A DNA stretch of 64,000 nt, from contig OZ253442.1 in the NCBI GenBank assembly GCA_965261085.1, positions 4,096,001-4,160,000 of the forward strand, given 5' to 3'. Below, piece by piece: positions 1 through 64,000 of this stretch. Source of the stretch: a bacterium. GTDB taxonomy: Bacteria; UBA8248. The notes under the pieces are model-generated. The model ran no database searches. It saw only the letters and a program-made list of their open reading frames with translations, and was not told the origin of the DNA. Position numbers and translations under genes: made by a program. The stretch's first letter is position 1. Every line of letters begins with the position of its first letter.

Positions 1-145
1 TGGTCGCGCCGAACCCCCATTCATCAGAATTTTTTCTACAACTCCCTCAAGAGAGTGGTTCTACCTCTTTCATCAATTGTCATTGCCCCTCAAGGGGAGA
101 GTAATTCTGCAACACGACGGCGCAGGGCCGAACCCACTCCCCGCC

Positions 146-2485
146 CTAATCGTCTTCCCGCGCCTTCTTGGGCTTCATCAGGAACGCGCCCAGGGCGGGC
201 AGCAGCGCGATGGCGCCGACCATGTTGACCAGGAACATGAACGAGAGCACCGTACCCATGTCGGCCTGGAGCTTGAGCGTCGCGAGAATCCAGGTCGCCA
301 CCCCCACCGCCAGCGTGAAGCCTGTGAGCACCACGCCCGCGCCCGTGGTGGCGAGCGTTCGCTCATAGGCCGCGGCGAAATCGAGACCTTCTCTCATATA
401 GGCGAGCAGCCGCCCGCAGATGTAAATCCCGTAGTCCACGCCGATGCCCACGCCCAGCGCCACCACCGGCAGGGTGGAAACCTTGAGGCCGATCTCCAGA
501 AACGCCATCAGCGCGTAGGCGAGCAGGGAGACCAGAGCGAGAGGCGCGATGATGCACACGGTCGCCGCCGCCGAGCGGAACGAGAGCAGGCAGAGCAGAA
601 TGACCGCGGCGTACACGTAGCCCAGAATCGGGAACTGCGACGCTTCTATCTCCTCGTTCGTCGCCGCCATCACCCCGACGTTTCCTGCGGCGAGGCGAAA
701 GGCGACCCGCGCGTCGCGCTCTTTTTCATTGAACGCCTTTACGGCGGAGACGACCCGGCGGATGGTCTGCGCCTTGTGGTCGGCGGTGTAGATGAGCACC
801 GGCATCGCCGAGCAGTCGCCGTTCAAGAGCCCTGTGCTCGTCGGCACGAGAGAGACCGATTCGGCGAGCGCATGGCGGTTGCGTGGGAGCGTGCGCCACT
901 TGAGGTTTCCCTCGTTCCAGCCGGCGTTGAGCTTGCGGACGATTCCGGCGAGCGCGACCACCGAGCGCACGCCCTCCACGTTCCTCATGCGCCACTCGAA
1001 CTCATCGATGAGGCGCATCACCCCGTAATCGACGCACCCTTGCGGTATGGTCTCCACGATCACCGTCAGCACGTCCACGCCGATGTTGAAGCGCTCGACG
1101 ATGGCGGCGGTATCGAGGTTGTAGGTGGAGGTCGCGCGCAATTCCGGCACGCCCTGGTGCTGGTCGCCCACGCGAACCTCGGGCGCGTAACGCGCGCCGA
1201 GAGCCAGTAGAACGGTGGCGACGGCTATCGTCACCATCGCGGGACGCGGCCTTGCCGCCTGCGCGGCGCGCGACCAAAGAGAATCCAGGAACCCCGAGCG
1301 AGCCGCGCGCTCACCTTCTCCCTCCGCTTTGAGATAGGAAAGCGCTACGGGCAGAAGACCTAAGTTCGTCAAGATGATCGCGGCTACCCCCAGGCTGGCG
1401 GTAACGGCGATCTCCTGGATAACGCGCACGGGTATGAGCGCGATGGCCACAAACCCGATGGCGTCCGAGGCGAGCGCCACGGAGCCCGGCAGCAGCAGAC
1501 GGCGAAAGCTCGCCCGCGCAGCGGGAACACCGCCGCCTCCTTCGGCCTGCACGGCGTTCACCATCTGCACCCCGTGGCTGACCCCGATGGCGAAGACCAG
1601 AAACGGCACCAGGATCGACATGGGGTCGACGCCGAAGCCGAGACCGGTGAGCGCGCCGAGCTGCCAGATAACCGCAACGAGGGAGCACGCCAGCGGCATC
1701 GCCGTGAGGCGGACCGAGCGGGTATAGGCGTATACGAATAGAGCGGTGATCACGACGGCGAGGCCGAAGAAGAACAACACCTGGGCTGCGCCCTCGGCTA
1801 TCTCGCCCACGACCTTGGCGAACCCGATGATGTGGACTTTCGCGACGCCGCCGGCCTCGGCTTCGCGGCGGATGACCTCGAGCGCGCGCGCGACTTCAAG
1901 ATAATCGAGCCGCTCGCCGGTGTTGGGGTGAAACTCCTGAAGCCTCGCGCTCACGAGCGCGCCGGAAAAATCGTTCGCCACCAGCCGGCCCACGATGCCC
2001 GCCTTGATGATGTTCTCGCGCACCCGTGCGAAACCGGCCCGGGTCGGCTTGAAATCCGCGGGCAGCACGTTGCCGGCGACGATGCCGTCTTCGACCACCT
2101 CGTTGTAGCGCACGTTCGGCGTCACCACCGAATAGACCTGGGTGCGATCGACCCCCGGCACGAAGAATACGGCGTCGTTCACCTTTTGAAGCAGGGCGAA
2201 GAACTCAGGCGTGAAGATGTCTCCCTCGCGCGCCACCAGCGCCACCGCCACGCGGTCAGCACCCCCGAACGCGGCGCGATGCTTTAAGTAGGTGCGCATG
2301 TAGGGGTGCTCCAGCGGCACCAGCTTGGTGAAGCCCGCATCCACGCGCAGACCCGTCGCCAGCCAGGCCATCGCCAGCGTGATCAGGATGAACGCCGCGA
2401 GCACCCATTTGCGGCGTGAAAAAAGCGCGCGCTCGAGCAGAGCCGTAACGGAAGATGTTTGAGGGGGGGAGGAGGCGTCCGGCAT
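146..2485 (-). CDS. MMPL/RND-superfamily transporter permease
   Basis: 779 aa, two repeats of TM bundle plus large soluble loop; GIGVDYGI motif; last gene of the DUF1302/DUF1329/YCF48 cluster. Confidence 0.9.
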   Translation of the reverse strand: MPDASSPPQTSSVTALLERALFSRRKWVLAAFILITLAMAWLATGLRVDAGFTKLVPLEHPYMRTYLKHRAAFGGADRVAVALVAREGDIFTPEFFALLQKVNDAVFFVPGVDRTQVYSVVTPNVRYNEVVEDGIVAGNVLPADFKPTRAGFARVRENIIKAGIVGRLVANDFSGALVSARLQEFHPNTGERLDYLEVARALEVIRREAEAGGVAKVHIIGFAKVVGEIAEGAAQVLFFFGLAVVITALFVYAYTRSVRLTAMPLACSLVAVIWQLGALTGLGFGVDPMSILVPFLVFAIGVSHGVQMVNAVQAEGGGGVPAARASFRRLLLPGSVALASDAIGFVAIALIPVRVIQEIAVTASLGVAAIILTNLGLLPVALSYLKAEGEGERAARSGFLDSLWSRAAQAARPRPAMVTIAVATVLLALGARYAPEVRVGDQHQGVPELRATSTYNLDTAAIVERFNIGVDVLTVIVETIPQGCVDYGVMRLIDEFEWRMRNVEGVRSVVALAGIVRKLNAGWNEGNLKWRTLPRNRHALAESVSLVPTSTGLLNGDCSAMPVLIYTADHKAQTIRRVVSAVKAFNEKERDARVAFRLAAGNVGVMAATNEEIEASQFPILGYVYAAVILLCLLSFRSAAATVCIIAPLALVSLLAYALMAFLEIGLKVSTLPVVALGVGIGVDYGIYICGRLLAYMREGLDFAAAYERTLATTGAGVVLTGFTLAVGVATWILATLKLQADMGTVLSFMFLVNMVGAIALLPALGAFLMKPKKAREDD

Positions 2486-2494
2486 GTGTAGAGT

Positions 2495-3469
2495 CTATTC
2501 GGCCCGGGGCAGGCGCCTGGCCCCGAACTCTCCCAGCAACACCAACCCGCCGCCTGAGAGCGCGAGCGCTTTAGAAATTCCCTGGCGCGAGGCCAGGGGT
2601 TTGAAAGCGGCATCGGCCGAAACGCTGCGCCCGCCGTCCCGGCTGACGAGCAAGGTGCCTTCGAGACCGGTGACGAGCAACAAATCCGGCTTCAGCCGCA
2701 CCGCCCCCGTCAAAGTCGCCTTCGTGGCGGTGCGCACCTTGGTCCAGCTCTCGCCCCCGTTCTCGGAGCGAAACATGCTGCCCCTAAGCCCCAGCAACAA
2801 CAATCGGTTCGCATCGAGCGCGAGCGCGGAAAACCACGAGCCGGCGTAGGGAGAGGAGAGCTTGCGCCAGGTGTCGCCGCCATCGTCGCTGCGATACAGG
2901 ACGCCCGCTTCTCCGGCGATGAACAACCGCCCCGGTCCTGCGGGAACCAGGGCGTTCAGATGAAAATCATCCTTGTCGATGGTTCGCGGCTTCCAGGTGC
3001 GGCCGCCATCCTTTGTGCTGAGGAAATAGCCATACGCCCCCACGGCGAAGCCCACCCGCTCGTCGCGGAACCAGACGTCGAGCAGGGGGCGTTCTTCTTT
3101 GGGCGCGTGATGCGTCAAGCTCCAGGTCATGCCGCCGTCCTCGGTGCGGAGGATGACGGCGTCGTGACCGACTGCCCAGCCGATGCGGGCATCGTGCATG
3201 TGCACCGCGGTGAGCAGGGAGCGGACGGGTGCGCGGGCCTGTTTCCAGCTTGCGCCGCCATCGTCCGAAACCAGCACGTGGCCGCGCGCGCCGACCACCA
3301 CCAGGCGCGAGCCGGCGGACGCGCCGTCGAGCAGCAGGGATTTGGGCGCAAGCCGCGCGTGAACGGCCGGTTGGGCGCTCGCCGCTCCAAAGGACAGCAG
3401 ACAGAATATGAGGCAGGGCAGGAGGCGCAGACTCAATCTTCCTGGGATTCCGGAGGTCGCCGCAATCAT
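2495..3469 (-). CDS. YCF48-like BNR/Asp-box repeat beta-propeller protein
   Basis: Repeated SxDGGxTW motifs; signal peptide; ATG 3469 overlaps the upstream TGA (ATGA). Confidence 0.88.
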   Translation of the reverse strand: MIAATSGIPGRLSLRLLPCLIFCLLSFGAASAQPAVHARLAPKSLLLDGASAGSRLVVVGARGHVLVSDDGGASWKQARAPVRSLLTAVHMHDARIGWAVGHDAVILRTEDGGMTWSLTHHAPKEERPLLDVWFRDERVGFAVGAYGYFLSTKDGGRTWKPRTIDKDDFHLNALVPAGPGRLFIAGEAGVLYRSDDGGDTWRKLSSPYAGSWFSALALDANRLLLLGLRGSMFRSENGGESWTKVRTATKATLTGAVRLKPDLLLVTGLEGTLLVSRDGGRSVSADAAFKPLASRQGISKALALSGGGLVLLGEFGARRLPRAE

Positions 3470-4824
3470 CTCCTGCCCATTCGGCGCAACGCCGAGGGCG
3501 TGAAACCCCTGGAGGAGTAGTTCGTGCCGAAGACGTTCATGGGATATTCGTTGTTGAGCCCCAGGGCGAGGTAGCGCCCCGCCTGAATATCGGTGTGCAC
3601 CTGGAGGGTAAAGCCCAGCAAGGGTTTTTCGTAATAGTTGACGACGTGCCCTTCCGACACGCGCCAGAGTTGATCCCTGTTGTCGTAAATGTCCACGAGC
3701 AGGATCATCCATGAATCCTCATCCACGTAGAGCCGCCGTTTCTTGTAGATGTGGCGCGCTCCTTTCTTGAGCGTCGCCTCGACCACCCAGACCCGGTGCA
3801 GTTCATAGCGCAGATACTTCGGGTTGACGTGCAAAGGCTTCAAAACGTCTGCGAAGGTGATTTTATCGCTGTGCAGTTTGTAGCTGTTATAGGGCGCGTA
3901 CATCTCCCGCTTGCCGAGAAGCTTCCAGTCGTAGCGGTCGAGCGCCCCGTTGAACATGTCGAACTGATCGCTCGTCCGCAGTCCGTCCGCAGCGGTGCCC
4001 GGGTTGTCGTAGGCGATGTTCGGCGCGCGCCGCACCCGGCGCTGGCCGGGATTGTACACCCAGGCGTGGCGCGGCTCGGCGACCTGGTTGAGCGTCTCGT
4101 AGGCCAGCAGAATCCGGCCCGCAAGCCGCGCTGGCGCCGCCACCTTCTGCCGGAAAAGAATCATCCTGTTGTTGAGTTTCGCCTCCGTCATGCCCGGCAG
4201 GGAATAGCGCGCGAGGTAGGCGTCCTCGAGCCGGACGAGCGTGTAATCACCGCTCCGGGTGACGGCGGCCTGGGCGATGACGCGCGAGGCGGCCTCACCC
4301 CGGTAGCGCAGCAGGTGATTCCAGATCACCTCTACTCCTTTTTTGGGAACCGGAAACGGAATCCCGATCACCGCGCCCGTGACGCCGTTGCCCCCGGCGG
4401 TGAGTTTCGCGGTGGCGGCGACGCGCCGGGTGGCCTCGTAGATGCGCTTCGGGAACGCCGCGCTGCGCCGGGTCGGATAGACCGGAAGACTGAGCGTCGG
4501 GTAAATCTCCAGCATCTTCTGAAGCCCGGCCGAGAGCTTTGCGCGATGTTTGTCGAGGTTGGCGCGGGTGATGGTGAAAAGCGGCCTGTCGCCGGAATAG
4601 GGGTCGGGATGGTGATCGCCGACCTTGTAACCAGCAGGCGGGGTCGTGATGCCCCCCTTCCACTCCGGAATCGTTCCCGCGGCGTTGCCCGCCCGTTCCG
4701 CCCCGAGAGGGGTGAGATCCTTACCCAGCCGTGCGATCTCATCGGCGGAAATCGCGGCGGAGGCGCTGGTCGCGACGAAGGTGAAAAGCATCGCGACGCT
4801 GATTCTCAAGATGATGGTTTTCAT
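3466..4824 (-). CDS. DUF1329 family secreted protein
   Basis: Signal peptide MKTIILRISV..., LTPLGAERAGNAAGTIPEW and AWVYNPGQRRVRRAP motifs; start re-called at ATG 4824. Confidence 0.9.
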   Translation of the reverse strand: MKTIILRISVAMLFTFVATSASAAISADEIARLGKDLTPLGAERAGNAAGTIPEWKGGITTPPAGYKVGDHHPDPYSGDRPLFTITRANLDKHRAKLSAGLQKMLEIYPTLSLPVYPTRRSAAFPKRIYEATRRVAATAKLTAGGNGVTGAVIGIPFPVPKKGVEVIWNHLLRYRGEAASRVIAQAAVTRSGDYTLVRLEDAYLARYSLPGMTEAKLNNRMILFRQKVAAPARLAGRILLAYETLNQVAEPRHAWVYNPGQRRVRRAPNIAYDNPGTAADGLRTSDQFDMFNGALDRYDWKLLGKREMYAPYNSYKLHSDKITFADVLKPLHVNPKYLRYELHRVWVVEATLKKGARHIYKKRRLYVDEDSWMILLVDIYDNRDQLWRVSEGHVVNYYEKPLLGFTLQVHTDIQAGRYLALGLNNEYPMNVFGTNYSSRGFTPSALRRMGRR

Positions 4825-4853
4825 GGCGGTTACCCCATTTTCATCGCTGTTGG

Positions 4854-7097
4854 TCAGAACAGGTATTTGACGGCGGCGGAGACGAAGTCGCGGTCGCTCA
4901 CCTGGTTGTGCCTTCCGGCGCCGCCGAACATGGTGAAGCTCACGTCGAAATGCCAGCGGTTGAGATAGCTCGCGCCCAGCCCGAACGTCAGCGCGACGCG
5001 GTCTTCCACGAACGGCCCGCCGGGGCCGGGACTGGTGCCCTTCACGTCGTGCTGGAACTGTACGCGCGGGGATATGTTCACCGCGCCGATGGCGTTGAGA
5101 TACGACAGACGCGCCGCTAGCCGGTAGCCGTAGGAAGTGGCGCTCGCGAACCGATCCAGAGGCTCCGCCGCGAGGCCTGCGTGCGCGCCCGCCGGCGTGG
5201 AATGAAAGGGCTCCCCGCTGGTGCTCGTGGCCGGTCCCTCCAGGCGGAGTTCGCTCTTGTCCGGCATGTCGTGCACGTACATGAGCGCCGCTTCCGCGAT
5301 GAACGCCAAGCTGTTCGCCCCCAGGGTGGGGCCAAACACCTTGGTGGCCGTGGCCTGAATCTGGCTCACGTCGCGCTCGATGTAGCCTTGGACGTATTCC
5401 TCGTGGCCGAGGCCGTTGGGGGCGACCTGGTTCCTGCAGTAGGCGAAAGGACTCGTGGCCGCGCAAGGCGGTCCGCCCGGAGCGGCGGCGGTGAGCGGCG
5501 TCAGGGAGGCGAAGAAAAGTTCGGCGTCGTCTATCTGCAAGGGCGCGTCCATGCGGTGGGAAAGTTCTCCCTGCAGCGCCCAGCCCGAGGTTCCGAGCTG
5601 GGTGTTGAAGCTCACGCCCAGAAGCTGGATGTCTTCCGGGTATTCGACGATGTAGCCCGCCGTCTTCACGTAGCGATCGATGGCGAGGGGGCCGGCTACG
5701 GCGCCGATTCGGGCGGCGACCTGACTGGCGACCGCGCCGGGTACCCGGCTGGCGACTTGCCTTTGGATCTCCGCCTGAACCGCCGCAGGCGGCGTGCCGG
5801 GCTGAACGGATGCTCTTACCGCAGCGGTGACCTGCTGGGTGACGGCCTGGGTGACCGCCGGTGTAACTGCCTGCGCAATCGCCCCCGTAGTTGCGGAACC
5901 CCTGGCGACCGCCCCCAACGCGAAGAGGCCGTCCGCCACCCCCTGCGCCGTGCCGGTTCGCCCGCTCAGGATCGGCAGGCGGCTGTGGTAGTTCACGAAG
6001 TAGAAGCCGAATTCGGTGTTGTTCAAGCCCGCGGCGAGGTAGCGCAGCGCGACGCCCCACTGGCCCGAATCTTCAGGCTCCTCGTCCGCCCTGCGGAATA
6101 CGTTCAGGAAATAGGGGTCGAAGTCCGGCTGCGCTCTCTGAGGCAGGGGCGCCAGGGTTCCCGGCGCCGCAGGGCTGGGGATATGGAAGCCCCGGAGGTC
6201 GGCGTTGACCGCCGCTGTGATGGGACCCAACCCTCGGCCTGTATCGGGGACCTCACCCCAGCCGAGCACGACCCTCCTCCCGCCTGCGCCGACGAAGTCG
6301 CTCGTCGAGAAGTAGCTGCCCGGCGGGTCGATCTCGGTCTTCTCCCACTTCACCTGGTAGAAGCCCTCCAAGGAGAGGCTCTCGTTCAGCGAGGCCGAGA
6401 CGGAGACCATCGGAACCGGCACGAGCCCGTCGCGCAACTCCGCGCCCGGCGTTCTGAGCTTGGTCACGTCGAAGGGATTGATGACGTTGATGCTGTTCTG
6501 GATGAAGGTGCTCTCGCCCCAGCTAATGACGTGGTTGCCGAGCCTCAGGTCCACCGCCGCGCCGCCCAGGTCAAACGAGCCTGTGAGGTATAAATCGAGC
6601 ACTTCAAAGTCTTTTCCGACCAGATCCTTCGCTTCGGGCGAAAGTTCGCTGCGCGCCCGCTCGCCCCTGTCGTTCTCGAAGTCGAAAAACCCGTGCACGC
6701 GGGCGAAGGCGCCGAAGTTGCGGTAGTTCAGGTCGAGCTCGCCGGTGAACTTCGACGTGTTGCTCACGATGCCGCTGTCGTAATTGAGGTTGCCGTCGTC
6801 GGAGTTGACGGAGTTCGCCGTGCCGGCCCCTTCGGCCCGGCCGATCAGTCGCTTGTCGCGATCATCGACGCGTAAGGTAACGCCGTGTGAAAGCGTGATG
6901 TCGAGACTGCCCTCGAGTTCGCCGTGAGTGAAATCCTCCGCGCCCACAGGCGGGGCGCACCAGGCGAAGGCCAGGGCGAGCGCGCAGGCCGCAAAGCGAA
7001 GCGGGCGAGAGATGGAGTCGAAAACACCCCCCTGAGAGAAGCGGCGCGTCGGCCGCCCGACGCGGGGTCGATGGGCAAATGAATAGGCTGGATTCAT
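4854..7097 (-). CDS. DUF1302 family outer-membrane protein
   Basis: NSDDGNLNY, ISWGESTFI, DRDFVS...YLF C-terminus; start uncertain. Confidence 0.88.
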   Translation of the reverse strand: MNPAYSFAHRPRVGRPTRRFSQGGVFDSISRPLRFAACALALAFAWCAPPVGAEDFTHGELEGSLDITLSHGVTLRVDDRDKRLIGRAEGAGTANSVNSDDGNLNYDSGIVSNTSKFTGELDLNYRNFGAFARVHGFFDFENDRGERARSELSPEAKDLVGKDFEVLDLYLTGSFDLGGAAVDLRLGNHVISWGESTFIQNSINVINPFDVTKLRTPGAELRDGLVPVPMVSVSASLNESLSLEGFYQVKWEKTEIDPPGSYFSTSDFVGAGGRRVVLGWGEVPDTGRGLGPITAAVNADLRGFHIPSPAAPGTLAPLPQRAQPDFDPYFLNVFRRADEEPEDSGQWGVALRYLAAGLNNTEFGFYFVNYHSRLPILSGRTGTAQGVADGLFALGAVARGSATTGAIAQAVTPAVTQAVTQQVTAAVRASVQPGTPPAAVQAEIQRQVASRVPGAVASQVAARIGAVAGPLAIDRYVKTAGYIVEYPEDIQLLGVSFNTQLGTSGWALQGELSHRMDAPLQIDDAELFFASLTPLTAAAPGGPPCAATSPFAYCRNQVAPNGLGHEEYVQGYIERDVSQIQATATKVFGPTLGANSLAFIAEAALMYVHDMPDKSELRLEGPATSTSGEPFHSTPAGAHAGLAAEPLDRFASATSYGYRLAARLSYLNAIGAVNISPRVQFQHDVKGTSPGPGGPFVEDRVALTFGLGASYLNRWHFDVSFTMFGGAGRHNQVSDRDFVSAAVKYLF

Positions 7098-7317
7098 TCC
7101 AGTAGGTCCCCCTATTTCGACAGGATGAATTTGGCTATTCGTTAGCCCAAGATATATTCAACATCCTGCGCCAGTCAAGGGAAATCAGGCGTAAAAACAC
7201 AGAAAATGGCGTTTTCAGGACAAAGACGAACGCAGAGGCATCGCCCCACTCGCTCCGCCTGCACGAGAGGTTTTAATTATATTCATTTCCGGCGATAACC
7301 GACTTGAGGGAGCAGGG

Positions 7318-8391
7318 TTACCGGACGCGCGTTCCGTCGGGTTCGAAGAGATAGACGCGCGAGGGGTCGAACGTGACGTTCAGCCGCTCGCCCGCCTTGA
7401 AGCGACCGCTCGCCTCGACGACGGCGATGGTCGGACGCTCCGCACCGTGCTCGAAGTAGAGAAGCGTATCTTTTCCGAGCGGCTCCACGAGTTGGATGTT
7501 GCACGAGAAGGCGGCGCTCTCGCTCCCCACCACCATGTGTTCGGGCCGGACGCCCAGGGTGTAATCTCCCGAGGATACGCCCGCGTAGGCCTCGGGGAGC
7601 GTGTAATCGATGCCGAAGCCGGTGAACGCGGCGGCGCCGTTGGAATTATCCACCTTCCCCGAGATGAGGTTCATGGACGGGCTGCCGAAGAAATCGGCCA
7701 CGAAATAGCTGACCGGGTCGTTGTAGATGTCCAGCGGGGTACCCACTTGCTCGATGACGCCCAGGCGCATCACCATGATGCGGTCGGCCAGGGTCATGGC
7801 CTCTTCCTGATCGTGGGTGACGTAGACGAAGGTTTTCTTGAGTTCCTCGTGGAGCCTGTCGATCTCGGCGCGCATCTCGCGGCGGAGCTTGGCGTCGAGG
7901 CTCGAAAGCGGCTCATCCAGCAGGAAGGCGGAGGGGTCGGTGATGAGTGTGCGGGCCAGCGCCGCGCGCTGCGCCTCGCCGCCCGAGCACTGGCCGGGCA
8001 GCTTGTTGAGCAGGTGGCCAATCCGGACAAGGTCGGCCACTTCGCGCACGCGCTTTTTGCGCGTTTCCACGGGCACCTTCTTCATGCGCGGACCGAACTC
8101 GATGTTCTCGGCCACCGTCTTGTGCGGGAACAGCGCATGCGTCTGGAAGACCATGCCGACGCCCCTATCGCCGGGGTCGATATCGTTGACGACCTTCCCG
8201 TCGATGATGATCTCGCCCGCGGTGGGTTCCTCGAACCCCGCGACCATGCGCAGCGTGGTCGTCTTGCCACAGCCCGAGGGGCCGACGATGACGACGAACT
8301 CGCCTTCCTCGATGGTGAAGTCGAGATTCTTCACGGCCTCGATGTTCTTGCCGAATACCTTGCGTAAGCTCTTGAGTTCGATTCTCGCCAT
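7318..8391 (-). CDS. CUT1 ABC transporter ATP-binding protein (MalK/UgpC-like)
   Basis: GPSGCGKTT Walker A, LLDEPLS Walker B, YVTHDQEEAM, TOBE-like tail. Confidence 0.95.
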   Translation of the reverse strand: MARIELKSLRKVFGKNIEAVKNLDFTIEEGEFVVIVGPSGCGKTTTLRMVAGFEEPTAGEIIIDGKVVNDIDPGDRGVGMVFQTHALFPHKTVAENIEFGPRMKKVPVETRKKRVREVADLVRIGHLLNKLPGQCSGGEAQRAALARTLITDPSAFLLDEPLSSLDAKLRREMRAEIDRLHEELKKTFVYVTHDQEEAMTLADRIMVMRLGVIEQVGTPLDIYNDPVSYFVADFFGSPSMNLISGKVDNSNGAAAFTGFGIDYTLPEAYAGVSSGDYTLGVRPEHMVVGSESAAFSCNIQLVEPLGKDTLLYFEHGAERPTIAVVEASGRFKAGERLNVTFDPSRVYLFEPDGTRVR

Positions 8392-8398
8392 TGTCTTC

Positions 8399-9301
8399 TT
8401 ACCTCTTCACCATTCCGAAAGTGAAACCTCGCACCAGGTGTTTTCGAATGAAAATGCCGATGATCATGAGCGGCAGGGTGATCCCCACCGCCAGAGCGGC
8501 CTGATGGCCGTAGACGCGGCCCTCGTCGGAGCCTTCGTATTTCGCCAACTGGACGGGCAGCGTCACCACGTCCACCTTGGAGAGCATGAGAGAGAGCAGA
8601 TATTCGCTCCACGTCAGGATGAGGATGAACAGGAACGTCGCCACTAACCCTGAGCGAATGAGCGGGAATATGACCTCGCGGATCGCCTGCCATTTGCTCG
8701 CGCCCAGAATCTCCGCGGCCTGTTCGAGCTCGACGGGAACCTCGTCCACGAAGCTCTTCGTCATCCAGACGGAATAGGGCAGCGTGGTGATGAAATAGAC
8801 GATCACCAGCCCCGTCGCGGTGTCCATCAAATGGATCGCCGAGTAGTAGAGGGTGAGAGGCGCCGCCACCACAATGGGCGGGATCATCCGCAGCACAAGG
8901 AGCTGGAACATTCGTATCTCGGATAGTATCCGGTAGCGAGAGACGCCGTAGGCCAGGATCGCGCCGAAGGCGACCGAAAGCGCGGTGGCGGTAATCGCGA
9001 TATAGAGGCTGTTCCAGAGCGCCTGCCAGGGCTTGTTCGCCGAAGCCGACTCGTAGCGGGCGGTCTGCGTTTTCACATCCGCAGCCGAGCGGGGACTCTC
9101 GGGCCTGCCCCACACCGCCTGGTAGTTGGCCCATGAGGCCTCCTGCGACCAGTAGACCGGCGGCCAGGCGTGCCACTCCCAGTCGGGCTTGAACGAGGTG
9201 GAGACGATCCAGAATACCGGAAACGCCACGATCAGCGACCAGAACAGAAGCATGGCGTAGCGGAATATGTTGAACAGGCGTCCCTTCATGACTCGGTTCA
9301 T
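8399..9301 (-). CDS. Carbohydrate ABC transporter permease
   Basis: TM helices, EQAAEILGAS EAA-type loop. Confidence 0.92.
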   Translation of the reverse strand: MNRVMKGRLFNIFRYAMLLFWSLIVAFPVFWIVSTSFKPDWEWHAWPPVYWSQEASWANYQAVWGRPESPRSAADVKTQTARYESASANKPWQALWNSLYIAITATALSVAFGAILAYGVSRYRILSEIRMFQLLVLRMIPPIVVAAPLTLYYSAIHLMDTATGLVIVYFITTLPYSVWMTKSFVDEVPVELEQAAEILGASKWQAIREVIFPLIRSGLVATFLFILILTWSEYLLSLMLSKVDVVTLPVQLAKYEGSDEGRVYGHQAALAVGITLPLMIIGIFIRKHLVRGFTFGMVKR

Positions 9302-9303
9302 GC

Positions 9304-10266
9304 CTAAGCCTCCGTGCGCGGCGCTTCATACAGGGTGTCGAGCGCCTGTTTCTCGCGGCGCAGCACGTAGATCGCCGTGAGAACGATGAATATCATGATG
9401 ACCATGACGATATAGGACATCGCCGCGCCCTTCGATATATCAAACGACACCCAAGTCGTGAAATAGAGATAGATGGGTATGGTCTCGGTAGCGGTGCCCG
9501 GCCCTCCCTGGATGAGGCCCCACGTCTTGGGGAATTCCGCCATGGCCTCGAGGAAGCGCAGGATGAGCGCCAGGAATATGACGGGCCGCAGGAGCGGAAG
9601 CTGAATCTCGCGGAAAATCTGCAAGCGGTTCGCTCCGAGGATGCGCGCGGCCTCCACGGGCTCGGCCGGCAGCGAGGAGAGGCCCGCCAGCATGATGATG
9701 AAGACGAAGGGAGTCCAGTTCCATATTTCCAGAAGAATAATGGTGAAGATGGCGAAATTCGGGTTTGCCAGCCAGGTGAACTTCGAGAGGTCTCCCGGCA
9801 GGAAATAGCTCAAGAACCCGTTGATGGGTCCTTTTTCATATAAAAGCATGTCGGCGGTGTATGCGATGACGACGGGCACCGTCAGCATGGGAATGATGAA
9901 GAGGATATAGAAAAACGCCTGCCCCTTGAAGGGCTTGTACATCAGCAGCGCCAGAATGAAGCCGCATATGAAACAGCCCAGCGTCGAGAGGCTCGCGAAC
10001 ATGAGCGAGCGCCCCATGGCCCTCCAGAAACGCCCTTCGGTCAACACCTCCTGGAACAACTCCAGCCCCACGAAATCCGCGTCGAACCAGGTGGAGAGAT
10101 AGACCGTCCAGGAATGAAGCGAAAAATATATCTGCAAAAGAAAAACGGGCATCAGGAACGCGAACAGAATGATCAGCGGGGAGAGCGCGCTCCATTTGAA
10201 TATGCGCACGCCGCGGGCGCGGGTGGAGCGTCTACCCTTGGGCTGCGCATCTATGGCCGTCGCCAT
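9304..10266 (-). CDS. Carbohydrate ABC transporter permease
   Basis: WNWTPFVFIIMLAGL and EAARILGA motifs; start re-called at ATG 10266. Confidence 0.92.
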   Translation of the reverse strand: MATAIDAQPKGRRSTRARGVRIFKWSALSPLIILFAFLMPVFLLQIYFSLHSWTVYLSTWFDADFVGLELFQEVLTEGRFWRAMGRSLMFASLSTLGCFICGFILALLMYKPFKGQAFFYILFIIPMLTVPVVIAYTADMLLYEKGPINGFLSYFLPGDLSKFTWLANPNFAIFTIILLEIWNWTPFVFIIMLAGLSSLPAEPVEAARILGANRLQIFREIQLPLLRPVIFLALILRFLEAMAEFPKTWGLIQGGPGTATETIPIYLYFTTWVSFDISKGAAMSYIVMVIMIFIVLTAIYVLRREKQALDTLYEAPRTEA

Positions 10267-10431
10267 TCGTGAGACTCCTACCAATATCGAGTAGATCGGG
10301 GCATGAACCAGGATCCATCCGGAAGCGAGTATCGTGTCGGCGACCGGGGCCGGCGACTGTCCGCCGGCCCCGGTTATCGAAACATGAAATCCCTCCCCGG
10401 AGCACACGCCCCGGGGAGAGGAGTTTCCGCC

Positions 10432-11883
10432 TTACATAGGCTTGTCCATCTTCGGCATCATCGCCTTGTAGAAGGGGATCTCCTTCCTGAGCTTGCGCTT
10501 GCCGACCTTGCGAACGATCTTGGTCCACTCTTTCTGGATGTCGCCCATGACCTTCTTGGCGCCCTTCTTGCGGCCCGCGTAGGCCTCGGAGAGGTTGCGG
10601 TCCACGACTTCCTTGAACTCCTGGTAGCCGGTCACGTACGGCGGCGGCGCGGTGACGAGGAGGTTCTGCTCCACTGCCTTGATTCCCTCCTTGGAGTAGA
10701 CCTTCGTCACCTTCGGGTCGGTCATGTGTTTGGGATGCCAGGGGTCGTGGAAGGTGAAAATTGGATGACCGACCACCTCGGCGCTGTTCTTGTAGGTGCT
10801 CATGTACATGGCCCATGCGACGGCCTGCTTCTTGCGCGGGCTGTGCCGGTTGATGACCATGCCCATCACCGGCGCGGAGAAGGCGCGGTGGATTTGCTTG
10901 CCGGAGAACTTCGAGCCCGGCACCAGGCCGTAGCGCCACTTGCCCCTGGTCTTCGTGCCCGCCGTCGGGCTCTCGATGGCCGCGATAATCCCGTCCCAGT
11001 ACTGGCAGGAGAACATCTCGCCGTTGCGGATGCGGGGGATCATCTGCGGCGAACCCCAGGCGCCCGCCTCGGGGTGGGAGACCTGCTTGCGCGCCAGCCA
11101 GGTGTCGAAGGCGTACTCGGCCGCAGGCGTGTTCAGCGTGGGGTTGGCGTCGTCGTCGAACGGGAAGCCGCCCGCGCTGTAGAGATACATCCAGTACCAG
11201 AAACTGCTGTTCGCCTTATCGCGCAGTCCGCCGAAGCCGTAGAGTCCCTTGTCGGGCCTGTGGAAGAACTTCATCATCTCGAGTTCGTCTTCCCAGGTGA
11301 CCGGCCACTTGAGGGGCTTGCCGTGCTTGTCGGCGAAGGCCTTGCGCTCGTCGGGATTGTCGAAGTAATCCTTGCGGATGAACTGCGGGCAGACGTTGCC
11401 GTCCGTGGGCATGGCGTAGGTCTTGCCCTGATACTGCATGAAGCTCTCGAAGTTGCCCACCATCTGGAGGTCGAAGCCCGCGTCTTTCATGTAGCCGTCG
11501 AGGGGCTCGATCATTCCCGCGGCCACGAGGGAGGGAATCATCATGGACTCGACGTGAAAGATGTCGAACGTGCCCGAGCGCGTGATGGCCTCGGCCATGG
11601 CCCGCTGGGGAATCTGCAGGTTGGGAACGTCGCTGATCTTGTCCATGGAGATGCCGGTGGCTTTGTTGAACTCGCGATTGAGGTCGGGGTAGTTGCGCCA
11701 GTACAGGCCCCACATCATTCCGTTCAGCTTGGCGCCGCCCAGCTTCTTCGCCGCTTTGATGACGGCGTCCTCCTCGGGCCCGGCATAGGCTTTACCGGCG
11801 CCGCCGAGAACGGCGGGACCCGCCACGGCGGTGGCCAGACCGGCCTTGAGGAGGCTTCTTCTTTTGATCTGTTTCTCGCTCAT
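10432..11883 (-). CDS. Extracellular solute-binding protein with Tat signal
   Basis: KRRSLLK twin-arginine signal, SBP family 1 character, RBS GGAGG, first gene of the ABC operon. Confidence 0.9.
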   Translation of the reverse strand: MSEKQIKRRSLLKAGLATAVAGPAVLGGAGKAYAGPEEDAVIKAAKKLGGAKLNGMMWGLYWRNYPDLNREFNKATGISMDKISDVPNLQIPQRAMAEAITRSGTFDIFHVESMMIPSLVAAGMIEPLDGYMKDAGFDLQMVGNFESFMQYQGKTYAMPTDGNVCPQFIRKDYFDNPDERKAFADKHGKPLKWPVTWEDELEMMKFFHRPDKGLYGFGGLRDKANSSFWYWMYLYSAGGFPFDDDANPTLNTPAAEYAFDTWLARKQVSHPEAGAWGSPQMIPRIRNGEMFSCQYWDGIIAAIESPTAGTKTRGKWRYGLVPGSKFSGKQIHRAFSAPVMGMVINRHSPRKKQAVAWAMYMSTYKNSAEVVGHPIFTFHDPWHPKHMTDPKVTKVYSKEGIKAVEQNLLVTAPPPYVTGYQEFKEVVDRNLSEAYAGRKKGAKKVMGDIQKEWTKIVRKVGKRKLRKEIPFYKAMMPKMDKPM

Positions 11884-12204
11884 CTGGGTGTTCCTCCTTC
11901 ACTTGGGTGTGGACCGAGAGAGCGAAAGGAAATCCGCCTCGTGCGTCCATCTCGCGATGGAACGCCGGCCTGCGGATGGATGAACCCGCCTCTCGGCCCG
12001 TATATGCAACTCATAATGCCTTGGTGATAGGTCATTGTATGGAAGCGGTTATTTTTGTCAACAGGCGCAACGAGGCGATCTTCCGAGATTTATGGGCCGC
12101 CCACGGAAAGCCATCCAAAAGGCGGCAGCGAGGGGAAACAGATAAAAAAAACGCCCTCCCCGGCGCGCGGCGGCGCACTGGAGAGGGCGGTCGAAACCCG
12201 TTTT

Positions 12205-12720
12205 CTAGTTCCCGCTCGCCTCCGCCGCCTCGAGTTCCGCCATCTTCCGCAGGGCCACCTTGTCCCTCAACAGAAACACCGGACAGGGCGCGCGCCGGAG
12301 CACCTGCTCGGAGACGCTCCCGATCAAAAAGCGGCTCACCATGTTGTGGCCGTGCGTGCCCATGACGAGAAGGTCGAAATTCCCCGTCTCGGCGAATTGC
12401 ACGATCTCCTTCATCGGCTCGCCGAAAACGACCAGGGTCTCGATGGGCACGCTCGATTCGATCTGTTTCACCATGACGTCCAGATTGCTCTGTAATTCGA
12501 CGCGCGAATCCTCGAGCAGACGGCTCGGGGAAATGGTGCCGACGAGTTCCGCGCCATAGCCACCGTATTTGGCCGCATAGTCGGGGTTTCTGGCCACATG
12601 AATGGCCATGACTTCCGCGTTGCGATTCTCCCCGATCTCCGCCGCGACCTTCAGGACGCCCCTGCTGAGATCGGAGAAATCTACGGCAGCCAGTATTTTC
12701 TTGGGATCGTATATTCGCAT
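12205..12720 (-). CDS. Universal stress protein
   Basis: KILAAVDFS, LLVMGTHG, GSVSEQVLRRAPCPV motifs. Confidence 0.95.
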   Translation of the reverse strand: MRIYDPKKILAAVDFSDLSRGVLKVAAEIGENRNAEVMAIHVARNPDYAAKYGGYGAELVGTISPSRLLEDSRVELQSNLDVMVKQIESSVPIETLVVFGEPMKEIVQFAETGNFDLLVMGTHGHNMVSRFLIGSVSEQVLRRAPCPVFLLRDKVALRKMAELEAAEASGN

Positions 12721-12772
12721 GGCCCTTCCCTCCTCGTATGAAGAAATGCGATGTGACCGTCTGCATCCCCAA

Positions 12773-12803
12773 TAAAAAGCGGAGTCTCCGGAGGCCCCGC
12801 TTT
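12773..12803. terminator. Hairpin with A-tract flank, possible intrinsic terminator for the minus-strand 13027-14010 gene
   Basis: aaaaagcggagtctccggaggccccgcttt imperfect stem. Confidence 0.4.
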
Positions 12804-13026
12804 CAAGGATCGTTCTTGATTTCCCGCCTGCGCCTCACTTCGCCTGGCGGAGGCCTGCCGAATGCCTTGCGCCGGCTATCTTTCTTTTGTCATCCCCGAG
12901 AGGCCGGCGCATCGCTCCGGGGGACTAGACTTTCTCACTGTATCGACCCCCTATGGTCTGATTCAAATATAGGCCCTCGCGCGCCATCTTTCAAGGAAAT
13001 TCCGCGCGCAGGCGGCCCTGAGCGCC

Positions 13027-14010
13027 TTAGTCGATTTCCACCACCACGTTTCCGACGTTCGCGAAATTCTCCATCATCTCATGGGCGGCGGCGGTGTCTT
13101 CCAGGGAAAAACGCGCGCCGATGTGGTGGGTGAGCGCCCCCGCCTCGCACGCGGCGTTGATGTCGCTGCAGGCCTGGGAGAAGGCGGAATCCGGCATGGT
13201 GTAGAGGAACACCATGCGGATGGCCGTGTTCTCGGGCATCATCTGGTACCAGGGCAGCACCGGCTCGGGCGCCCGCGTGGATCCGTAGGCCGCGACGGTT
13301 CCGTTTCCCTTGAGCACCTTGCGTGTGACGTCTAAGTTCTCGCCGAAATCCACCTCGCAGATCCTGTCCACGCCCGCCCCATTGGTTATCTCCATGATGC
13401 GCGCAGCGGCGTCTCCTTCCCGGTAGTTCACGACGTGGTCCGCACCCGCATCGCGCGCGATCCGCGCTTTTTCCTCACCGCTGACCGTGGCTATGACGGT
13501 CGCCCCGCCCCACTTGCCGAGCTGAACGCCGTAGCGCCCCACCGCGCCCGCCCCGCCGGTGACGAGCGCGGTCTGCCCCGCAATCGGCCCGTCGATAAAG
13601 AGCGCCCGGTGGGCGGTCATCGCCGGAATCGCCAGGCACGCGCCCTGGGCGAAATCCACCGAGTCGGCCAGTGGCACCGCCTGCCGCTCGGGCAGGACGA
13701 TGAAATCGGCCGCCGTGCCGTAGGCCCTTTGCCACTGGCCGTTGAACAGCCAGACGCGCTCGCCCACGCGGGCTGCGTCCACACCCTCGCCCACGCTCTC
13801 GATGACGCCTGCGCCGTCTGAATGGGGGATGATTCTCGCCCAGCGCATCTCGCCGCGAGAACCCAGCCGCGCCTTGTAGTCCGAAGGATTCGCGCCCGAG
13901 GCGTGGAGTTTCACACGCACCTCGCCCGCCCCTGGCTCGGGGGTATCGAGTTCTCCGAATTTCAGCACCTCTTTCGCCGGGCCATACGCTTCATACCAGA
14001 CGGCTCGCAT
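13027..14010 (-). CDS. NADPH:quinone reductase (MDR/zeta-crystallin family)
   Basis: GANPSDYK, IPHSDGAG, TGGAGAVG motifs. Confidence 0.92.
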   Translation of the reverse strand: MRAVWYEAYGPAKEVLKFGELDTPEPGAGEVRVKLHASGANPSDYKARLGSRGEMRWARIIPHSDGAGVIESVGEGVDAARVGERVWLFNGQWQRAYGTAADFIVLPERQAVPLADSVDFAQGACLAIPAMTAHRALFIDGPIAGQTALVTGGAGAVGRYGVQLGKWGGATVIATVSGEEKARIARDAGADHVVNYREGDAAARIMEITNGAGVDRICEVDFGENLDVTRKVLKGNGTVAAYGSTRAPEPVLPWYQMMPENTAIRMVFLYTMPDSAFSQACSDINAACEAGALTHHIGARFSLEDTAAAHEMMENFANVGNVVVEID

Positions 14011-14090
14011 GATCTCTCCTTCAATTGGTCTCGTTGCTGGGGAAAAAAGGAAACTCCAACTATCTCTTCAACACGCCACCACAAAGCGCC

Positions 14091-15209
14091 TCAAGCAGCG
14101 GCCCGCTCGCGCTCTATCAGTTCCTTAATAAGAGGGATGAGGCCGCGCGCGGCGCGGTGGCATTCCTCCACGTGGGGATAGCCCGAGAGGATGAACTCAT
14201 CGATGCCCAGCCGCCAGTAGCCGAGAAGTTCTTCCGCGATTTGCCCGGGCGTTCCCACGAGGGCGGAGCCGCAGTTCACCCGCACCTGGGAGATGCCGTT
14301 CCACAAGCGAGGCCCCACCCGGAAATCATCGAAAGCGCGCGCCTGGGCGGCGGCGCCCACCATGCTCGTGCCGGCCACCAGCGCGCCGCGCTGCGCCTTC
14401 ACGGAACCCTCCGCTCTGCTCAAAAGCTCATGCGTCTCCTGCCAGGCTTTCGCCTCGGTGTCGCGCATCACCAGATGGGAACGCACCCCGAAGACGGGTG
14501 TACGCCCCGCCTCGGCGAAAGAAGCCCGCGCGCGTTCTAAATGCTTTCTGGTCTCCTCCACCGGCCCTATCCAGCCCAGATAAACGTCCGACTGCGTCCC
14601 TGCCAGCTTAAGAGCAGCGGGGGATGCGCCTCCCAGATAGAACTTGGGCGTCTCTCCCGCCGGGCCGGGCGAGCAATGCACGTCATTTAATGTGACGAAT
14701 TTTCCTTCAAAACTCACTGGTTCCGGCTTCTCCCAGAGCTTGCGAATGGCGGCAATAAACTCCTCCGCCCGCTCATAGCGCGAATCGTGGTCGATTCTCT
14801 CCCCCATTTTTTCGAACTCGCCCTTGATGCCGCCGGGCACGACGTTCAAATCCACGCGCCCGCCGGTTATCTGGCTGAGCGTGGCCGCCATCTGCGCGAA
14901 AAGACCCGGGTTCACGAACCCGGGGCGCACGGCGATCAGGAAGCGGATTTTCCGGCTTTGCGCCGCCAGGGCCGTCACCATCGTCCAGGTCTCCGCCAGC
15001 GGCGCTCCCTGGTCGAATAGCCCGTTGGCGAAGCGCGTGGGAATGAGCATGGAGTAGAAGTCGTTCTCCTCCGCCGCCTTGACCACCTCGCTTAAGTATT
15101 CATACGTGGGCGGGCGTTCGGCCCGCAGCGTGCCGATGTGCTCACCATCGCCGTCGATCGGAATAAACCAGTCGAAGCGGGGCGGGGGGCGCTCGTGATT
15201 TGGCGTCAT
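14091..15209 (-). CDS. LLM-class flavin-dependent monooxygenase (SsuD/MsuD-like)
   Basis: WFIPIDGDG, FLIAVRPG, ALVGTP, FILSGYPHVEE motifs. Confidence 0.88.
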   Translation of the reverse strand: MTPNHERPPPRFDWFIPIDGDGEHIGTLRAERPPTYEYLSEVVKAAEENDFYSMLIPTRFANGLFDQGAPLAETWTMVTALAAQSRKIRFLIAVRPGFVNPGLFAQMAATLSQITGGRVDLNVVPGGIKGEFEKMGERIDHDSRYERAEEFIAAIRKLWEKPEPVSFEGKFVTLNDVHCSPGPAGETPKFYLGGASPAALKLAGTQSDVYLGWIGPVEETRKHLERARASFAEAGRTPVFGVRSHLVMRDTEAKAWQETHELLSRAEGSVKAQRGALVAGTSMVGAAAQARAFDDFRVGPRLWNGISQVRVNCGSALVGTPGQIAEELLGYWRLGIDEFILSGYPHVEECHRAARGLIPLIKELIERERAAA

Positions 15210-15355
15210 GCGGAAACTCCCATGCGGGTTCAGTATCAAATTTCGGCGATTCTAGTACAGATGCGGAGGGCGTGAAAGTGACGAAACATCCGCGCAACCA
15301 ACCCGCTTCGTCGTCCTGTGACCCTTTGACACGGGAACCAGGGTTTCATGATCTT

Positions 15356-15383
15356 GCAGGGGCGGTTCGCGAACCGCCCCTAC
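15356..15383. repeat. GTAG-type REP-like palindrome
   Basis: gcaggggcggttcgcgaaccgcccctac, a near-perfect palindrome with CTAC end, intergenic. Confidence 0.7.
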
Positions 15384-15551
15384 GGAATGGATCCTCCTCA
15401 GCGCGTCCGGCAACCTCCCGGCCGCCACCGGTCTTCGCCGGAATGAGAGAGAAGTGGTTTTATATACGTTTTTGACTTCTAGGTCCAAAAACGCTAGTTT
15501 GCTTGTAGAGGACCCGTACTCTTTTATTCTCACCAGGGACGGGACAGTGTA

Positions 15552-16001
15552 ATGCGAAAAATCATCGGTCATCTAAAAGAACACTCCGGAATATGGACTT
15601 TCGGGATATTCATCGTCGCGGCGGCGGGCGGAATTTACCAGTTTACGGAAACTCTGGTCAGCGCCCAGATCACGCCCGTAAAGGTTCGCGTCGACGCGGA
15701 AGTCAAAAGGCTCGATGCGGCGGATCAGAACACGAACAGCTCCATCAACGGTCTCAAGAAGCACATGAACGAGCGTTTCGATGAGTTAAAGAAAGATATA
15801 AGACTCAACAGGGAAAGAATAAGCCTTTTGGATCAGACAATTAACCGTTTGGATGAGAAACTCGACAGGAAAATAGAACTGCTGGATCAGAAAATAAGCC
15901 GCTTGGATGAGAAGATGGACAGGAAAATAACTCTTCTGGATCAGAAACTCGACAAGAAATTCGACCTCATCCTGCTGAGGCTCCCCCCACTCAAAAAATA
16001 G
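15552..16001 (+). CDS. Membrane-anchored coiled-coil protein with 18-aa tandem repeats
   Basis: N-terminal TM, then LLDQTINRLDEKLDRKIE / LLDQKISRLDEKMDRKIT / LLDQKLDKKFD; AT-richer than flanks. Confidence 0.75.
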   Translation: MRKIIGHLKEHSGIWTFGIFIVAAAGGIYQFTETLVSAQITPVKVRVDAEVKRLDAADQNTNSSINGLKKHMNERFDELKKDIRLNRERISLLDQTINRLDEKLDRKIELLDQKISRLDEKMDRKITLLDQKLDKKFDLILLRLPPLKK

Positions 16002-16071
16002 TTTTTCAGGTCCCGGTCAATGGGCGTATGGAGTTTCATACGCTCTCGCCGGGAGAACGGCGGGGAATCTC

Positions 16072-16704
16072 TCACGAGAGGGTTTCGCTCAAGGCCGCCA
16101 GTTCATCGAGCGCCTCTTTGGCGAAACGATCCTGAAAGACGGCCTCGGCCCCCGGCCCCACATAGACGGCGCAGAGCGCACCCCGCTCACAAAGCATGAT
16201 CGTGGTGAGAGGCCGCAGGACGATGGCGCCTATGGTTTCGTGCACGTCGGGCCGGTTAATCCATTTGCGAAAGGAGGCCTCACGGTCCGCCGCCAGGGTG
16301 AGTTCCGAATCCCAGAGCGGATCGCCCGATGTGACGCCTTGAAGATTCGCGCCCTCGTCCAGATTCTCGAGGAAGGCGCGCTCGGGGGGCTTGAGGCTCT
16401 CTTCTTTCTTGTGGATCCTGAACGAAAGAGAAGCTGGGCAGGCGACCCCGATCCGCATCGTGGTGGGACTGCCTCGACCATGCGCGCGATACTCGAACCA
16501 CACGCTCTTGCCCGAATACCTGCCCGTCAGGCGTCCGCCTTCGAGGTTGGCCGTGCCAGCATCCAGAATTTCGACCAGCGGCTTCATGCGGCGGGTCAGC
16601 CACACGTCGCGAAAGAAAACGTAGTAGACGACCGCCCCGAGAACCACCGCCAGGGCGAGCAGGCTCGGCCCGTCCAAATACAGATCCGAAAACGACAAAC
16701 CCAT
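16072..16704 (-). CDS. Hypothetical protein with N-terminal TM anchor
   Basis: Single hydrophobic helix followed by a globular domain; host-like codon usage. Confidence 0.65.
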   Translation of the reverse strand: MGLSFSDLYLDGPSLLALAVVLGAVVYYVFFRDVWLTRRMKPLVEILDAGTANLEGGRLTGRYSGKSVWFEYRAHGRGSPTTMRIGVACPASLSFRIHKKEESLKPPERAFLENLDEGANLQGVTSGDPLWDSELTLAADREASFRKWINRPDVHETIGAIVLRPLTTIMLCERGALCAVYVGPGAEAVFQDRFAKEALDELAALSETLS

Positions 16705-16947
16705 CGGCTCAAAACCTTTCGGTGAACCATCTCACAAGTTCGCAAGCCATTTTTGCGAAACAAACGCCCCATATCCGCCTGGATTCAGGCATTCGCCGGA
16801 ATGACGGCAAAAACCCATTACGCCAACGTTTCTCTGATCACCAACAGTCCATCCAAATTTTTCAGTATGTGGAATCCTAATTTATAATGCGTCAGTATTT
16901 CCATTGTGCTAAATACTGAACTGGCAAAAAGCTATAAGAGGGTTCAA

Positions 16948-17535
16948 ATGCAACAGCAAGTTAGTGATCACAAGAAGTTGCCGACGAATTGGCCAACACA
17001 TAAAGGTTCTGCGGCATTCTGGGAAGAGTTGGGAAGAGCGGTGGCCTGCTTCGGGTTTTTGGAAGACACTCTCACAAGAACTTATTTCGCACTCACAGCA
17101 ACTCGTAGATACAAGTGTCCAGAAGAAGTAGAAAAAAGGTTTGAGAAGTGGAAGATACCACTTGAACTGTCCATAACCGACAGTCTAGGCAGCCTTGCCA
17201 TTAAAATCGATGAAGCATTCAAGGATGACGACCGTATTTCTGAGGAAACAAGAAAAATCGTCGTCGAGCAATTGAATGAAGTGCGAGTTTGGCGCAATGC
17301 CCTTTGCCATGGCACGTGGGATAGCTTCGCCGAGAATGGCGATTCCGCGCACTTGAGATTTTTCCGCAAAACTCAAGATGGCCCCGAACAACTTAGCAAT
17401 AAACATCTTCAACGGTTAGAAATCACACAAATACGTCGTGCAACCGCCGAGGCCACCTCATATCTGATAAACATCGTAACATCCAACGGATTGCAATTTC
17501 CCGGTTCCACATCACCGGGCAGGACAATCCTCTAA
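16948..17535 (+). CDS. AT-richer helical hypothetical protein with HEPN-like RxxxxH motif
   Basis: WRNALCHG motif; gaggg RBS before ATG 16948; composition differs from neighbours. Confidence 0.65.
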   Translation: MQQQVSDHKKLPTNWPTHKGSAAFWEELGRAVACFGFLEDTLTRTYFALTATRRYKCPEEVEKRFEKWKIPLELSITDSLGSLAIKIDEAFKDDDRISEETRKIVVEQLNEVRVWRNALCHGTWDSFAENGDSAHLRFFRKTQDGPEQLSNKHLQRLEITQIRRATAEATSYLINIVTSNGLQFPGSTSPGRTIL

Positions 17536-18042
17536 TCAATCCTTTCCCCCCTCCTGCGCATCCCGCCAGGCGGGGCGGCTGCCGGGGAACATGTCCGAAT
17601 CGTGAAATACCTCGATGCGGTTGCCGTCTGGGTCCAGAAAATAGATGCCCTCGTGCCCGCCCCACAGACCGTTACTCTCATCTAAACGCAAGGGACCCCA
17701 GACGACCTCGATGTCCTCTCGCGAGCGAATGTAGGCCACCGCGTCGTCGAACGCCGCCTGATCGGCCACCTCGAACGCCAGGTGGTGGAGCCCTACATCG
17801 TGGCGCGGCACGGTGTCCTCGCCTTCAGAGTCCACCCAGCCCTCGGGTACGCTGAATATCGCCAGTTGGTGGTGGTAGTCGTCCAGGTACATGAACACCG
17901 AGCCGAACGGAGCCGCCGGGTGACTGCCCGCCTCGTGGCGCGAGCGCAGCTTGAAGCCCAGGACTTCGGAATAGAATTTTATCGCGCGATCCAGGTCGCG
18001 CACCTTGATGCCCATATGCTGCAAGCGGATGGAGCGAATCAT
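17536..18042 (-). CDS. VOC/glyoxalase family protein
   Basis: HMGIKVRDLDRAIKFY, GLHHLAFEV, YFLDPDGNRIE; RBS ggagg; start re-called at ATG 18042. Confidence 0.92.
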   Translation of the reverse strand: MIRSIRLQHMGIKVRDLDRAIKFYSEVLGFKLRSRHEAGSHPAAPFGSVFMYLDDYHHQLAIFSVPEGWVDSEGEDTVPRHDVGLHHLAFEVADQAAFDDAVAYIRSREDIEVVWGPLRLDESNGLWGGHEGIYFLDPDGNRIEVFHDSDMFPGSRPAWRDAQEGGKD

Positions 18043-18140
18043 CAAAGGCCTCCTGAGGGTATGATAACGAATGGGAGCGAAACCGCCCCAGGCATCCTGA
18101 TTTGCGGCGGTTCTGCGGTGCTGCGTCATGGGGCGAGGAT

Positions 18141-18174
18141 ACGCCGTTCGCCCGTGAAAGTCATGGCGTTTGGC
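18141..18174 (+). repeat. 34-bp direct repeat, copy 1
   Basis: acgccgttcgcccgtgaaagtcatggcgtttggc; one mismatch to 19446-19479. Confidence 0.85.
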
Positions 18175-18338
18175 GAATTGAACGGGGCTGATGCGACGTC
18201 GGTTCGCTTCCACCCCGGCCCACGAGAACAACCCCGCCATCGACTTGACGGAGCATGGCGAGGCAGGATAAGGCTCGAGAACGTAAACGCGCCGACCTCA
18301 CCCTCAATCCGAACTCAAGCTGTAAGGAGATACAACTT

Positions 18339-19361
18339 ATGCAGATCGGCCTCCGCATCGGACCCCAGAACGAATTCACGCCGATCCCGGAATATCTGAA
18401 ATTCGTGAAACGCGCAGAAGCGCTCGGCTTCGACCCGCTGCTGTTCTCCGACACGGTTTCCCTGTCGCACTTCCACCTGCGTGATCCCTTCGTCGTCATG
18501 GCGCTTGCCGCCGGGGCAACCGAGCGCGCCGGGATTGGAACCGGCGTTACCGTACCCTTTATCCGGCATCCGGCGGTCGTCGCCAATGCGTTCGGGTCGA
18601 TCGATGACGCGATCGCCCCGCGGCGTACTTTCCTCGGCATCGGCTCCGGCGATACGGCGGTATACCTGCTCGGCAAGCGCGCCGCCCGTCTGGCGGAAAT
18701 GCGGGAATACCTTTCCGTAATTCGGGGGTTGCTCAACGGCGAGCCCGTAACCTACGAGGGTGCGCAAATGCGGTCCAACTGGCGCAAGCCGCACGTGCCG
18801 ATTTGCCTCGCCGCCGACGGACCGAAGATGCTGGCCATCGCCGGAGAACTGACTGATGCGGTCATTCTCGGCGCGGGCGCGACGCCTGAGGTAATCGAGT
18901 GGGCGCAGGGCTGCATCGCGGAGGGTGAGGCGCGAGCCGGCCGCAAAGCCGGCCACGTGCCGATCTGGTTCGATTTCATCGTCAGCGTCGGCGAAGACCG
19001 CGACGCGGTTCGCCGGGCGATTCGGGCGCGCCTCTGCAACCGGGCCAATCATAATTTTCGCATGGGCTACCACGCGGTGCCGGAAGAGCACCTTCCGGGC
19101 GTGCAGGCCTTTCGTGAGAATTATGACGAGAGCGATGTAGGCCACAAGACAAAAAACGCAAGCCTCATCACCGATTACATGGTGGACCGCTTCGCCGTCG
19201 TCGGCACGCGGAAAGATGTCGTCGCCCGCTTCGAAACACTGCACGAGACAGGAGTGGAGAAGGTCATCGTGGCCATGCCTTTCCGGCTCGAAGAACGCTA
19301 CGAAATTATCGAAACCCTGGCCCGTGAAGTCATGCCCCGTTTCGCGGAAACAGGCGTATAA
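18339..19361 (+). CDS. LLM-class oxidoreductase, Mer-like, probably F420-dependent
   Basis: GTGVTVPFIRHPAVVA, LGIGSGD, AADGPKML motifs; aaggag RBS before ATG 18339. Confidence 0.85.
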   Translation: MQIGLRIGPQNEFTPIPEYLKFVKRAEALGFDPLLFSDTVSLSHFHLRDPFVVMALAAGATERAGIGTGVTVPFIRHPAVVANAFGSIDDAIAPRRTFLGIGSGDTAVYLLGKRAARLAEMREYLSVIRGLLNGEPVTYEGAQMRSNWRKPHVPICLAADGPKMLAIAGELTDAVILGAGATPEVIEWAQGCIAEGEARAGRKAGHVPIWFDFIVSVGEDRDAVRRAIRARLCNRANHNFRMGYHAVPEEHLPGVQAFRENYDESDVGHKTKNASLITDYMVDRFAVVGTRKDVVARFETLHETGVEKVIVAMPFRLEERYEIIETLAREVMPRFAETGV

Positions 19362-19445
19362 GACCGCAGCGCAAGACCAAAAAGAACACAGGATATAATA
19401 ACCGGCGACAACCCCCCTGCAAGGTCGCGTTATGCAAACGGGAAC

Positions 19446-19479
19446 ACGCCGTTTGCCCGTGAAAGTCATGGCGTTTGGC
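19446..19479 (+). repeat. 34-bp direct repeat, copy 2
   Basis: acgccgtttgcccgtgaaagtcatggcgtttggc. Confidence 0.85.
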
Positions 19480-19608
19480 CGCCCACACATAGCCGATCCC
19501 CCGCTGCGCTTGCCGAGACAGCGCAAGTGGAGTATTTCATGGGCACAAGAACCCATATCGCTCGATTCCACTATTTCCGTTGTTTTTCCTCGAATGGAGG
19601 TCTTCCCC

Positions 19609-20394
19609 TTGGCCATCATCACGAACGAGACGAAAAGAAAATCCTACGCCGGAGAAGTCACCCTCGGAGTGGGCGTACGCATGGCGCGAACGGTGGAGGT
19701 CGGACTCGCCATGAAGGCGGCCGGCTTCGACTGGCTCTTCATCGATCTCGAACACGGTCCCTTCGACCTCGAAACCGCGCAGCAGATATCCATCGCCGCC
19801 CTGACGCAAGGCATCACGCCGCTCGTGCGCGTGGCCTCGCTCGACGGACACCTGAGCACACGCATTCTGGACAGCGGGGCGCAGGGCATCGTCCTGCCCC
19901 ACGTGAACAACGCGCAAGAGGCCGAGGAATTCGTGAAAATCTGCAAATTCCCGCCCGAGGGCGACCGTAGCGCGGGCGGGGGGCTGGCCCACGGCCGCTT
20001 CGAGGCCATCGGCGCAGCCGAGACGCTGAGCGGCATCAACGACGAGACGCTGCTGGTCGCCATGATCGAGACGCCGGAAGCAGGCGATGAGGCGGACGCC
20101 ATCGCCGCCGTGGAGGGAATCGACGTGCTGCTGATCGGCACGAACGATTTGAGCACGGGCATGGGCATCGTCGGCCAGCACGACCACCCCCGCGTCAACA
20201 AGGTGTATGACCAGGTGAACGCCGCGTGTCAGAAACACGGCAAGATAGCGGGCATGGGCGGGTCCTATGATCCCCAGATGATAGAGCGCAGAATCAAGGA
20301 AGGGATGCGCTTCATCCTCTCGGGCAGCGACCTCAACTTCATGATCACCGGCGCCAAGGCCCAGGCGAGCATGATTCGCGAACTCGCAGGCTGA
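19609..20394 (+). CDS. HpcH/HpaI aldolase family protein
   Basis: GFDWLFIDLEHG, MIETPEA, LIGTNDLS; TTG start after ggagg. Confidence 0.92.
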   Translation: MAIITNETKRKSYAGEVTLGVGVRMARTVEVGLAMKAAGFDWLFIDLEHGPFDLETAQQISIAALTQGITPLVRVASLDGHLSTRILDSGAQGIVLPHVNNAQEAEEFVKICKFPPEGDRSAGGGLAHGRFEAIGAAETLSGINDETLLVAMIETPEAGDEADAIAAVEGIDVLLIGTNDLSTGMGIVGQHDHPRVNKVYDQVNAACQKHGKIAGMGGSYDPQMIERRIKEGMRFILSGSDLNFMITGAKAQASMIRELAG

Positions 20395-20451
20395 GTTTCC
20401 CGCTCAAATTCCAATTTCCATTCGCGCTTTTCGTGGAAACGAGGAGAGAAA

Positions 20452-21294
20452 ATGAAACTTCTGACTTATGAATCAGAAACCGGACCGCGCGTCGCCGTAT
20501 TGACGGAAAACGGCGTGGAGGACGTCGTCCCCCAGACCGGCGACGCGGCGGAAGTCATCGCCCGGGGCGGGACGCCCGAGACCAACGGCCGGCCCGTGGC
20601 GCTCGAGTCCATCAAAATGCTCGCGCCGGTGGCGACGCTCGCGCGGCCCGTCATCGCCGTGGGCCTGAACTATAAGAAACACGCCGATGAGGGCGCGCGC
20701 AAATATGGACGCCCGGTGGGCGTCTACCCCGAGATTCCGGTGTTCTTCTGCAAGTGGCCGGGTTCGCACAACAGGCCCGACGGGGAAATCATCCTCCACG
20801 GGAACGTGAATGAGCTCGACTATGAGTGCGAACTCGTCATCGTGATCGGCAAGGGGGGGATCAACATTCCGCTGGAAGAGGCCATGGATCACGTATACGG
20901 CTACACCATCATGAACGAGGTCTCGGCCCGCGACGTGCAGCGCGCCCATAACCAGTGGTTCAAGGGCAAGGCGCTCGACAGCTTCGGTCCCCTGGGGCCG
21001 TGGATCGTCACCAAGGACGAGACGGGCGACGGCAACAACCTGGCCGTGATGTCGCGCGTGAACGGCGAGTCGCGGCAGAACTCGAACACGAACGACATGA
21101 TTTTCGATATCGCCACCGTCGTTTCGACGTTCTCCGAGAGCTGCACGATCCTTCCCGGCGACATGATAGCCACGGGCACGCCCGAGGGCGTGGGCTTCGC
21201 CATGGACCCGCCGGGGCTTCTGAGCGTGGGCGACGTGGTGGAGTGTGAGATCGAGAACATCGGCGTGCTCAGGAGCACCGTCGTCGCGCCGTAA
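20452..21294 (+). CDS. Fumarylacetoacetate hydrolase family protein
   Basis: GLNYKKH, DYECEL, SARDVQ, TGTPEGVG motifs. Confidence 0.93.
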   Translation: MKLLTYESETGPRVAVLTENGVEDVVPQTGDAAEVIARGGTPETNGRPVALESIKMLAPVATLARPVIAVGLNYKKHADEGARKYGRPVGVYPEIPVFFCKWPGSHNRPDGEIILHGNVNELDYECELVIVIGKGGINIPLEEAMDHVYGYTIMNEVSARDVQRAHNQWFKGKALDSFGPLGPWIVTKDETGDGNNLAVMSRVNGESRQNSNTNDMIFDIATVVSTFSESCTILPGDMIATGTPEGVGFAMDPPGLLSVGDVVECEIENIGVLRSTVVAP

Positions 21295-21356
21295 CAAGAC
21301 GCGCGGCGCGCACGTCGGATAGAAAGAAAGCGGGGTTCAGACGGTTCGTTTGGTGA

Positions 21357-21380
21357 CGCCCGGAGTGGGAACTCCGGGCG
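21357..21380. terminator. Perfect hairpin between convergent genes
   Basis: cgcccggagt-ggga-actccgggcg; no clear U-tract. Confidence 0.5.
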
Positions 21381-21389
21381 GATGGAGCT

Positions 21390-21890
21390 TTACGTCAGCG
21401 TTTGTTTGAGGTAGGGCACGAGGCCGCCCGCCTTCACCATGTCCATGATGTGATCGGGCAGGGGTTCGGCTTGTAAGGTCTGGCCCTTCGTCAGGTTCTC
21501 GACCCTTCCCGCAATCGGGTCGACGCGCACGCGATCGCCTTGTTCTATCGAATCCGCATCGGCGCAGATGAGCACGGGCAGGCCGATGCACAGCGAATTC
21601 CTGAAAAAATTCCGGGCGAACGTCCGCGCGATGACCGCGCCCACGCCCGCCTGCTTGATGCCCCGGGGGGCCGTCTCGCGGCTCGAACCGCAGCCGAAGT
21701 TTCCTCCGCCGATTATCACGTCTCCCGCCTGCACGTTTTTGGGGAAATCGGGGTCGACGCCCTCCATCGCGTGAGCGGCCAGTTCCTCATCGGGCAGGCT
21801 CGCATATTTGGACGGCATGATGTAGCCCGTATCGACGTTGTCGCCGAACACCCAGGCGCCGCCCTCTATGGTTTGCGTCTCCTTGCTCAT
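21390..21890 (-). CDS. leuD: 3-isopropylmalate dehydratase/homoaconitase-type small subunit
   Basis: FGDNVDT, NFGCGSSRE, FARNFFRN; ATGA overlap with the large subunit. Confidence 0.88.
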   Translation of the reverse strand: MSKETQTIEGGAWVFGDNVDTGYIMPSKYASLPDEELAAHAMEGVDPDFPKNVQAGDVIIGGGNFGCGSSRETAPRGIKQAGVGAVIARTFARNFFRNSLCIGLPVLICADADSIEQGDRVRVDPIAGRVENLTKGQTLQAEPLPDHIMDMVKAGGLVPYLKQTLT

Positions 21891-23152
21891 GAGATGAACT
21901 CCCTCGGGTCGGCCACGCGGCCCTTGACGGCGCTCGCCGCCACCGTGGCGGCGGAGGCCAGGTATATCGACGCCTCGAGGCTTCCCATGCGTCCCTTGTA
22001 GTTGCGGTTGGCCGAGGAGATGCACACCTCCCCGTCTCCGAGTTGTCCCGGTCCCCTGCCCGCGCAGATGCCGCAGGTGGTGGGCAGGAGCACGCCGCCC
22101 GCGTCGATGAGCGCGCCGAGCGTGCCGTCCGCCATGGCCTTGCTCATGATGTCCTTGCTTGCGGGCGCGATGAGAAGTTGGAGCCCGTGCGCGACCCGCC
22201 TGCCCTTCAAGACCGCCGCCGCCGCCTGCAGATCGAGGAGCTTCGCCCCCGTGCACGAGCCGATGTGCGCGCGGTTCAAGGGAGGCGATTCCACCTCCTC
22301 CACCGGGTAGACGTTGTCCATCCTGTGGGGACACGCCACCTGGGGCGATAAATCGGTCAAGTCGTATTCATAGGATTCGGCGTAGGTTGCATCCGGGTCG
22401 GAGCGCACGGCCTCCCAGCCGTCTTCCACGCCTGCGTTTTTGAGATATTCCGCCGTCGCCTCATCCACGTCGATGATGGAACTCTTGGCGCTGAACTCCG
22501 CCGCCATGTTGGAGAGCGTCATGCGGTCCTCCACGGGCAGCGCCATGAGCGCCTCGCCCTCGAACTGGAGCACCTTGTATTCCGCCCCGTCGACTTTCAA
22601 GTCCTTGAGCGCGAGCAGCGCCATGTCCTTTCCGTAAATCCCAGCGGGAACCCGGCCCTTGAAGTGGACCCGTATCGTCTCGGGCACGCGGAGCCAGACT
22701 TCTCCCTTCGCGAGCACGCCGATGCTCTCCGTCGGCCCTATCGCCACGCCCAGCGCGCCCAGCGCCCCCGTGTTGGTGGTGTGGCTGTCCGTGCCGGTGA
22801 CGAGAACCCCCGGACGCACGAAGCCTTTCTCGGCCATGAGGATGTGGCAGATGCCCTCTGCGTCGTAAAAATGAGAAAGTTCCTGCTCGGCCGCCCAGGC
22901 TCTGGTGACGTTCAGCACCCTGGACTGTGAATCGTCGGTGGGCGGGTTATGGTGATCGGCCGTGAGCATGAAGCGATTCTTGTTCCAGATGGGAAGACCC
23001 AGTTCGGCGAAGTCCTTGCCCATGCGGAACGGCCCCTGGTTGTCGTGCATGACGTGGGCGTCTACCTTCGCCCATACGATGTCGCCCACGTCTACGCGCT
23101 CGCGCCCGCTGGCGCGGGCCAGTATTTTCTGCGTGGCGGTATCCCCGGACAA
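21887..23152 (-). CDS. leuC: 3-isopropylmalate dehydratase/homoaconitase-type large subunit
   Basis: DSHTT, IGSCTG, CGICAG, NRNYKGRMG; TTG start after aaggag. Confidence 0.88.
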   Translation of the reverse strand: MSGDTATQKILARASGRERVDVGDIVWAKVDAHVMHDNQGPFRMGKDFAELGLPIWNKNRFMLTADHHNPPTDDSQSRVLNVTRAWAAEQELSHFYDAEGICHILMAEKGFVRPGVLVTGTDSHTTNTGALGALGVAIGPTESIGVLAKGEVWLRVPETIRVHFKGRVPAGIYGKDMALLALKDLKVDGAEYKVLQFEGEALMALPVEDRMTLSNMAAEFSAKSSIIDVDEATAEYLKNAGVEDGWEAVRSDPDATYAESYEYDLTDLSPQVACPHRMDNVYPVEEVESPPLNRAHIGSCTGAKLLDLQAAAAVLKGRRVAHGLQLLIAPASKDIMSKAMADGTLGALIDAGGVLLPTTCGICAGRGPGQLGDGEVCISSANRNYKGRMGSLEASIYLASAATVAASAVKGRVADPREFIS

Positions 23153-23315
23153 GACGTTCTCCTTCAATATGGGGGTGCGGAAACGCGATAGTCTTGTATA
23201 CTCGTCTTGTCGCATACTATCGGACGAGAATCAAGACTAGAGGATTTGAGAGAAAATAGCCGGAGACAAGCAAATCGACCGCAAGGCGTTTTTCAAGGAA
23301 GGCCCGCTCTCTTTT

Positions 23316-23864
23316 ATGCGCTCCTTCATGCAGGGGATGCACCAGGGGGAAACGAGAATCCAGCGATCGACGCTCGAAGGGCCTGTCTTGCGCCCGCCGG
23401 GCGCGGCGCTGGAAGCCGATTTTCTCGACCTTTGCACGGGCAGCGCGCAATGCGCGCTCGCGTGTCCGGCCGACGCCATTCTCATGCTCCCCCGCGAGGA
23501 CGGCTCGGGCCTCGAAGCGCCCCGCATCATCCCCGTGGACGGAGCCTGCGTGGTTTGTGACGATCTCTCCTGCATGAAGGTCTGCCCCACGGGAGCGCTC
23601 ACCCTCGTGCCCCGCGAGAAGATTCGCGTCGGCCTGGCCGAGGTGAACCACGAGACGTGTTACTCCTGGAACAAACAGGATGAGGAGTGCAACTACTGCG
23701 TGACGCGCTGCCCCATCGGGGAGAGCGCGATACGCATCGAGGAGCGAGAAGACGGAAAAGGCCCCGTCATCGGAGAGGCCTGCGTGGGCTGCGGCACCTG
23801 TGAGCAGCACTGCCCCGAATACCCGGGCGCCGTGCGCGTGTTTCCCATCCCCGAATCCGCCTGA
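23316..23864 (+). CDS. 4Fe-4S multicluster ferredoxin (NapG/MauM-like)
   Basis: LRPPGA motif and four Cys clusters; true start may be upstream near 23256. Confidence 0.85.
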   Translation: MRSFMQGMHQGETRIQRSTLEGPVLRPPGAALEADFLDLCTGSAQCALACPADAILMLPREDGSGLEAPRIIPVDGACVVCDDLSCMKVCPTGALTLVPREKIRVGLAEVNHETCYSWNKQDEECNYCVTRCPIGESAIRIEEREDGKGPVIGEACVGCGTCEQHCPEYPGAVRVFPIPESA

Positions 23865-23940
23865 ACCGACCTGCCCGAAGACACCCGCATCCTTCTGCGG
23901 GATAGGGAATGCCGATTCCGCCGCCGGTGCGCGGTGCGGA

Positions 23941-24441
23941 TCAGGAAAATTCCTCTCTCAGGATTTCGTGGATGAACCGCTGAACGGCGAGGGGGTAGAA
24001 CCGGATGTCCGGCGTGCGGACCACGGCGGTGTCCGTGGTTTCCAGGCGCGCGAGTTCGTTCAGCACCTTTTCCGCCAGAACCTCCGGGCTCCACTCGTGA
24101 TGGGTGATTTTCAAATGCTCGTTCTCGATGTTGAAATTTCCCGCCGCGACGGCGGGAAACGCGAACACGCGGCCGATGAGGTCGGAATCCATCATTTCGG
24201 AATCCTTGAAAATCTCCCCGAACGTCTTCTGCGCCTCGGTGGGCGTCCACACCAGTTTGGGAGACACCAGGAGCTTGCCGGAGATCTGCACCGAACCCGC
24301 CTGCTCTTTCATCTCCGGCCCCAGCACCCGGTAGCCGAGTTCATGATAGCCCGACACGATGCCCAAGTAAGGCCTCTGGATGATGCGGATTTCTTCGCTC
24401 ACCTGCCTGTGAAAATCGCGCTGCATGTCGTCGTCGAACAT
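23941..24441 (-). CDS. Hypothetical protein
   Basis: Clean ORF with ggag RBS downstream of the hem operon; no recognised motif. Confidence 0.65.
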   Translation of the reverse strand: MFDDDMQRDFHRQVSEEIRIIQRPYLGIVSGYHELGYRVLGPEMKEQAGSVQISGKLLVSPKLVWTPTEAQKTFGEIFKDSEMMDSDLIGRVFAFPAVAAGNFNIENEHLKITHHEWSPEVLAEKVLNELARLETTDTAVVRTPDIRFYPLAVQRFIHEILREEFS

Positions 24442-24562
24442 CGAAACGTCTCCGTCAGGACTGAAAACCCCAAAACACAAGCTGACGTTGATACCAAATG
24501 CCGCTGCGCCCGGTCAAACAACACCGTCCCGAAAACAGGATCACCCATTCTCTTCTTTTTTC

Positions 24563-25999
24563 TTAAGGATTGGTAGTCCGCAAGTCATTGAGAATTTTAT
24601 CCGCCGCCTCATTCGCGGATTTCACGCAATCGGGAATCCCCACACCCCGATAGGCGTTGCCGGCCAGGGCCAGACCCGGCATAGCCTCAAGTTCGTTATC
24701 GATGCGCCGTACTTTCTCCAGGTGACCCACCAGATAATGCGGCAGTGATTCCTCGTAGCGATAAAAGACTTTTCCTTCGGGCTCCCCGGAAATCCCCAGA
24801 ACAGGCCGAAGCTCATCGGTGAGCTTGCGGGTGAGTTCCGCGTCCGTGAATCTCGAGAGAGAATCGCCCTCGCCTCCGGCGAACGCGCGAATGAGCACTT
24901 TTCCCTCGGGCGCTCTTCCGACGAACTTCGTGCTCGAAAACGAACACGCCAGGAGCGTTTTATTCTCTATCGCGGGCGCCACGAAACCCATGGCGTCGAG
25001 CGGATTCGCCACCTGCCCGGCGCGATAGGTCAGGTTGAGCGTCGCCAGAGAGCCGCTGGGTATGCTCATCAGTTCCCCCGAGATAGTGGGCGATATCTTC
25101 TCCAGCATCCGCCCCGAAGCGCGAGGCGGCAGGGTGACGCAAACCGCATCGGCATCCACCTCCTCACCATCCTGTAGGCGAACGCGCCAGCCTTTTTCTT
25201 TTTTCTCGAGCGCTTCCGCCCGGCAGCCTGCCCGAACCGAGGCGGCGGAAATCTTCTCCGCCAGGGCGTCCACCAGCACGCCCATGCCGCGCTCGAAACT
25301 GACGAACAGGCCATACCTCGGGCCGCTCGCCGAGACGCCCTCGCCCGAACCTCTTTTCCGCATCCGTATTCTGAGTCCCAGGATAAGGCTCCCGTGCTCG
25401 CGCTCTATCTCGTGAAACTGCGGCATGGTGGCTTTCAGGCTCAGCTTTTCGGGGTCTGCCGAGTAAATACCCGCCACCATGGGCTGGGCCATTCTCTCGA
25501 GCGCCTCGCGCCCGAAGCGCCTGCGCACGAAATCGGCCAGGGATTCATCCGCATCCCCCTTCCGGCGGGGCAGAAGAACGTCCATCGCCATCCTGAGCTT
25601 GCCCAGCGGACTGAAAATGGGCGACATCAGGAACGGGCCGATTTGGTACGGCGCCAAAAGATAATACCCCTGTGGCACGGGCAGCAGATTATCACCCCTC
25701 AAGACGAAGCTGCGCCGGTAACGCTCGTTCGTACTGATGATCTCATTTTCAAGCCCCAGTTCTTTGCAGAGTTCGACGCCCTCGGGTTTTGAGGTGAGAA
25801 AACAATCCGGGCCTTTCTCCATCAGGACGCCATCGACGAATTCGGTCTCTATGACGCCGCCGAGCCTGGGTGACGCCTCGATGAGATGGATTTCGAGAGA
25901 GAGATTTTGCGCTTCGGAGGCCTGGAGGAGCCGGTAGCAGGCGGTAAGCCCCGTAACACCCCCGCCAAGCACGACCACCCGCCTGACGCGGGAGGTCAA
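24563..25999 (-). CDS. hemY: HemY-type protoporphyrinogen/coproporphyrinogen oxidase
   Basis: GGGVTGL FAD motif, EKGPDCF, GVGIPDCV; coupled to hemH. Confidence 0.93.
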   Translation of the reverse strand: MTSRVRRVVVLGGGVTGLTACYRLLQASEAQNLSLEIHLIEASPRLGGVIETEFVDGVLMEKGPDCFLTSKPEGVELCKELGLENEIISTNERYRRSFVLRGDNLLPVPQGYYLLAPYQIGPFLMSPIFSPLGKLRMAMDVLLPRRKGDADESLADFVRRRFGREALERMAQPMVAGIYSADPEKLSLKATMPQFHEIEREHGSLILGLRIRMRKRGSGEGVSASGPRYGLFVSFERGMGVLVDALAEKISAASVRAGCRAEALEKKEKGWRVRLQDGEEVDADAVCVTLPPRASGRMLEKISPTISGELMSIPSGSLATLNLTYRAGQVANPLDAMGFVAPAIENKTLLACSFSSTKFVGRAPEGKVLIRAFAGGEGDSLSRFTDAELTRKLTDELRPVLGISGEPEGKVFYRYEESLPHYLVGHLEKVRRIDNELEAMPGLALAGNAYRGVGIPDCVKSANEAADKILNDLRTTNP

Positions 26000-26958
26000 T
26001 TTCCACTCCCCGTCATTTTGGCGCGAATCAGTTCAGAGAGCATGTGTATGAAGGCGGGGTGCGTGCCCACCGTGGGCGCGCGGTAAAAGCGAAGCCCCGC
26101 CTGCTCGGCGGCTTCTCGGGCCTCGATGTCCAAATCGAAGAGCACCTCCACGTGATCGCAAATGAAGCCGATCGGAACGAGCAGGACGGCCTCTGCGCCA
26201 CCGGCGGCGACGCCCTCGATCACATCCACCACGTCGGGCCCGAGCCACGTGCCGGGGGGCGCATCCGGACTGCTCTGGAAACCGACCTCATAGCCTCTCA
26301 AGCCCAACTTTTGCGCCACCAAAGCCGCCGTCTCCCGAAATTCCTCCTCATAAGAAGAGGCCTTGGCCATCGAAACAGGAATCGAATGGGCCATAAAGAT
26401 GACCTTGGCGCCCTCCAGGCCACCTTCTTCCGGGACGGCTTGCCTTATCCTCTCGGCGATGGCGTCGATGAAGCCTGGATGCCGGTGCCAGGGCGTTTCC
26501 AGGAATTCGGTCTCGGGCGCATCGCCGCCCAATTCTTCACGCGCCGACGCCACGGCTCCCCGGTAGGCCTCCCAGCTTATTTTCGTGCGGTGCGGCGCGA
26601 GTATGACGCCCAGGGCGCGGCGCAAGCCGCGCCGGCCCATCTCGGCCAGCGTCTCTTCCACGTATGGCGTCCAGAACCGGTAGCCCGTGTAGACGGGAAC
26701 GCCCACGCCCGCCTGCTCCAGCGCCATTTCGAGCGCGCCCGCTTGTTTTTGAGAAAAAAACGTAAACGGCGAGACGCCGCCGAAATACTTATAATGCGCG
26801 GCCACCTCCCGGATGCGTTCGGGGCCACCCGACCTCTGTCCGACGATGCCTTCCACGTAGCAATACGCCTCGCCCGGGCATTCCTCGTAGCGGCGGCAAC
26901 AACCCCGCGTGGGGCCGCCGAAGCCGATCATGATGATGGAATCAAACTCGTCCTTCAT
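25996..26958 (-). CDS. hemH: Ferrochelatase
   Basis: GGVSP, MAHSIP, WLGPD, PIGFICDHVEVLFDLD. Confidence 0.93.
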   Translation of the reverse strand: MKDEFDSIIMIGFGGPTRGCCRRYEECPGEAYCYVEGIVGQRSGGPERIREVAAHYKYFGGVSPFTFFSQKQAGALEMALEQAGVGVPVYTGYRFWTPYVEETLAEMGRRGLRRALGVILAPHRTKISWEAYRGAVASAREELGGDAPETEFLETPWHRHPGFIDAIAERIRQAVPEEGGLEGAKVIFMAHSIPVSMAKASSYEEEFRETAALVAQKLGLRGYEVGFQSSPDAPPGTWLGPDVVDVIEGVAAGGAEAVLLVPIGFICDHVEVLFDLDIEAREAAEQAGLRFYRAPTVGTHPAFIHMLSELIRAKMTGSGN

Positions 26959-28019
26959 TCGGCCCCCGCTTCCCATTCCTGAACGAACGCAACCAGTCTC
27001 TTGACGTTGTCGACCGGAGTGCCCGGCAGAATCCCGTGCCCGAGATTAAAGACGTGTCCCGGACGCCCGGCCCCCTGGCGCAGGATGTCCTCCGCTCGCT
27101 CAAAAATCTGCTCAGGCGCTGCGAACAAAACGCACGGGTCGAGGTTTCCCTGAACCCCCATATCGCCCAGACTCTCCCGGGCGCTGGAAAGTTCCACGCG
27201 AAAATCGACCCCCACTACGTCGCCGCCCGCTCCGGCGAACGCTTCCAGATAGGGCGCCGTTCCCGTGCCGAAGTGGATGACGGGCGCGCCTTCTGAGATC
27301 CCCGCAATCAGCGCGCGGCTGTGCGGTAGGACGAACTCCCTGAAATCCCCGGGCGAGAGACAACCCACCCAGCTATCAAAAATCTGCACCGCCTGCGCGC
27401 CTGCGCGAATCTGTTCGTTCAGATAGACGGTCAACCCCCGCACCAGCTTTTCCATCAGCGCATGCCACGCGCCCGAATCAGCATACATGAATTTTTTGGT
27501 GTTCTCGAAATTGCGCGAGCCGCCACCCTCGATCATGTAGGAGGCGAGCGTGAAGGGCGCGCCGCAAAAGCCGATGAGCGGAAGCGCGGGATTCATCTGC
27601 TCCCTCGTTTTGCGGACCGCCTCGAAGACAAAACCAAGGCTCTCGCGCGGCTCCGCCTCTCTTAAGCGCTCCACGTCCGCCGCCGATCGAACCGGGTTGT
27701 GGAGAACGGGACCTCCCTCCAAGTATTCCAGGCCCATGCCCATCGGCTGCAAGATGAGCAGAATGTCGGAAAACAGGATGGCGGCGTCCGCACCGATTTC
27801 ATCGAGCGCCGTGATGGCGACTTCGGCGGCCAGATCGGGCGTGCGGCAAAGATCGATGAAGGAGACTTTTTCGCGAACGGCGCGGTACTCGCGCATATAT
27901 CTGCCCGCCTGACGCATGAGCCAGATGGGCGTCCTGGCGTTGGGCAGTCCCCGGCAGGCGCGCATGAAGGCGGAATCCGCATACGTGGGCGCGTTTCCCG
28001 GCGATGATTGCGCCGACAT
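26955..28019 (-). CDS. hemE: Uroporphyrinogen decarboxylase
   Basis: PIWLMRQAGRY, AILFSDIL, FNLGHGI. Confidence 0.97.
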   Translation of the reverse strand: MSAQSSPGNAPTYADSAFMRACRGLPNARTPIWLMRQAGRYMREYRAVREKVSFIDLCRTPDLAAEVAITALDEIGADAAILFSDILLILQPMGMGLEYLEGGPVLHNPVRSAADVERLREAEPRESLGFVFEAVRKTREQMNPALPLIGFCGAPFTLASYMIEGGGSRNFENTKKFMYADSGAWHALMEKLVRGLTVYLNEQIRAGAQAVQIFDSWVGCLSPGDFREFVLPHSRALIAGISEGAPVIHFGTGTAPYLEAFAGAGGDVVGVDFRVELSSARESLGDMGVQGNLDPCVLFAAPEQIFERAEDILRQGAGRPGHVFNLGHGILPGTPVDNVKRLVAFVQEWEAGAE

Positions 28020-28207
28020 GGAACCCCTCCCGTAAAACGTATGAGAACCCGTCCTCCCGGGCGGGCCAGATGAGCCAGTCTAATCCAAAAAGCGCGCGCG
28101 CGCCTATCGGGCGAGCCGTATGAACATCAAGAGGAAGAGCGCCGCTCGCTGGACAAGGTCGCTTGAGGTAGGATAATAAAGATTCTTGATTTCGGGCATC
28201 ATGCCCC

Positions 28208-28282
28208 GGCGCCATAGCCAAGTGGTAAGGCAGAGGACTGCAAATCCTTTATTCCCCGGTTCAAATCCGGGTGGCGCCTCCA
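28208..28282 (+). tRNA. tRNA-Cys (GCA)
   Basis: ggcgcca acceptor stem, D-arm gccaagtggtaaggc, anticodon loop ctgcaaa, T-loop ttcaaat, U73 plus CCA end. Confidence 0.97.
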
Positions 28283-28307
28283 ACTTCCCACGTAGGGAGA
28301 CCATTCG

Positions 28308-28943
28308 ATGGAGCAAACGACGACTGCGCCGAAGATAGAAACCAAAAAAGAGCTTCGCGAGTACTACGGCCCGCCCAACGAGCGCAGCGCCAAGAAGCAG
28401 ATGGCGAAACTCGACGAACACGCGAAGAATTTCATCGCTCTGTCTCCGTTCATGGTCATCTCCTCCGCCACGGCGGAAGGTGCGGACGCATCCCCCAAGG
28501 GGGACCCGCCCGGGTTCGTCAAGGTGATCGACGACAACACCCTGCTCATCCCCGACAGACCGGGCAACAACCGCGTCGACACCATGAGCAACATCGTGGA
28601 GAACAACCACGTCGGCCTGCTCTTCCTGGTGCCCGGCATGTGCGAGACCCTGCGCGTGAACGGGCGCGCGCGCATCACGACGGACCCTGAAGTCCTCGAA
28701 CCGCTCTCGATGAAGAGCAAGCTCCCCGTGTCGGGAATGATCGTCGACGTGGACGATGTGTATCTACACTGCGGAAAGGCCCTGCTCCGCGCAGACCTCT
28801 GGGCCCCGGATAAATACATCGACAGAAAATCGTTCCCCTCGATGGGACAGATGCTCGCTGATCAGATAGACGAAGACGGTTACGATGACGGAAAGGAACT
28901 CGACAAGGGCATTCAGGCGAGATACAGGACGGACCTCTATTAA
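28308..28943 (+). CDS. Pyridoxamine 5'-phosphate oxidase-like split-barrel protein (MSMEG_1061-like)
   Basis: ADASPKGDPPGFV, PDRPGNNR, ETLRVNG, YLHCGKA. Confidence 0.88.
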   Translation: MEQTTTAPKIETKKELREYYGPPNERSAKKQMAKLDEHAKNFIALSPFMVISSATAEGADASPKGDPPGFVKVIDDNTLLIPDRPGNNRVDTMSNIVENNHVGLLFLVPGMCETLRVNGRARITTDPEVLEPLSMKSKLPVSGMIVDVDDVYLHCGKALLRADLWAPDKYIDRKSFPSMGQMLADQIDEDGYDDGKELDKGIQARYRTDLY

Positions 28944-29010
28944 ACGCAACCGGGGCGGACACACGCTCACCGCTCCAAATCGCAGTCCCGCCCTCTCCGG
29001 TCGGAACCGC

Positions 29011-30927
29011 CTAATGCGTCTCCCTTAAATAAACGACCGCGAGCGGGGGCAGCGTTACCTCTACCGAATAGGGCTGGCCGTTTAAGGGCGCTGCAACGGC
29101 ATGGCAACCATCCGGATTCCCCATGCTGCTGCCTCCGTAGATTTCCGAGTCGCTGTTCAGCACCTCGATCCACTCGCCGTCGGCGGGAACACCCATCCGG
29201 TAATGCATCCTGGGCACAGGCGTCAGATTGGCAGCCACGAGCAGCATGGGTTCATCCTCCGTGGCGATCCGCACGAAGCCCAGCACGCTGTCCTCTGAGG
29301 CATTCACGGCCACCCACATGAAGCCACGCGGGTCGTAATCCCTCCGGAACAGGGCGCGCTCCTGATGATACAAGGCGTTCAAGTCACGCACCCATTTCAT
29401 CAGCCCCGCTCTGAGCGGCTCCTGTGCGAGATGCCAGTCGAGCGCGCCGTCATGGTTCCATTCGCGCCACTGGCCGAATTCCCCGCCCATGAACAGGAGC
29501 TTCTTACCGGGATGAGCGAACATCAGCCCGTAGAGCGCGCGTAGATTCGCGAATTTCCGTCCGTTGCCCCCCGGCATCTTCCCGAGCAGGGAGCTTTTGC
29601 CGTGCACCACTTCGTCGTGGGAGAGCGGCAGCACGAAATTCTCGTTATAGGCGTAGAGCATCCGGAACGTGAGCAGGTTGTGGTGAAATTTCCGGTGGAC
29701 GGGGTCTTTTTTCATGTACTCGAGCGAATCGTGCATCCAGCCCATGTCCCATTTCATGCCGAAACCCAAACCTCCCATATCCACGGGTCTCGAGACCATC
29801 GGCCAAGAGGTGGATTCTTCCGCGATGGTCTGCACGTCGGGGAACCGGCGATAGACTTCCGTGTTCAGCCGCCTGAGGAAAGTGATGGCTTCGAAATTTT
29901 CCCGGCCTCCCTCTTCGTTGGGAAGCCATTCGCCCTCTTTTCTCGAATAATCGAGATAGAGCATCGAGGCCACGCCGTCGACGCGCAGCCCGTCGGCGTG
30001 GAAAGTCTCCAGCCAGTACAAGGCGTTGCTGATCAGGAAGGCGACAACCTCGTTTCGCCCGTAATTGAAAATGTGGCTTCGCCAATCGGGATGAAACCCC
30101 CGCCGAGGGTCGGCGTGCTCGTAAAGATGGGTTCCGTCGAAATTACCCAGCCCATGCCCGTCCGTGGGGAAGTGCGAGGGCACCCAGTCGAGTATCACGC
30201 CCAAGCCGCGCTGGTGGAGGTAATCGATGAGATACATCAAATCCTGAGGAGTTCCGTAGCGGCTCGTGGGAGAGAAGTAGCCCGTGATCTGATATCCCCA
30301 GGAACCGTTGAAGGGATGCTCCATCACCGGCATGAACTCGACGTGGGTAAACCCCATGTGGAGCATGTGTTCGGCGAGTTGCGGAGCCAGTTCCCTGTAG
30401 GTGAGAGGACGATTCTCCCCATGCGGCGCCCTCCGCCAGGAGCCGATGTGCATCTCGTAGATGGAAATGGGCGCTTCGCGGCCATTGCACGCGCCCCGGC
30501 ATTCCATCCAGTTCTCATCCCCCCATTCGTAATCGAGATTCCAGACGACCGAGCCGCTCTTCGGGGGAACCTCGCTGCAGAACCCGAAAGGATCCGCTTT
30601 CTCCATCCGAAAGTCCCCGAACTGAGAATGAATCCGGTATTTATAAACTTCACCCGTCCCCACGCCCGGGATGAATCCCGCCCAGATCCCTGAGCTTGCC
30701 ACCGGAGCCAACGGGTGGCTCTCCTCATCCCAGTCGTTGAAATCTCCGATAACGCTCACATACGCCGCGTTCGGCGCCCATACGGCGAAGTGAGCGCCCT
30801 CCTCCCCGTCCACCGTCATGGGGTGCGCGCCCATTTTTTCGTACAAGGTGAAGTGGGAGCCCTGGTTGAACAGATAAATGTCATAATCCGTGATGTAGGA
30901 AAGCGCGGGGTAGTGGACGACGCTCAT
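29011..30927 (-). CDS. glgB: 1,4-alpha-glucan branching enzyme
   Basis: FAVWAPNA, SWGYQ, DGLRVDGVASM, PLSHDEVVHGK. Confidence 0.97.
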   Translation of the reverse strand: MSVVHYPALSYITDYDIYLFNQGSHFTLYEKMGAHPMTVDGEEGAHFAVWAPNAAYVSVIGDFNDWDEESHPLAPVASSGIWAGFIPGVGTGEVYKYRIHSQFGDFRMEKADPFGFCSEVPPKSGSVVWNLDYEWGDENWMECRGACNGREAPISIYEMHIGSWRRAPHGENRPLTYRELAPQLAEHMLHMGFTHVEFMPVMEHPFNGSWGYQITGYFSPTSRYGTPQDLMYLIDYLHQRGLGVILDWVPSHFPTDGHGLGNFDGTHLYEHADPRRGFHPDWRSHIFNYGRNEVVAFLISNALYWLETFHADGLRVDGVASMLYLDYSRKEGEWLPNEEGGRENFEAITFLRRLNTEVYRRFPDVQTIAEESTSWPMVSRPVDMGGLGFGMKWDMGWMHDSLEYMKKDPVHRKFHHNLLTFRMLYAYNENFVLPLSHDEVVHGKSSLLGKMPGGNGRKFANLRALYGLMFAHPGKKLLFMGGEFGQWREWNHDGALDWHLAQEPLRAGLMKWVRDLNALYHQERALFRRDYDPRGFMWVAVNASEDSVLGFVRIATEDEPMLLVAANLTPVPRMHYRMGVPADGEWIEVLNSDSEIYGGSSMGNPDGCHAVAAPLNGQPYSVEVTLPPLAVVYLRETH

Positions 30928-33062
30928 AAGACAACCTCCCCCCGCGCCACAGGTGGTTCATTACGAGCCCTCAGCAAGACCAGGGCCTCTCCGGCCAGGA
31001 GGTAGGAATCGCCGGAGTGAATCCGCCAAGTCCACCCTTTTTCATCGACTTGGGACGTATCCAACACCACCGTCCATCTCTTCTTTCTGTCTTCATCTAG
31101 GAAAACGAAGGGTATCGCGTCATGATGCGCGTTCATGAGCACCAGGAAAGTATCACGATTCCTGCCCCCATGCCGAGAAAAAAGATCGCCTCTTGCCGCC
31201 TCCCTCAGCCTGAAGCCGAAACACTTCATGTAATGCACAACCCACTCGTGCGCCCCTAGTTCATGCCCCAAATGGTGAAGCCAGATGACCTCGGCTTTTT
31301 CCGGCCCGACCGGGCTTTGTTGAGGGAAAAACTCCGTGCGCCGGAAGTCCGGCCGGGCCCTGGTCCAGCGGATGAGGTTTTTGACGAAAGAAAGCAGACT
31401 CTCGTTTTTTTCCGCCAGTTCCCAGTCCACCCAGGAAGTCTCGTTGTCCTGGCAATAGGCGTTATTGTTCCCCGACTGCGTGCGGCCGAACTCGTCTCCC
31501 GCCTGGAGCATCGGCACTCCCTGGGCGAGAAACAGGCTCGCGAGCAGATTGCGCTTGCGCCGCGCGCGCATGGTCGATACGAAGGGGTCGTCCGTCGGAC
31601 CCTCCACCCCGCCGTTCCAGCTATGGTTCTCATCCGCGCCGTCTTTGTTGCCCTCCCCATTGGCGTCATTTAGCTTATGCTGAAAACTCACCAGATCCTC
31701 GAGCGTGAAGCCGTCGTGACAAGCAATGTAATTAAGGCCGGTCTGAGGGGCCCGCCCGCCGGCCTCGAAAATGTCGCTGCTCCCCGTCAGGCGCGTGGCG
31801 AACTCCGCAGCCAGGCTGAAATCCGCACGCCAGAACCGGCGCGCCGCGTCCCGGAACTTCCCGTTCCACTCCGTCCAGCCTTTTGGGAAATTCCCCAGTT
31901 GATAGCCCCTCTCGCCCAAATCCCAGGGTTCGGCGATGAGCTTGCGCTTCGAGAGAACCGGGTCTTCCGCAATAGTCTTGAAAAACGCCGATTCGGGGTC
32001 GAACGCCCTCCCTGTCCGCGCGAGGGAGGTGGCGAGGTCGAACCGGAAACCATCGACGTGAAACTCCTCCGCCCAATAGCGCAGGCTGTCCACGATGAGG
32101 CGCAAGACCGCCGGGTGTGAGGCGTTCAGTGAATTTCCGCAGCCGGTGGTGTCGACGTAGCGGCTCTCATCCTTAGGATCCACGCGGTAATAGACCCGGT
32201 TGTCCAGCCCGCGAAACGCCAGATGCGGTCCCCTAAAATCGCCCTCCCCGGTATGGTTGTAGACCACGTCGAGAATCACCTCGATTCCCGCGCGGTGATA
32301 CGTCTTCACCATCTCCTTGAACTCATCGACCTGCCCGCCTTTATCGCCACGGCAGGAAAAGCGGGCATCGGGCGCGAAAAAGCCGATCGTCGCGTACCCC
32401 CAATAATTGGAAAGCCCCAACGTCTGGAGACGATGATCGGATATCCGGTGATGTACGGGTAAAAGTTCGATAGCCCTCACGCCCAAATCTTTCAGGTATT
32501 CGACCACGCCAGGGTGGGCCAGACCCGAATACGTGCCCCGGAGCTCTTCGGGCACGTCGGGATGCCGCATGGTGAAACCTTTTACGTGCAGCTCGTAGAC
32601 GATGGTTTCAGACCAGGGCGTCCCGGGCGGGGAGACATCCTCCCAATCGAAAGATGAATCCACGAGCACGCTCTTGGGCGCCGCGTGGGCGTTGTCCCTC
32701 GTATCGAAATGGTGGATGTCGCCATCCCTGTAGCCGTACATCTCCTCGCACCAGTGGAGGTCGCCCGCAATCGCTCTCGCATACGGGTCGAGCAGCACCT
32801 TGTGGGGGTTGAAGCGATGCCCCTGTGCGGGCGCATAGGGGCCGTGGACGCGAAATCCATAGGGCCGGCCCGCCTCGAGGCCTACCACCTCCACGCGCCA
32901 GAGGTCGCCCTCCCGCTCAAGGGGAATCCGCTCCGTTTCATTTTGGTGGTCACCCGGGTCGAACAGGCAAAGCTCGACCCCCTCCGCGTTCTCGGAGAAA
33001 AGAGAAAAGCGCACGCCTCCCTCAATCCATTCGGCGCCCTGGCGCCCTTCCGGCTGACTCAT
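30924..33062 (-). CDS. glgX: Glycogen debranching enzyme
   Basis: NYWGY, DVVYNH, DGFRFDLA, CHDGFTL, NNAYCQDN. Confidence 0.96.
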   Translation of the reverse strand: MSQPEGRQGAEWIEGGVRFSLFSENAEGVELCLFDPGDHQNETERIPLEREGDLWRVEVVGLEAGRPYGFRVHGPYAPAQGHRFNPHKVLLDPYARAIAGDLHWCEEMYGYRDGDIHHFDTRDNAHAAPKSVLVDSSFDWEDVSPPGTPWSETIVYELHVKGFTMRHPDVPEELRGTYSGLAHPGVVEYLKDLGVRAIELLPVHHRISDHRLQTLGLSNYWGYATIGFFAPDARFSCRGDKGGQVDEFKEMVKTYHRAGIEVILDVVYNHTGEGDFRGPHLAFRGLDNRVYYRVDPKDESRYVDTTGCGNSLNASHPAVLRLIVDSLRYWAEEFHVDGFRFDLATSLARTGRAFDPESAFFKTIAEDPVLSKRKLIAEPWDLGERGYQLGNFPKGWTEWNGKFRDAARRFWRADFSLAAEFATRLTGSSDIFEAGGRAPQTGLNYIACHDGFTLEDLVSFQHKLNDANGEGNKDGADENHSWNGGVEGPTDDPFVSTMRARRKRNLLASLFLAQGVPMLQAGDEFGRTQSGNNNAYCQDNETSWVDWELAEKNESLLSFVKNLIRWTRARPDFRRTEFFPQQSPVGPEKAEVIWLHHLGHELGAHEWVVHYMKCFGFRLREAARGDLFSRHGGRNRDTFLVLMNAHHDAIPFVFLDEDRKKRWTVVLDTSQVDEKGWTWRIHSGDSYLLAGEALVLLRARNEPPVARGEVVL

Positions 33063-33322
33063 CTTCCTCCCGCCTTATATTCGTATCGTCCCCGACGAAC
33101 AAAATCGCGGGGCATCACGACGCATCCACCCGATAATGCCCCATCATACGCTAATTTTGTTGTGATTTTGTTACACAGGCCTTTGATAACCGAGCTTGAA
33201 TCTCCCTCCGCCAATTTCAAGACTTTCGCGTCAGTCGGTTCGGCTTCACCTTTTCCCCGGATAAGCTGTAAAATCCCCGCGTCCACCAGAGGGCCTACAT
33301 CCAACCGAAACGGGAGAGAATC

Positions 33323-34492
33323 TTGAAGATCATCGACATCCGCGAGACGGTGGTGCCCATACAGTCCGACCTCAGAAACGCATTCATCGATTTTTCCCTG
33401 ATGACGGTGAGCGTCGCCGCGCTCGTCACGGACGTGGTGCGCGACGGCAAGCGCGTCGTCGGCTTCGGCTTCAACTCGAACGGCCGCTACGCCCAGCAGG
33501 GGCTTTTGCGCGAGCGCTTCATTCCCAGGCTCCAGGAGGCGGACCCCGAATCGCTGCTGAACGAGGAAGGCTCAAACTTCGACCCGGCAAAAATATGGGA
33601 CTACATGATGAAAAACGAAAAGCCCGGCGGGCACGGCGATCGCTCCGTCGCCGTGGGCATCATCGACATGGCGGTGTGGGACATGGTGGCCAAAATCGAG
33701 GAAAAACCGCTCTACCGCCACCTGGCGGACACCTACCGCGACGGACGATGCGACGAAAAAGTATCCGTCTACGCCGCCGGGGGCTATTACTACCCGGGGA
33801 AAGACCTGAAAGCCCTCCAGAACGAGATGCAGAGCTATCTCGAGCGCGGCTACACCACCGTCAAGATGAAGATAGGCGGTGAATCACTCGATGACGACAT
33901 CAGGAGAATCGAGGCGGTGCTCGAGGTCGTGGGCGAAGGCCGGAACCTGGCGGTGGACGCCAACGGAAAATTCGACATGGAAACCGCCATTGCCTACGGA
34001 GAGGCGCTCGCACCCTACGGCCTCCACTGGTACGAGGAGGCGGGCGACCCGCTCGATTACGCCCTTCAGGCCGAACTCGCCCGGCACTACGACAAACCCA
34101 TGGCGACGGGGGAAAACCTCTTCTCCACCCTGGACGCGAGAAACCTGATCCGCTACGGGGGGATGCGGCCGGGCGTGGATATCCTGCAGTTCGACTGCGC
34201 GCTGAGCTACGGCCTGGTGGAGTATCTGAGAACGCTTAAGATGGCGGAAGAACACGGCTGGTCGGCCCGCTCGTTCATCCCCCACGGCGGGCATCAACTC
34301 TCGCTCAACATCGCAGGCGGACTCGGCCTTGGCGGCAGTGAGTCCTACCCCGACGTGTTCAAGCCCTTCAACGGCTTCGCCGACGGCGTGGCGGTGGAGG
34401 ACGGCTACGTCGGGTTTCCCGACCTGCCCGGCCTCGGCATCGAGGACAAGGCCGCTCTCAAGGACGTGCTGAAAGAGCTGTCTGAAATCTAG
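33323..34492 (+). CDS. tarD: Mandelate racemase-family enzyme, likely D-tartrate dehydratase
   Basis: FNSNGRY, EKPGGHG, YAAGGYY, KMKIGG, PHGGH as recalled for Bradyrhizobium D-tartrate dehydratase. Confidence 0.8.
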   Translation: MKIIDIRETVVPIQSDLRNAFIDFSLMTVSVAALVTDVVRDGKRVVGFGFNSNGRYAQQGLLRERFIPRLQEADPESLLNEEGSNFDPAKIWDYMMKNEKPGGHGDRSVAVGIIDMAVWDMVAKIEEKPLYRHLADTYRDGRCDEKVSVYAAGGYYYPGKDLKALQNEMQSYLERGYTTVKMKIGGESLDDDIRRIEAVLEVVGEGRNLAVDANGKFDMETAIAYGEALAPYGLHWYEEAGDPLDYALQAELARHYDKPMATGENLFSTLDARNLIRYGGMRPGVDILQFDCALSYGLVEYLRTLKMAEEHGWSARSFIPHGGHQLSLNIAGGLGLGGSESYPDVFKPFNGFADGVAVEDGYVGFPDLPGLGIEDKAALKDVLKELSEI

Positions 34493-35493
34493 AGAAACTC
34501 GGGCATCACCTCTTTGGCGAAGCGCTCGAGCGTTCTCAAGACGAGTTCCTGCGGCATCCCCGGCCACTGGACCCGGAACGCCATGTGGTCCACGCCCAAC
34601 TCGTCTCGGTGGCGTCTGATATCCTCGGCCACGTCCTCCGCCGAGCCGATCAGGAACCTGTCGGAGCGCAGCTCATCGAGCGGCATCCGGAGCGTATCGC
34701 TCTTGGGCAGCGCCTCGCTCTGGCCCCACTTCACGTAGACGTTGTATTTCACCGCCAGATAATCCGCGCATTCGCGAAAGGCGCTCTCCCTGTCATCGCC
34801 GATGAACATCTCCTTGATGACGGGCGTCGCATCGGGCGCGCCCTTGCCTGCGGCTTCGCGTTCGGCGTGAAACATCTCCATCTGACGCTTGAGCGTGTCG
34901 AAGCGCGCATGGGGATTCAGGAACCACGCCTCGCTCATTCTGGCGGCTCGCTTCACGGCGCCGTCTCCGTTCGCCGCTATCCAGATGGGCGGCCTGGGCT
35001 TCTGGGTAGGCCGCATGGTGAGCGTGACGTCCTCGAGCTGGACGACTTCGCCCGCATAATTCAGCGTCTCCCCTTCGAGCAGGCGGGTGACGGCTTCCAG
35101 TTTTTCTTCGAACGCCTTGACGCGGTAAGGTTTTGCGAGGCCGAACGCGCGATATTCGGGCTCGCGGTAGCCGAGTCCCACGCCGAGCACGAAGCGGCCC
35201 TTCGTCATGGCGTCGAGCGTGGCGACTTGCTCGGCCACGTCCACCGGATTGTGGAGCGCGAGCAGCAGGATGCCCGTGCCGACGGTCATATCGCCTGCGT
35301 GGGCCGCCACCTGGGCGACGCTCGGCCAGGTCTGCATCATCCACACGCCCTCGGTGAGGTAGTGCTGGCCGCACCACACGCTGTGAAAACCCAGATCGCG
35401 AATGAGGCGCACCTGCTCGAGATGCTCCTCCCAGCGTTCTGCGGGGTCATCTTCCAACGAGTGCTGGTTCATGACGAACATGCCGAATTTCAT
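34489..35493 (-). CDS. LLM-class oxidoreductase
   Basis: HNPVDVAEQVATLD, LGVGLGYR, FAKEVMP; start ATG 35493. Confidence 0.9.
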   Translation of the reverse strand: MKFGMFVMNQHSLEDDPAERWEEHLEQVRLIRDLGFHSVWCGQHYLTEGVWMMQTWPSVAQVAAHAGDMTVGTGILLLALHNPVDVAEQVATLDAMTKGRFVLGVGLGYREPEYRAFGLAKPYRVKAFEEKLEAVTRLLEGETLNYAGEVVQLEDVTLTMRPTQKPRPPIWIAANGDGAVKRAARMSEAWFLNPHARFDTLKRQMEMFHAEREAAGKGAPDATPVIKEMFIGDDRESAFRECADYLAVKYNVYVKWGQSEALPKSDTLRMPLDELRSDRFLIGSAEDVAEDIRRHRDELGVDHMAFRVQWPGMPQELVLRTLERFAKEVMPEFL

Positions 35494-35512
35494 ATCACCC
35501 TCTCGTTTTGTC

Positions 35513-36421
35513 TTAGGAATCCTTGGTTCCGAAATCATCGGCCAGGGCGATCACTTTCTCCGCCGCCTCGACCACGGGATAGTCGATCATTCTTCCGCCG
35601 ACGGAGACGCTCGCCTCCCCGCGCGCCGTCGCCTCTTCAAAGGCGACGATTACCTCGCGCGCCTTTTCGACCTCTTGTTTCGTCGGCGTGAACGCGTGGT
35701 TCACGATTTCCACCTGCCGGGGGTGGATACAGAATTTGCCGAACATGCCGAGCGCGCGGCACCTCTCCGCGCTAATCGCGAGGCCTTCCTGATCGTCTAA
35801 GGCAATCCACACCGTATCGAGGGGTTTCTCCAAACCTGCGGCGCGCGAGGCCACTGCGATGCGAGAGCGCGGATAATCGAAGGTGAACTCATCGCGCGGC
35901 CATTCGATGTCCAGATCGTTGGTGTAGTCCCCCGCCCCGAAAGCGAGCGCGAAACGCCGCTCCCCCGTATCGGCGGAGGCGATGGCGAAAGCATCCTCAA
36001 CACCCCGGGCGTTCTCGATAATGGCGAGCAGGTGGACCGACCCCGCCTCACAGCCCGCCTTTTTTTCCGCATCGCGAAGAAGACGGTCGGCCGTGAGAAT
36101 CTGGCCGGCGTTCTCCGCCTTGGGGAGCACGATACCCCGGAGCGCGGGACCCACGACGGCGGCGATGTCCTCCGGCCCGCAGGCGATGGAAAAACCCGTC
36201 ACGTCATCCAGTGGATTCACGCGCACGAAAACGTCCGCCCCGTCTTCTTCGACTATCGTTTTCACAGCCGCCCCGAGCGCACCCCGCGTGGACGTCTTCT
36301 CATCGGCGGGCACCGCGTCTTCTAAGTCCAAAACGACGGCGTCGGCCCCGGCCTTGCCCACTTTGGCGAGCATTCTCTCCCTGTTTCCGGGGGCGAACAG
36401 AATCGTCCGGTAGAGTTTCAT
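35513..36421 (-). CDS. CitE-like CoA ester lyase
   Basis: VLDLEDAV, FVRVN, IIENARG, CIHPRQV, GRMID. Confidence 0.9.
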   Translation of the reverse strand: MKLYRTILFAPGNRERMLAKVGKAGADAVVLDLEDAVPADEKTSTRGALGAAVKTIVEEDGADVFVRVNPLDDVTGFSIACGPEDIAAVVGPALRGIVLPKAENAGQILTADRLLRDAEKKAGCEAGSVHLLAIIENARGVEDAFAIASADTGERRFALAFGAGDYTNDLDIEWPRDEFTFDYPRSRIAVASRAAGLEKPLDTVWIALDDQEGLAISAERCRALGMFGKFCIHPRQVEIVNHAFTPTKQEVEKAREVIVAFEEATARGEASVSVGGRMIDYPVVEAAEKVIALADDFGTKDS

Positions 36422-36719
36422 AGGTGGTTCTCCTTTTCTTTCACCTTACGAGATGATGTTTTTTACCCTTGATGGCGGCGCTTGCCAAGCCGTGGAGGCC
36501 TGCGACGGATTATCAGGTGTACGCGAAGACCGAAGCCGAGTCGGTCGGACAGGCGGTTGCGCCCCCGTCCGGGAACGTCTGGGCGCTTTTCCAAACCCGG
36601 CGCGTTATGAACAGTGCGTACTGCGCTCCCCACGCCGGCGCGGTCTCGCGTACGCCGCGGCCTAACCATCCTCCGCCTCACGATTGTATCCCCCCGGTGG
36701 ATGCCGTAGAGTGGGTTTA

Positions 36720-36828
36720 CCGCTGTATGTGTGGCTAGGGATCCGCTACGGGTCTGGACCGAGCGCCGCGTAAAGCCGCAAAAAACGGCTGACACCTTAA
36801 GGGATAAAAGACCAGGGGGGATACGCGG
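36720..36828 (+). ncRNA. ykkC-family riboswitch, subtype-2-like with P0 stem
   Basis: CTAGGGATCCG...CTGGACCGAG...ACACCTTAAGGGATAAAAGACCAGGGGGGATA fits the ykkC architecture; ccgc-t-gtat pairs with atacgcgg; about 45 nt before the EamA start. Confidence 0.8.
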
Positions 36829-36871
36829 GTGTGAGTGTGTACGCCCGTCATCCAAATCTTGAGGTGCCCCC

Positions 36872-37729
36872 ATGACGTTTTTCGCCCTGGCGTTGGTGCT
36901 CACCGCTGCTCTTAGTCACGCCACCTGGAACTTGCTGGTCAAACGCATCAACGGCGGGCCGGAGTTGGTCTGGCTGTTTTCCTCTCTCTCGGTCTTGATA
37001 TATTTGCCGGTCGCGGTGGGCGTTTATCTGGTAGAGCGCCCCCTCCTGGGTTGGCGCGAGGTCGGGTTCTGCATCGGCAGTTCCTTGCTGCATTTGGCCT
37101 ACTTCCTGCTTCTCCAGCAGGGCTACCGCAAGGGCGAGTTATCCTTGGTCTATCCGGTTGCGCGGGCGACCGGACCGTTCCTGTCAACCCTGTTTGCCGT
37201 CTTCATCCTGGGCGAGAATCTGAGCCTCCCGATCGTCGGCGGCGGCTTGGCTATCATCGTCGGCGTAGTGTTCCTTACCGGTGGCTTCGGCCGGGGCGCC
37301 ACGCGGCGCAGAAGTTCGCTGATGTTCGGGGTCGCAGTCGGCGTGCTGATCGGGAGCTACACGGTCTGGGACGCCTTTACGGTCAGCGCTATCGCCGTAC
37401 CGCCAGTGCTGCTTGACTACGCATCGAGCCTTGCGCGCACTGTATTTCTGGCTCCCTACGCGGTGACGCGCAAGGAGGTGATGGCGAAGCACTGGCGGGA
37501 ACACAAAGTCGCCGTGATCGGCATTGCCGTGTTCAGCTCACTCGCCTATATCCTGGTGCTGACGGCCCTCGTCTTCACGCCCATCGTATACGTTGCGCCG
37601 GCGCGCGAGGTCAGCGTTCTGATCACGGTGGCGATGGGGTCGATCCTTCTGGGCGAGGGCGAGTTGCGTCGACGCATGGGGTGGGCCTGCCTGATTCTCC
37701 TGGGCATGGTGATGCTGGTGCTGAACTAG
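36872..37729 (+). CDS. EamA/DMT family transporter
   Basis: About 10 TM helices, HATWN, YPVARATGP, VAPARE. Confidence 0.92.
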   Translation: MTFFALALVLTAALSHATWNLLVKRINGGPELVWLFSSLSVLIYLPVAVGVYLVERPLLGWREVGFCIGSSLLHLAYFLLLQQGYRKGELSLVYPVARATGPFLSTLFAVFILGENLSLPIVGGGLAIIVGVVFLTGGFGRGATRRRSSLMFGVAVGVLIGSYTVWDAFTVSAIAVPPVLLDYASSLARTVFLAPYAVTRKEVMAKHWREHKVAVIGIAVFSSLAYILVLTALVFTPIVYVAPAREVSVLITVAMGSILLGEGELRRRMGWACLILLGMVMLVLN

Positions 37730-38027
37730 CGCCACGGCGGGCTTATTCCAGAAGCTTGTACTGCCGGCATGAAAGAAGCGGCTGTACCATATCTCCCCTG
37801 CCACCTATGCTACCGCTCGGGCTGAATTCCGGATGCGCAACGATTTGCGCCCCCCGGGCACTGGAGCGGCTCGGAAACACGATGCGGACACCCATTGGCG
37901 GTTGGTTCTCACCACTGGAGCACCGGTGGTCTCATCACACATTGGGATGAACACCCTCTTTCGTTTCGGCTCGAACGCTACCTGGAATATAATCGCGCCA
38001 AAATGACCCCATATACGGAGCCTCCCC

Positions 38028-39704
38028 ATGAATCGCGACGAACTGTTGTATCGCCCCATCACGGAACTGGCCGCCCTCATCGAGGCAGGCGATGCGAAGC
38101 CGAGCGAGGTGCTCGAAAGCCACATCGCCAGAACCCAAGGACTGGACGCCACCATCAACGCCTTCACGAGAACCACCTTCGAACTCGCCAGAGCACAGGC
38201 GGGGCGGCTGGATGAGGCGCTCACCCGGGGAGAATACCTGGGGCCGCTCCACGGAATTCCCATAGCGCTCAAGGATTTGCTCGACTTGAAAGGCCACCCG
38301 ACCACGGCGGGCAGCAGGATTTTGGGGAAAACCGCGGCGCTCGTATCGGCGGAGTGCGTGCGCAGGCTCATAGAAGCTGGGGCGGTCATCATCGGAAAAA
38401 CGAATTTGCAGGAATTCGCGCGCGGCGGCACCGGGGCGAACAGCGCTTTCGGCCCGGCGCGAAACCCCTGGAGTCTGGATCACACGCCAGGGGGAAGCAG
38501 CAGCGGCTCGGCCGCCTGTGTGGCGGCGGGAATGGCGGCGGCAGCGCTTGGCTCCGACACCGGCGGCTCGGTGCGCCTGCCCGCTTCGTTCTGTAATCTG
38601 GTGGGAATCCGTTCCACCTATGGCCGGGTGAGCAGGGCCGGGGCCGTGCCCTTAGGACTCAGCTTCGACAACGTGGGTCCCCTCACGCGAACGGTGGAGG
38701 ACGCCGCCCTCATCCTACAAGCCATCGCCGGTCCCGACCCCAAGGACCCGACGACGGGGAACAGGCCCGCGCCCGATTTTCTCGAATGCGTGAACGAGGG
38801 CGTACACGGCATGACACTGGGTGTCCCCACCAACCACTTCTGGCCGGGTGAGGACCCGGAAGCGGAAGCCGTCGTCCGAGAGGCCATCGCCCGATTCGAG
38901 AAGTTGGGAGCGAATCTCGTAGAGGTGGAAATCCCCTGGGCGCGGCTTGGCCAGGTCGCCTACGCCGCGACCGTGGGGCCTGAGGGTGCGGAATACCACC
39001 GGAAATATCTGGAAAACCACCGGGACGGGTATGTATCTCCGGGAGCGGATTTCTTCGAGCACAGCCTCTTCATTCCGGGCTGGCGCTACGTGCAGGCGCA
39101 AAAGGCGAGAACCTTCTTCATCCGCCAGGCGGCGGAGGTTTTCAGAAGCGTGGACGCCGTGCTCACGCCCACCGTCGCCATCGCGCCCCCCACCATTGCG
39201 GATTGTCTGGACGGGATGAAGATGTGGCCGGTGGTGAGCGACAACACCGCCGCCTTCAGCACCATCGGCAATCCCGTGCTTCAGGTCCCTTGCGGTTTCA
39301 CGAAAGCGCACCTGCCCGTCGGTCTTCAGATTGCGGGCAGATGGGGGGATGAGGCGCGTCTTTTCCGCATCGGCAAGGCGCTCGAAACCGACAATCCACT
39401 GTGGAAGTTGAGACCGCCTGAAATAGACGAGCAGCCGTCTCCCGAAGAATTTCTGCAAGCCTCCGCCTCCTCACCCTCGCAAGGTGAGCCGGATACAGAG
39501 GCGGTGGGCCATATTCTGGCCATGGCGAAAACTATGGGCTATGCGATCGACAGGGATAAAATCTCGCTGGAGAGCCTCGCGCAAGGCGTGGCGAACATGC
39601 TCTCGGGCCTTCAAAAACTGGACGACCTCGTTCTCGATGGTTGCGAGCGCGCCGAAACGCTCAACCTTCTCGACATGGATTTCGACTCCATCCCGAAGCC
39701 GTGA
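38028..39704 (+). CDS. Amidase-signature family enzyme with C-terminal extension
   Basis: GIPIALKD, PGGSSSGS, GSDTGGSVRLPA. Confidence 0.92.
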   Translation: MNRDELLYRPITELAALIEAGDAKPSEVLESHIARTQGLDATINAFTRTTFELARAQAGRLDEALTRGEYLGPLHGIPIALKDLLDLKGHPTTAGSRILGKTAALVSAECVRRLIEAGAVIIGKTNLQEFARGGTGANSAFGPARNPWSLDHTPGGSSSGSAACVAAGMAAAALGSDTGGSVRLPASFCNLVGIRSTYGRVSRAGAVPLGLSFDNVGPLTRTVEDAALILQAIAGPDPKDPTTGNRPAPDFLECVNEGVHGMTLGVPTNHFWPGEDPEAEAVVREAIARFEKLGANLVEVEIPWARLGQVAYAATVGPEGAEYHRKYLENHRDGYVSPGADFFEHSLFIPGWRYVQAQKARTFFIRQAAEVFRSVDAVLTPTVAIAPPTIADCLDGMKMWPVVSDNTAAFSTIGNPVLQVPCGFTKAHLPVGLQIAGRWGDEARLFRIGKALETDNPLWKLRPPEIDEQPSPEEFLQASASSPSQGEPDTEAVGHILAMAKTMGYAIDRDKISLESLAQGVANMLSGLQKLDDLVLDGCERAETLNLLDMDFDSIPKP

Positions 39705-39711
39705 GAGTCGC

Positions 39712-40836
39712 CTAATCCGGTTTCAGGAGGACCTTCAGGCACTCCCCCGTTCCGGTGACCTCGATGCCCGCCTGCACCTGGGAGAGCGGCAGGCGATGGG
39801 TGAAGATGTCGTCAATCGGCAGGTCCGTTCTCAAGAGCATGTCCATCGCCGGTTCGAACTGCACCTGGGGATAGGCCCATGAGCCGCAGATATCCACGTC
39901 CTTGTTGCACACCTGGTGGGGCCTGATTTCCACCCCTCCCGGGTCGCCGTAATGCCCGACTTCCACCAGCTTCCCGCCCCGGCGGACGATGTCCAGACCC
40001 TCGGCGAAGGCAGCGGGAACGCCCGCCGCCTCGATCACCACGTCGGGTCCCACGCCATCCGTCCAGGAGAGAATCTGCTCTTTTCTTTCCTCTTTCGTGA
40101 GCGCCGCGAGACTCACCGTCTTCGTGGCCCCGAACTTTCCGGAAAACGCGAGTCTTTCTTCGCTCATATCCACCGCGATGATCTCGCCCGCCCCCATCGT
40201 CTTGAGAGCCGCCACTACCAGCAGGCCGATGGGGCCCACACCCATGACGGCGCACCGCGCGCCCACGCCGAAGCCCTCCCCCGCATAGGGGATGCCCGGA
40301 GAAAGAGAGCGCCCGGCCGCTCTCTGGGCCACCGCCAGGGGTTCGCAAAGCGTGGCCCGCTCGAGTGAGAGACCCTCTGGCAGCTTCAAGGCGAAGGAGT
40401 TTCCGGGAATGTACATGTATTCTGAAAACGCCCCGAAAAGGTGCGGCGCCTCGGCGGAGGTGCGGAAGCCGAAAACCGTGCGGTTCGGGCACAACTGGGG
40501 CCGGTGCGGCGTGTGAATGCAAAACCAGCACCTGCCGCAGGCCTGACTGCCCGGCGCCACGGTGATGGCGTCGCCCTCCTGGATGGGTCCGCCCACGATC
40601 TTCATGGCCGAATTCGCCAGAGGCCCCATCTTCTCGACGACGCCGCTGAACTCATGCCCCGGAATGACCGGCCACGCCACGTTCAGGTTGCCCCCGTACA
40701 TGTGCTTGTCCGAACCGCAGATACCGACGGCGGCCACCCGCATCAAAAGGGCGTCGTCCTCAATCTCGGGCATGGGGTATTCACGGAGGGCGATTTCGCC
40801 CGGCTGTAGAATCGTGGCGGCCTGAACGGTGGACAT
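39712..40836 (-). CDS. Zinc-dependent alcohol/polyol dehydrogenase
   Basis: GICGSD, GHEFSG, CGRCWFC, GVGPIG. Confidence 0.93.
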   Translation of the reverse strand: MSTVQAATILQPGEIALREYPMPEIEDDALLMRVAAVGICGSDKHMYGGNLNVAWPVIPGHEFSGVVEKMGPLANSAMKIVGGPIQEGDAITVAPGSQACGRCWFCIHTPHRPQLCPNRTVFGFRTSAEAPHLFGAFSEYMYIPGNSFALKLPEGLSLERATLCEPLAVAQRAAGRSLSPGIPYAGEGFGVGARCAVMGVGPIGLLVVAALKTMGAGEIIAVDMSEERLAFSGKFGATKTVSLAALTKEERKEQILSWTDGVGPDVVIEAAGVPAAFAEGLDIVRRGGKLVEVGHYGDPGGVEIRPHQVCNKDVDICGSWAYPQVQFEPAMDMLLRTDLPIDDIFTHRLPLSQVQAGIEVTGTGECLKVLLKPD

Positions 40837-40987
40837 CGAATCTGCCTCCTGGAAGTGATGATCTCAAACGCAATAAAACCGGCGCAGAGCGTCTCGGGAA
40901 GTTGTGATGCACGCTACTTTAGCGTATCTCTAATTCCCGCCACAATGAAGGTGGGAAAACGAACCCCGGATCATCTGAGGAAAACCC

Positions 40988-41851
40988 ATGCCGATCGAGA
41001 AGACGCTCGCTATTTTCGGCTATCCCCTGGGGCATACGCTCTCGCCCGTCATGCACAACGCGGCGGCGCAGGCGCTGAATCTGCCCTACCGCTTCATGGC
41101 GTATGAGGTGCATCCGGATCAATATGAAGAAGCGGTTCGCGGCGCGGGGGCTATGGGTTTCGCCGGTTTCTGCGTCACCATCCCCCACAAGGTGGCCACC
41201 TTCCGGCTCGTGGACAAGGTGAGCGAGGATGCGAGGCTCATGGGCGCGGTGAACATGGTGACCTTCGAGAGCGGCGGCAGGCTCAAGGGCCACAACACCG
41301 ACGGCTCGGGCTGGCTCCGGTCCCTGGAAGAGGAAACGGGCGTCTCCCCGCAAGGGAAGAGATGCCTCCTTCTGGGCGCGGGCGGGGCCGCGCGGGCGAT
41401 CGCCATCAAGCTCGCGCAAACCGGGGCCGCGCACGTCGAGATTCGAAACCGCACGGCGGAGAAAGCCGTATCGTTGGCGCAGGAGGTGAAATCACATTTC
41501 CCGAAAACCGAAATCCACGGAGGCGGCCTGGAGGCGCTTGAATCCGCCGCCCGGGGGCGGGATATTATCGTCAACACGACGAGCCTGGGGATGTCCGGCG
41601 ATAAAGAAAGGGAGGCGGCCTGCTGCCTTCCCGAGGAATTCATACCGCCCGGAAGCATTTGCGCCGACGCGGTCTACAGCCCGCTCGACACCCCTTTTCT
41701 GAAAGCGGCCCGCCGAAAAGGGGCGCGCGCCGTTTCTGGCATCGGCTGGCTTTTGCACCAGGGTGCCCAGGGCTGGAAGCTTTGGACAGGCACGCAGATG
41801 CCCATCGAGCATGTGCGCGAGAAGATGCTCGAAGCGCTTCAGAACCGATAG
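40988..41851 (+). CDS. aroE: Shikimate dehydrogenase family protein
   Basis: HTLSPVMHN, VTIPHK, GHNTD, GAGGAARA, NTTSLGM. Confidence 0.88.
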   Translation: MPIEKTLAIFGYPLGHTLSPVMHNAAAQALNLPYRFMAYEVHPDQYEEAVRGAGAMGFAGFCVTIPHKVATFRLVDKVSEDARLMGAVNMVTFESGGRLKGHNTDGSGWLRSLEEETGVSPQGKRCLLLGAGGAARAIAIKLAQTGAAHVEIRNRTAEKAVSLAQEVKSHFPKTEIHGGGLEALESAARGRDIIVNTTSLGMSGDKEREAACCLPEEFIPPGSICADAVYSPLDTPFLKAARRKGARAVSGIGWLLHQGAQGWKLWTGTQMPIEHVREKMLEALQNR

Positions 41852-41884
41852 AATCCATCAAAAGATAAGGAGCCTGAGAATTTC

Positions 41885-43075
41885 ATGAGTATGCCCCTTG
41901 AGGGGATTCGCGTCCTCGATCTTTCCAGAATTCTGGCGGGACCATTCTGCACGATGATGCTCGGCGACATGGGCGCCGAAGTGATTAAAGTCGAAAACCC
42001 CGTCGGCGGAGACGACACGCGCGGCTGGCCGCCTTTTTATGAGGGGGGTGAGAGCAGCTATTTCCAGTCCGTGAACAGGAACAAGAAAAGCCTCACGCTC
42101 AACTTGAAGGCCGAGGAAGGAAAAGAGGTTTTAAGAGCGCTCGTTCAACAATCGGACATCCTCATCCAGAATTTCAGGCCGGGCGCCATCGAGCGGCTCG
42201 GCTTCGACTGGGAAACTTGCCATACGCTCAACCCGCGCCTCATCTACGCCAGCGTCTCGGGCTACGGCCAGAGCGGGCCTTCGAGAGCGCGGCCCGCCTA
42301 CGACATCCTCTTACAGGGTGAAGGCGGACTCATGAGCATCACGGGCGCAGAGGGCGGCGGCGGCTTCAAGACGGGCATCGCCATCGCCGATCTCACCACC
42401 GCGATGTTCGCGACCCAGGGGATTCTGCTGGCCATCATCGCGCGGGAGAAGACGGGGAAGGGCCAATACGTCGACACGGCGATCCAGGACGGGCAGGCCG
42501 CGCTGATGAGCCACGCAGCGGGAAACTATTTCGCCACGGGCGCCCCGCCCGGTCGGCTGGGGAACCGCCACCCGAGCATCTCGCCGTACCGGGATTTTCC
42601 CTGCTCGGACGGGGAACTCATCGTCGCGGCGGCCAACGATTCCTTGTGGCAGAGGTTCGCCCGCGCCATCGGCAGGGCCGACTTGGCGGATGACCCCCGA
42701 TGGGCCACGAACACGGCGCGCGTATCGGGGCGCGATGAACTCGAAGCTGAAATCGAGCAGACTATGCGGACCAAAACCCGCGCGGAGTGGGCCGAAATCG
42801 TATCGGGAGCCGGCGTGCCCTGCGGGCCGGTGCGGACGATTGAGGAGTTGTGCGCGGACCCGCAAATCCATCACCGCGAGATGGTCGTCGAGATGGAGCA
42901 CGCGAGAACCGGCGTCCTGAAGGTGATGGGCAACCCCATGAAGCTCTCGGATACGCCCGGCGAAATCCGCATGCCCCCTCCCCTGCTGGGTGAGCACACC
43001 GAAGAAGTTCTCTCCCGCCTGCTTGGAAAATCAGATGGAGAAATCGCCGCGTTAAAAGAAAAGGGCGTCGCGTAG
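41885..43075 (+). CDS. Class III CoA-transferase (CaiB/BaiF)
   Basis: LEGIRVLDLSRILAGP, NRNKKS, PPLLGEHT. Confidence 0.94.
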   Translation: MSMPLEGIRVLDLSRILAGPFCTMMLGDMGAEVIKVENPVGGDDTRGWPPFYEGGESSYFQSVNRNKKSLTLNLKAEEGKEVLRALVQQSDILIQNFRPGAIERLGFDWETCHTLNPRLIYASVSGYGQSGPSRARPAYDILLQGEGGLMSITGAEGGGGFKTGIAIADLTTAMFATQGILLAIIAREKTGKGQYVDTAIQDGQAALMSHAAGNYFATGAPPGRLGNRHPSISPYRDFPCSDGELIVAAANDSLWQRFARAIGRADLADDPRWATNTARVSGRDELEAEIEQTMRTKTRAEWAEIVSGAGVPCGPVRTIEELCADPQIHHREMVVEMEHARTGVLKVMGNPMKLSDTPGEIRMPPPLLGEHTEEVLSRLLGKSDGEIAALKEKGVA

Positions 43076-43169
43076 CGTTTATGGCGCAATGCGCCTTGTC
43101 AGACATGGCGCTCGCCGATAGGATACGGGAGAAATCGCGGACTTTACTCGATAGATACGGAGAAACATC

Positions 43170-44171
43170 CTGAGAACGGTCACGTATTCATTCAACTTCA
43201 CCTTGCCCATCACGAACTGGTGCGTGAACCACTGCGGCTATTGCAGTTTCCGCAGCAACGTCCCCGTCCTGCTCTCGATGGAGGAGTGCGAACGGCTCGC
43301 GAAGCAGGCCTATGCGCAGGGAGTGGTCGAGGCGCTCGTGATGACGGGCGAGGGAATCGACCGGCACAAGGGTCTCATAAACCAGTTAAAAAACTGGGGA
43401 TATGACTCCTACGCCGCCTACACGGCCGCAGTGTGCAAGATGTGCCTCGATGTCGGCCTGCTGCCCCACGCGAACATCGGCACGCTGGAAGAATGGGAAT
43501 ACGAGATACTGAAACCCTACAACGTCTCGATGGGCATGATGATGGAGACCGTGAGCCTCGAGGCCACGCGGGTCGCCCACCGGGCGGCGCCGACGAAAAC
43601 GCCCGAGGTCAGGCACGCCTCCCTCGAGGCGGCGGGAAAGCTCGGGGTCGCCTTCACGACGGGAATACTCGTCGGCATCGGGGAATCGCCCGCCGAGCGG
43701 GTCGAGACGCTTGCGGCCATCGCCGAGGTACACAACCGCTACGGGCACATACAGGAGATTATCTTACAACCCTTAAACCCCCAGCCCCTGACGCCCATGT
43801 CCAAGTGGACCCGGCCGCCGGATGAGGATATCGCGGCGCTGATCCCCGAGGCGCAAAGGCTCATGCCGGGCGTGCACATCCAGGTTCCGCCGAACCTGGT
43901 CGACGATCTGCTCGGCCTCATCATGGCGGGTGCGGACGACATCGGGGGCATCGCGCCGGAGCCGGATCACATCAACCCGAACCGCCACTGGCCCAAGCTC
44001 GGCAATCTCGACCAATCCCTTCATCAAGAAGACATCGCGCTGCGCCTGCGGATGCCGGTGTATGATGAATTCATCGAGGCGGGCTGGTGTCCGCCCGAAA
44101 CCCTGCCTGCGCTCCACCGGATGCTCGAAAGACGTGAAGCGCAAGAAGCCCTTCCCATGGAGATCGCATGA
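43170..44171 (+). CDS. cofG: FO synthase subunit 1 (radical SAM)
   Basis: VTYSFNFTLPITNWCVNHCGYC, LPHANIG, FTTGILVGIGE, IQVPPNL; start inferred at CTG 43170. Confidence 0.9.
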   Translation: MRTVTYSFNFTLPITNWCVNHCGYCSFRSNVPVLLSMEECERLAKQAYAQGVVEALVMTGEGIDRHKGLINQLKNWGYDSYAAYTAAVCKMCLDVGLLPHANIGTLEEWEYEILKPYNVSMGMMMETVSLEATRVAHRAAPTKTPEVRHASLEAAGKLGVAFTTGILVGIGESPAERVETLAAIAEVHNRYGHIQEIILQPLNPQPLTPMSKWTRPPDEDIAALIPEAQRLMPGVHIQVPPNLVDDLLGLIMAGADDIGGIAPEPDHINPNRHWPKLGNLDQSLHQEDIALRLRMPVYDEFIEAGWCPPETLPALHRMLERREAQEALPMEIA

Positions 44172-45421
44172 ACGCCCTTTATCCTCATGAAATTATTGAC
44201 GCCTTCGAGGCGGGCGAGGAAATATCGCGCGACGGCGCGACCGCCCTGCTCGCCGAGAAGGACAGGGAATTCACCGAGCGCCTTTATGAAACGGCGAACG
44301 CGGAGAGAGAAAAAGCCGTCGGCGATGAGGTGAGCTACGTCATCAACGCGAACGTGAATTTCACGAACGTGTGCTACACGGATTGCAAATACTGCGGCTT
44401 CTGGCGGCGGCCGAACGCCCCGGACGCCTATACGCACGACGACGACGTGCTGCGCAAGAAATTCGAGCGCGCAAGGGATTTCGGCGTGCGTGAAATCTGC
44501 ATGCAGGGGGGGCTGAACCCCCAGATATCGATTGATCGTTACGAGGAAGTGCTCAGGCTCGCCCGCGAAATCATCCCGGGCGTGCACATGCACGCCTATT
44601 CGCCCGCGGAAGTCGACCACATCCAGCGAAAAACCCGGTTGCCGCTCGAAGTAGTGCTCACGAGACTCAAAGAAGCGGGGCTCGGCTCCATCCCGGGAAC
44701 GGCCGCCGAGATACTCGTGGAAAGAGTGAAGAAACTGATCAGCCCGGGAAGAATCCCCGTCGAAAGATGGTGCGAGATCATCCGAACCGCTCATCTCGTG
44801 GGCATCCCGACGACCTCCACCGTCATGTACGGCCACATCGAGAGCAGCGCCGACCTGGCCGAACACATGGACATTTTGAGAAAAATGCAAAAAGACTCGC
44901 TCCAGACGGACGGAGAGGGCCGGTTCACGGAGTTCGTTCCGCTGCCCTTCATCCCGTACGACAACAAGATGGGCGAGGAATTCGGCATCGAGGAAATGGC
45001 GGACCTGGAAACCATCTTCAGGCTTCACGCCGTTGCGCGACTCTTCTTCCGGGGGACGATAGCCAACATTCAGGTGGCGTGGCCCAAGATCGGAATCGAC
45101 GCCGCCCAGAAGGCGCTCTCCCTCGGGGTGAACGACCTGGGCGGAACGCTGATCGAGGAGAACATCTCCCGTGAGTCGGGTTCTGAATACGGACAAAGCC
45201 TGAGCCCCCGGCAGTTCAACGACGCCATACTGGGAGCGGGACGCATCCCCGTTCAGCGTACGACCACGTACGACATCATTCGCGAAGACGACACGCGGTA
45301 CCGCCCGCCCCGCGCGGATGACGAGATGCTGCTCGGCGCCGGCTTCTCGGGCGGGAGAAAAGAGGGCGACTTCATCCCGGAAAACCACCTGGGCGTCTCG
45401 AATCCCGAGCGCGCCCGCTAA
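44168..45421 (+). CDS. cofH: FO synthase subunit 2 (radical SAM)
   Basis: NFTNVCYTDCKYC, PGTAAEIL, FTEFVPLPF, NDLGGTL; ATGA overlap with cofG. Confidence 0.9.
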   Translation: MNALYPHEIIDAFEAGEEISRDGATALLAEKDREFTERLYETANAEREKAVGDEVSYVINANVNFTNVCYTDCKYCGFWRRPNAPDAYTHDDDVLRKKFERARDFGVREICMQGGLNPQISIDRYEEVLRLAREIIPGVHMHAYSPAEVDHIQRKTRLPLEVVLTRLKEAGLGSIPGTAAEILVERVKKLISPGRIPVERWCEIIRTAHLVGIPTTSTVMYGHIESSADLAEHMDILRKMQKDSLQTDGEGRFTEFVPLPFIPYDNKMGEEFGIEEMADLETIFRLHAVARLFFRGTIANIQVAWPKIGIDAAQKALSLGVNDLGGTLIEENISRESGSEYGQSLSPRQFNDAILGAGRIPVQRTTTYDIIREDDTRYRPPRADDEMLLGAGFSGGRKEGDFIPENHLGVSNPERAR

Positions 45422-45440
45422 TCGGCCGGAGAGAAAACCC

Positions 45441-46883
45441 TTGAGTGAACTTCACCACCCCTCCTTCAAAGACATGATGAACGACGTGGTGGATGCGGGC
45501 AGTTGCTGCGAGTGCGGAAGCTGCGTTCTCGTCTGCCCGCACAACGTCATCGAGTACATCGACGCCAAACCCAAGCAGACGGCCAAGGCGAAGGCCGATT
45601 TCGATTATTGCGGCATCAGCGAGGGAGTGGGCTGCGACGTATGCGCGGCTGTGTGCCCGAGGCTCTGGCCGAGGGAAATCCATTTAAAAGACGCCACCTT
45701 CCAGGAGAAGAGAAGCGAGACCTACGAGGGCATTTTCGGCGCCTACCAGCACATCTTCATGGCGAGGACCAAGCGCGACGACGTGATGGAACGCGCCCAG
45801 GACGGCGGCATCGTCACTGCGCTGCTCGCATGGGCGCTCGAGAACGCCGTCATCGACGGAGCGGTGGTTTCCGCCGTCGGGGAGGACGACCCGCCGTGCG
45901 ACCCGAGCCCCAAGGTCGCCACGACGTACGAAGAGATTCGCGCGAGCGCAGGGAGTTGGTACACCTACTGCGCGAACAACCTCGCGCTCGAGGAAGTGAA
46001 GCAAAGAGACTTGAAAAAAGTGGGCTTCGTGGGCGTTCCCTGCCAGATCACGCCAATTCGCAAAATGGAGCTCATCGACCCCGCCTTTCTGGTATCGCAC
46101 AAGAAAAGGCCCCAGCACATCGAGAAACAGCGTGGCTTCCTGAGAGGATTCTCCGAGCGCGTCGCGTTTCAAATCGGCCTGTTCTGCACGGAAGTCTTCA
46201 CCTTCGACCTGATGACGGAGAAAATCGAAAAAGAGTTGGGCATCCCCCTCACGGATGTGGCGAAGTTTAACGTCAAAGGCGAGGTGCTCGTCCATAAAAA
46301 AGACGGGGAACTCGTCACATTCCCGCTCCAGGAGGCGATGGAGAACTACCAGCGTCCCGAATGCCAGCATTGCGCGGATTTCTCCGCCGAACTCGCGGAC
46401 ATCGCCTGCGGGGGCGTGGGCACGCGGGGCTGGACGATAGTCGTCCTGCGAACCGAGAAGGGCAAGGAGATCTGGAGCGAATTCGAAAAAGAAGGCCTCG
46501 TGGAAATCCAACCGATACAGGAGAACAGGCGGGCCTGGAACATCCTGCAGATTCTGGCGAGAAGACAGCGCAATCGCGTGCCGACGATGGGACCCCGGAG
46601 CGGCACGCCGGCCGGCCTTCCCCAGTACGACCCGTTCGAGGGCGCCGGCATCGCCGGGCAAAAAATGGTCGATAGTCCCAAAACGCCAGAGGAATTAGAA
46701 GAATGCCTCACCACGGCCTATGGGGAGGAGGCGCGCCCCGCGGGCGTGCGCGGCTTCCTCGCGGGCCAGCCGATTCCCGGTGACCCGGGAGATCCGCCCC
46801 CCGGGGAGAAACGCAAACTTCCACCACCCCCGAGCCCGGCCCAGGGCGGCGTGCCGCCGGGCTGGGAGGTTTCAGGGGAATAA
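45441..46883 (+). CDS. FrhB/FdhB-family F420-interacting subunit with N-terminal 2x[4Fe-4S] domain
   Basis: CCECGSCVLVCP, QDGGIVTALL, VGVPCQ, IGLFC, CQHCADF; TTG start; Pro/Gly-rich tail. Confidence 0.85.
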   Translation: MSELHHPSFKDMMNDVVDAGSCCECGSCVLVCPHNVIEYIDAKPKQTAKAKADFDYCGISEGVGCDVCAAVCPRLWPREIHLKDATFQEKRSETYEGIFGAYQHIFMARTKRDDVMERAQDGGIVTALLAWALENAVIDGAVVSAVGEDDPPCDPSPKVATTYEEIRASAGSWYTYCANNLALEEVKQRDLKKVGFVGVPCQITPIRKMELIDPAFLVSHKKRPQHIEKQRGFLRGFSERVAFQIGLFCTEVFTFDLMTEKIEKELGIPLTDVAKFNVKGEVLVHKKDGELVTFPLQEAMENYQRPECQHCADFSAELADIACGGVGTRGWTIVVLRTEKGKEIWSEFEKEGLVEIQPIQENRRAWNILQILARRQRNRVPTMGPRSGTPAGLPQYDPFEGAGIAGQKMVDSPKTPEELEECLTTAYGEEARPAGVRGFLAGQPIPGDPGDPPPGEKRKLPPPPSPAQGGVPPGWEVSGE

Positions 46884-46884
46884 G

Positions 46885-47520
46885 TTGGATACCCCCGCTC
46901 TCACAGATAAAAAACCGGCGCTCTCCATCTCACTCGATGAGGCTCTACGCAAAAGACGCTCCATACGCCACTTCACGCCGGATCCCGTCCCGATGGAGAT
47001 GCTCCAAACCGCCCTGTCCGCCGCGTGTCTGGCTCCCAGTCCGCACGGGACGAGTCCCTGGCGGTTTTGCATTCTCGATTCCAAAGAGGCCAAAGAAGCC
47101 CTCGCGGCCGAGATGGGCAAAGATTTCCTCCGCGACATGGAAGCGGAAGGCGTTCCAGAAGAAGAGCGGACGCGCAGACACAGGGGAAGCATCCGCCTGC
47201 TTACCGGCGCGCCCGCACTCATCATGGCGTCTCTCTCCTTCGCGGACCTGGATGAATACGAGGAACGCGAAAAACAATCCAACGAATGGATGATGGCCGA
47301 ACACAGCCTGGGGGGCGCTCTGCAAAACCTGATGCTCGCCCTCGCGGCCCAGGGAGTGGGCTCCGTGTGGCGCTGCGCTCCCTTGTTCTGTCCCGAAACG
47401 GCCAGAAAGGCCCTGGACCTGCCCGCAGACTGGGCGCCAAGGGCCCTCATCGTCGCGGGCTACCCATCGCAGCAGCCCGCCCCCAAAGAATCACCCGAAC
47501 CGGTGCTGATCGTCCGATGA
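46885..47520 (+). CDS. Nitroreductase-family protein (FbiB C-terminal/FbiE-like)
   Basis: RRSIRHF, APSPHGTSPWRF, WRCAPLFCP as in the FbiB C-terminal domain; inside the cof operon. Confidence 0.82.
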   Translation: MDTPALTDKKPALSISLDEALRKRRSIRHFTPDPVPMEMLQTALSAACLAPSPHGTSPWRFCILDSKEAKEALAAEMGKDFLRDMEAEGVPEEERTRRHRGSIRLLTGAPALIMASLSFADLDEYEEREKQSNEWMMAEHSLGGALQNLMLALAAQGVGSVWRCAPLFCPETARKALDLPADWAPRALIVAGYPSQQPAPKESPEPVLIVR

Positions 47521-48473
47521 GTTTTTCCGGCCCTGTCGTTGCGCTTGCAGGCGGTGTGGGCGGCGCGAAACTCGCCGTCGGCCTGGCCCATGCGCTCCCC
47601 GAGGGGGAGCTCACCGTCATCGTGAACACCGCGGACGACCTGGTGCTCCACGGCCTGCACATCAGCCCGGACATCGATACGGTGATGTACAATCTGGCGG
47701 GCATGTCGAATCCCGAGACGGGCTGGGGGATCGACGGCGATAGAACGAGCGCGCTCGACCTCTTGGGACGCTACGGTGGACCGACCTGGTTCCGGCTGGG
47801 CGATCAGGACCTCGCCACCCACATCCGGCGAACCCAGCGCCTGGCCGAGGGGGCGAGCCTGACGGAGGTGACGCGCGAACTCGCAGCCTCCCTGGGCATC
47901 AAGGCGAACATATTGCCCATGACGGATTCTTCCATCGCCACCCGGGTGAAGACGCCCGAGGGAGAACTCGAGTTTCAGGATTACTTCGTCGCCAGAGGAA
48001 CGAGGCCGAGCGTATGCGGCGTACGCTTTCAGGGGGCTGAGGAGGCGAAAACCACGCCGGAGGTGATGCGCGCGTTCGATGAGGCGCGCGCGGTCGTTTT
48101 TTGTCCGTCCAATCCGATTGTGAGCATCGGCCCCATTCTCGCGCTCGCCGACATTCATGAGCGGCTCCGGCAGGCGTCCGCGCCGCGCGTGGGGGTGAGT
48201 CCCATTATCGGGGGCGCGGCTTTGAGAGGCCCCGCCGCCGAGATGCTCAGTAGTCTGGGGCATGAAGTGTCGGCCTTAGGGGTCGCCAGGATTCTCGAAG
48301 ACGTGCTCGATGGGTTCATCGTGGACACCGAGGATGAGGCCCTGGTTTCATCCATTGAAGAACTGGGGCTTAGAAGCATCGCGCTGCCCAGCATCATGTC
48401 CGACGTCGATTCCAAAAAAAAGCTGGCCCAAGGCGTTTTGGCGTTCGCCTCATCCATACAAAAGATGGCATAA
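47517..48473 (+). CDS. cofD: 2-phospho-L-lactate/PEP transferase CofD (FbiA)
   Basis: LAGGVGGAKL, ISPDIDTVMY, FQDYFV, PSNPIVSIGPIL. Confidence 0.96.
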   Translation: MSFSGPVVALAGGVGGAKLAVGLAHALPEGELTVIVNTADDLVLHGLHISPDIDTVMYNLAGMSNPETGWGIDGDRTSALDLLGRYGGPTWFRLGDQDLATHIRRTQRLAEGASLTEVTRELAASLGIKANILPMTDSSIATRVKTPEGELEFQDYFVARGTRPSVCGVRFQGAEEAKTTPEVMRAFDEARAVVFCPSNPIVSIGPILALADIHERLRQASAPRVGVSPIIGGAALRGPAAEMLSSLGHEVSALGVARILEDVLDGFIVDTEDEALVSSIEELGLRSIALPSIMSDVDSKKKLAQGVLAFASSIQKMA

Positions 48474-48524
48474 GAAAATTCAGGTATACTCAAAACACAT
48501 TTTCTCTCGCACACCCCGGGATGG

Positions 48525-49181
48525 ATGATGAGTCTTCCGAGCCATTGCGTCGCCTTGATTCCAGTTCGCGATTTCAGAACCGGGAAATCCAGGCTCGCGC
48601 AGACCCTGGATGAGAACGCCAGAAACCAGTTGGGCCGCTGGATGCTCGAGCGTGTTCTGAAGGCCGTCGGCGCTGCAGATCGCATCGATGAAATTGTGGT
48701 GTTGAGTGATTCAGCGGAAGTCCTGACCCTCGCCGGGGAATACGGCGCTATCGGCCTGTTCGAAAAATCAGGCGGTCTCAACAACGATCTGGAAATCGGC
48801 CGCTCCTGGGCGAGACAGAAAAACGCCCGCTCTTTGTTTATCGTGCACGGAGATTTGCCGTTTTTAACCACCGAAGAGGTGAACGCGTTTCTGAAGCGGC
48901 GCGAATCACCGGAAAATATCGAGCGCGACATACGCATCGCCCGATCGAAAGACAACGGCACGACCGCTTTGTTCATACAGCCAATCGATGCGATTCCCTT
49001 CCTCTTCGGAGAACAGAGTTTCGAGAAACACCGCGCCGCCGCGCGAAAGAAGGGCTGTGACCCGCAAGCTTGCGAATCTTTCGGCTTCGCGCACGACATA
49101 GACTCGCCTGAGGATCTCGAGTTCCTGCTCTCTCGTGAGGGAGAAGCGCCCGGGTGGCTCGCTTCCGCTCCCATGAGATGA
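48525..49181 (+). CDS. cofC: Phospholactate/PEP guanylyltransferase CofC (FbiD)
   Basis: IPVR..GKSRLA, GLN, HGDLP, GTTAL, DIDSPEDL. Confidence 0.92.
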   Translation: MMSLPSHCVALIPVRDFRTGKSRLAQTLDENARNQLGRWMLERVLKAVGAADRIDEIVVLSDSAEVLTLAGEYGAIGLFEKSGGLNNDLEIGRSWARQKNARSLFIVHGDLPFLTTEEVNAFLKRRESPENIERDIRIARSKDNGTTALFIQPIDAIPFLFGEQSFEKHRAAARKKGCDPQACESFGFAHDIDSPEDLEFLLSREGEAPGWLASAPMR

Positions 49182-49939
49182 ACAGCGTCGAAATCATACC
49201 CGTCACCGGGTTGCCGGAAATTCAGGAAGGGGATGCGTTGGCGCCCATGATCCTGGGAGCGCTCGAGGCGGGCGGCGCGAAAATCCGGGATCGGGACATC
49301 CTCGTCCTCGCCCAGAAGATCGTCAGCAAGGCTGAGGGCAGACTCCTGGACTTGAACAGCGTCGAACCATCCCGGGAAGCTCTCGACATCGCGAACCGCG
49401 ACGGACGCGACCCGAGGCTGGTGGAAGCAGTGCTCAGAGAATCGAACGAAATCGTCGTCGCCTCAGAGCGGGCGCTCATCGTGGAGCACCGCACGGGCGC
49501 GGTGTGCGCCCACGCAGGCATCGACCGCTCGAACGTCAAGGGGGGTAAGGATCGGGTCTTGCTGCTGCCCCGCGATGCCGATCTCTCCGCCCGGAAACTA
49601 CATGAAGAGATTAAGGGAGCAACGAACGCCTTCGTTCCCGTCCTCATCGCCGACACCCAGGGGCGCGCCTTTCGGCGGGGCGTCGTCGGCGTGGCGATAG
49701 GCTGCGCCGGCCTGGAGCCGTTGGTGGATCTACGGGGAGAGAAAGACAGAACGGGCCGTATGCTTGAGATCACCATACTCGCGCATGCGGATGAAATTGC
49801 GGCGGCGGCGAGCCTGGTGATGGGACAGGACAAGCAGGGAGTTCCCGCCGTCTTGATTCGCGGTCTTGATTATCATGAAGGAAACACGCCCGCGCGCGCT
49901 CTCTACCGCACAAAAGAAGAAGATTTGTTTCGCCCATAA
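49178..49939 (+). CDS. cofE: Coenzyme F420-0:L-glutamate ligase
   Basis: QKIVSKAEGR, AGIDRSN, DTQGRAFR, DEIAAAA. Confidence 0.95.
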   Translation: MNSVEIIPVTGLPEIQEGDALAPMILGALEAGGAKIRDRDILVLAQKIVSKAEGRLLDLNSVEPSREALDIANRDGRDPRLVEAVLRESNEIVVASERALIVEHRTGAVCAHAGIDRSNVKGGKDRVLLLPRDADLSARKLHEEIKGATNAFVPVLIADTQGRAFRRGVVGVAIGCAGLEPLVDLRGEKDRTGRMLEITILAHADEIAAAASLVMGQDKQGVPAVLIRGLDYHEGNTPARALYRTKEEDLFRP

Positions 49940-49969
49940 AACTACAACTCTCAATATGAGGATGCGCCC

Positions 49970-50302
49970 ATGGCTATACTTCACTGGAACGACGTCGAGA
50001 ATAGACAACTGAACGACATCATCCGCGGCAGAATCGTCAAAACGGACAACGTGATGGCGTGCAGGATCACGGCGAGCGCCGGAAAGCCCATCAAAACCCA
50101 CACCCACGAGTTTGACCAGATAACGCACATGATTCGGGGAAAACTGAAGTTCCACTCCGGAGATGAGGATTATCAAGTCGTTCAGGCGGGAGACGTCATG
50201 GTCTTTCCGGCGGGAACCCCGCACGGAGGAGAGGTTCTGGAAGAAGCGGAATATATCGACATGTTCTCGCCGCCGAATCCGGATTTCCAGTGGGACAAAT
50301 AA
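49970..50302 (+). CDS. Cupin domain protein
   Basis: HTHEFDQ and PAGTPHG cupin motifs. Confidence 0.9.
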   Translation: MAILHWNDVENRQLNDIIRGRIVKTDNVMACRITASAGKPIKTHTHEFDQITHMIRGKLKFHSGDEDYQVVQAGDVMVFPAGTPHGGEVLEEAEYIDMFSPPNPDFQWDK

Positions 50303-50353
50303 CCGCCAGGCTTAGAACCGCATTGAGGTGAGAACCCGTTCTGCCCCAATGCG

Positions 50354-50390
50354 AAAAACCGGCCCTCCCCGTATCGGGAGAGCCGGCTCT
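50354..50390 (-). terminator. Intrinsic terminator ending the phage-like operon
   Basis: Minus strand ccggctctccc-gatacg-gggagggccgg followed by ttttt, immediately after TAA at 50391. Confidence 0.8.
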
Positions 50391-50594
50391 TTAGTTCTTG
50401 AATCGTCTGAGATTCGCGCTTTTCCTACCCGGCTCCCGCCGACTCATCCGCTCCAGGGCCAAGCCGGCTTCGAGTACCTCCTGGTTGAAGCGAAACTCCT
50501 CCCAGGAGCATCGGGCCAGCAGGTGCGGGGGGAGGCCGTAGGTCTTCGCCTGAAAATGAATGACCCCCAGAAATTCTTTCCTACGCCGCCGGAA
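50391..50594 (-). CDS. Probable frameshifted C-terminal extension (T part) of the tail assembly chaperone
   Basis: Open +1 frame overlapping the end of 50581-50973, no obvious own RBS/ATG, terminator directly after its stop. Confidence 0.6.
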   Translation of the reverse strand, partial: FRRRRKEFLGVIHFQAKTYGLPPHLLARCSWEEFRFNQEVLEAGLALERMSRREPGRKSANLRRFKN

Positions 50595-50973
50595 ACGTAT
50601 CGCCTCCCGGCGCGCCCTCCTCAGGGGCAGGGGCCGCCGTCTCGTTCTGCAGGGCCGTAACGGCGGTGAAGATCGCATCCGCATCCGCCGGGGCGAGTTC
50701 ATGGATACTGAGTTCATCCGGCATACAACGCCCCGGTTCTTTTTCAGTCATCGAGCCGCGCTCGGGAACGAAACAACGCCTCAGGATGCAGTGCACCCAC
50801 TCTCCGGTGAGCGCATATCGCTCCTCCCCGCTCGCAGCGCCGTTCGAGGCGCCCGCGAACAGTTTCGGATACGCCGCCATGTCCAGGAGATTCGGCGCGC
50901 GCACGAAGCCCTTGAGCCCTGAAGGCAGGGTGATGGGCTTGCGGCCATGGTTTCTGTATTCTGATATTTCCAC
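50581..50973 (-). CDS. Putative phage tail assembly chaperone (G part)
   Basis: Directly after the tail tube gene; GTG start with ggagg RBS; size and position typical. Confidence 0.65.
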   Translation of the reverse strand: MEISEYRNHGRKPITLPSGLKGFVRAPNLLDMAAYPKLFAGASNGAASGEERYALTGEWVHCILRRCFVPERGSMTEKEPGRCMPDELSIHELAPADADAIFTAVTALQNETAAPAPEEGAPGGDTFPAA

Positions 50974-51045
50974 GATTCCTCCCTATCGTTTTCGCTGAAT
51001 CAGACCCACTTGAGATGAAGAAGAATCCGCCTATTGGGATGACGA

Positions 51046-52185
51046 CTAGGTGAAGACGATAGATATCTCGTCATCGCCTATATCGCGCGCCAGGCGGTAA
51101 GGCGCATCGTAAGTCAACAGACCGTCCCGGTCCCCGAAACCCAAATCCGAATATTGGCACTTGGGCGCGGTGATGGTGCAGATGTTCCCGGCCCTGTGGC
51201 CGATCTGCACGCCCAGGGGGAGTTGCGCGCCGCTCTCCCAATCGGCGAACACATCGTCGGTGGCTTTGAGCACGGCTTCGGGGTCGAACGAACCGGAGGG
51301 CGCCCGGCCCGTCACCATGGCGTTCACGTGTCCGCCCGATGCGTTGGCGCTCTGGCGCAAAACCACGTTGTTGTTCATGGCGAAGCGGATGTTCGTCACG
51401 TCGAAGTGGAACCCGCCGAACGAGAAGCCGCTCATGAGGACGGGTTCGGGCGTTTCGGCGTCGTAGGAATCGCCATTGAGCAGGGCTGCATCGCTCACCT
51501 CGAAATCGGCCGCCTCGAACTCCCAGTCCACCGTGGGAACGCCGTCCAGAGGGCAATTGATGGAAAAACTCCCCATGCAGCCCAGATACATGATCCGCAA
51601 GCCGTCGATGAACGTCGTCAGGCAGATTCTCGTGTAGTCCGATTTATCGGATGTGGGTGCATAGGTGACGGAGGCGCCCGCGGCAATCGTCTCCCTCATC
51701 GCACAGCCTTTGAACAACAATCCATAATCCGGAGCAATTCCCGCAGCGCCGGAACCGCGCAACTCGGTGGAAAAGGTAATCTGGGCGGAGCGCTTCCCGG
51801 GAATCGACGGGAAGGGCGAGAGGCTCGCATCCTTCACCGCGCGCTCGAGCTGCTCCACGCTGACCTCATGGGCGAAGTTGCCCGCCCGGAACAATTCCCC
51901 CGCAGCAGCCGGCCGATCCAGAAGATAGGCCGTGCCCGCAACGGGCATGGCGTCCCAGGCGGCGTCTACCGTAATCGTGTCCGAGGTCGAATCGAATTCC
52001 CGCACTCTTCTTTTTTGGCCGATGCCCACGCCTCGAATCGTTCGCAGCACCGAACCGTTCCAGAAATCATCATCCTCTGAAAGCGCGGCGTCCACCAAGG
52101 TGGAGGCATCGGCGGAATCCGCCACCAGTTCTTTTTCTTCCGTCGCGCCGATAGTTTGGAGATCCATCAATATCGTATCGCCCAT
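51046..52185 (-). CDS. Phage tail tube protein with inserted N-proximal domain
   Basis: ITFSTELRGSG, TITAPKCQY, GDRDGLLTY, GDDEISIVFT pattern of phage tube proteins; ggagg RBS. Confidence 0.75.
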   Translation of the reverse strand: MGDTILMDLQTIGATEEKELVADSADASTLVDAALSEDDDFWNGSVLRTIRGVGIGQKRRVREFDSTSDTITVDAAWDAMPVAGTAYLLDRPAAAGELFRAGNFAHEVSVEQLERAVKDASLSPFPSIPGKRSAQITFSTELRGSGAAGIAPDYGLLFKGCAMRETIAAGASVTYAPTSDKSDYTRICLTTFIDGLRIMYLGCMGSFSINCPLDGVPTVDWEFEAADFEVSDAALLNGDSYDAETPEPVLMSGFSFGGFHFDVTNIRFAMNNNVVLRQSANASGGHVNAMVTGRAPSGSFDPEAVLKATDDVFADWESGAQLPLGVQIGHRAGNICTITAPKCQYSDLGFGDRDGLLTYDAPYRLARDIGDDEISIVFT

Positions 52186-52257
52186 TCTCTATTCTCCTCC
52201 TTCGGTTTTTTTGAAGCGAAGGGACATCCTTCGCCGGTTTTCATTCCTTCTTTCCAA

Positions 52258-52791
52258 TCAATCCCGCCGAATCCGCTCTATCGCCCGAACCCGGATTTCT
52301 GCGTAATGGCAAAGCACGTTTCCAAATGTTCTTAGTTCAATCAGGTCCACCTGCGGAGGCTGAAGACGCTCCAGGGACCGAACGCGCGGGGCGCCTGATT
52401 CATCGAGGAGGCGAAGCGTTTTGTCGTTCCTGAAGCGGTCGCAAATCTCCTCGATCAGCTCCTGAAAGGCCACCTCACTGCCCACCGCGTCCTCGGCGCT
52501 CATGATTCCGAACAACAAGAACGTATGGGTTCTTCTGCTGAGGCCTGCGGGCGTGAAGCCGCCGGCCGCGTTCGAGCCGATGGATGCGACCTCTTCTCCG
52601 GCTCTCTCGCGCGTCAGCACCCAGCCCCTGATTTGGTTGAGGCCGTTGCCAGCTTCCCACCGGAAAAGGTCCAGGTATTTGCCCAGATCGGCCGACCAGC
52701 GCTGATAGCTGTGCACCCGCCCCGCCTCCGCCACGCTCGATATTTCCGCCAAAATGGCGTCGCCAATTTCTTTGTATTGTGATTTAGCCAC
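52258..52791 (-). CDS. Putative tail terminator/completion protein
   Basis: Position between neck and tube genes; GRVHSYQRW, GWVLTR, LCHYAEI; GTG overlaps the upstream stop. Confidence 0.6.
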   Translation of the reverse strand: MAKSQYKEIGDAILAEISSVAEAGRVHSYQRWSADLGKYLDLFRWEAGNGLNQIRGWVLTRERAGEEVASIGSNAAGGFTPAGLSRRTHTFLLFGIMSAEDAVGSEVAFQELIEEICDRFRNDKTLRLLDESGAPRVRSLERLQPPQVDLIELRTFGNVLCHYAEIRVRAIERIRRD

Positions 52792-53308
52792 CGACTCTCC
52801 TCGCAATCTCATCCAGCAGTTCACGAATGCGCCTGTCGATTCGGCTTTGGTTATCCTCAAAAGCGCGCGCGAACATGCGGTGTCCACTTGTCCCGCGCCG
52901 GACTATCGCGCGAGCAACGAGGAAGGCCACGCTCTCGATATACCCATCGGGCGGATCCAGTTTGTGGGCCACCCAGCGATACAGGGACGACCCCTCCCTC
53001 CAGGGCGGCATTCCGCCACCCGCCCGGCGTCCGAATTCCACGTACCTGGCGTAAGGGACGCGCGAAGCGACCACGCCGCGCAACACGCCCCGGCCTTCTC
53101 CCTTGATTTCGGTGAAAATACTGCCCCTGAGGTTTCCGCTCGCGCCGATGGGCGTTCGCGTCATGACCTCGCGCCTGAGCATTTCGGTGATCTCGGCCAT
53201 CGCCTCGCGCGCGAGGCGAAAAACCTCCTCCTCCTGCGCGCTCGGCGGCGCTTCCGCCAGGGCATCAAGCGTTATATGTCGACGAAACACTTCGCCTCTC
53301 CTCCCCAC
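52784..53308 (-). CDS. HK97 gp10-like neck/tail-completion protein
   Basis: TPIGASGNLRGSI, YARYVEFG, RRGT...MFARAF. Confidence 0.78.
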   Translation of the reverse strand: MGRRGEVFRRHITLDALAEAPPSAQEEEVFRLAREAMAEITEMLRREVMTRTPIGASGNLRGSIFTEIKGEGRGVLRGVVASRVPYARYVEFGRRAGGGMPPWREGSSLYRWVAHKLDPPDGYIESVAFLVARAIVRRGTSGHRMFARAFEDNQSRIDRRIRELLDEIARRVGG

Positions 53309-54019
53309 CTAGCGATCCCCGGACGCGCCGTGCGTGAAGTATTCGCCGCGCCCCAGGGAGAGGAGCGCGTCCCAATCGAGAGAAGCGCCCGCGGGACCCG
53401 CCACTTCGCCTTCCTTGCGGCCGATATGGTTCTGGTATTTACGCTCGAGCTCTCGCCCCAGGCGCGTGTATTCCCCGGACTTGCTCTGGTAGTCCACCGA
53501 ATTCGCAGCGATGGTCGGGGTCGAGGACTGGGCGAAGCGGCGGGCCAGAAGGTGGCAGCCCTCTGCGGCGGCCAGCCAGGCCACGGCGGTCAGATCGTTT
53601 TCGGGAACGCTCGTGCGCTCGTCATCTGCCGTGTGCTTGAGCGTGTAGAACAAGCGAAGCGTCTGGCCCTGTTGAGGGACGAAGTACATGAGCCTGAACT
53701 TCGCCGCCGGGGTCCCTTTCGCATAGATGATCCAGGCGCTCCTAAGCAGGTAGGAGGGTTTCCGCTTGCCCTGGGGATATTCCACCGCCCGGATGAAGGA
53801 GAGGGAATCGTCCCAAGCCGTTGGCAAGGGAAAATCGAACGTTTCGCTATCGCCTGCGAAATCGGCGAACGAGACGAGCGGCCTGTCCTTGCTGTAGCGC
53901 GTGAGCGCCGCGTTAACCAAATCGGCGAAATCCGCCTCCTCGACCCCGAACTCCTGCGGCAGCGCGCCCGCCTTCAACAGCACCTTCACCTCCTTGATGA
54001 TCGTCTGCCTGCCGGCCAT
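53309..54019 (-). CDS. Putative head-tail adaptor protein
   Basis: Position after capsid; AALTRYSKDRP, AVEYP; start ATG 54019 after aaggag. Confidence 0.6.
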   Translation of the reverse strand: MAGRQTIIKEVKVLLKAGALPQEFGVEEADFADLVNAALTRYSKDRPLVSFADFAGDSETFDFPLPTAWDDSLSFIRAVEYPQGKRKPSYLLRSAWIIYAKGTPAAKFRLMYFVPQQGQTLRLFYTLKHTADDERTSVPENDLTAVAWLAAAEGCHLLARRFAQSSTPTIAANSVDYQSKSGEYTRLGRELERKYQNHIGRKEGEVAGPAGASLDWDALLSLGRGEYFTHGASGDR

Positions 54020-54062
54020 TTCTGTTTTCTCCTTTGCTCGCTCACCCGATGCGGGCGGGGGT

Positions 54063-54404
54063 TCAAGTCTTGAGCGTGATCTTGGCCTCGAACGTGAACG
54101 AAGGCTCCTCCCCGCCGACGGACCACGCGAGCCTGACCCAGGGGCCGATGTTCGCGAGCTTGACGAGGGTTTTTCCGGTCGAGGTGATCCGGGCGGATTT
54201 GGTATGGACGAAAACCGCTTCATCATCTGCAGGCCCGGTTTGCACCTCGAAATCAAGCGTGGGGGATGCACCCGAGACCGCCGTCACGTCGATGAACAAC
54301 AGCGCCTCGGTGAAGCGGCTCACCTCGAACGCCGTGCTGCCTCCCGCGGCGACGCGGGCCGCGGGAGGAGCGAGGACTATGGTGTGGGTTCGCCTGTCGG
54401 ACAT
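54063..54404 (-). CDS. Small beta-rich virion protein (possible head decoration)
   Basis: 113 aa directly after capsid, aaggag RBS, alternating beta-strand pattern. Confidence 0.55.
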   Translation of the reverse strand: MSDRRTHTIVLAPPAARVAAGGSTAFEVSRFTEALLFIDVTAVSGASPTLDFEVQTGPADDEAVFVHTKSARITSTGKTLVKLANIGPWVRLAWSVGGEEPSFTFEAKITLKT

Positions 54405-54438
54405 GGCTTCTCCTTTGTATGGGCAAACGACCCGCGAA

Positions 54439-56520
54439 CTACGCGGGCGCGCCGCGATAGAAGCCGCGAAAGTCCAGGACGGCGCCGCCGTAGACGTGTC
54501 TGATCTTGTAGCGAATCTTGTCCGCGCTGAATCCGCTGCCGGCGGAGGGGTTGTCCTCGATGAACAGCTCGGGCTCGCGCATGTCGTCCATGAAGCCGAT
54601 TTCGATGGTGTCCATCAGGCCCGGGTCGGCGATCATGTACCAATCGTTCGCGTCGGTGAGTTCGGGCACCCACAAGGGCTCCATACCCAGGCGGTTGATG
54701 ACGCTCGGCTGCGCGGAGTTCCCGCCCGCAACAACCTTGACGGACGACTGGGTGACGTCGAACGCTTCTTCGAGCAGCTCCGTGGGGTGAACGAGAAATT
54801 TCGGCCGCGCTTGAGCCGCCACCTCGACGCCCTCTTCTCCATAAAACGTCTGCCGGCCCATCGCCTTGATGCCGGCGATGACGTTGTCGTACGTGAGCGC
54901 GTTCGTGGAGGTGTTGTTGTGGTTGGCGTGGAACAGCGCGTCCCCGTCGTATATGTCGGCGTTTGCCGTCAGGAAATCGAACACGAAGCTGTTCAGGGTG
55001 CGCTGGGCCGCACGGGCGAGACGCTGGGGAATCATGCGAATCGCGCCCATGTCGTCGTTCTGGATCATCTCCCAGGTGAGGTCTTCCACCCCACCGCGCT
55101 TGGCCACGGCGTACGTCACCTCCTCATCCGTCGGGGAGGCGAGCGCCGGATAGGTAGCCTGTTCGGCGACTTTTTGCAGATCACCGTAGCCGCCGACGCG
55201 CACCCGGCGGTTCGTGCGGAAATCCTTGACGGGCGCCACGGAGGAGACGATCTTCTTCCACTGGTGGAACCTCTCGTCCCTGAAATCACGCAGCATGGCC
55301 CGCCGGATGGAATCCCCGAACGCCTCCCCCCATGTATTCGTCTGCAAGGAGGCGGAGAGGCGGCGCACCCCGTTCCAGTCCTCGGCGGCTCGGTGATAGT
55401 GGAAAGTCTCGGCGAAGAACTGGCGCGGGGTGAGGCGATGGCCCGTGAAATCCTGAAACGCCTCGCTCATGAAGCGGTAGGGCCGCTCCCCGTCGACCAC
55501 CTCATCGCGCGAACTCCAAAGCCCGTCGAGGGCCGCTTTTTTGCGGTCCGCCTCGTCTCGCATCACCTCCGCACGCGCGCCGAAACCACGGAGTGCGCCG
55601 CTCGCCGTGAGTTTTTCCAGCGTGGACGCCTCGATGCGAATCGCATCTTCGATTTCCTCCTCAGTGAAGCTCCTGCCCCCGAACTGGGCGCGCATTTTCT
55701 CCTGAACGGCTTCGGGCAATGCGGAGGCCGCGAGTTTTTGAGCAAGCACCCTGCGCGCGGCGGTCTCCGGGGTCCTGGTTTCGTCCTTCATGGCGCTTCC
55801 TCCATTTTCCTTGAAGTCCAGTTCGAGGCCTGCGTCTTCACAGGCCGCGAGGAGTTGTTGCGGCGTCCATTTATCACCGAGCCTCCTGGCCGATTCGGGC
55901 GCCACGCTTTTGAGTTTCTTTCCGAGTTTCTCGAACATCTTCACCTCCGATGTAGTGGAATGATTGGCGGCGAGACCCAGAATCCCGCCCCCCAGCTTGC
56001 CTTTGTGCACGACGTCGACGGAGTGAACCGCCAGAATCTTTTCGAAATGCAAAACGAGCCTATCGGCCTCCTCGCGGAACTCCGCTTGCGCTAAAACGTC
56101 AAAGGAAAAGCCAAAAGGCTCATCGAGACCCCGGGCCAGCGCATCGTGCGCCAGCGCCTGAAACCATGCCGCGGATCGCGAAACCGCAAAGGTGCTCAAA
56201 AGCCCCTCCTCACCCATTCGGACCTCGCGGTGCCAGCCAACCAGGTCCTTGATGTCGGGACCACCCGACCCGGTATGGTTCGCGAACGCCTGCGCGCCCT
56301 CGAACAGGGGAGCGGCTTCGCGCAGAACCTCACGGGGCAGGAACCACTCCCCATCCCTCGAGTAGCCGGCTTGTGCGATCAGCACGTCGAAATCCCAGGT
56401 TTCGCCCGGCGGCTGCGCTTGTTTCGCAACCGCGCGAATGAGTTGGCCATGCAGCCTTAAGGGGCGAAAATCCTTTTGCGCTTCCGCGCGCGCCCATATG
56501 AGGTTCATCCATCTTTTCAA
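54439..56520 (-). CDS. Fused prohead protease-scaffold-major capsid protein (Mu gpT-like capsid)
   Basis: N-terminal FANH/GFSFD/SVDVV protease-like part; C-terminal KRGG..LTWEMIQNDD, YDGDALFHANHNN, IRYKIRHVYGG; TTG start after aaggag. Confidence 0.82.
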   Translation of the reverse strand: MKRWMNLIWARAEAQKDFRPLRLHGQLIRAVAKQAQPPGETWDFDVLIAQAGYSRDGEWFLPREVLREAAPLFEGAQAFANHTGSGGPDIKDLVGWHREVRMGEEGLLSTFAVSRSAAWFQALAHDALARGLDEPFGFSFDVLAQAEFREEADRLVLHFEKILAVHSVDVVHKGKLGGGILGLAANHSTTSEVKMFEKLGKKLKSVAPESARRLGDKWTPQQLLAACEDAGLELDFKENGGSAMKDETRTPETAARRVLAQKLAASALPEAVQEKMRAQFGGRSFTEEEIEDAIRIEASTLEKLTASGALRGFGARAEVMRDEADRKKAALDGLWSSRDEVVDGERPYRFMSEAFQDFTGHRLTPRQFFAETFHYHRAAEDWNGVRRLSASLQTNTWGEAFGDSIRRAMLRDFRDERFHQWKKIVSSVAPVKDFRTNRRVRVGGYGDLQKVAEQATYPALASPTDEEVTYAVAKRGGVEDLTWEMIQNDDMGAIRMIPQRLARAAQRTLNSFVFDFLTANADIYDGDALFHANHNNTSTNALTYDNVIAGIKAMGRQTFYGEEGVEVAAQARPKFLVHPTELLEEAFDVTQSSVKVVAGGNSAQPSVINRLGMEPLWVPELTDANDWYMIADPGLMDTIEIGFMDDMREPELFIEDNPSAGSGFSADKIRYKIRHVYGGAVLDFRGFYRGAPA

Positions 56521-56557
56521 GGGGAACTCCTTTCTCTCTGGTCCTTTCGGGTATCTG

Positions 56558-56601
56558 CTCCCGGCGATACGCCGGGGAGAGCGCCTCCCCGATACGGGAG
56601 A
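56558..56601 (-). promoter_or_regulatory. Tandem leader hairpins upstream of the capsid gene
   Basis: ctcccggcgatacgccggggag and ctccccgatacgggaga, both with GATAC at the loop. Confidence 0.5.
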
Positions 56602-56709
56602 CGGGTGCAACGGGGACAATCTAGGGCAAGGGGTCTCAAACGCGGGCCTCGCAAATGCGGGGAAATGCGTATTTGACGTCTTTTTATGAGGACTTTTTAA
56701 TTTTGCTAA

Positions 56710-56738
56710 TTGTAAATATCAGGAAAATGCGGTAACAT
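56710..56738 (+). promoter_or_regulatory. Putative sigma70-type promoter for the diadenylate cyclase gene
   Basis: TTGTAA-17 bp-TAACAT in an AT-rich intergenic region. Confidence 0.45.
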
Positions 56739-56879
56739 ACGGAAAATTATGGAGTTGCGGACGAAGCGGGTGGTCCCGGCGTCTACCAATTCTGGATTCT
56801 ACGCCCGCCACTCGGAAATTCCCGGAATCGCCGAGCGACAAAGACCGCCCCTTTATTAACGTGGACGAGGTTTAATCTC

Positions 56880-58175
56880 ATGTGGGGCGTCGCTCAACCG
56901 GCATTGAATTTCATCCAGAAGCTCTCCTGGAACCATATGCTCGACATCGGGATCATGTGGTTTCTGCTCTACCAGGTATATATTCGTTTCAAGGGCACCC
57001 AGGCGATGCGTCTCCTCGTGCGCGTATTCGCAGTATGGCTCATCTATCTCGCCTCCCAGGCCGCTGGTCTGCACCTGACCTCATTCCTGCTGTGGGCCAT
57101 CTGGATTGCCGTTCTCATCTTGTTTCTCATCAATTTCCACGGAGAAATCCAGAAGATATTCTTCCAGCTCAACCCGGTGCGCAGAATATCCACCCTGCTG
57201 CGCCGGGCGATGCGCATCCGCCTGCCGGACGAGAGCGTCGCCACCATCGCAGGCTCCGTATTCTCGCTCGCGGCCAAGAGCTTGGGAGCCATCATCGTCG
57301 TGGAACGCCGCGATTTGACCGAAGCGCTCTTGAACAGCCCGGGTGAGGAGATCGAGGCGGTCATCCAGCCCACGCTTCTCGATTCCATCTTCTTCAAGGG
57401 GGCGCCCTACCACGACGGCGCCGCCGTGGTTCACGAGAACAAGGTCTCGCGCGCGGGCTGCCTCCTGCCCCTTTCGGAGAACCGCGCCCTGCCGCCTGAG
57501 TTCGGCACGCGCCACAGGGCGGCGGTGGGCATCACGGAGCGCTGCGACGCCCTGGCGATCGTCATATCCGAGGAACGCGGAGAGATCACCTGCGTGGAAG
57601 GCGGCCTTATCAAGGCGATGAAAGATGAAGATGAACTCGCCTCCTGGCTCACCACGCGGCTGCGCGCGGCCCGAGGGGCGGGACAGACGAAAAGGCGCAT
57701 ATCGCTTGGCCACGTTTTCGATAACTGGCGGCCCAAGCTCGCCGCGCTGGCCGCCGTTATTTTCCTCTGGTCGCTCGGCGGGCAGGAAAACCAAAATCCG
57801 CAGAATTTCTTCCCGCAACTCGAAAGCAAGGTAGAGGAAGAATTCCGGGTTCCACTCCATTATTACAACATTCCGAACGGCGTCACTCTGCCGGCCGATG
57901 CAGTGAAGGTGGTCAAAATCCGCCTCAGGGGCAGGCGCGATCTACTGAACTACATCGACGCCACCCGTCTGCGCATGAACGTGAACCTCGCCAAAATGAC
58001 GCCCGGCGCGCATTCGCGCACGCTATCGAGCCGCGATATCGACCTGCCGAGCGACCTCGAATTCCTGAGCGTGGAACCCAAGGCCTTGGAACTGAACCTC
58101 GCCAAAGCCCCCGCGCCTGAGAAAATGACGAAATCGAGCGCCTCCACAGAAACGCCGGAGTCCTCGAACTTTTAA
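56880..58175 (+). CDS. Membrane diadenylate cyclase (CdaA/DisA_N) fused to a C-terminal YbbR/CdaR-like domain
   Basis: 3 TM helices, YHDGA and GTRHRAA catalytic motifs, SEERG, extra TM plus YbbR-like beta domain. Confidence 0.9.
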   Translation: MWGVAQPALNFIQKLSWNHMLDIGIMWFLLYQVYIRFKGTQAMRLLVRVFAVWLIYLASQAAGLHLTSFLLWAIWIAVLILFLINFHGEIQKIFFQLNPVRRISTLLRRAMRIRLPDESVATIAGSVFSLAAKSLGAIIVVERRDLTEALLNSPGEEIEAVIQPTLLDSIFFKGAPYHDGAAVVHENKVSRAGCLLPLSENRALPPEFGTRHRAAVGITERCDALAIVISEERGEITCVEGGLIKAMKDEDELASWLTTRLRAARGAGQTKRRISLGHVFDNWRPKLAALAAVIFLWSLGGQENQNPQNFFPQLESKVEEEFRVPLHYYNIPNGVTLPADAVKVVKIRLRGRRDLLNYIDATRLRMNVNLAKMTPGAHSRTLSSRDIDLPSDLEFLSVEPKALELNLAKAPAPEKMTKSSASTETPESSNF

Positions 58176-58217
58176 GACCCCTCTTTTCAGATACTTGAAT
58201 TTTCAGCCCTCAAAAAT

Positions 58218-58246
58218 TTGCTTTTTTCGTGCAAAGAGCCGATATT
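58218..58246 (+). promoter_or_regulatory. Putative sigma70-type promoter for the structured RNA
   Basis: TTGCTT-17 bp-GATATT. Confidence 0.45.
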
Positions 58247-58251
58247 GAAAG

Positions 58252-58419
58252 GACCGGGCTATCGTCGCCGAGACGTCCATGGCGCTTTGAGGAGCGATAG
58301 GGGCGAACCATCTTTGATGGTCCTCGGCGTCAGCCGAGTGAGGCGGTAAGGAGCCGACAAAGAAGTCGACTCCGGTCCGGATCAAGGTAACCCGTCAAAG
58401 GAAGGAGGATGCGATGATA
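58252..58419 (+). ncRNA. Multi-stem structured RNA resembling a divergent c-di-AMP (ydaO) riboswitch
   Basis: Stems tatcgtcgc/gcgatgata, ctttga/tcaaag, accatc/gatggt, ctcggc/gccgag, gagccgac/gtcgactc; GGGGCGAA and GTAAC motifs. Confidence 0.45.
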
Positions 58420-58506
58420 TTCACAATAAATCGCTTCAGCCGTGCGGAGACGCTATCCTCCCCGGCCCCATTGCATCGCCGGGCGGGGAGGAAACCTCAA
58501 GGCTGA
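58414..58506 (+). CDS. Possible 30-aa small ORF (MIFTINRFSRAETLSSPAPLHRRAGRKPQG)
   Basis: Strong AAGGAGG RBS 5 nt before ATG. Confidence 0.3.
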   Translation: MIFTINRFSRAETLSSPAPLHRRAGRKPQG

Positions 58507-58569
58507 TGCCTTTATAAAGGCGGCAAAACGCCTTATTGAGGTGAGACGAGTTCTCACCCTGAAAAGAAG

Positions 58570-58610
58570 AAAAAAAGAGAGCGGGATGCAACGTCCCGCT
58601 CTTCTTTTTT
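58570..58610. terminator. Bidirectional intrinsic terminator
   Basis: A-tract, agagcgggat-gcaac-gtcccgctct, T-tract. Confidence 0.85.
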
Positions 58611-58806
58611 ATCCGCTCTTGGCTTCCAGTTTCCGCATTTCGATTTCAAGCTGCTGGAGCCTGTTCTTGATCATGTTGAAGTCGTACTCGAACCCCTCGG
58701 CGAGCAGCATCAGGCCTTTATACAACTGGTGTTTTTCCGGTTCCTCCTCCTCGTTCACCGAGTCGAACATCTCGACGAAAACCTCTCTTGCATGATGAAA
58801 GCTCAA
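58609..58806 (-). CDS. Small coiled-coil hypothetical protein
   Basis: aaggagg RBS, TTG start, terminator directly after its stop. Confidence 0.7.
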   Translation of the reverse strand: MSFHHAREVFVEMFDSVNEEEEPEKHQLYKGLMLLAEGFEYDFNMIKNRLQQLEIEMRKLEAKSG

Positions 58807-58941
58807 CGCGCATTCCTCCTTTTAGAATGAACACTACGAAGTGAAGTAATAATCCTTTTTGCGGGAAGAACCCCGCTTGTATCTCTGCTTGAATCCATCG
58901 CACCGACAAATAAACCACAACGCACTCAAGGAGTCATCTTC

Positions 58942-59439
58942 ATGCCGGAAAGACCGAACACGCCGCAAGTCATCCTCCGCCACATCCAGGGCACACAGCT
59001 TCAGATGTTCACCACCACGGGCAAGCACTCCTACGTGCTCGACGAGCCGGAAACCCGAGGAGGCACGGACCTGGCCGCCACTCCGTTTGAGTTCTTCATC
59101 GCCGGACACGCGGGCTGAGGCCTCTACACGCTGCTGGGAGCAGCGAAGGCCAAGGGCATCCACATCGAGGACGTGGAAGTCCACGCGGAGTTCAAGCGAA
59201 ACATCTCGCCGAAGTTTCACGGCGATTATCACGGGGACCCGGAGCGAAGAAAACTCGCCATCGGCGTCATTCGCACGAGCTATTACATCCACGGCGACGT
59301 ATCCGAGGAGCAAAAGGCGGAGCTTCTCGATGAGCTCGACAACTGCCCCATCCACAACACGCTGATGACGCCGCCCAAGCTCGAGGAGCGAATCGTCGTA
59401 TTAGGAGAAGACGAAACCGCACCCAATGAAGTTTCATAA
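58942..59439 (+). CDS. OsmC/Ohr-like selenoprotein (Sec at TGA 59116-59118)
   Basis: DEPETRGGTDLAATPFEFFIAGHAG-U-GLYT...NCPIHNTL; the frame continues through TGA; aaggag RBS; SECIS-like hairpin. Confidence 0.88.
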
Positions 59440-59475
59440 TGGCGGAGAAAGAAGACGGTTTTTCAGAATCGGGAA

Positions 59476-59949
59476 TCAATAGGAAATCGTATCGTCCATC
59501 TGCTCCCACAACCTGAAGGATTCGAGCGCTTCACTCTCCAGGAGCCGCGTTGCATCCAGTTTTCTCTCATGAACCGGCAAGGTAATTTCCTTGTAGAGAA
59601 ATTCATCGGAAAACCCAATCGCATCGGCCTCAACGATGGTATTTCCATAAAACATGCGCTCAATCCTCGCCCAGTAAATGGCGCTCAAACACATCGGGCA
59701 AGGCTCGCAACTCGTGTATAACTCACACCCGGACAAATCGAAATTTTTCAGTTTCGCGCTGGCCGCCCGTATGGCGAGCATTTCGGCATGGGCGGTGGGA
59801 TCGCAAGAAGTCGCCACCCGGTTCGTGCCCTCGCCGATAATCTCGCCGTCCTTGACGACGACCGACCCGAAAGGCCCGCCCAGCCCCTCCCTCACGTTTT
59901 GAGAAGCGAGCGATATCGCCCTTCTCATGAAAGATTCCCGAGTCGTCAT
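59476..59949 (-). CDS. guaD: Nucleoside deaminase, Bacillus GuaD-type guanine deaminase-like
   Basis: GGPFG, DPTAHAE, SCEPCPMC, GFSDEFLY. Confidence 0.82.
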   Translation of the reverse strand: MTTRESFMRRAISLASQNVREGLGGPFGSVVVKDGEIIGEGTNRVATSCDPTAHAEMLAIRAASAKLKNFDLSGCELYTSCEPCPMCLSAIYWARIERMFYGNTIVEADAIGFSDEFLYKEITLPVHERKLDATRLLESEALESFRLWEQMDDTISY

Positions 59950-60159
59950 TTTCGCTATCTCCCGTTTGGTTCCACTTTTTCGCCGCTGTTTGCTCTTCGG
60001 CGCGTTTTAAGTTTTTCTCCAGATTCGCCTCATCATAACTTGTTTTTGGAATGGTTTACATTCATTTTGTAGGTTCTTCTTTATCGTTCTCCAAAAACCG
60101 GAGCCTGGAACGAGAGAGGCGCCACTTTGTGAAATTCGCAACCCAAAAAGGAATTGATG

Positions 60160-61062
60160 ATGAAAATCGGATTTATCGGACTGGGAAACATGGGGGCGGG
60201 CATGGCTGCCAACCTCCAGAAAGCTGGCTATGAGCTCGTCGTACACGACATCGCCCCGGAAGCGGCGGCTGAGCACTTAGAAAGAGGCGCCCTCTGGGCG
60301 GACACTCCCGAAGAGGTGGCCCGCGCATGTGAAATCATCTTCACTTCCCTGCCCGGCCCCAAAGAAGTCGAGAGCGTCGCCACGGGGCCGAACGGCATCC
60401 TCTCAGGCATCAGCGCGGGAAAAGTCTATATCGACTTGAGCACGGGATACCCCACCATCGTCCGCAGCATCCACCAGAAGTTCGCAGAAACAGGCGCGCA
60501 CATGCTGGACGCCCCCGTGAGCGGCTCCACCATAGGCGCGAACACGGGACGCCTCGCGATCATGGTGGGGGGCGATAAAGAGGTGTATGAGCGCTGCAAG
60601 CCCGTACTCGACGCCATCGGGGACCGCCCCACCTACACCGGCGGCATCGGCACCGGCACCGTCTGCAAGCTCGCCCACAACTGTCTGGGCTACGGCATTC
60701 AGGCCATTGCGGCGGAATGCTACACCCTGGGCGTCAAGGCGGGCGCCGATCCCAAAGCCGTGGCCGAGACGATCTTAAACGGCGCGGTGGGCCGGGGCGT
60801 ACACTTTCACTTCGTCTTCCCCGAAACTCTCTTCAAGGGAAAATTCGACGAGCCCCACTTTCCCATGAAGGGCGCGGTGAAAGACGTAGGGCTGGCGCTT
60901 GAGCTCAGCCGCGAGTATGACGTGCCCATGGCGATAGGCAACATCGCCTACGGGGAACTCATTGCGGGCGTGAACCGAGGATGGGGAGAGGATGACGCCA
61001 GGCGCGCCATGACGCTCCAGGAAGAGCGCGCGGGCGGCGCGCAGATGCGGATTTCAGAATAG
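60160..61062 (+). CDS. 3-hydroxyisobutyrate dehydrogenase-family NAD(P)-dependent oxidoreductase
   Basis: FIGLGNMG, LDAPVSG, IMVGG, KLAHN. Confidence 0.92.
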   Translation: MKIGFIGLGNMGAGMAANLQKAGYELVVHDIAPEAAAEHLERGALWADTPEEVARACEIIFTSLPGPKEVESVATGPNGILSGISAGKVYIDLSTGYPTIVRSIHQKFAETGAHMLDAPVSGSTIGANTGRLAIMVGGDKEVYERCKPVLDAIGDRPTYTGGIGTGTVCKLAHNCLGYGIQAIAAECYTLGVKAGADPKAVAETILNGAVGRGVHFHFVFPETLFKGKFDEPHFPMKGAVKDVGLALELSREYDVPMAIGNIAYGELIAGVNRGWGEDDARRAMTLQEERAGGAQMRISE

Positions 61063-61075
61063 GAGATTTTGCGGG

Positions 61076-62080
61076 ATGAAACACGGTATCGCCATGCTGC
61101 CCCCTGCGCCCGAGACCTACGCGCACTGGTGCCGGCTCTCCGAGGAGGCGGGCTTTGACGTCATCTGGGTGCCGGATTCCCAGTCTCTCTACAGAGAGCT
61201 GTACGTTTCATGCGCCATCTGCGCGGCTAACACCACGCGTGCGCTGCTGGGTCCCAACGTCACCAACCCGCTCACGCGCCACCCGGCGACGGCGGCGAGC
61301 GCCATCGCCACGGTGGACGAGTTCTCGGGGGGCCGCGCGTTGTTCGGAATCGCCACGGGCGACAGCGCCGTCCTGAACCTGGGGTTACGCCCCGGACGGG
61401 TGGACGACATGAGAGACTACGTGCTCGCCATGCGCGGGATGCTCGAAGAAGGTGCTGCGCACTACCAGGGAAAACCCTGCACGCTGAACTGGCATAAAAA
61501 GCGCATCCCGCTCTACATCGCCGCCGAGGGGCCGCGCACCATCCGGCTTGCGGGCGAGATAGCGGACGGCGTCACAATCGGAACCGGCCTCACTCCTGAA
61601 GTTGTGGCCGATTCCCTCACCTGGCTCGAGGAGGGCGCGAGAAAATCGGGCCGCAAACTGAGCGACTTGGACATCTGGTGGCTGGCGAAGGTGAACGTGC
61701 GCGAAGACGGCGAGACCGCGCGGGAGGAGATTCGCATGGCGCTTGCCGCGAGCGCGCACCACGCCTTTCGCTTCACGCTCGAGGGCAAGCGAATCCCCAG
61801 AGAACTGCTCTCCGCCGTCGAGACCCTCAAAAAAGAATACGCGTTTCACGAACACGAGATGGTGGACAAGCAGACGAACGCCGAACTCGTGGACAGGCTC
61901 GGCCTTCGCGAGTACCTGCTCGATCGCTTCGCTATCGCAGGCTCCCCCGCCGAATGCAGAGAAAAGGTGAAGGCCATGAAAGCAACCGGCGTCGAGAACT
62001 TGAGAATCGCCGCACACGTTCACGATAAGCCCGCCTTCATCCGGGCGTGGGGCCGCGAGATTATCAGCCAAATCAAGTAA
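61076..62080 (+). CDS. LLM-class oxidoreductase, Mer-like, probably F420-dependent
   Basis: PDSQSLYRE, VTNPLTRHP, GIATGDSA, AAEGP. Confidence 0.88.
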   Translation: MKHGIAMLPPAPETYAHWCRLSEEAGFDVIWVPDSQSLYRELYVSCAICAANTTRALLGPNVTNPLTRHPATAASAIATVDEFSGGRALFGIATGDSAVLNLGLRPGRVDDMRDYVLAMRGMLEEGAAHYQGKPCTLNWHKKRIPLYIAAEGPRTIRLAGEIADGVTIGTGLTPEVVADSLTWLEEGARKSGRKLSDLDIWWLAKVNVREDGETAREEIRMALAASAHHAFRFTLEGKRIPRELLSAVETLKKEYAFHEHEMVDKQTNAELVDRLGLREYLLDRFAIAGSPAECREKVKAMKATGVENLRIAAHVHDKPAFIRAWGREIISQIK

Positions 62081-62097
62081 TCAAAGAGGATATCTTC

Positions 62098-63099
62098 ATG
62101 AGACACGGTATTTCATTCAGACCGCCCGACACGGATTCATTCGCCCATTGGTGCAGATGTGCGGAAGAACTCGGCTTCGATGCGGTATTCATCCCCGATA
62201 CCCAATCCCTTTATCGGGAGGTGTACGTGTCGAGCGCGATATGCGCGATGGAGACGAGTGAGATCATCTTCGGCCCATGCGTCACGAACCCCGTCACGCG
62301 GCACCCGGCGGTTGCCGCGAGCGCAATAGGCACCATCAGCGAACTATCGGGCGGGCGCGCCTTCTGGGGTATAGCCACGGGCGACAGCGCAGTGTTGAAC
62401 TTAGGGCTTAGACCCGCGAAGCTCGCCGAGATGCGCGAATACATCCTCGCCGTGCGGGGAATGCTCGAAGAGGGAAGCGCCCAGTACAAAGGGAAAACCA
62501 ACCGGCTGAGCTGGCACAAATCCCACGTGCCCATCCACATCGCCGCGGAAGGCCCCAAGACACTGCGCCTGGCGGGCGAGGTGGCCGACGGCGTCATCAT
62601 CGGAACCGGCCTCATCCCCGAAGTCATCGCGGACACGCTCGCCTTCATCGACGAGGGTGCCAAGAAATCAGGCAAAAGGGTGGAGGATCTGGATCTGTGG
62701 TGGCTGGTGGACGCCCACGTGGACGCAGACGGCGAGCGCGCCCGCGAGGACATCCGCACCGCTCTCGCCGCGAGCGCGCATCATTCCTTCGCCTTCACGA
62801 TGGAGGGCAAACGAATTCCTAAGGAACTCGAATCCGCCATCCGAGCGCTCAGAGACGGTTATCAGACATCCGAGCACGGCTTCATGAACAAATCGAACAA
62901 CGCAGGCCTAGTCGATGAGTTCGGACTGAGAGATTACCTGGCCGAGCGCTTCGCCATCGTCGGCACGCCCGCTGAATGCCAAAAGAGGCTGGAAGACCTG
63001 GAAAACCTGGGCGTCAAGGGGCTTCGCATCAACAACAACCTGCCCGACCGGACGGTCTTCATGAACGCCTGGAGCAAGGAGGTGCGACAGATCGCGTAA
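62098..63099 (+). CDS. LLM-class oxidoreductase, tandem paralog of 61076-62080
   Basis: PDTQSLYRE, VTNPVTRHP, GIATGDSAVLNLGLRP, ALAASAHH shared with the upstream gene. Confidence 0.88.
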   Translation: MRHGISFRPPDTDSFAHWCRCAEELGFDAVFIPDTQSLYREVYVSSAICAMETSEIIFGPCVTNPVTRHPAVAASAIGTISELSGGRAFWGIATGDSAVLNLGLRPAKLAEMREYILAVRGMLEEGSAQYKGKTNRLSWHKSHVPIHIAAEGPKTLRLAGEVADGVIIGTGLIPEVIADTLAFIDEGAKKSGKRVEDLDLWWLVDAHVDADGERAREDIRTALAASAHHSFAFTMEGKRIPKELESAIRALRDGYQTSEHGFMNKSNNAGLVDEFGLRDYLAERFAIVGTPAECQKRLEDLENLGVKGLRINNNLPDRTVFMNAWSKEVRQIA

Positions 63100-63250
63100 C
63101 AAACTTAAATTCAGCGTGAGTGAAGCCCAAAGCCTTACTGGGTGGATACTATGGGTTCCCCTCGGGCCGCCGCTTCGGTTAGAATGACTGGAAATTATCG
63201 AAACAGGCGAATTTCGACTTCCCCGGACAATCTCTCACAGGAGGGTGGAC

Positions 63251-63805
63251 ATGACCGAGATGACGAAGCAAAAAGAAAAAATTCTCGTGTACGAACCCGT
63301 GGCGGAGGCCTCGGGCGAGAGCGCGGTCATGGCCGCGCGGCCCGAGAGCTTAAACGGCAAGAGCGTCGGCCTCATCAACAACACCAAGGATTTTACGGAT
63401 GAGATTTTAGGCGTCATGGGCGCCGCGCTTGAGAAACAGTTCCCCGGCGTGCGCGTCGTGCGCTACAGAAAAGAATCCGTGAGCGGCGCATCGCCTGCCC
63501 TCATGGAGCAGGTGGAAGGACAGTGCGACGCCGTCGTTTCCGCTCTTGGCGACTGAGGCTCCTGCACGTCGTGGAGTATCCACGACAGCGTCGCTTTAGA
63601 GAAAAGAGGGCTGGCCACGGTCACCATCGTTACCGACGCGTTTGAGACCTACGCCAGGCAACTCACCAAGCTGCACAAGATGCGCGACCTTCCTCTCATA
63701 GCGCTTCCCCATCCCATCGCGGGCAGAAAGCGCGAGGAGGTGGATGAGATGTCGGCGGAAGCGAGTGCGTATCTGGCAGCAGCCCTCACGCAGGCGAGTA
63801 GGTGA
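63251..63805 (+). CDS. UGSC-motif selenoprotein (Sec at TGA 63554-63556)
   Basis: ALGD-U-GSCTSWSIHD...LEKRG...PHP; the frame continues 82 sense codons to TGA 63803; SECIS-like hairpin. Confidence 0.9.
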
Positions 63806-63812
63806 TACAAAG

Positions 63813-64000
63813 ATGGACACGCCGAAGCCTGCCCGGCAGATAGCGCTCGATGAAGACCCAAGCGCGATATTCGATCACTTCTACGAAGAGGGCTGGACGG
63901 ACGGGCTGCCCATCATCCCGCCGACGGAGGAGCGCGTTGCAGAAACCCTGCGCTTCACGGACTATGCGCCGCAAGATGTGGTCGCCCTCGTCCCGCCCGG
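63813..64000 (+). CDS. Partial conserved hypothetical protein, partner of UGSC proteins
   Basis: GWTDGLPIIPPTEERV motif; runs off the window end. Confidence 0.8.
   Translation, partial: MDTPKPARQIALDEDPSAIFDHFYEEGWTDGLPIIPPTEERVAETLRFTDYAPQDVVALVPP

What the first reader, a model, noticed from the sequence alone, without database searches (positions are those of the whole stretch)
50354..56625. Self-contained phage head/neck/tail-tube operon without packaging, tape-measure or integration genes: candidate domesticated (GTA-like) particle system
Seen: seven co-oriented, uninterrupted, closely spaced ORFs in canonical virion order (protease-scaffold-capsid, small decoration-like protein, adaptor, HK97 gp10-like neck, tail terminator, tail tube, tail chaperone). 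The block has a structured leader, an intrinsic terminator right after the last gene and host-like GC. Host genes flank it directly (cupin/F420 operon on one side, diadenylate cyclase on the other). No terminase, portal, tape measure, baseplate, lysis, repressor, integrase, transposase or gene debris was seen anywhere in the 64 kb. Established: in tailed phages terminase and portal usually precede the capsid and the tape measure follows the chaperone; known GTAs such as RcGTA are intact, host-like in composition and split over several loci. Inference: this is one locus of a host-domesticated virion-like system built on a Mu gpT-type capsid, unlike the RcGTA cluster, rather than a decaying prophage.
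Basis: partly seen in the sequence, partly recalled or inferred. Interest (0 to 1): 0.9.

Follow-up and report, generated by a model that had tools for sequence, protein, structure and literature searches.

The report
Scattered domesticated phage particle genes
This block of phage head, neck and tail-tube genes is one of three scattered, co-regulated and vertically inherited pieces of an old phage that a whole family of uncultured marine bacteria has kept intact, most likely to build gene-transfer-agent-like particles.

Summary
On the minus strand of window 50354-56520 lie seven intact virion genes: protease-scaffold-capsid fusion, a 113-aa protein, adaptor-position gene, HK97 gp10-like, terminator-position gene, tail tube, and a chaperone with a conserved overlapping T-frame. 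An intrinsic terminator ends the block; host genes flank it.

- Locus C (split gpA-type large terminase plus portal) starts 1.75 kb past the window's right end.
- Locus E (Dit-like, TipJ-like hub, four further genes, 578-aa tape-measure candidate) lies about 255 kb away.

Evidence for domestication:
- All three loci are syntenic in the same 20 of 22 species genomes of the genus. Two non-sister genomes lack all three, with host flanks intact.
- Capsid orthologs (61-98% identity) occur in 32 of 41 family genomes.
- The element tree matches the host tree.
- Median dN/dS is 0.14-0.45.
- The three operons share one host-type promoter motif.
- More distant relatives carry homologs of genes from all three loci in one contiguous phage-like module.

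No integrase lies near any locus. No small terminase or lysis gene was found, and there is no expression or particle evidence. This is a strong genomic candidate for an independently evolved GTA-like system in a Nitrospinota/'Tectomicrobia'-labelled lineage. Function is unproven.

The parts
50354..50390 (-). Intrinsic terminator (12-bp GC-rich stem, 5-nt loop, UUUUU) directly after the stop of the T-frame
   Evidence: Fold gives -31.5 kcal/mol, z -5.03, with 0 of 200 shuffles as good. Sequence read. A remnant of this end survives in G010, where the block is deleted.
50391..50600 (-). 'T' extension of the tail assembly chaperone, in the +1 frame relative to g7. It has no start codon of its own near the junction
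   Evidence: Conserved as protein (68-97% identity) in 14 of 14 genus loci and in G041. GTTTCC at the junction is conserved in all 16 sequences aligned. Expression by a +1 slip on UUU_C is inference.
50581..50973 (-). g7, tail assembly chaperone candidate (130 aa), named by position
   Evidence: No family hit. 74-97% identity in 11 genus genomes. Median dN/dS 0.14.
51046..52185 (-). g6, tail tube protein (379 aa)
   Evidence: PF18906 Phage_tube_2 E 3e-12 and phrog_290 E 7e-22. dN/dS 0.17. Split by a 1.78-kb IS in G013.
52258..52812 (-). g5, tail terminator or completion candidate (about 184 aa; start uncertain)
   Evidence: No family hit. Homolog of the gene in this position in Mae-JY22 (30%, E 1e-13) and in G032. 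dN/dS 0.19 over 8 genomes.
52784..53308 (-). g4, HK97 gp10-like neck/head-closure protein (174 aa)
   Evidence: PF04883 E 3.9e-8 and phrog_5 E 2.5e-16. The least constrained gene, dN/dS 0.45.
53309..54019 (-). g3, head-tail adaptor candidate (236 aa), named by position
   Evidence: No family hit. Homolog of Mae-JY22 CDS 8494-9174 (30%, E 5e-21). dN/dS 0.23.
54063..54404 (-). g2, 113-aa protein of unknown role
   Evidence: Only a weak phrog_9522 hit, E 4e-4. 65-91% identity in the genus. dN/dS 0.30.
54439..56520 (-). g1, prohead protease - helical scaffold - major capsid fusion (693 aa, TTG start)
   Evidence: One intact ortholog in 20 of 22 genus genomes (78-98%) and in 32 of 41 family genomes. 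dN/dS 0.18.
56521..56617 (-). 5' leader with two hairpins in G000. Only the second (CCGGCG...CGCCGG) is seen in most relatives
   Evidence: Sequence, alignment. RNAalifold consensus is weak at -4.1 kcal/mol. No Rfam family.
56618..56668 (-). Promoter: tandem GCATTTCCCCGCATTTGC (56651-56668), a 27-nt spacer, then the -10-like TAGATT (56618-56623)
   Evidence: Motif and -10 are conserved in 14 of 14 leaders. The same architecture stands upstream of the terminase operon and of the tail operon. Only 22 strict sites exist in the 4.27-Mb genome.

Best explanation
The block is the head-neck-tube operon (locus A) of a three-locus, host-fixed remnant of a siphovirus.

The other two loci in G000 are:
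- Locus C, 9.2 kb upstream, just outside the window (G000:C1:4161753-4164840). It encodes a gpA-type large terminase split into an ATPase gene and a translationally coupled nuclease gene, followed by the portal.
- Locus E, about 252-260 kb away (3886622-3894208). It encodes a Dit-like protein, a small protein, a TipJ-like hub, three more tail-tip proteins and a 578-aa tape-measure candidate.

Each operon sits behind the same host promoter type: tandem GCATTT repeats, a 26-27 nt spacer, and a -10 hexamer.

Inferred mechanism:
1. An unidentified host factor that binds the repeats switches on all three operons.
2. The capsid fusion assembles on portal and is matured by its own protease domain.
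3. The two-part terminase fills heads with DNA.
4. Neck proteins join a tube that the chaperone (G and frameshifted G-T forms) and tape measure assemble on the tail tip.

The genes are scattered over about 278 kb and have no integrase or replication module nearby. The particles therefore cannot carry their own full gene set. They most likely carry host DNA, as a gene transfer agent does.

Shown: gene content, dispersal, common origin, vertical inheritance, purifying selection, shared promoter motif, joint loss.
Inferred: particle production, the DNA that is packaged, its transfer, the frameshift, the regulator.

The confidence given (0.6) is for the whole statement, GTA-like function included. 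That this is a domesticated, selected three-locus virion gene set I hold at about 0.9.
For: 1. Missing parts found. tblastn with the proteins of a contiguous relative (G032) hit a portal at 4161765-4163003 (E 5e-60) and a tail protein at 3886631-3887692 in G000.
- Portal: phrog_10963, E 2e-46.
- Terminase ATPase: phrog_675, E 5e-49, and PF05876 GpA_ATPase, E 8e-18.
- Terminase nuclease part: phrog_675, E 1e-12.
- e8: tape-measure PHROGs, best E 1.5e-6; two GEAGPE motifs; TMP-family leads from the Atlas.
- e3: TipJ/Phage-tail_3-like by the Atlas, score 0.95.
- e1: homolog of the gene after the tape measure in Mae-JY22.

2. One origin. In G027, portal, capsid, g3-g5, e1, e2 and e3 homologs are contiguous. 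In G041 (capsid 70%), portal to g7 and e1-e3 lie in one 17-kb run that ends beside the same cupin/cofE genes.

3. Fixation.
- Capsid, portal, terminase ATPase and e1 are each present in the same 20 of 22 genus genomes.
- Synteny of locus A with both host flanks holds in 13 of 13 genus loci in which both flanks lay on the fetched DNA. G016 shows the same order, but its contig ends inside the cupin gene.
- e1-e6 and e8 are in order in 11 of 11 loci.
- Family-wide, the capsid is in 32 of 41 genomes at 61-98% identity, against about 42% outside the family.

4. Selection. Median dN/dS is 0.14-0.45 for 17 genes over up to 12 genomes. Seven host flank genes give 0.07-0.20. The capsid is better conserved than the neighbouring cyclase, for example about 80% against 66% in G020.

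5. Co-diversification. The element tree (14 genes) and the host-flank tree have the same clades.

6. Joint loss. G009 and G010 are not sisters on the host tree. Both lack all three loci, with flanking host genes adjacent. G010 keeps a scar of both ends of locus A.

7. Co-regulation. The 18-nt motif has 22 strict sites in the genome. Three of them stand 84-148 nt upstream of the three operons, in operon orientation. It is conserved in 14 of 14 capsid leaders, 15 of 18 terminase loci and 9 of 11 tail loci.

8. Not mobile. None of the 22 tyrosine-integrase matches in the genome lies in the window or within about 70 kb of loci C or E.
Against: - No small terminase, holin/endolysin, MuF-like minor head protein or dedicated regulator was found. 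The only MuF-like gene in G000 (2404548-2405558) is not conserved in the genus.
- There is no expression evidence, and all genomes are uncultured MAGs.
- Head size and the DNA packaged are unknown.
- gpA-type terminases of phages usually cut at a specific cos site (recalled), so random packaging is not a given.
- 4 of 20 genus genomes show lesions. G013 has an IS in the tube gene. G016 has a fragmented portal, g2 and e1. G006 has e1 in two pieces. G019 has e1 and the nuclease gene in two pieces. Some of these may be assembly errors.
- g4 is only moderately constrained (dN/dS 0.45).
- The promoter motif also precedes about 19 unrelated host genes or repeats. It shows host control, not a dedicated switch.
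- The host tree rests on genes that flank locus A.
- The e1 model is poor (pLDDT 51.6) and gave no Foldseek hit at E<=1e-3.
Confidence: 0.6

Rival explanations
1. The genes are domesticated and selected, but the particles serve another host purpose than gene transfer. Examples would be programmed lysis with DNA release, killing or adhesion particles, or interaction with an animal host. In this reading, DNA packaging is incidental or serves only head stability.
For: The evidence for fixation, selection, joint loss and host-type promoter control is the same as for the best explanation, and none of it tells what the particles do. Several record titles name sponge-derived MAGs.
Against: Both terminase domains and the portal are under purifying selection (dN/dS 0.15-0.23). 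That is expected only if DNA is packaged. Tail-only killing particles do not keep capsid and terminase genes (established knowledge, recalled).
Confidence: 0.22
2. It is an old, grounded prophage that is simply decaying slowly. The intact frames are chance survival, and the three pieces have no joint function.
For: - Lesions occur in 4 of 20 genus genomes, and two genomes lost everything.
- Truncated or degenerate copies exist in other genera: L120 and G046, G050, G057, G058.
- No TerS or lysis genes were found.
Against: - 17 genes stay open with dN/dS 0.14-0.45 across species whose host proteins differ by 10-35%.
- A translational coupling site, a frameshift junction and the promoter motifs are also conserved.
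- The three loci are lost together, twice.
Confidence: 0.07
3. It is part of a still-mobile element: an intact temperate phage with an unusual split genome, or a helper-dependent satellite.
For: - The genome also holds a separate integrase-linked head module, with TerL, HK97 capsid, S78 protease and portal, at 3407521-3415975.
- Related contiguous modules with terminase, portal and tail genes exist in G032. G027 shows the portal, capsid, neck and tail homologs contiguous, but I did not test for a terminase there.
Against: - The chromosomal sites and host flanks are the same in all genus genomes examined.
- No integrase is nearby.
- The element tree matches the host tree.
- There is a single copy per genome.
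- The loci are 9 kb and about 255 kb apart.
Confidence: 0.03

Closest known systems
RcGTA-type gene transfer agents of Alphaproteobacteria (Rhodobacter capsulatus, Caulobacter crescentus)
   Same: - Phage-derived head-tail genes fixed in the chromosome.
- Genes spread over several loci (five in R. capsulatus, per passages of PMC9662315 read).
- Under host regulators, vertically inherited, co-diversifying with the host.
- Lost in some lineages.
   Different: - Different phage ancestry. The capsid is a protease-scaffold-MCP fusion of PF25209, the terminase is gpA-type (PF05876) and split in two genes, and the portal matches no Pfam portal family.
- No CtrA/GafA-type control is known here. The promoter has tandem GCATTT repeats instead.
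- No particle, packaging or transfer data exist here.
- I did not align directly against RcGTA proteins.
Brachyspira GTA (VSH-1 / BhGTA)
   Same: A single conserved terL lies outside the main structural cluster, and genus-wide conservation is used as the argument for its role (passages of PMC9662315).
   Different: BhGTA has demonstrated particles and transfer. Homologs in other Brachyspira lack synteny (same passages), whereas here synteny is strict.
Microcystis phage Mae-JY22 (PP438414), the closest cultured phage by capsid
   Same: The gene order is the same: capsid fusion, adaptor, gp10-like, terminator, tube, chaperone. Capsid identity is 33% over 95% of the length. The e1 profile hits its post-tape-measure gene.
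   Different: Mae-JY22 is a free 41-kb phage with all modules contiguous. The tape measure directly follows the chaperones there, whereas here the tape-measure candidate ends a separate operon about 250 kb away.
Prohead protease/scaffold/major capsid fusion proteins of Stx-converting and related phages (NCBIfam NF045540, NF045541)
   Same: The C-terminal capsid domain is homologous (31% to Stx phage proteins; NF045541 E 8.5e-55). The N-terminal protease fold is predicted.
   Different: It scores far below the curated cut-offs (186 bits against 525). The N-terminal 245 aa are not matched by either profile.

Membership tests
Gene transfer agent (viriform), criteria listed in the introduction of PMC9662315 (passages) | Particles are built from caudovirus-like structural proteins | tested here: met
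   Genes for capsid, portal, terminase, gp10-like protein, tube, tape-measure candidate and TipJ-like hub are identified. The particles themselves have not been seen.
Gene transfer agent (viriform) | [quoted passage not shown] | not testable with these tools
   This needs sequencing of DNase-protected particle DNA.
Gene transfer agent (viriform) | Genome fully endogenised, often across multiple loci | tested here: met
   There are three loci at fixed sites between host genes in the genus. No integrase lies nearby.
Gene transfer agent (viriform) | The GTA genome cannot be fully packaged into one particle | tested here: inconclusive
   Head capacity is unknown. The loci span about 278 kb (3886622 to 4164840), far beyond the 41-kb genome of the closest phage. 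Co-packaging is therefore implausible, but it has not been measured.
Gene transfer agent (viriform) | Vertical inheritance and co-diversification with the host | tested here: met
   Element and host-flank trees are congruent. Synteny holds. Capsid identity is 61-98% within the family and about 42% outside it.
Gene transfer agent (viriform) | Packaged DNA is delivered to other cells | not testable with these tools
   This needs transfer experiments, and the hosts are uncultured.
RcGTA-like (alphaproteobacterial type I) GTA | Homology to the RcGTA head-tail cluster. The recalled families are an HK97 PF05065 capsid, a PF04860 portal and a non-gpA TerL | tested here: not met
   The capsid hits PF25209 and not PF05065. 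The portal hits no Pfam family. TerL is PF05876. The assignment of RcGTA proteins to these families is recalled, not tested here.
Intact temperate prophage | Contiguous genome with integration, regulation, replication, lysis and complete structural modules | tested here: not met
   The structural genes are split over three loci, with host genes between them. No integrase lies near them. No homologs of the other genes of related phages were found in the genome.
Tailocin (phage tail-like bacteriocin) | Tail genes without capsid, portal or terminase (recalled definition) | tested here: not met
   Capsid, portal and both terminase domains are present and constrained.

The most novel reading that the evidence does not exclude
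This is an independently evolved family of gene transfer agents, fixed before the diversification of a whole family of uncultured Nitrospinota/'Tectomicrobia'-labelled bacteria, several known from sponges. It derives from a Mae-JY22-like siphovirus. It is built with a two-gene gpA-type terminase and a self-processing capsid fusion, and a host activator that binds tandem GCATTT repeats switches on its three scattered operons. If so, it would be a main route of gene exchange in a lineage that cannot yet be grown.
Probability: 0.5. Interest if true: 0.85.

Novelty: new variant of a known kind. Interest (0 to 1): 0.78.

Why it matters
Experimentally established GTAs come from only a few lineages: Alphaproteobacteria and Brachyspira (passages of PMC9662315), and, from recall, Desulfovibrio and Methanococcus.

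This would be a genomically well-supported candidate in another, uncultured phylum-level lineage, with features that make it testable:
- A different phage ancestry.
- A conserved split terminase.
- Two clean natural 'knock-outs' (G009, G010).
- A shared promoter motif that points to a host regulator.

It would also add an independent case of phage domestication. It also shows that 'incomplete prophage' calls in single windows can hide multi-locus systems.

My searches of the held library found no paper that links GTAs with Nitrospinota, Tectomicrobia or Entotheonella. One search returned four incidental papers. One search returned nothing relevant by title or abstract. In one search, none of the 12 papers listed (of 170 that held at least two of the terms) contained 'gene transfer agent'.

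Tried and rejected
Other elements in G000, both judged separate:
- Locus B (G000 3407521-3415975) holds an integrase, TerL (PF03354/PF20441), HK97 capsid, S78 protease and portal. I first considered it the missing packaging locus. I rejected that because it has its own capsid and integrase, and the better portal/terminase match lies next to the window.
- The MuF-like gene at 2404548-2405558 is not conserved in the genus. Only 29-39% hits appear, in 11 of 22 genomes. It lies between integrase genes.

Naming and neighbouring genes:
- I first called e1 'TMP-like' because of its position in G032. It is all-beta and matches the post-TMP gene of Mae-JY22. e8 is the tape-measure candidate.
- The PIN gene after the portal is in only 2 of 11 genomes, so it is not part of the system.
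- The G027 ORF that matched G000 at 2617425 is a host-type cell-wall amidase, judged from its sequence motifs and its neighbours (metK- and der-like genes, named by eye, not by a family search). It is not a system gene.

Structure and fold work with weak results:
- The e1 fold is poor (pLDDT 51.6), and Foldseek found nothing at E<=1e-3. The weak baseplate- and tube-like rows are not evidence.
- PDB profile searches: e1 gave 0 hits, e8 gave only coiled-coil noise, and the capsid hit a Mu GpT-domain protein at E 0.02.
- Leader structure: the RNAalifold consensus is weak, and Rfam gave 0 matches at E<=1.
- A 16-nt hairpin motif occurs only twice in G000, once at each end of locus A. It is not conserved in relatives, being found in 3 of 14, so I dropped it as a functional claim.

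Expression and earlier notes:
- No RNA holder is listed. Laying three sponge metatranscriptome contig sets gave one 42-nt partial match below 90% identity. This is no evidence either way.
- The metaproteome paper PMC6081418 contains none of the words capsid, phage, prophage, tail or virus.

Not done:
- A scan of every window ORF against profile libraries.
- A search of all TerS and holin families.
- A direct alignment with RcGTA proteins.
- A whole-proteome phyletic profile.
- Supplementary files of papers were not consulted.

Full report
**What is in the window**

The window is G000:C1:4096001-4160000 of a single-contig 4.27-Mb genome. Seven intact, co-oriented genes lie on the minus strand between 50391 and 56520.
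- g1 (54439-56520, 693 aa) starts at a TTG behind AAGGAG. That TTG is the only start conserved in all 14 aligned leaders. Its C-terminal half is a PF25209 capsid domain (E 2e-44), also hit by phrog_29592 (E 2e-132) and NF045541 (E 8.5e-55, aa 246-690).
- A model of g1 residues 1-330 (pLDDT 63.6) has an alpha/beta domain. Its only Foldseek hits at E<=1e-3 are three chains of T4 prohead protease gp21 (E 2.5e-5, TM 0.56 on the target). A helical stretch follows. So 'protease-scaffold-capsid' is supported.
- g4 is HK97 gp10-like and g6 is a Phage_tube_2 tail tube.
- g2, g3, g5 and g7 match no family. They are named by position only. g3, g4, g5 and g6 do have homologs, in the same order, in Microcystis phage Mae-JY22.
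- g7 is overlapped by a +1-frame segment that runs to 50391. It has no start of its own and is conserved as protein in 14 of 14 genus loci and in G041. A GTTTCC junction is conserved in 16 of 16 sequences. I read this as the G/G-T chaperone pair made by a +1 slip (inference).
- A strong terminator follows at 50354-50390.
- GC is host-like.

**The missing loci**

Family searches of the genome first found a terminase and portal 740 kb away. That locus has its own HK97 capsid, S78 protease and integrase, so it is a separate element.

The capsid of a distant relative, G032 (about 40% identity), sits in a full head module with TerL, portal and a MuF-like gene. Its proteins, searched against G000, found two further sites.
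- Locus C: a portal at 4161765-4163003, which is 1.75 kb beyond the window's right end. Immediately upstream are the terminase genes.
  - The ATPase gene is 358 aa, PF05876 GpA_ATPase.
  - The nuclease gene is 216 aa. It starts at an ATGA or GTGA overlap. A GGAGG-like stretch lies upstream of that overlap in most of the sequences shown.
  - This two-gene layout appears in 21 of 21 genomes examined. The junction sequence was inspected in 14 of them.
  - The neighbours of locus C are host genes: DUF520, an ammonium-transporter-like ORF (named by eye), luciferase-like oxidoreductases and a dehydrogenase.
- Locus E (3886622-3894208): an operon e1-e8.
  - e1 is all-beta and matches the gene after the tape measure of Mae-JY22.
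  - e3 resembles TipJ/Phage-tail_3 proteins.
  - e8 (578 aa) hits tape-measure PHROGs, has two GEAGPE motifs and long Ala/Gly-rich stretches, and gives TMP leads in the Atlas.
  - e2 and e4-e6 have no assignment.

**One ancestor**

In G027, portal, capsid, g3-g5, e1, e2 and e3 homologs are contiguous.

In G041 (capsid 70%), portal, a 313-aa ORF, capsid, g2-g7, a 4-kb gap and e1-e3 follow one another. The run ends beside cupin, cofE and the next host gene, which are the same genes that flank g7 in G000.

So loci A, C and E are fragments of one structural module that sat next to the cupin gene. Later rearrangements moved the tail genes away and placed about 9 kb of host genes between portal and capsid.

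**Fixation and selection**

- Capsid, portal, terminase ATPase and e1 each have one ortholog in the same 20 of 22 species genomes of the genus.
- Locus A with both host flanks is syntenic in 13 of 13 genus loci in which both flanks lay on the fetched DNA. G016 has the same gene order, but its contig ends inside the cupin gene.
- e1-e6 and e8 are syntenic in 11 of 11 loci.
- Across the family, 32 of 41 genomes have the capsid at 61-98% identity. Outside the family the best matches are about 42%.
- The DAC-capsid junction also occurs in three more distant MAGs, with capsid at 60-75% and DAC at 50-53% identity.
- NG86 dN/dS medians over up to 12 genomes are 0.14-0.45 for the 17 phage-derived genes and 0.07-0.20 for seven host flank genes. 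g5, g6 and e6 were scored on 8, 11 and 9 genomes, because my filter dropped hits with under 85% coverage or an in-frame stop.
- A 14-gene element tree and a three-gene host-flank tree share all supported clades (quick IQ-TREE with SH-aLRT support; g5, g6, e6 and the PIN gene left out).

**Joint loss**

G009 and G010 lack all four marker genes. On the host tree they are not sisters. G010 is nested in the core clade (99 SH-aLRT), and the label needs two changes.

In both genomes the host flanks of each locus are adjacent:
- Locus A: cupin next to DAC. G010 has a scar matching window 50350-50426 and 56608-56900.
- Locus E: the M23 peptidase gene next to the downstream host gene.
- Locus C: the flanking host genes next to the ammonium-transporter-like gene.

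Two independent triple deletions argue that the loci work together.

**Co-regulation**

The 18-nt tandem motif GCATTTnCCCGCATTTGC has 22 strict sites in G000. Three of them lie 148, 84 and 147 nt upstream of g1, the terminase ATPase gene and e1. Each is followed after 26-27 nt by a TAnAtT hexamer.

The motif and the hexamer are conserved while the spacer varies. This holds in 14 of 14 capsid leaders, 15 of 18 terminase loci and 9 of 11 tail loci (strict pattern).

The other 19 sites precede assorted host genes or a repeated element of about 100 nt. So this is a host promoter class, not a private switch.

**What argues against a working GTA**

- No small terminase, lysis gene or conserved MuF-like gene was found. 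I could not search all families.
- No RNA or protein evidence exists. The attempts are told under Tried and rejected.
- Four of 20 genus genomes show lesions. One of them is a clear IS insertion in the tube gene of G013.
- G041 shows several two-piece genes. These may be decay or long-read errors.
- Packaging specificity, head size and transfer are unknown.

**Comparison with the known**

The GTA criteria listed in PMC9662315 (passages) that can be read from sequence are met. These are caudovirus-like structural proteins, a genome endogenised over multiple loci, and vertical inheritance. The experimental criteria cannot be tested here.

The system is not RcGTA-like by protein families. Its nearest cultured relative is a cyanophage at 33% capsid identity.

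Searches of the held library found no report linking GTAs to this lineage.

**Verdict**

- That this is a domesticated, selected, three-locus virion gene set I hold at about 0.9.
- That it acts as a gene transfer agent I hold at about 0.6.
- It is a new variant of a known kind. Interest 0.78.

Noticed in passing
G000:C1:4163120-4164840 (L046 7120-8840, minus), outside the window: The gpA-type large terminase is encoded as two translationally coupled genes: a 358-aa ATPase and a 216-aa nuclease starting MSARHRFCGIDTGD. They are joined by an ATGA/GTGA overlap, with a GGAGG-like stretch upstream in most of the sequences shown. The two-frame layout is in 21 of 21 genomes. The junction was read in 14.
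   Followed up: partly
G000:C1:3407521-3415975 (L004 11521-19975, minus): A separate integrase-linked head-only module in the unusual order TerL, HK97 capsid, S78 protease, portal. It abuts host GFO/IDH/MocA genes and has no tail genes. It recalls capsid-forming satellites. Conservation was not tested.
   Followed up: no
G000 genome, 22 sites (for example 1291847+, 1423299-, 2292909-, 3259106+, 3699542+, 1878624-): The tandem GCATTT promoter motif recurs genome-wide. At six or more sites it is followed by a near-identical element of about 100 nt ending ...GAATTTCTGAAAATATCGATAAATT. This may be a repeated small RNA or a mobile promoter cassette.
   Followed up: no
window 50365-50380 and 56585-56600: A 16-nt hairpin core (CTCCC-GATAC/GTATC-GGGGAG) occurs only twice in the whole genome, as an inverted pair at the two ends of locus A. 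It is found in only 3 of 14 relatives.
   Followed up: yes
L033 (G013:C2) 10026-11807: A 1.78-kb insertion with a roughly 498-aa transposase-like ORF splits the tube gene. An 88% identical copy lies in G000 at 273993-275761.
   Followed up: yes
G000:C1:2404548-2405558 (L048 8545-9558, minus): A MuF-like gene (phrog_11747, E 6e-50) sits between integrase genes at 2394808-2396699 and 2411625. It is not conserved in the genus. It is probably part of another mobile element.
   Followed up: partly
L120 (CAMYJL010000408.1) 2001-4193: In a more distant MAG, the capsid gene next to DAC is interrupted. It is followed directly by short e3- and e4-like fragments. This is a degenerate, deleted version of the system.
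   Followed up: no
G000:C1:4160932-4161423 (L046 4932-5423, minus): A PIN-domain gene (PF01850, E 3e-5) lies directly downstream of the portal. It is present in only 2 of 11 genus genomes checked.
   Followed up: partly
L047 13625-14278 (G000:C1:3891625-3892278): A variable gene e7 lies between e6 and the tape-measure candidate. It is 97% identical in G008, 35-47% in three genomes and absent from seven. It may be a swapped specificity or accessory gene.
   Followed up: no
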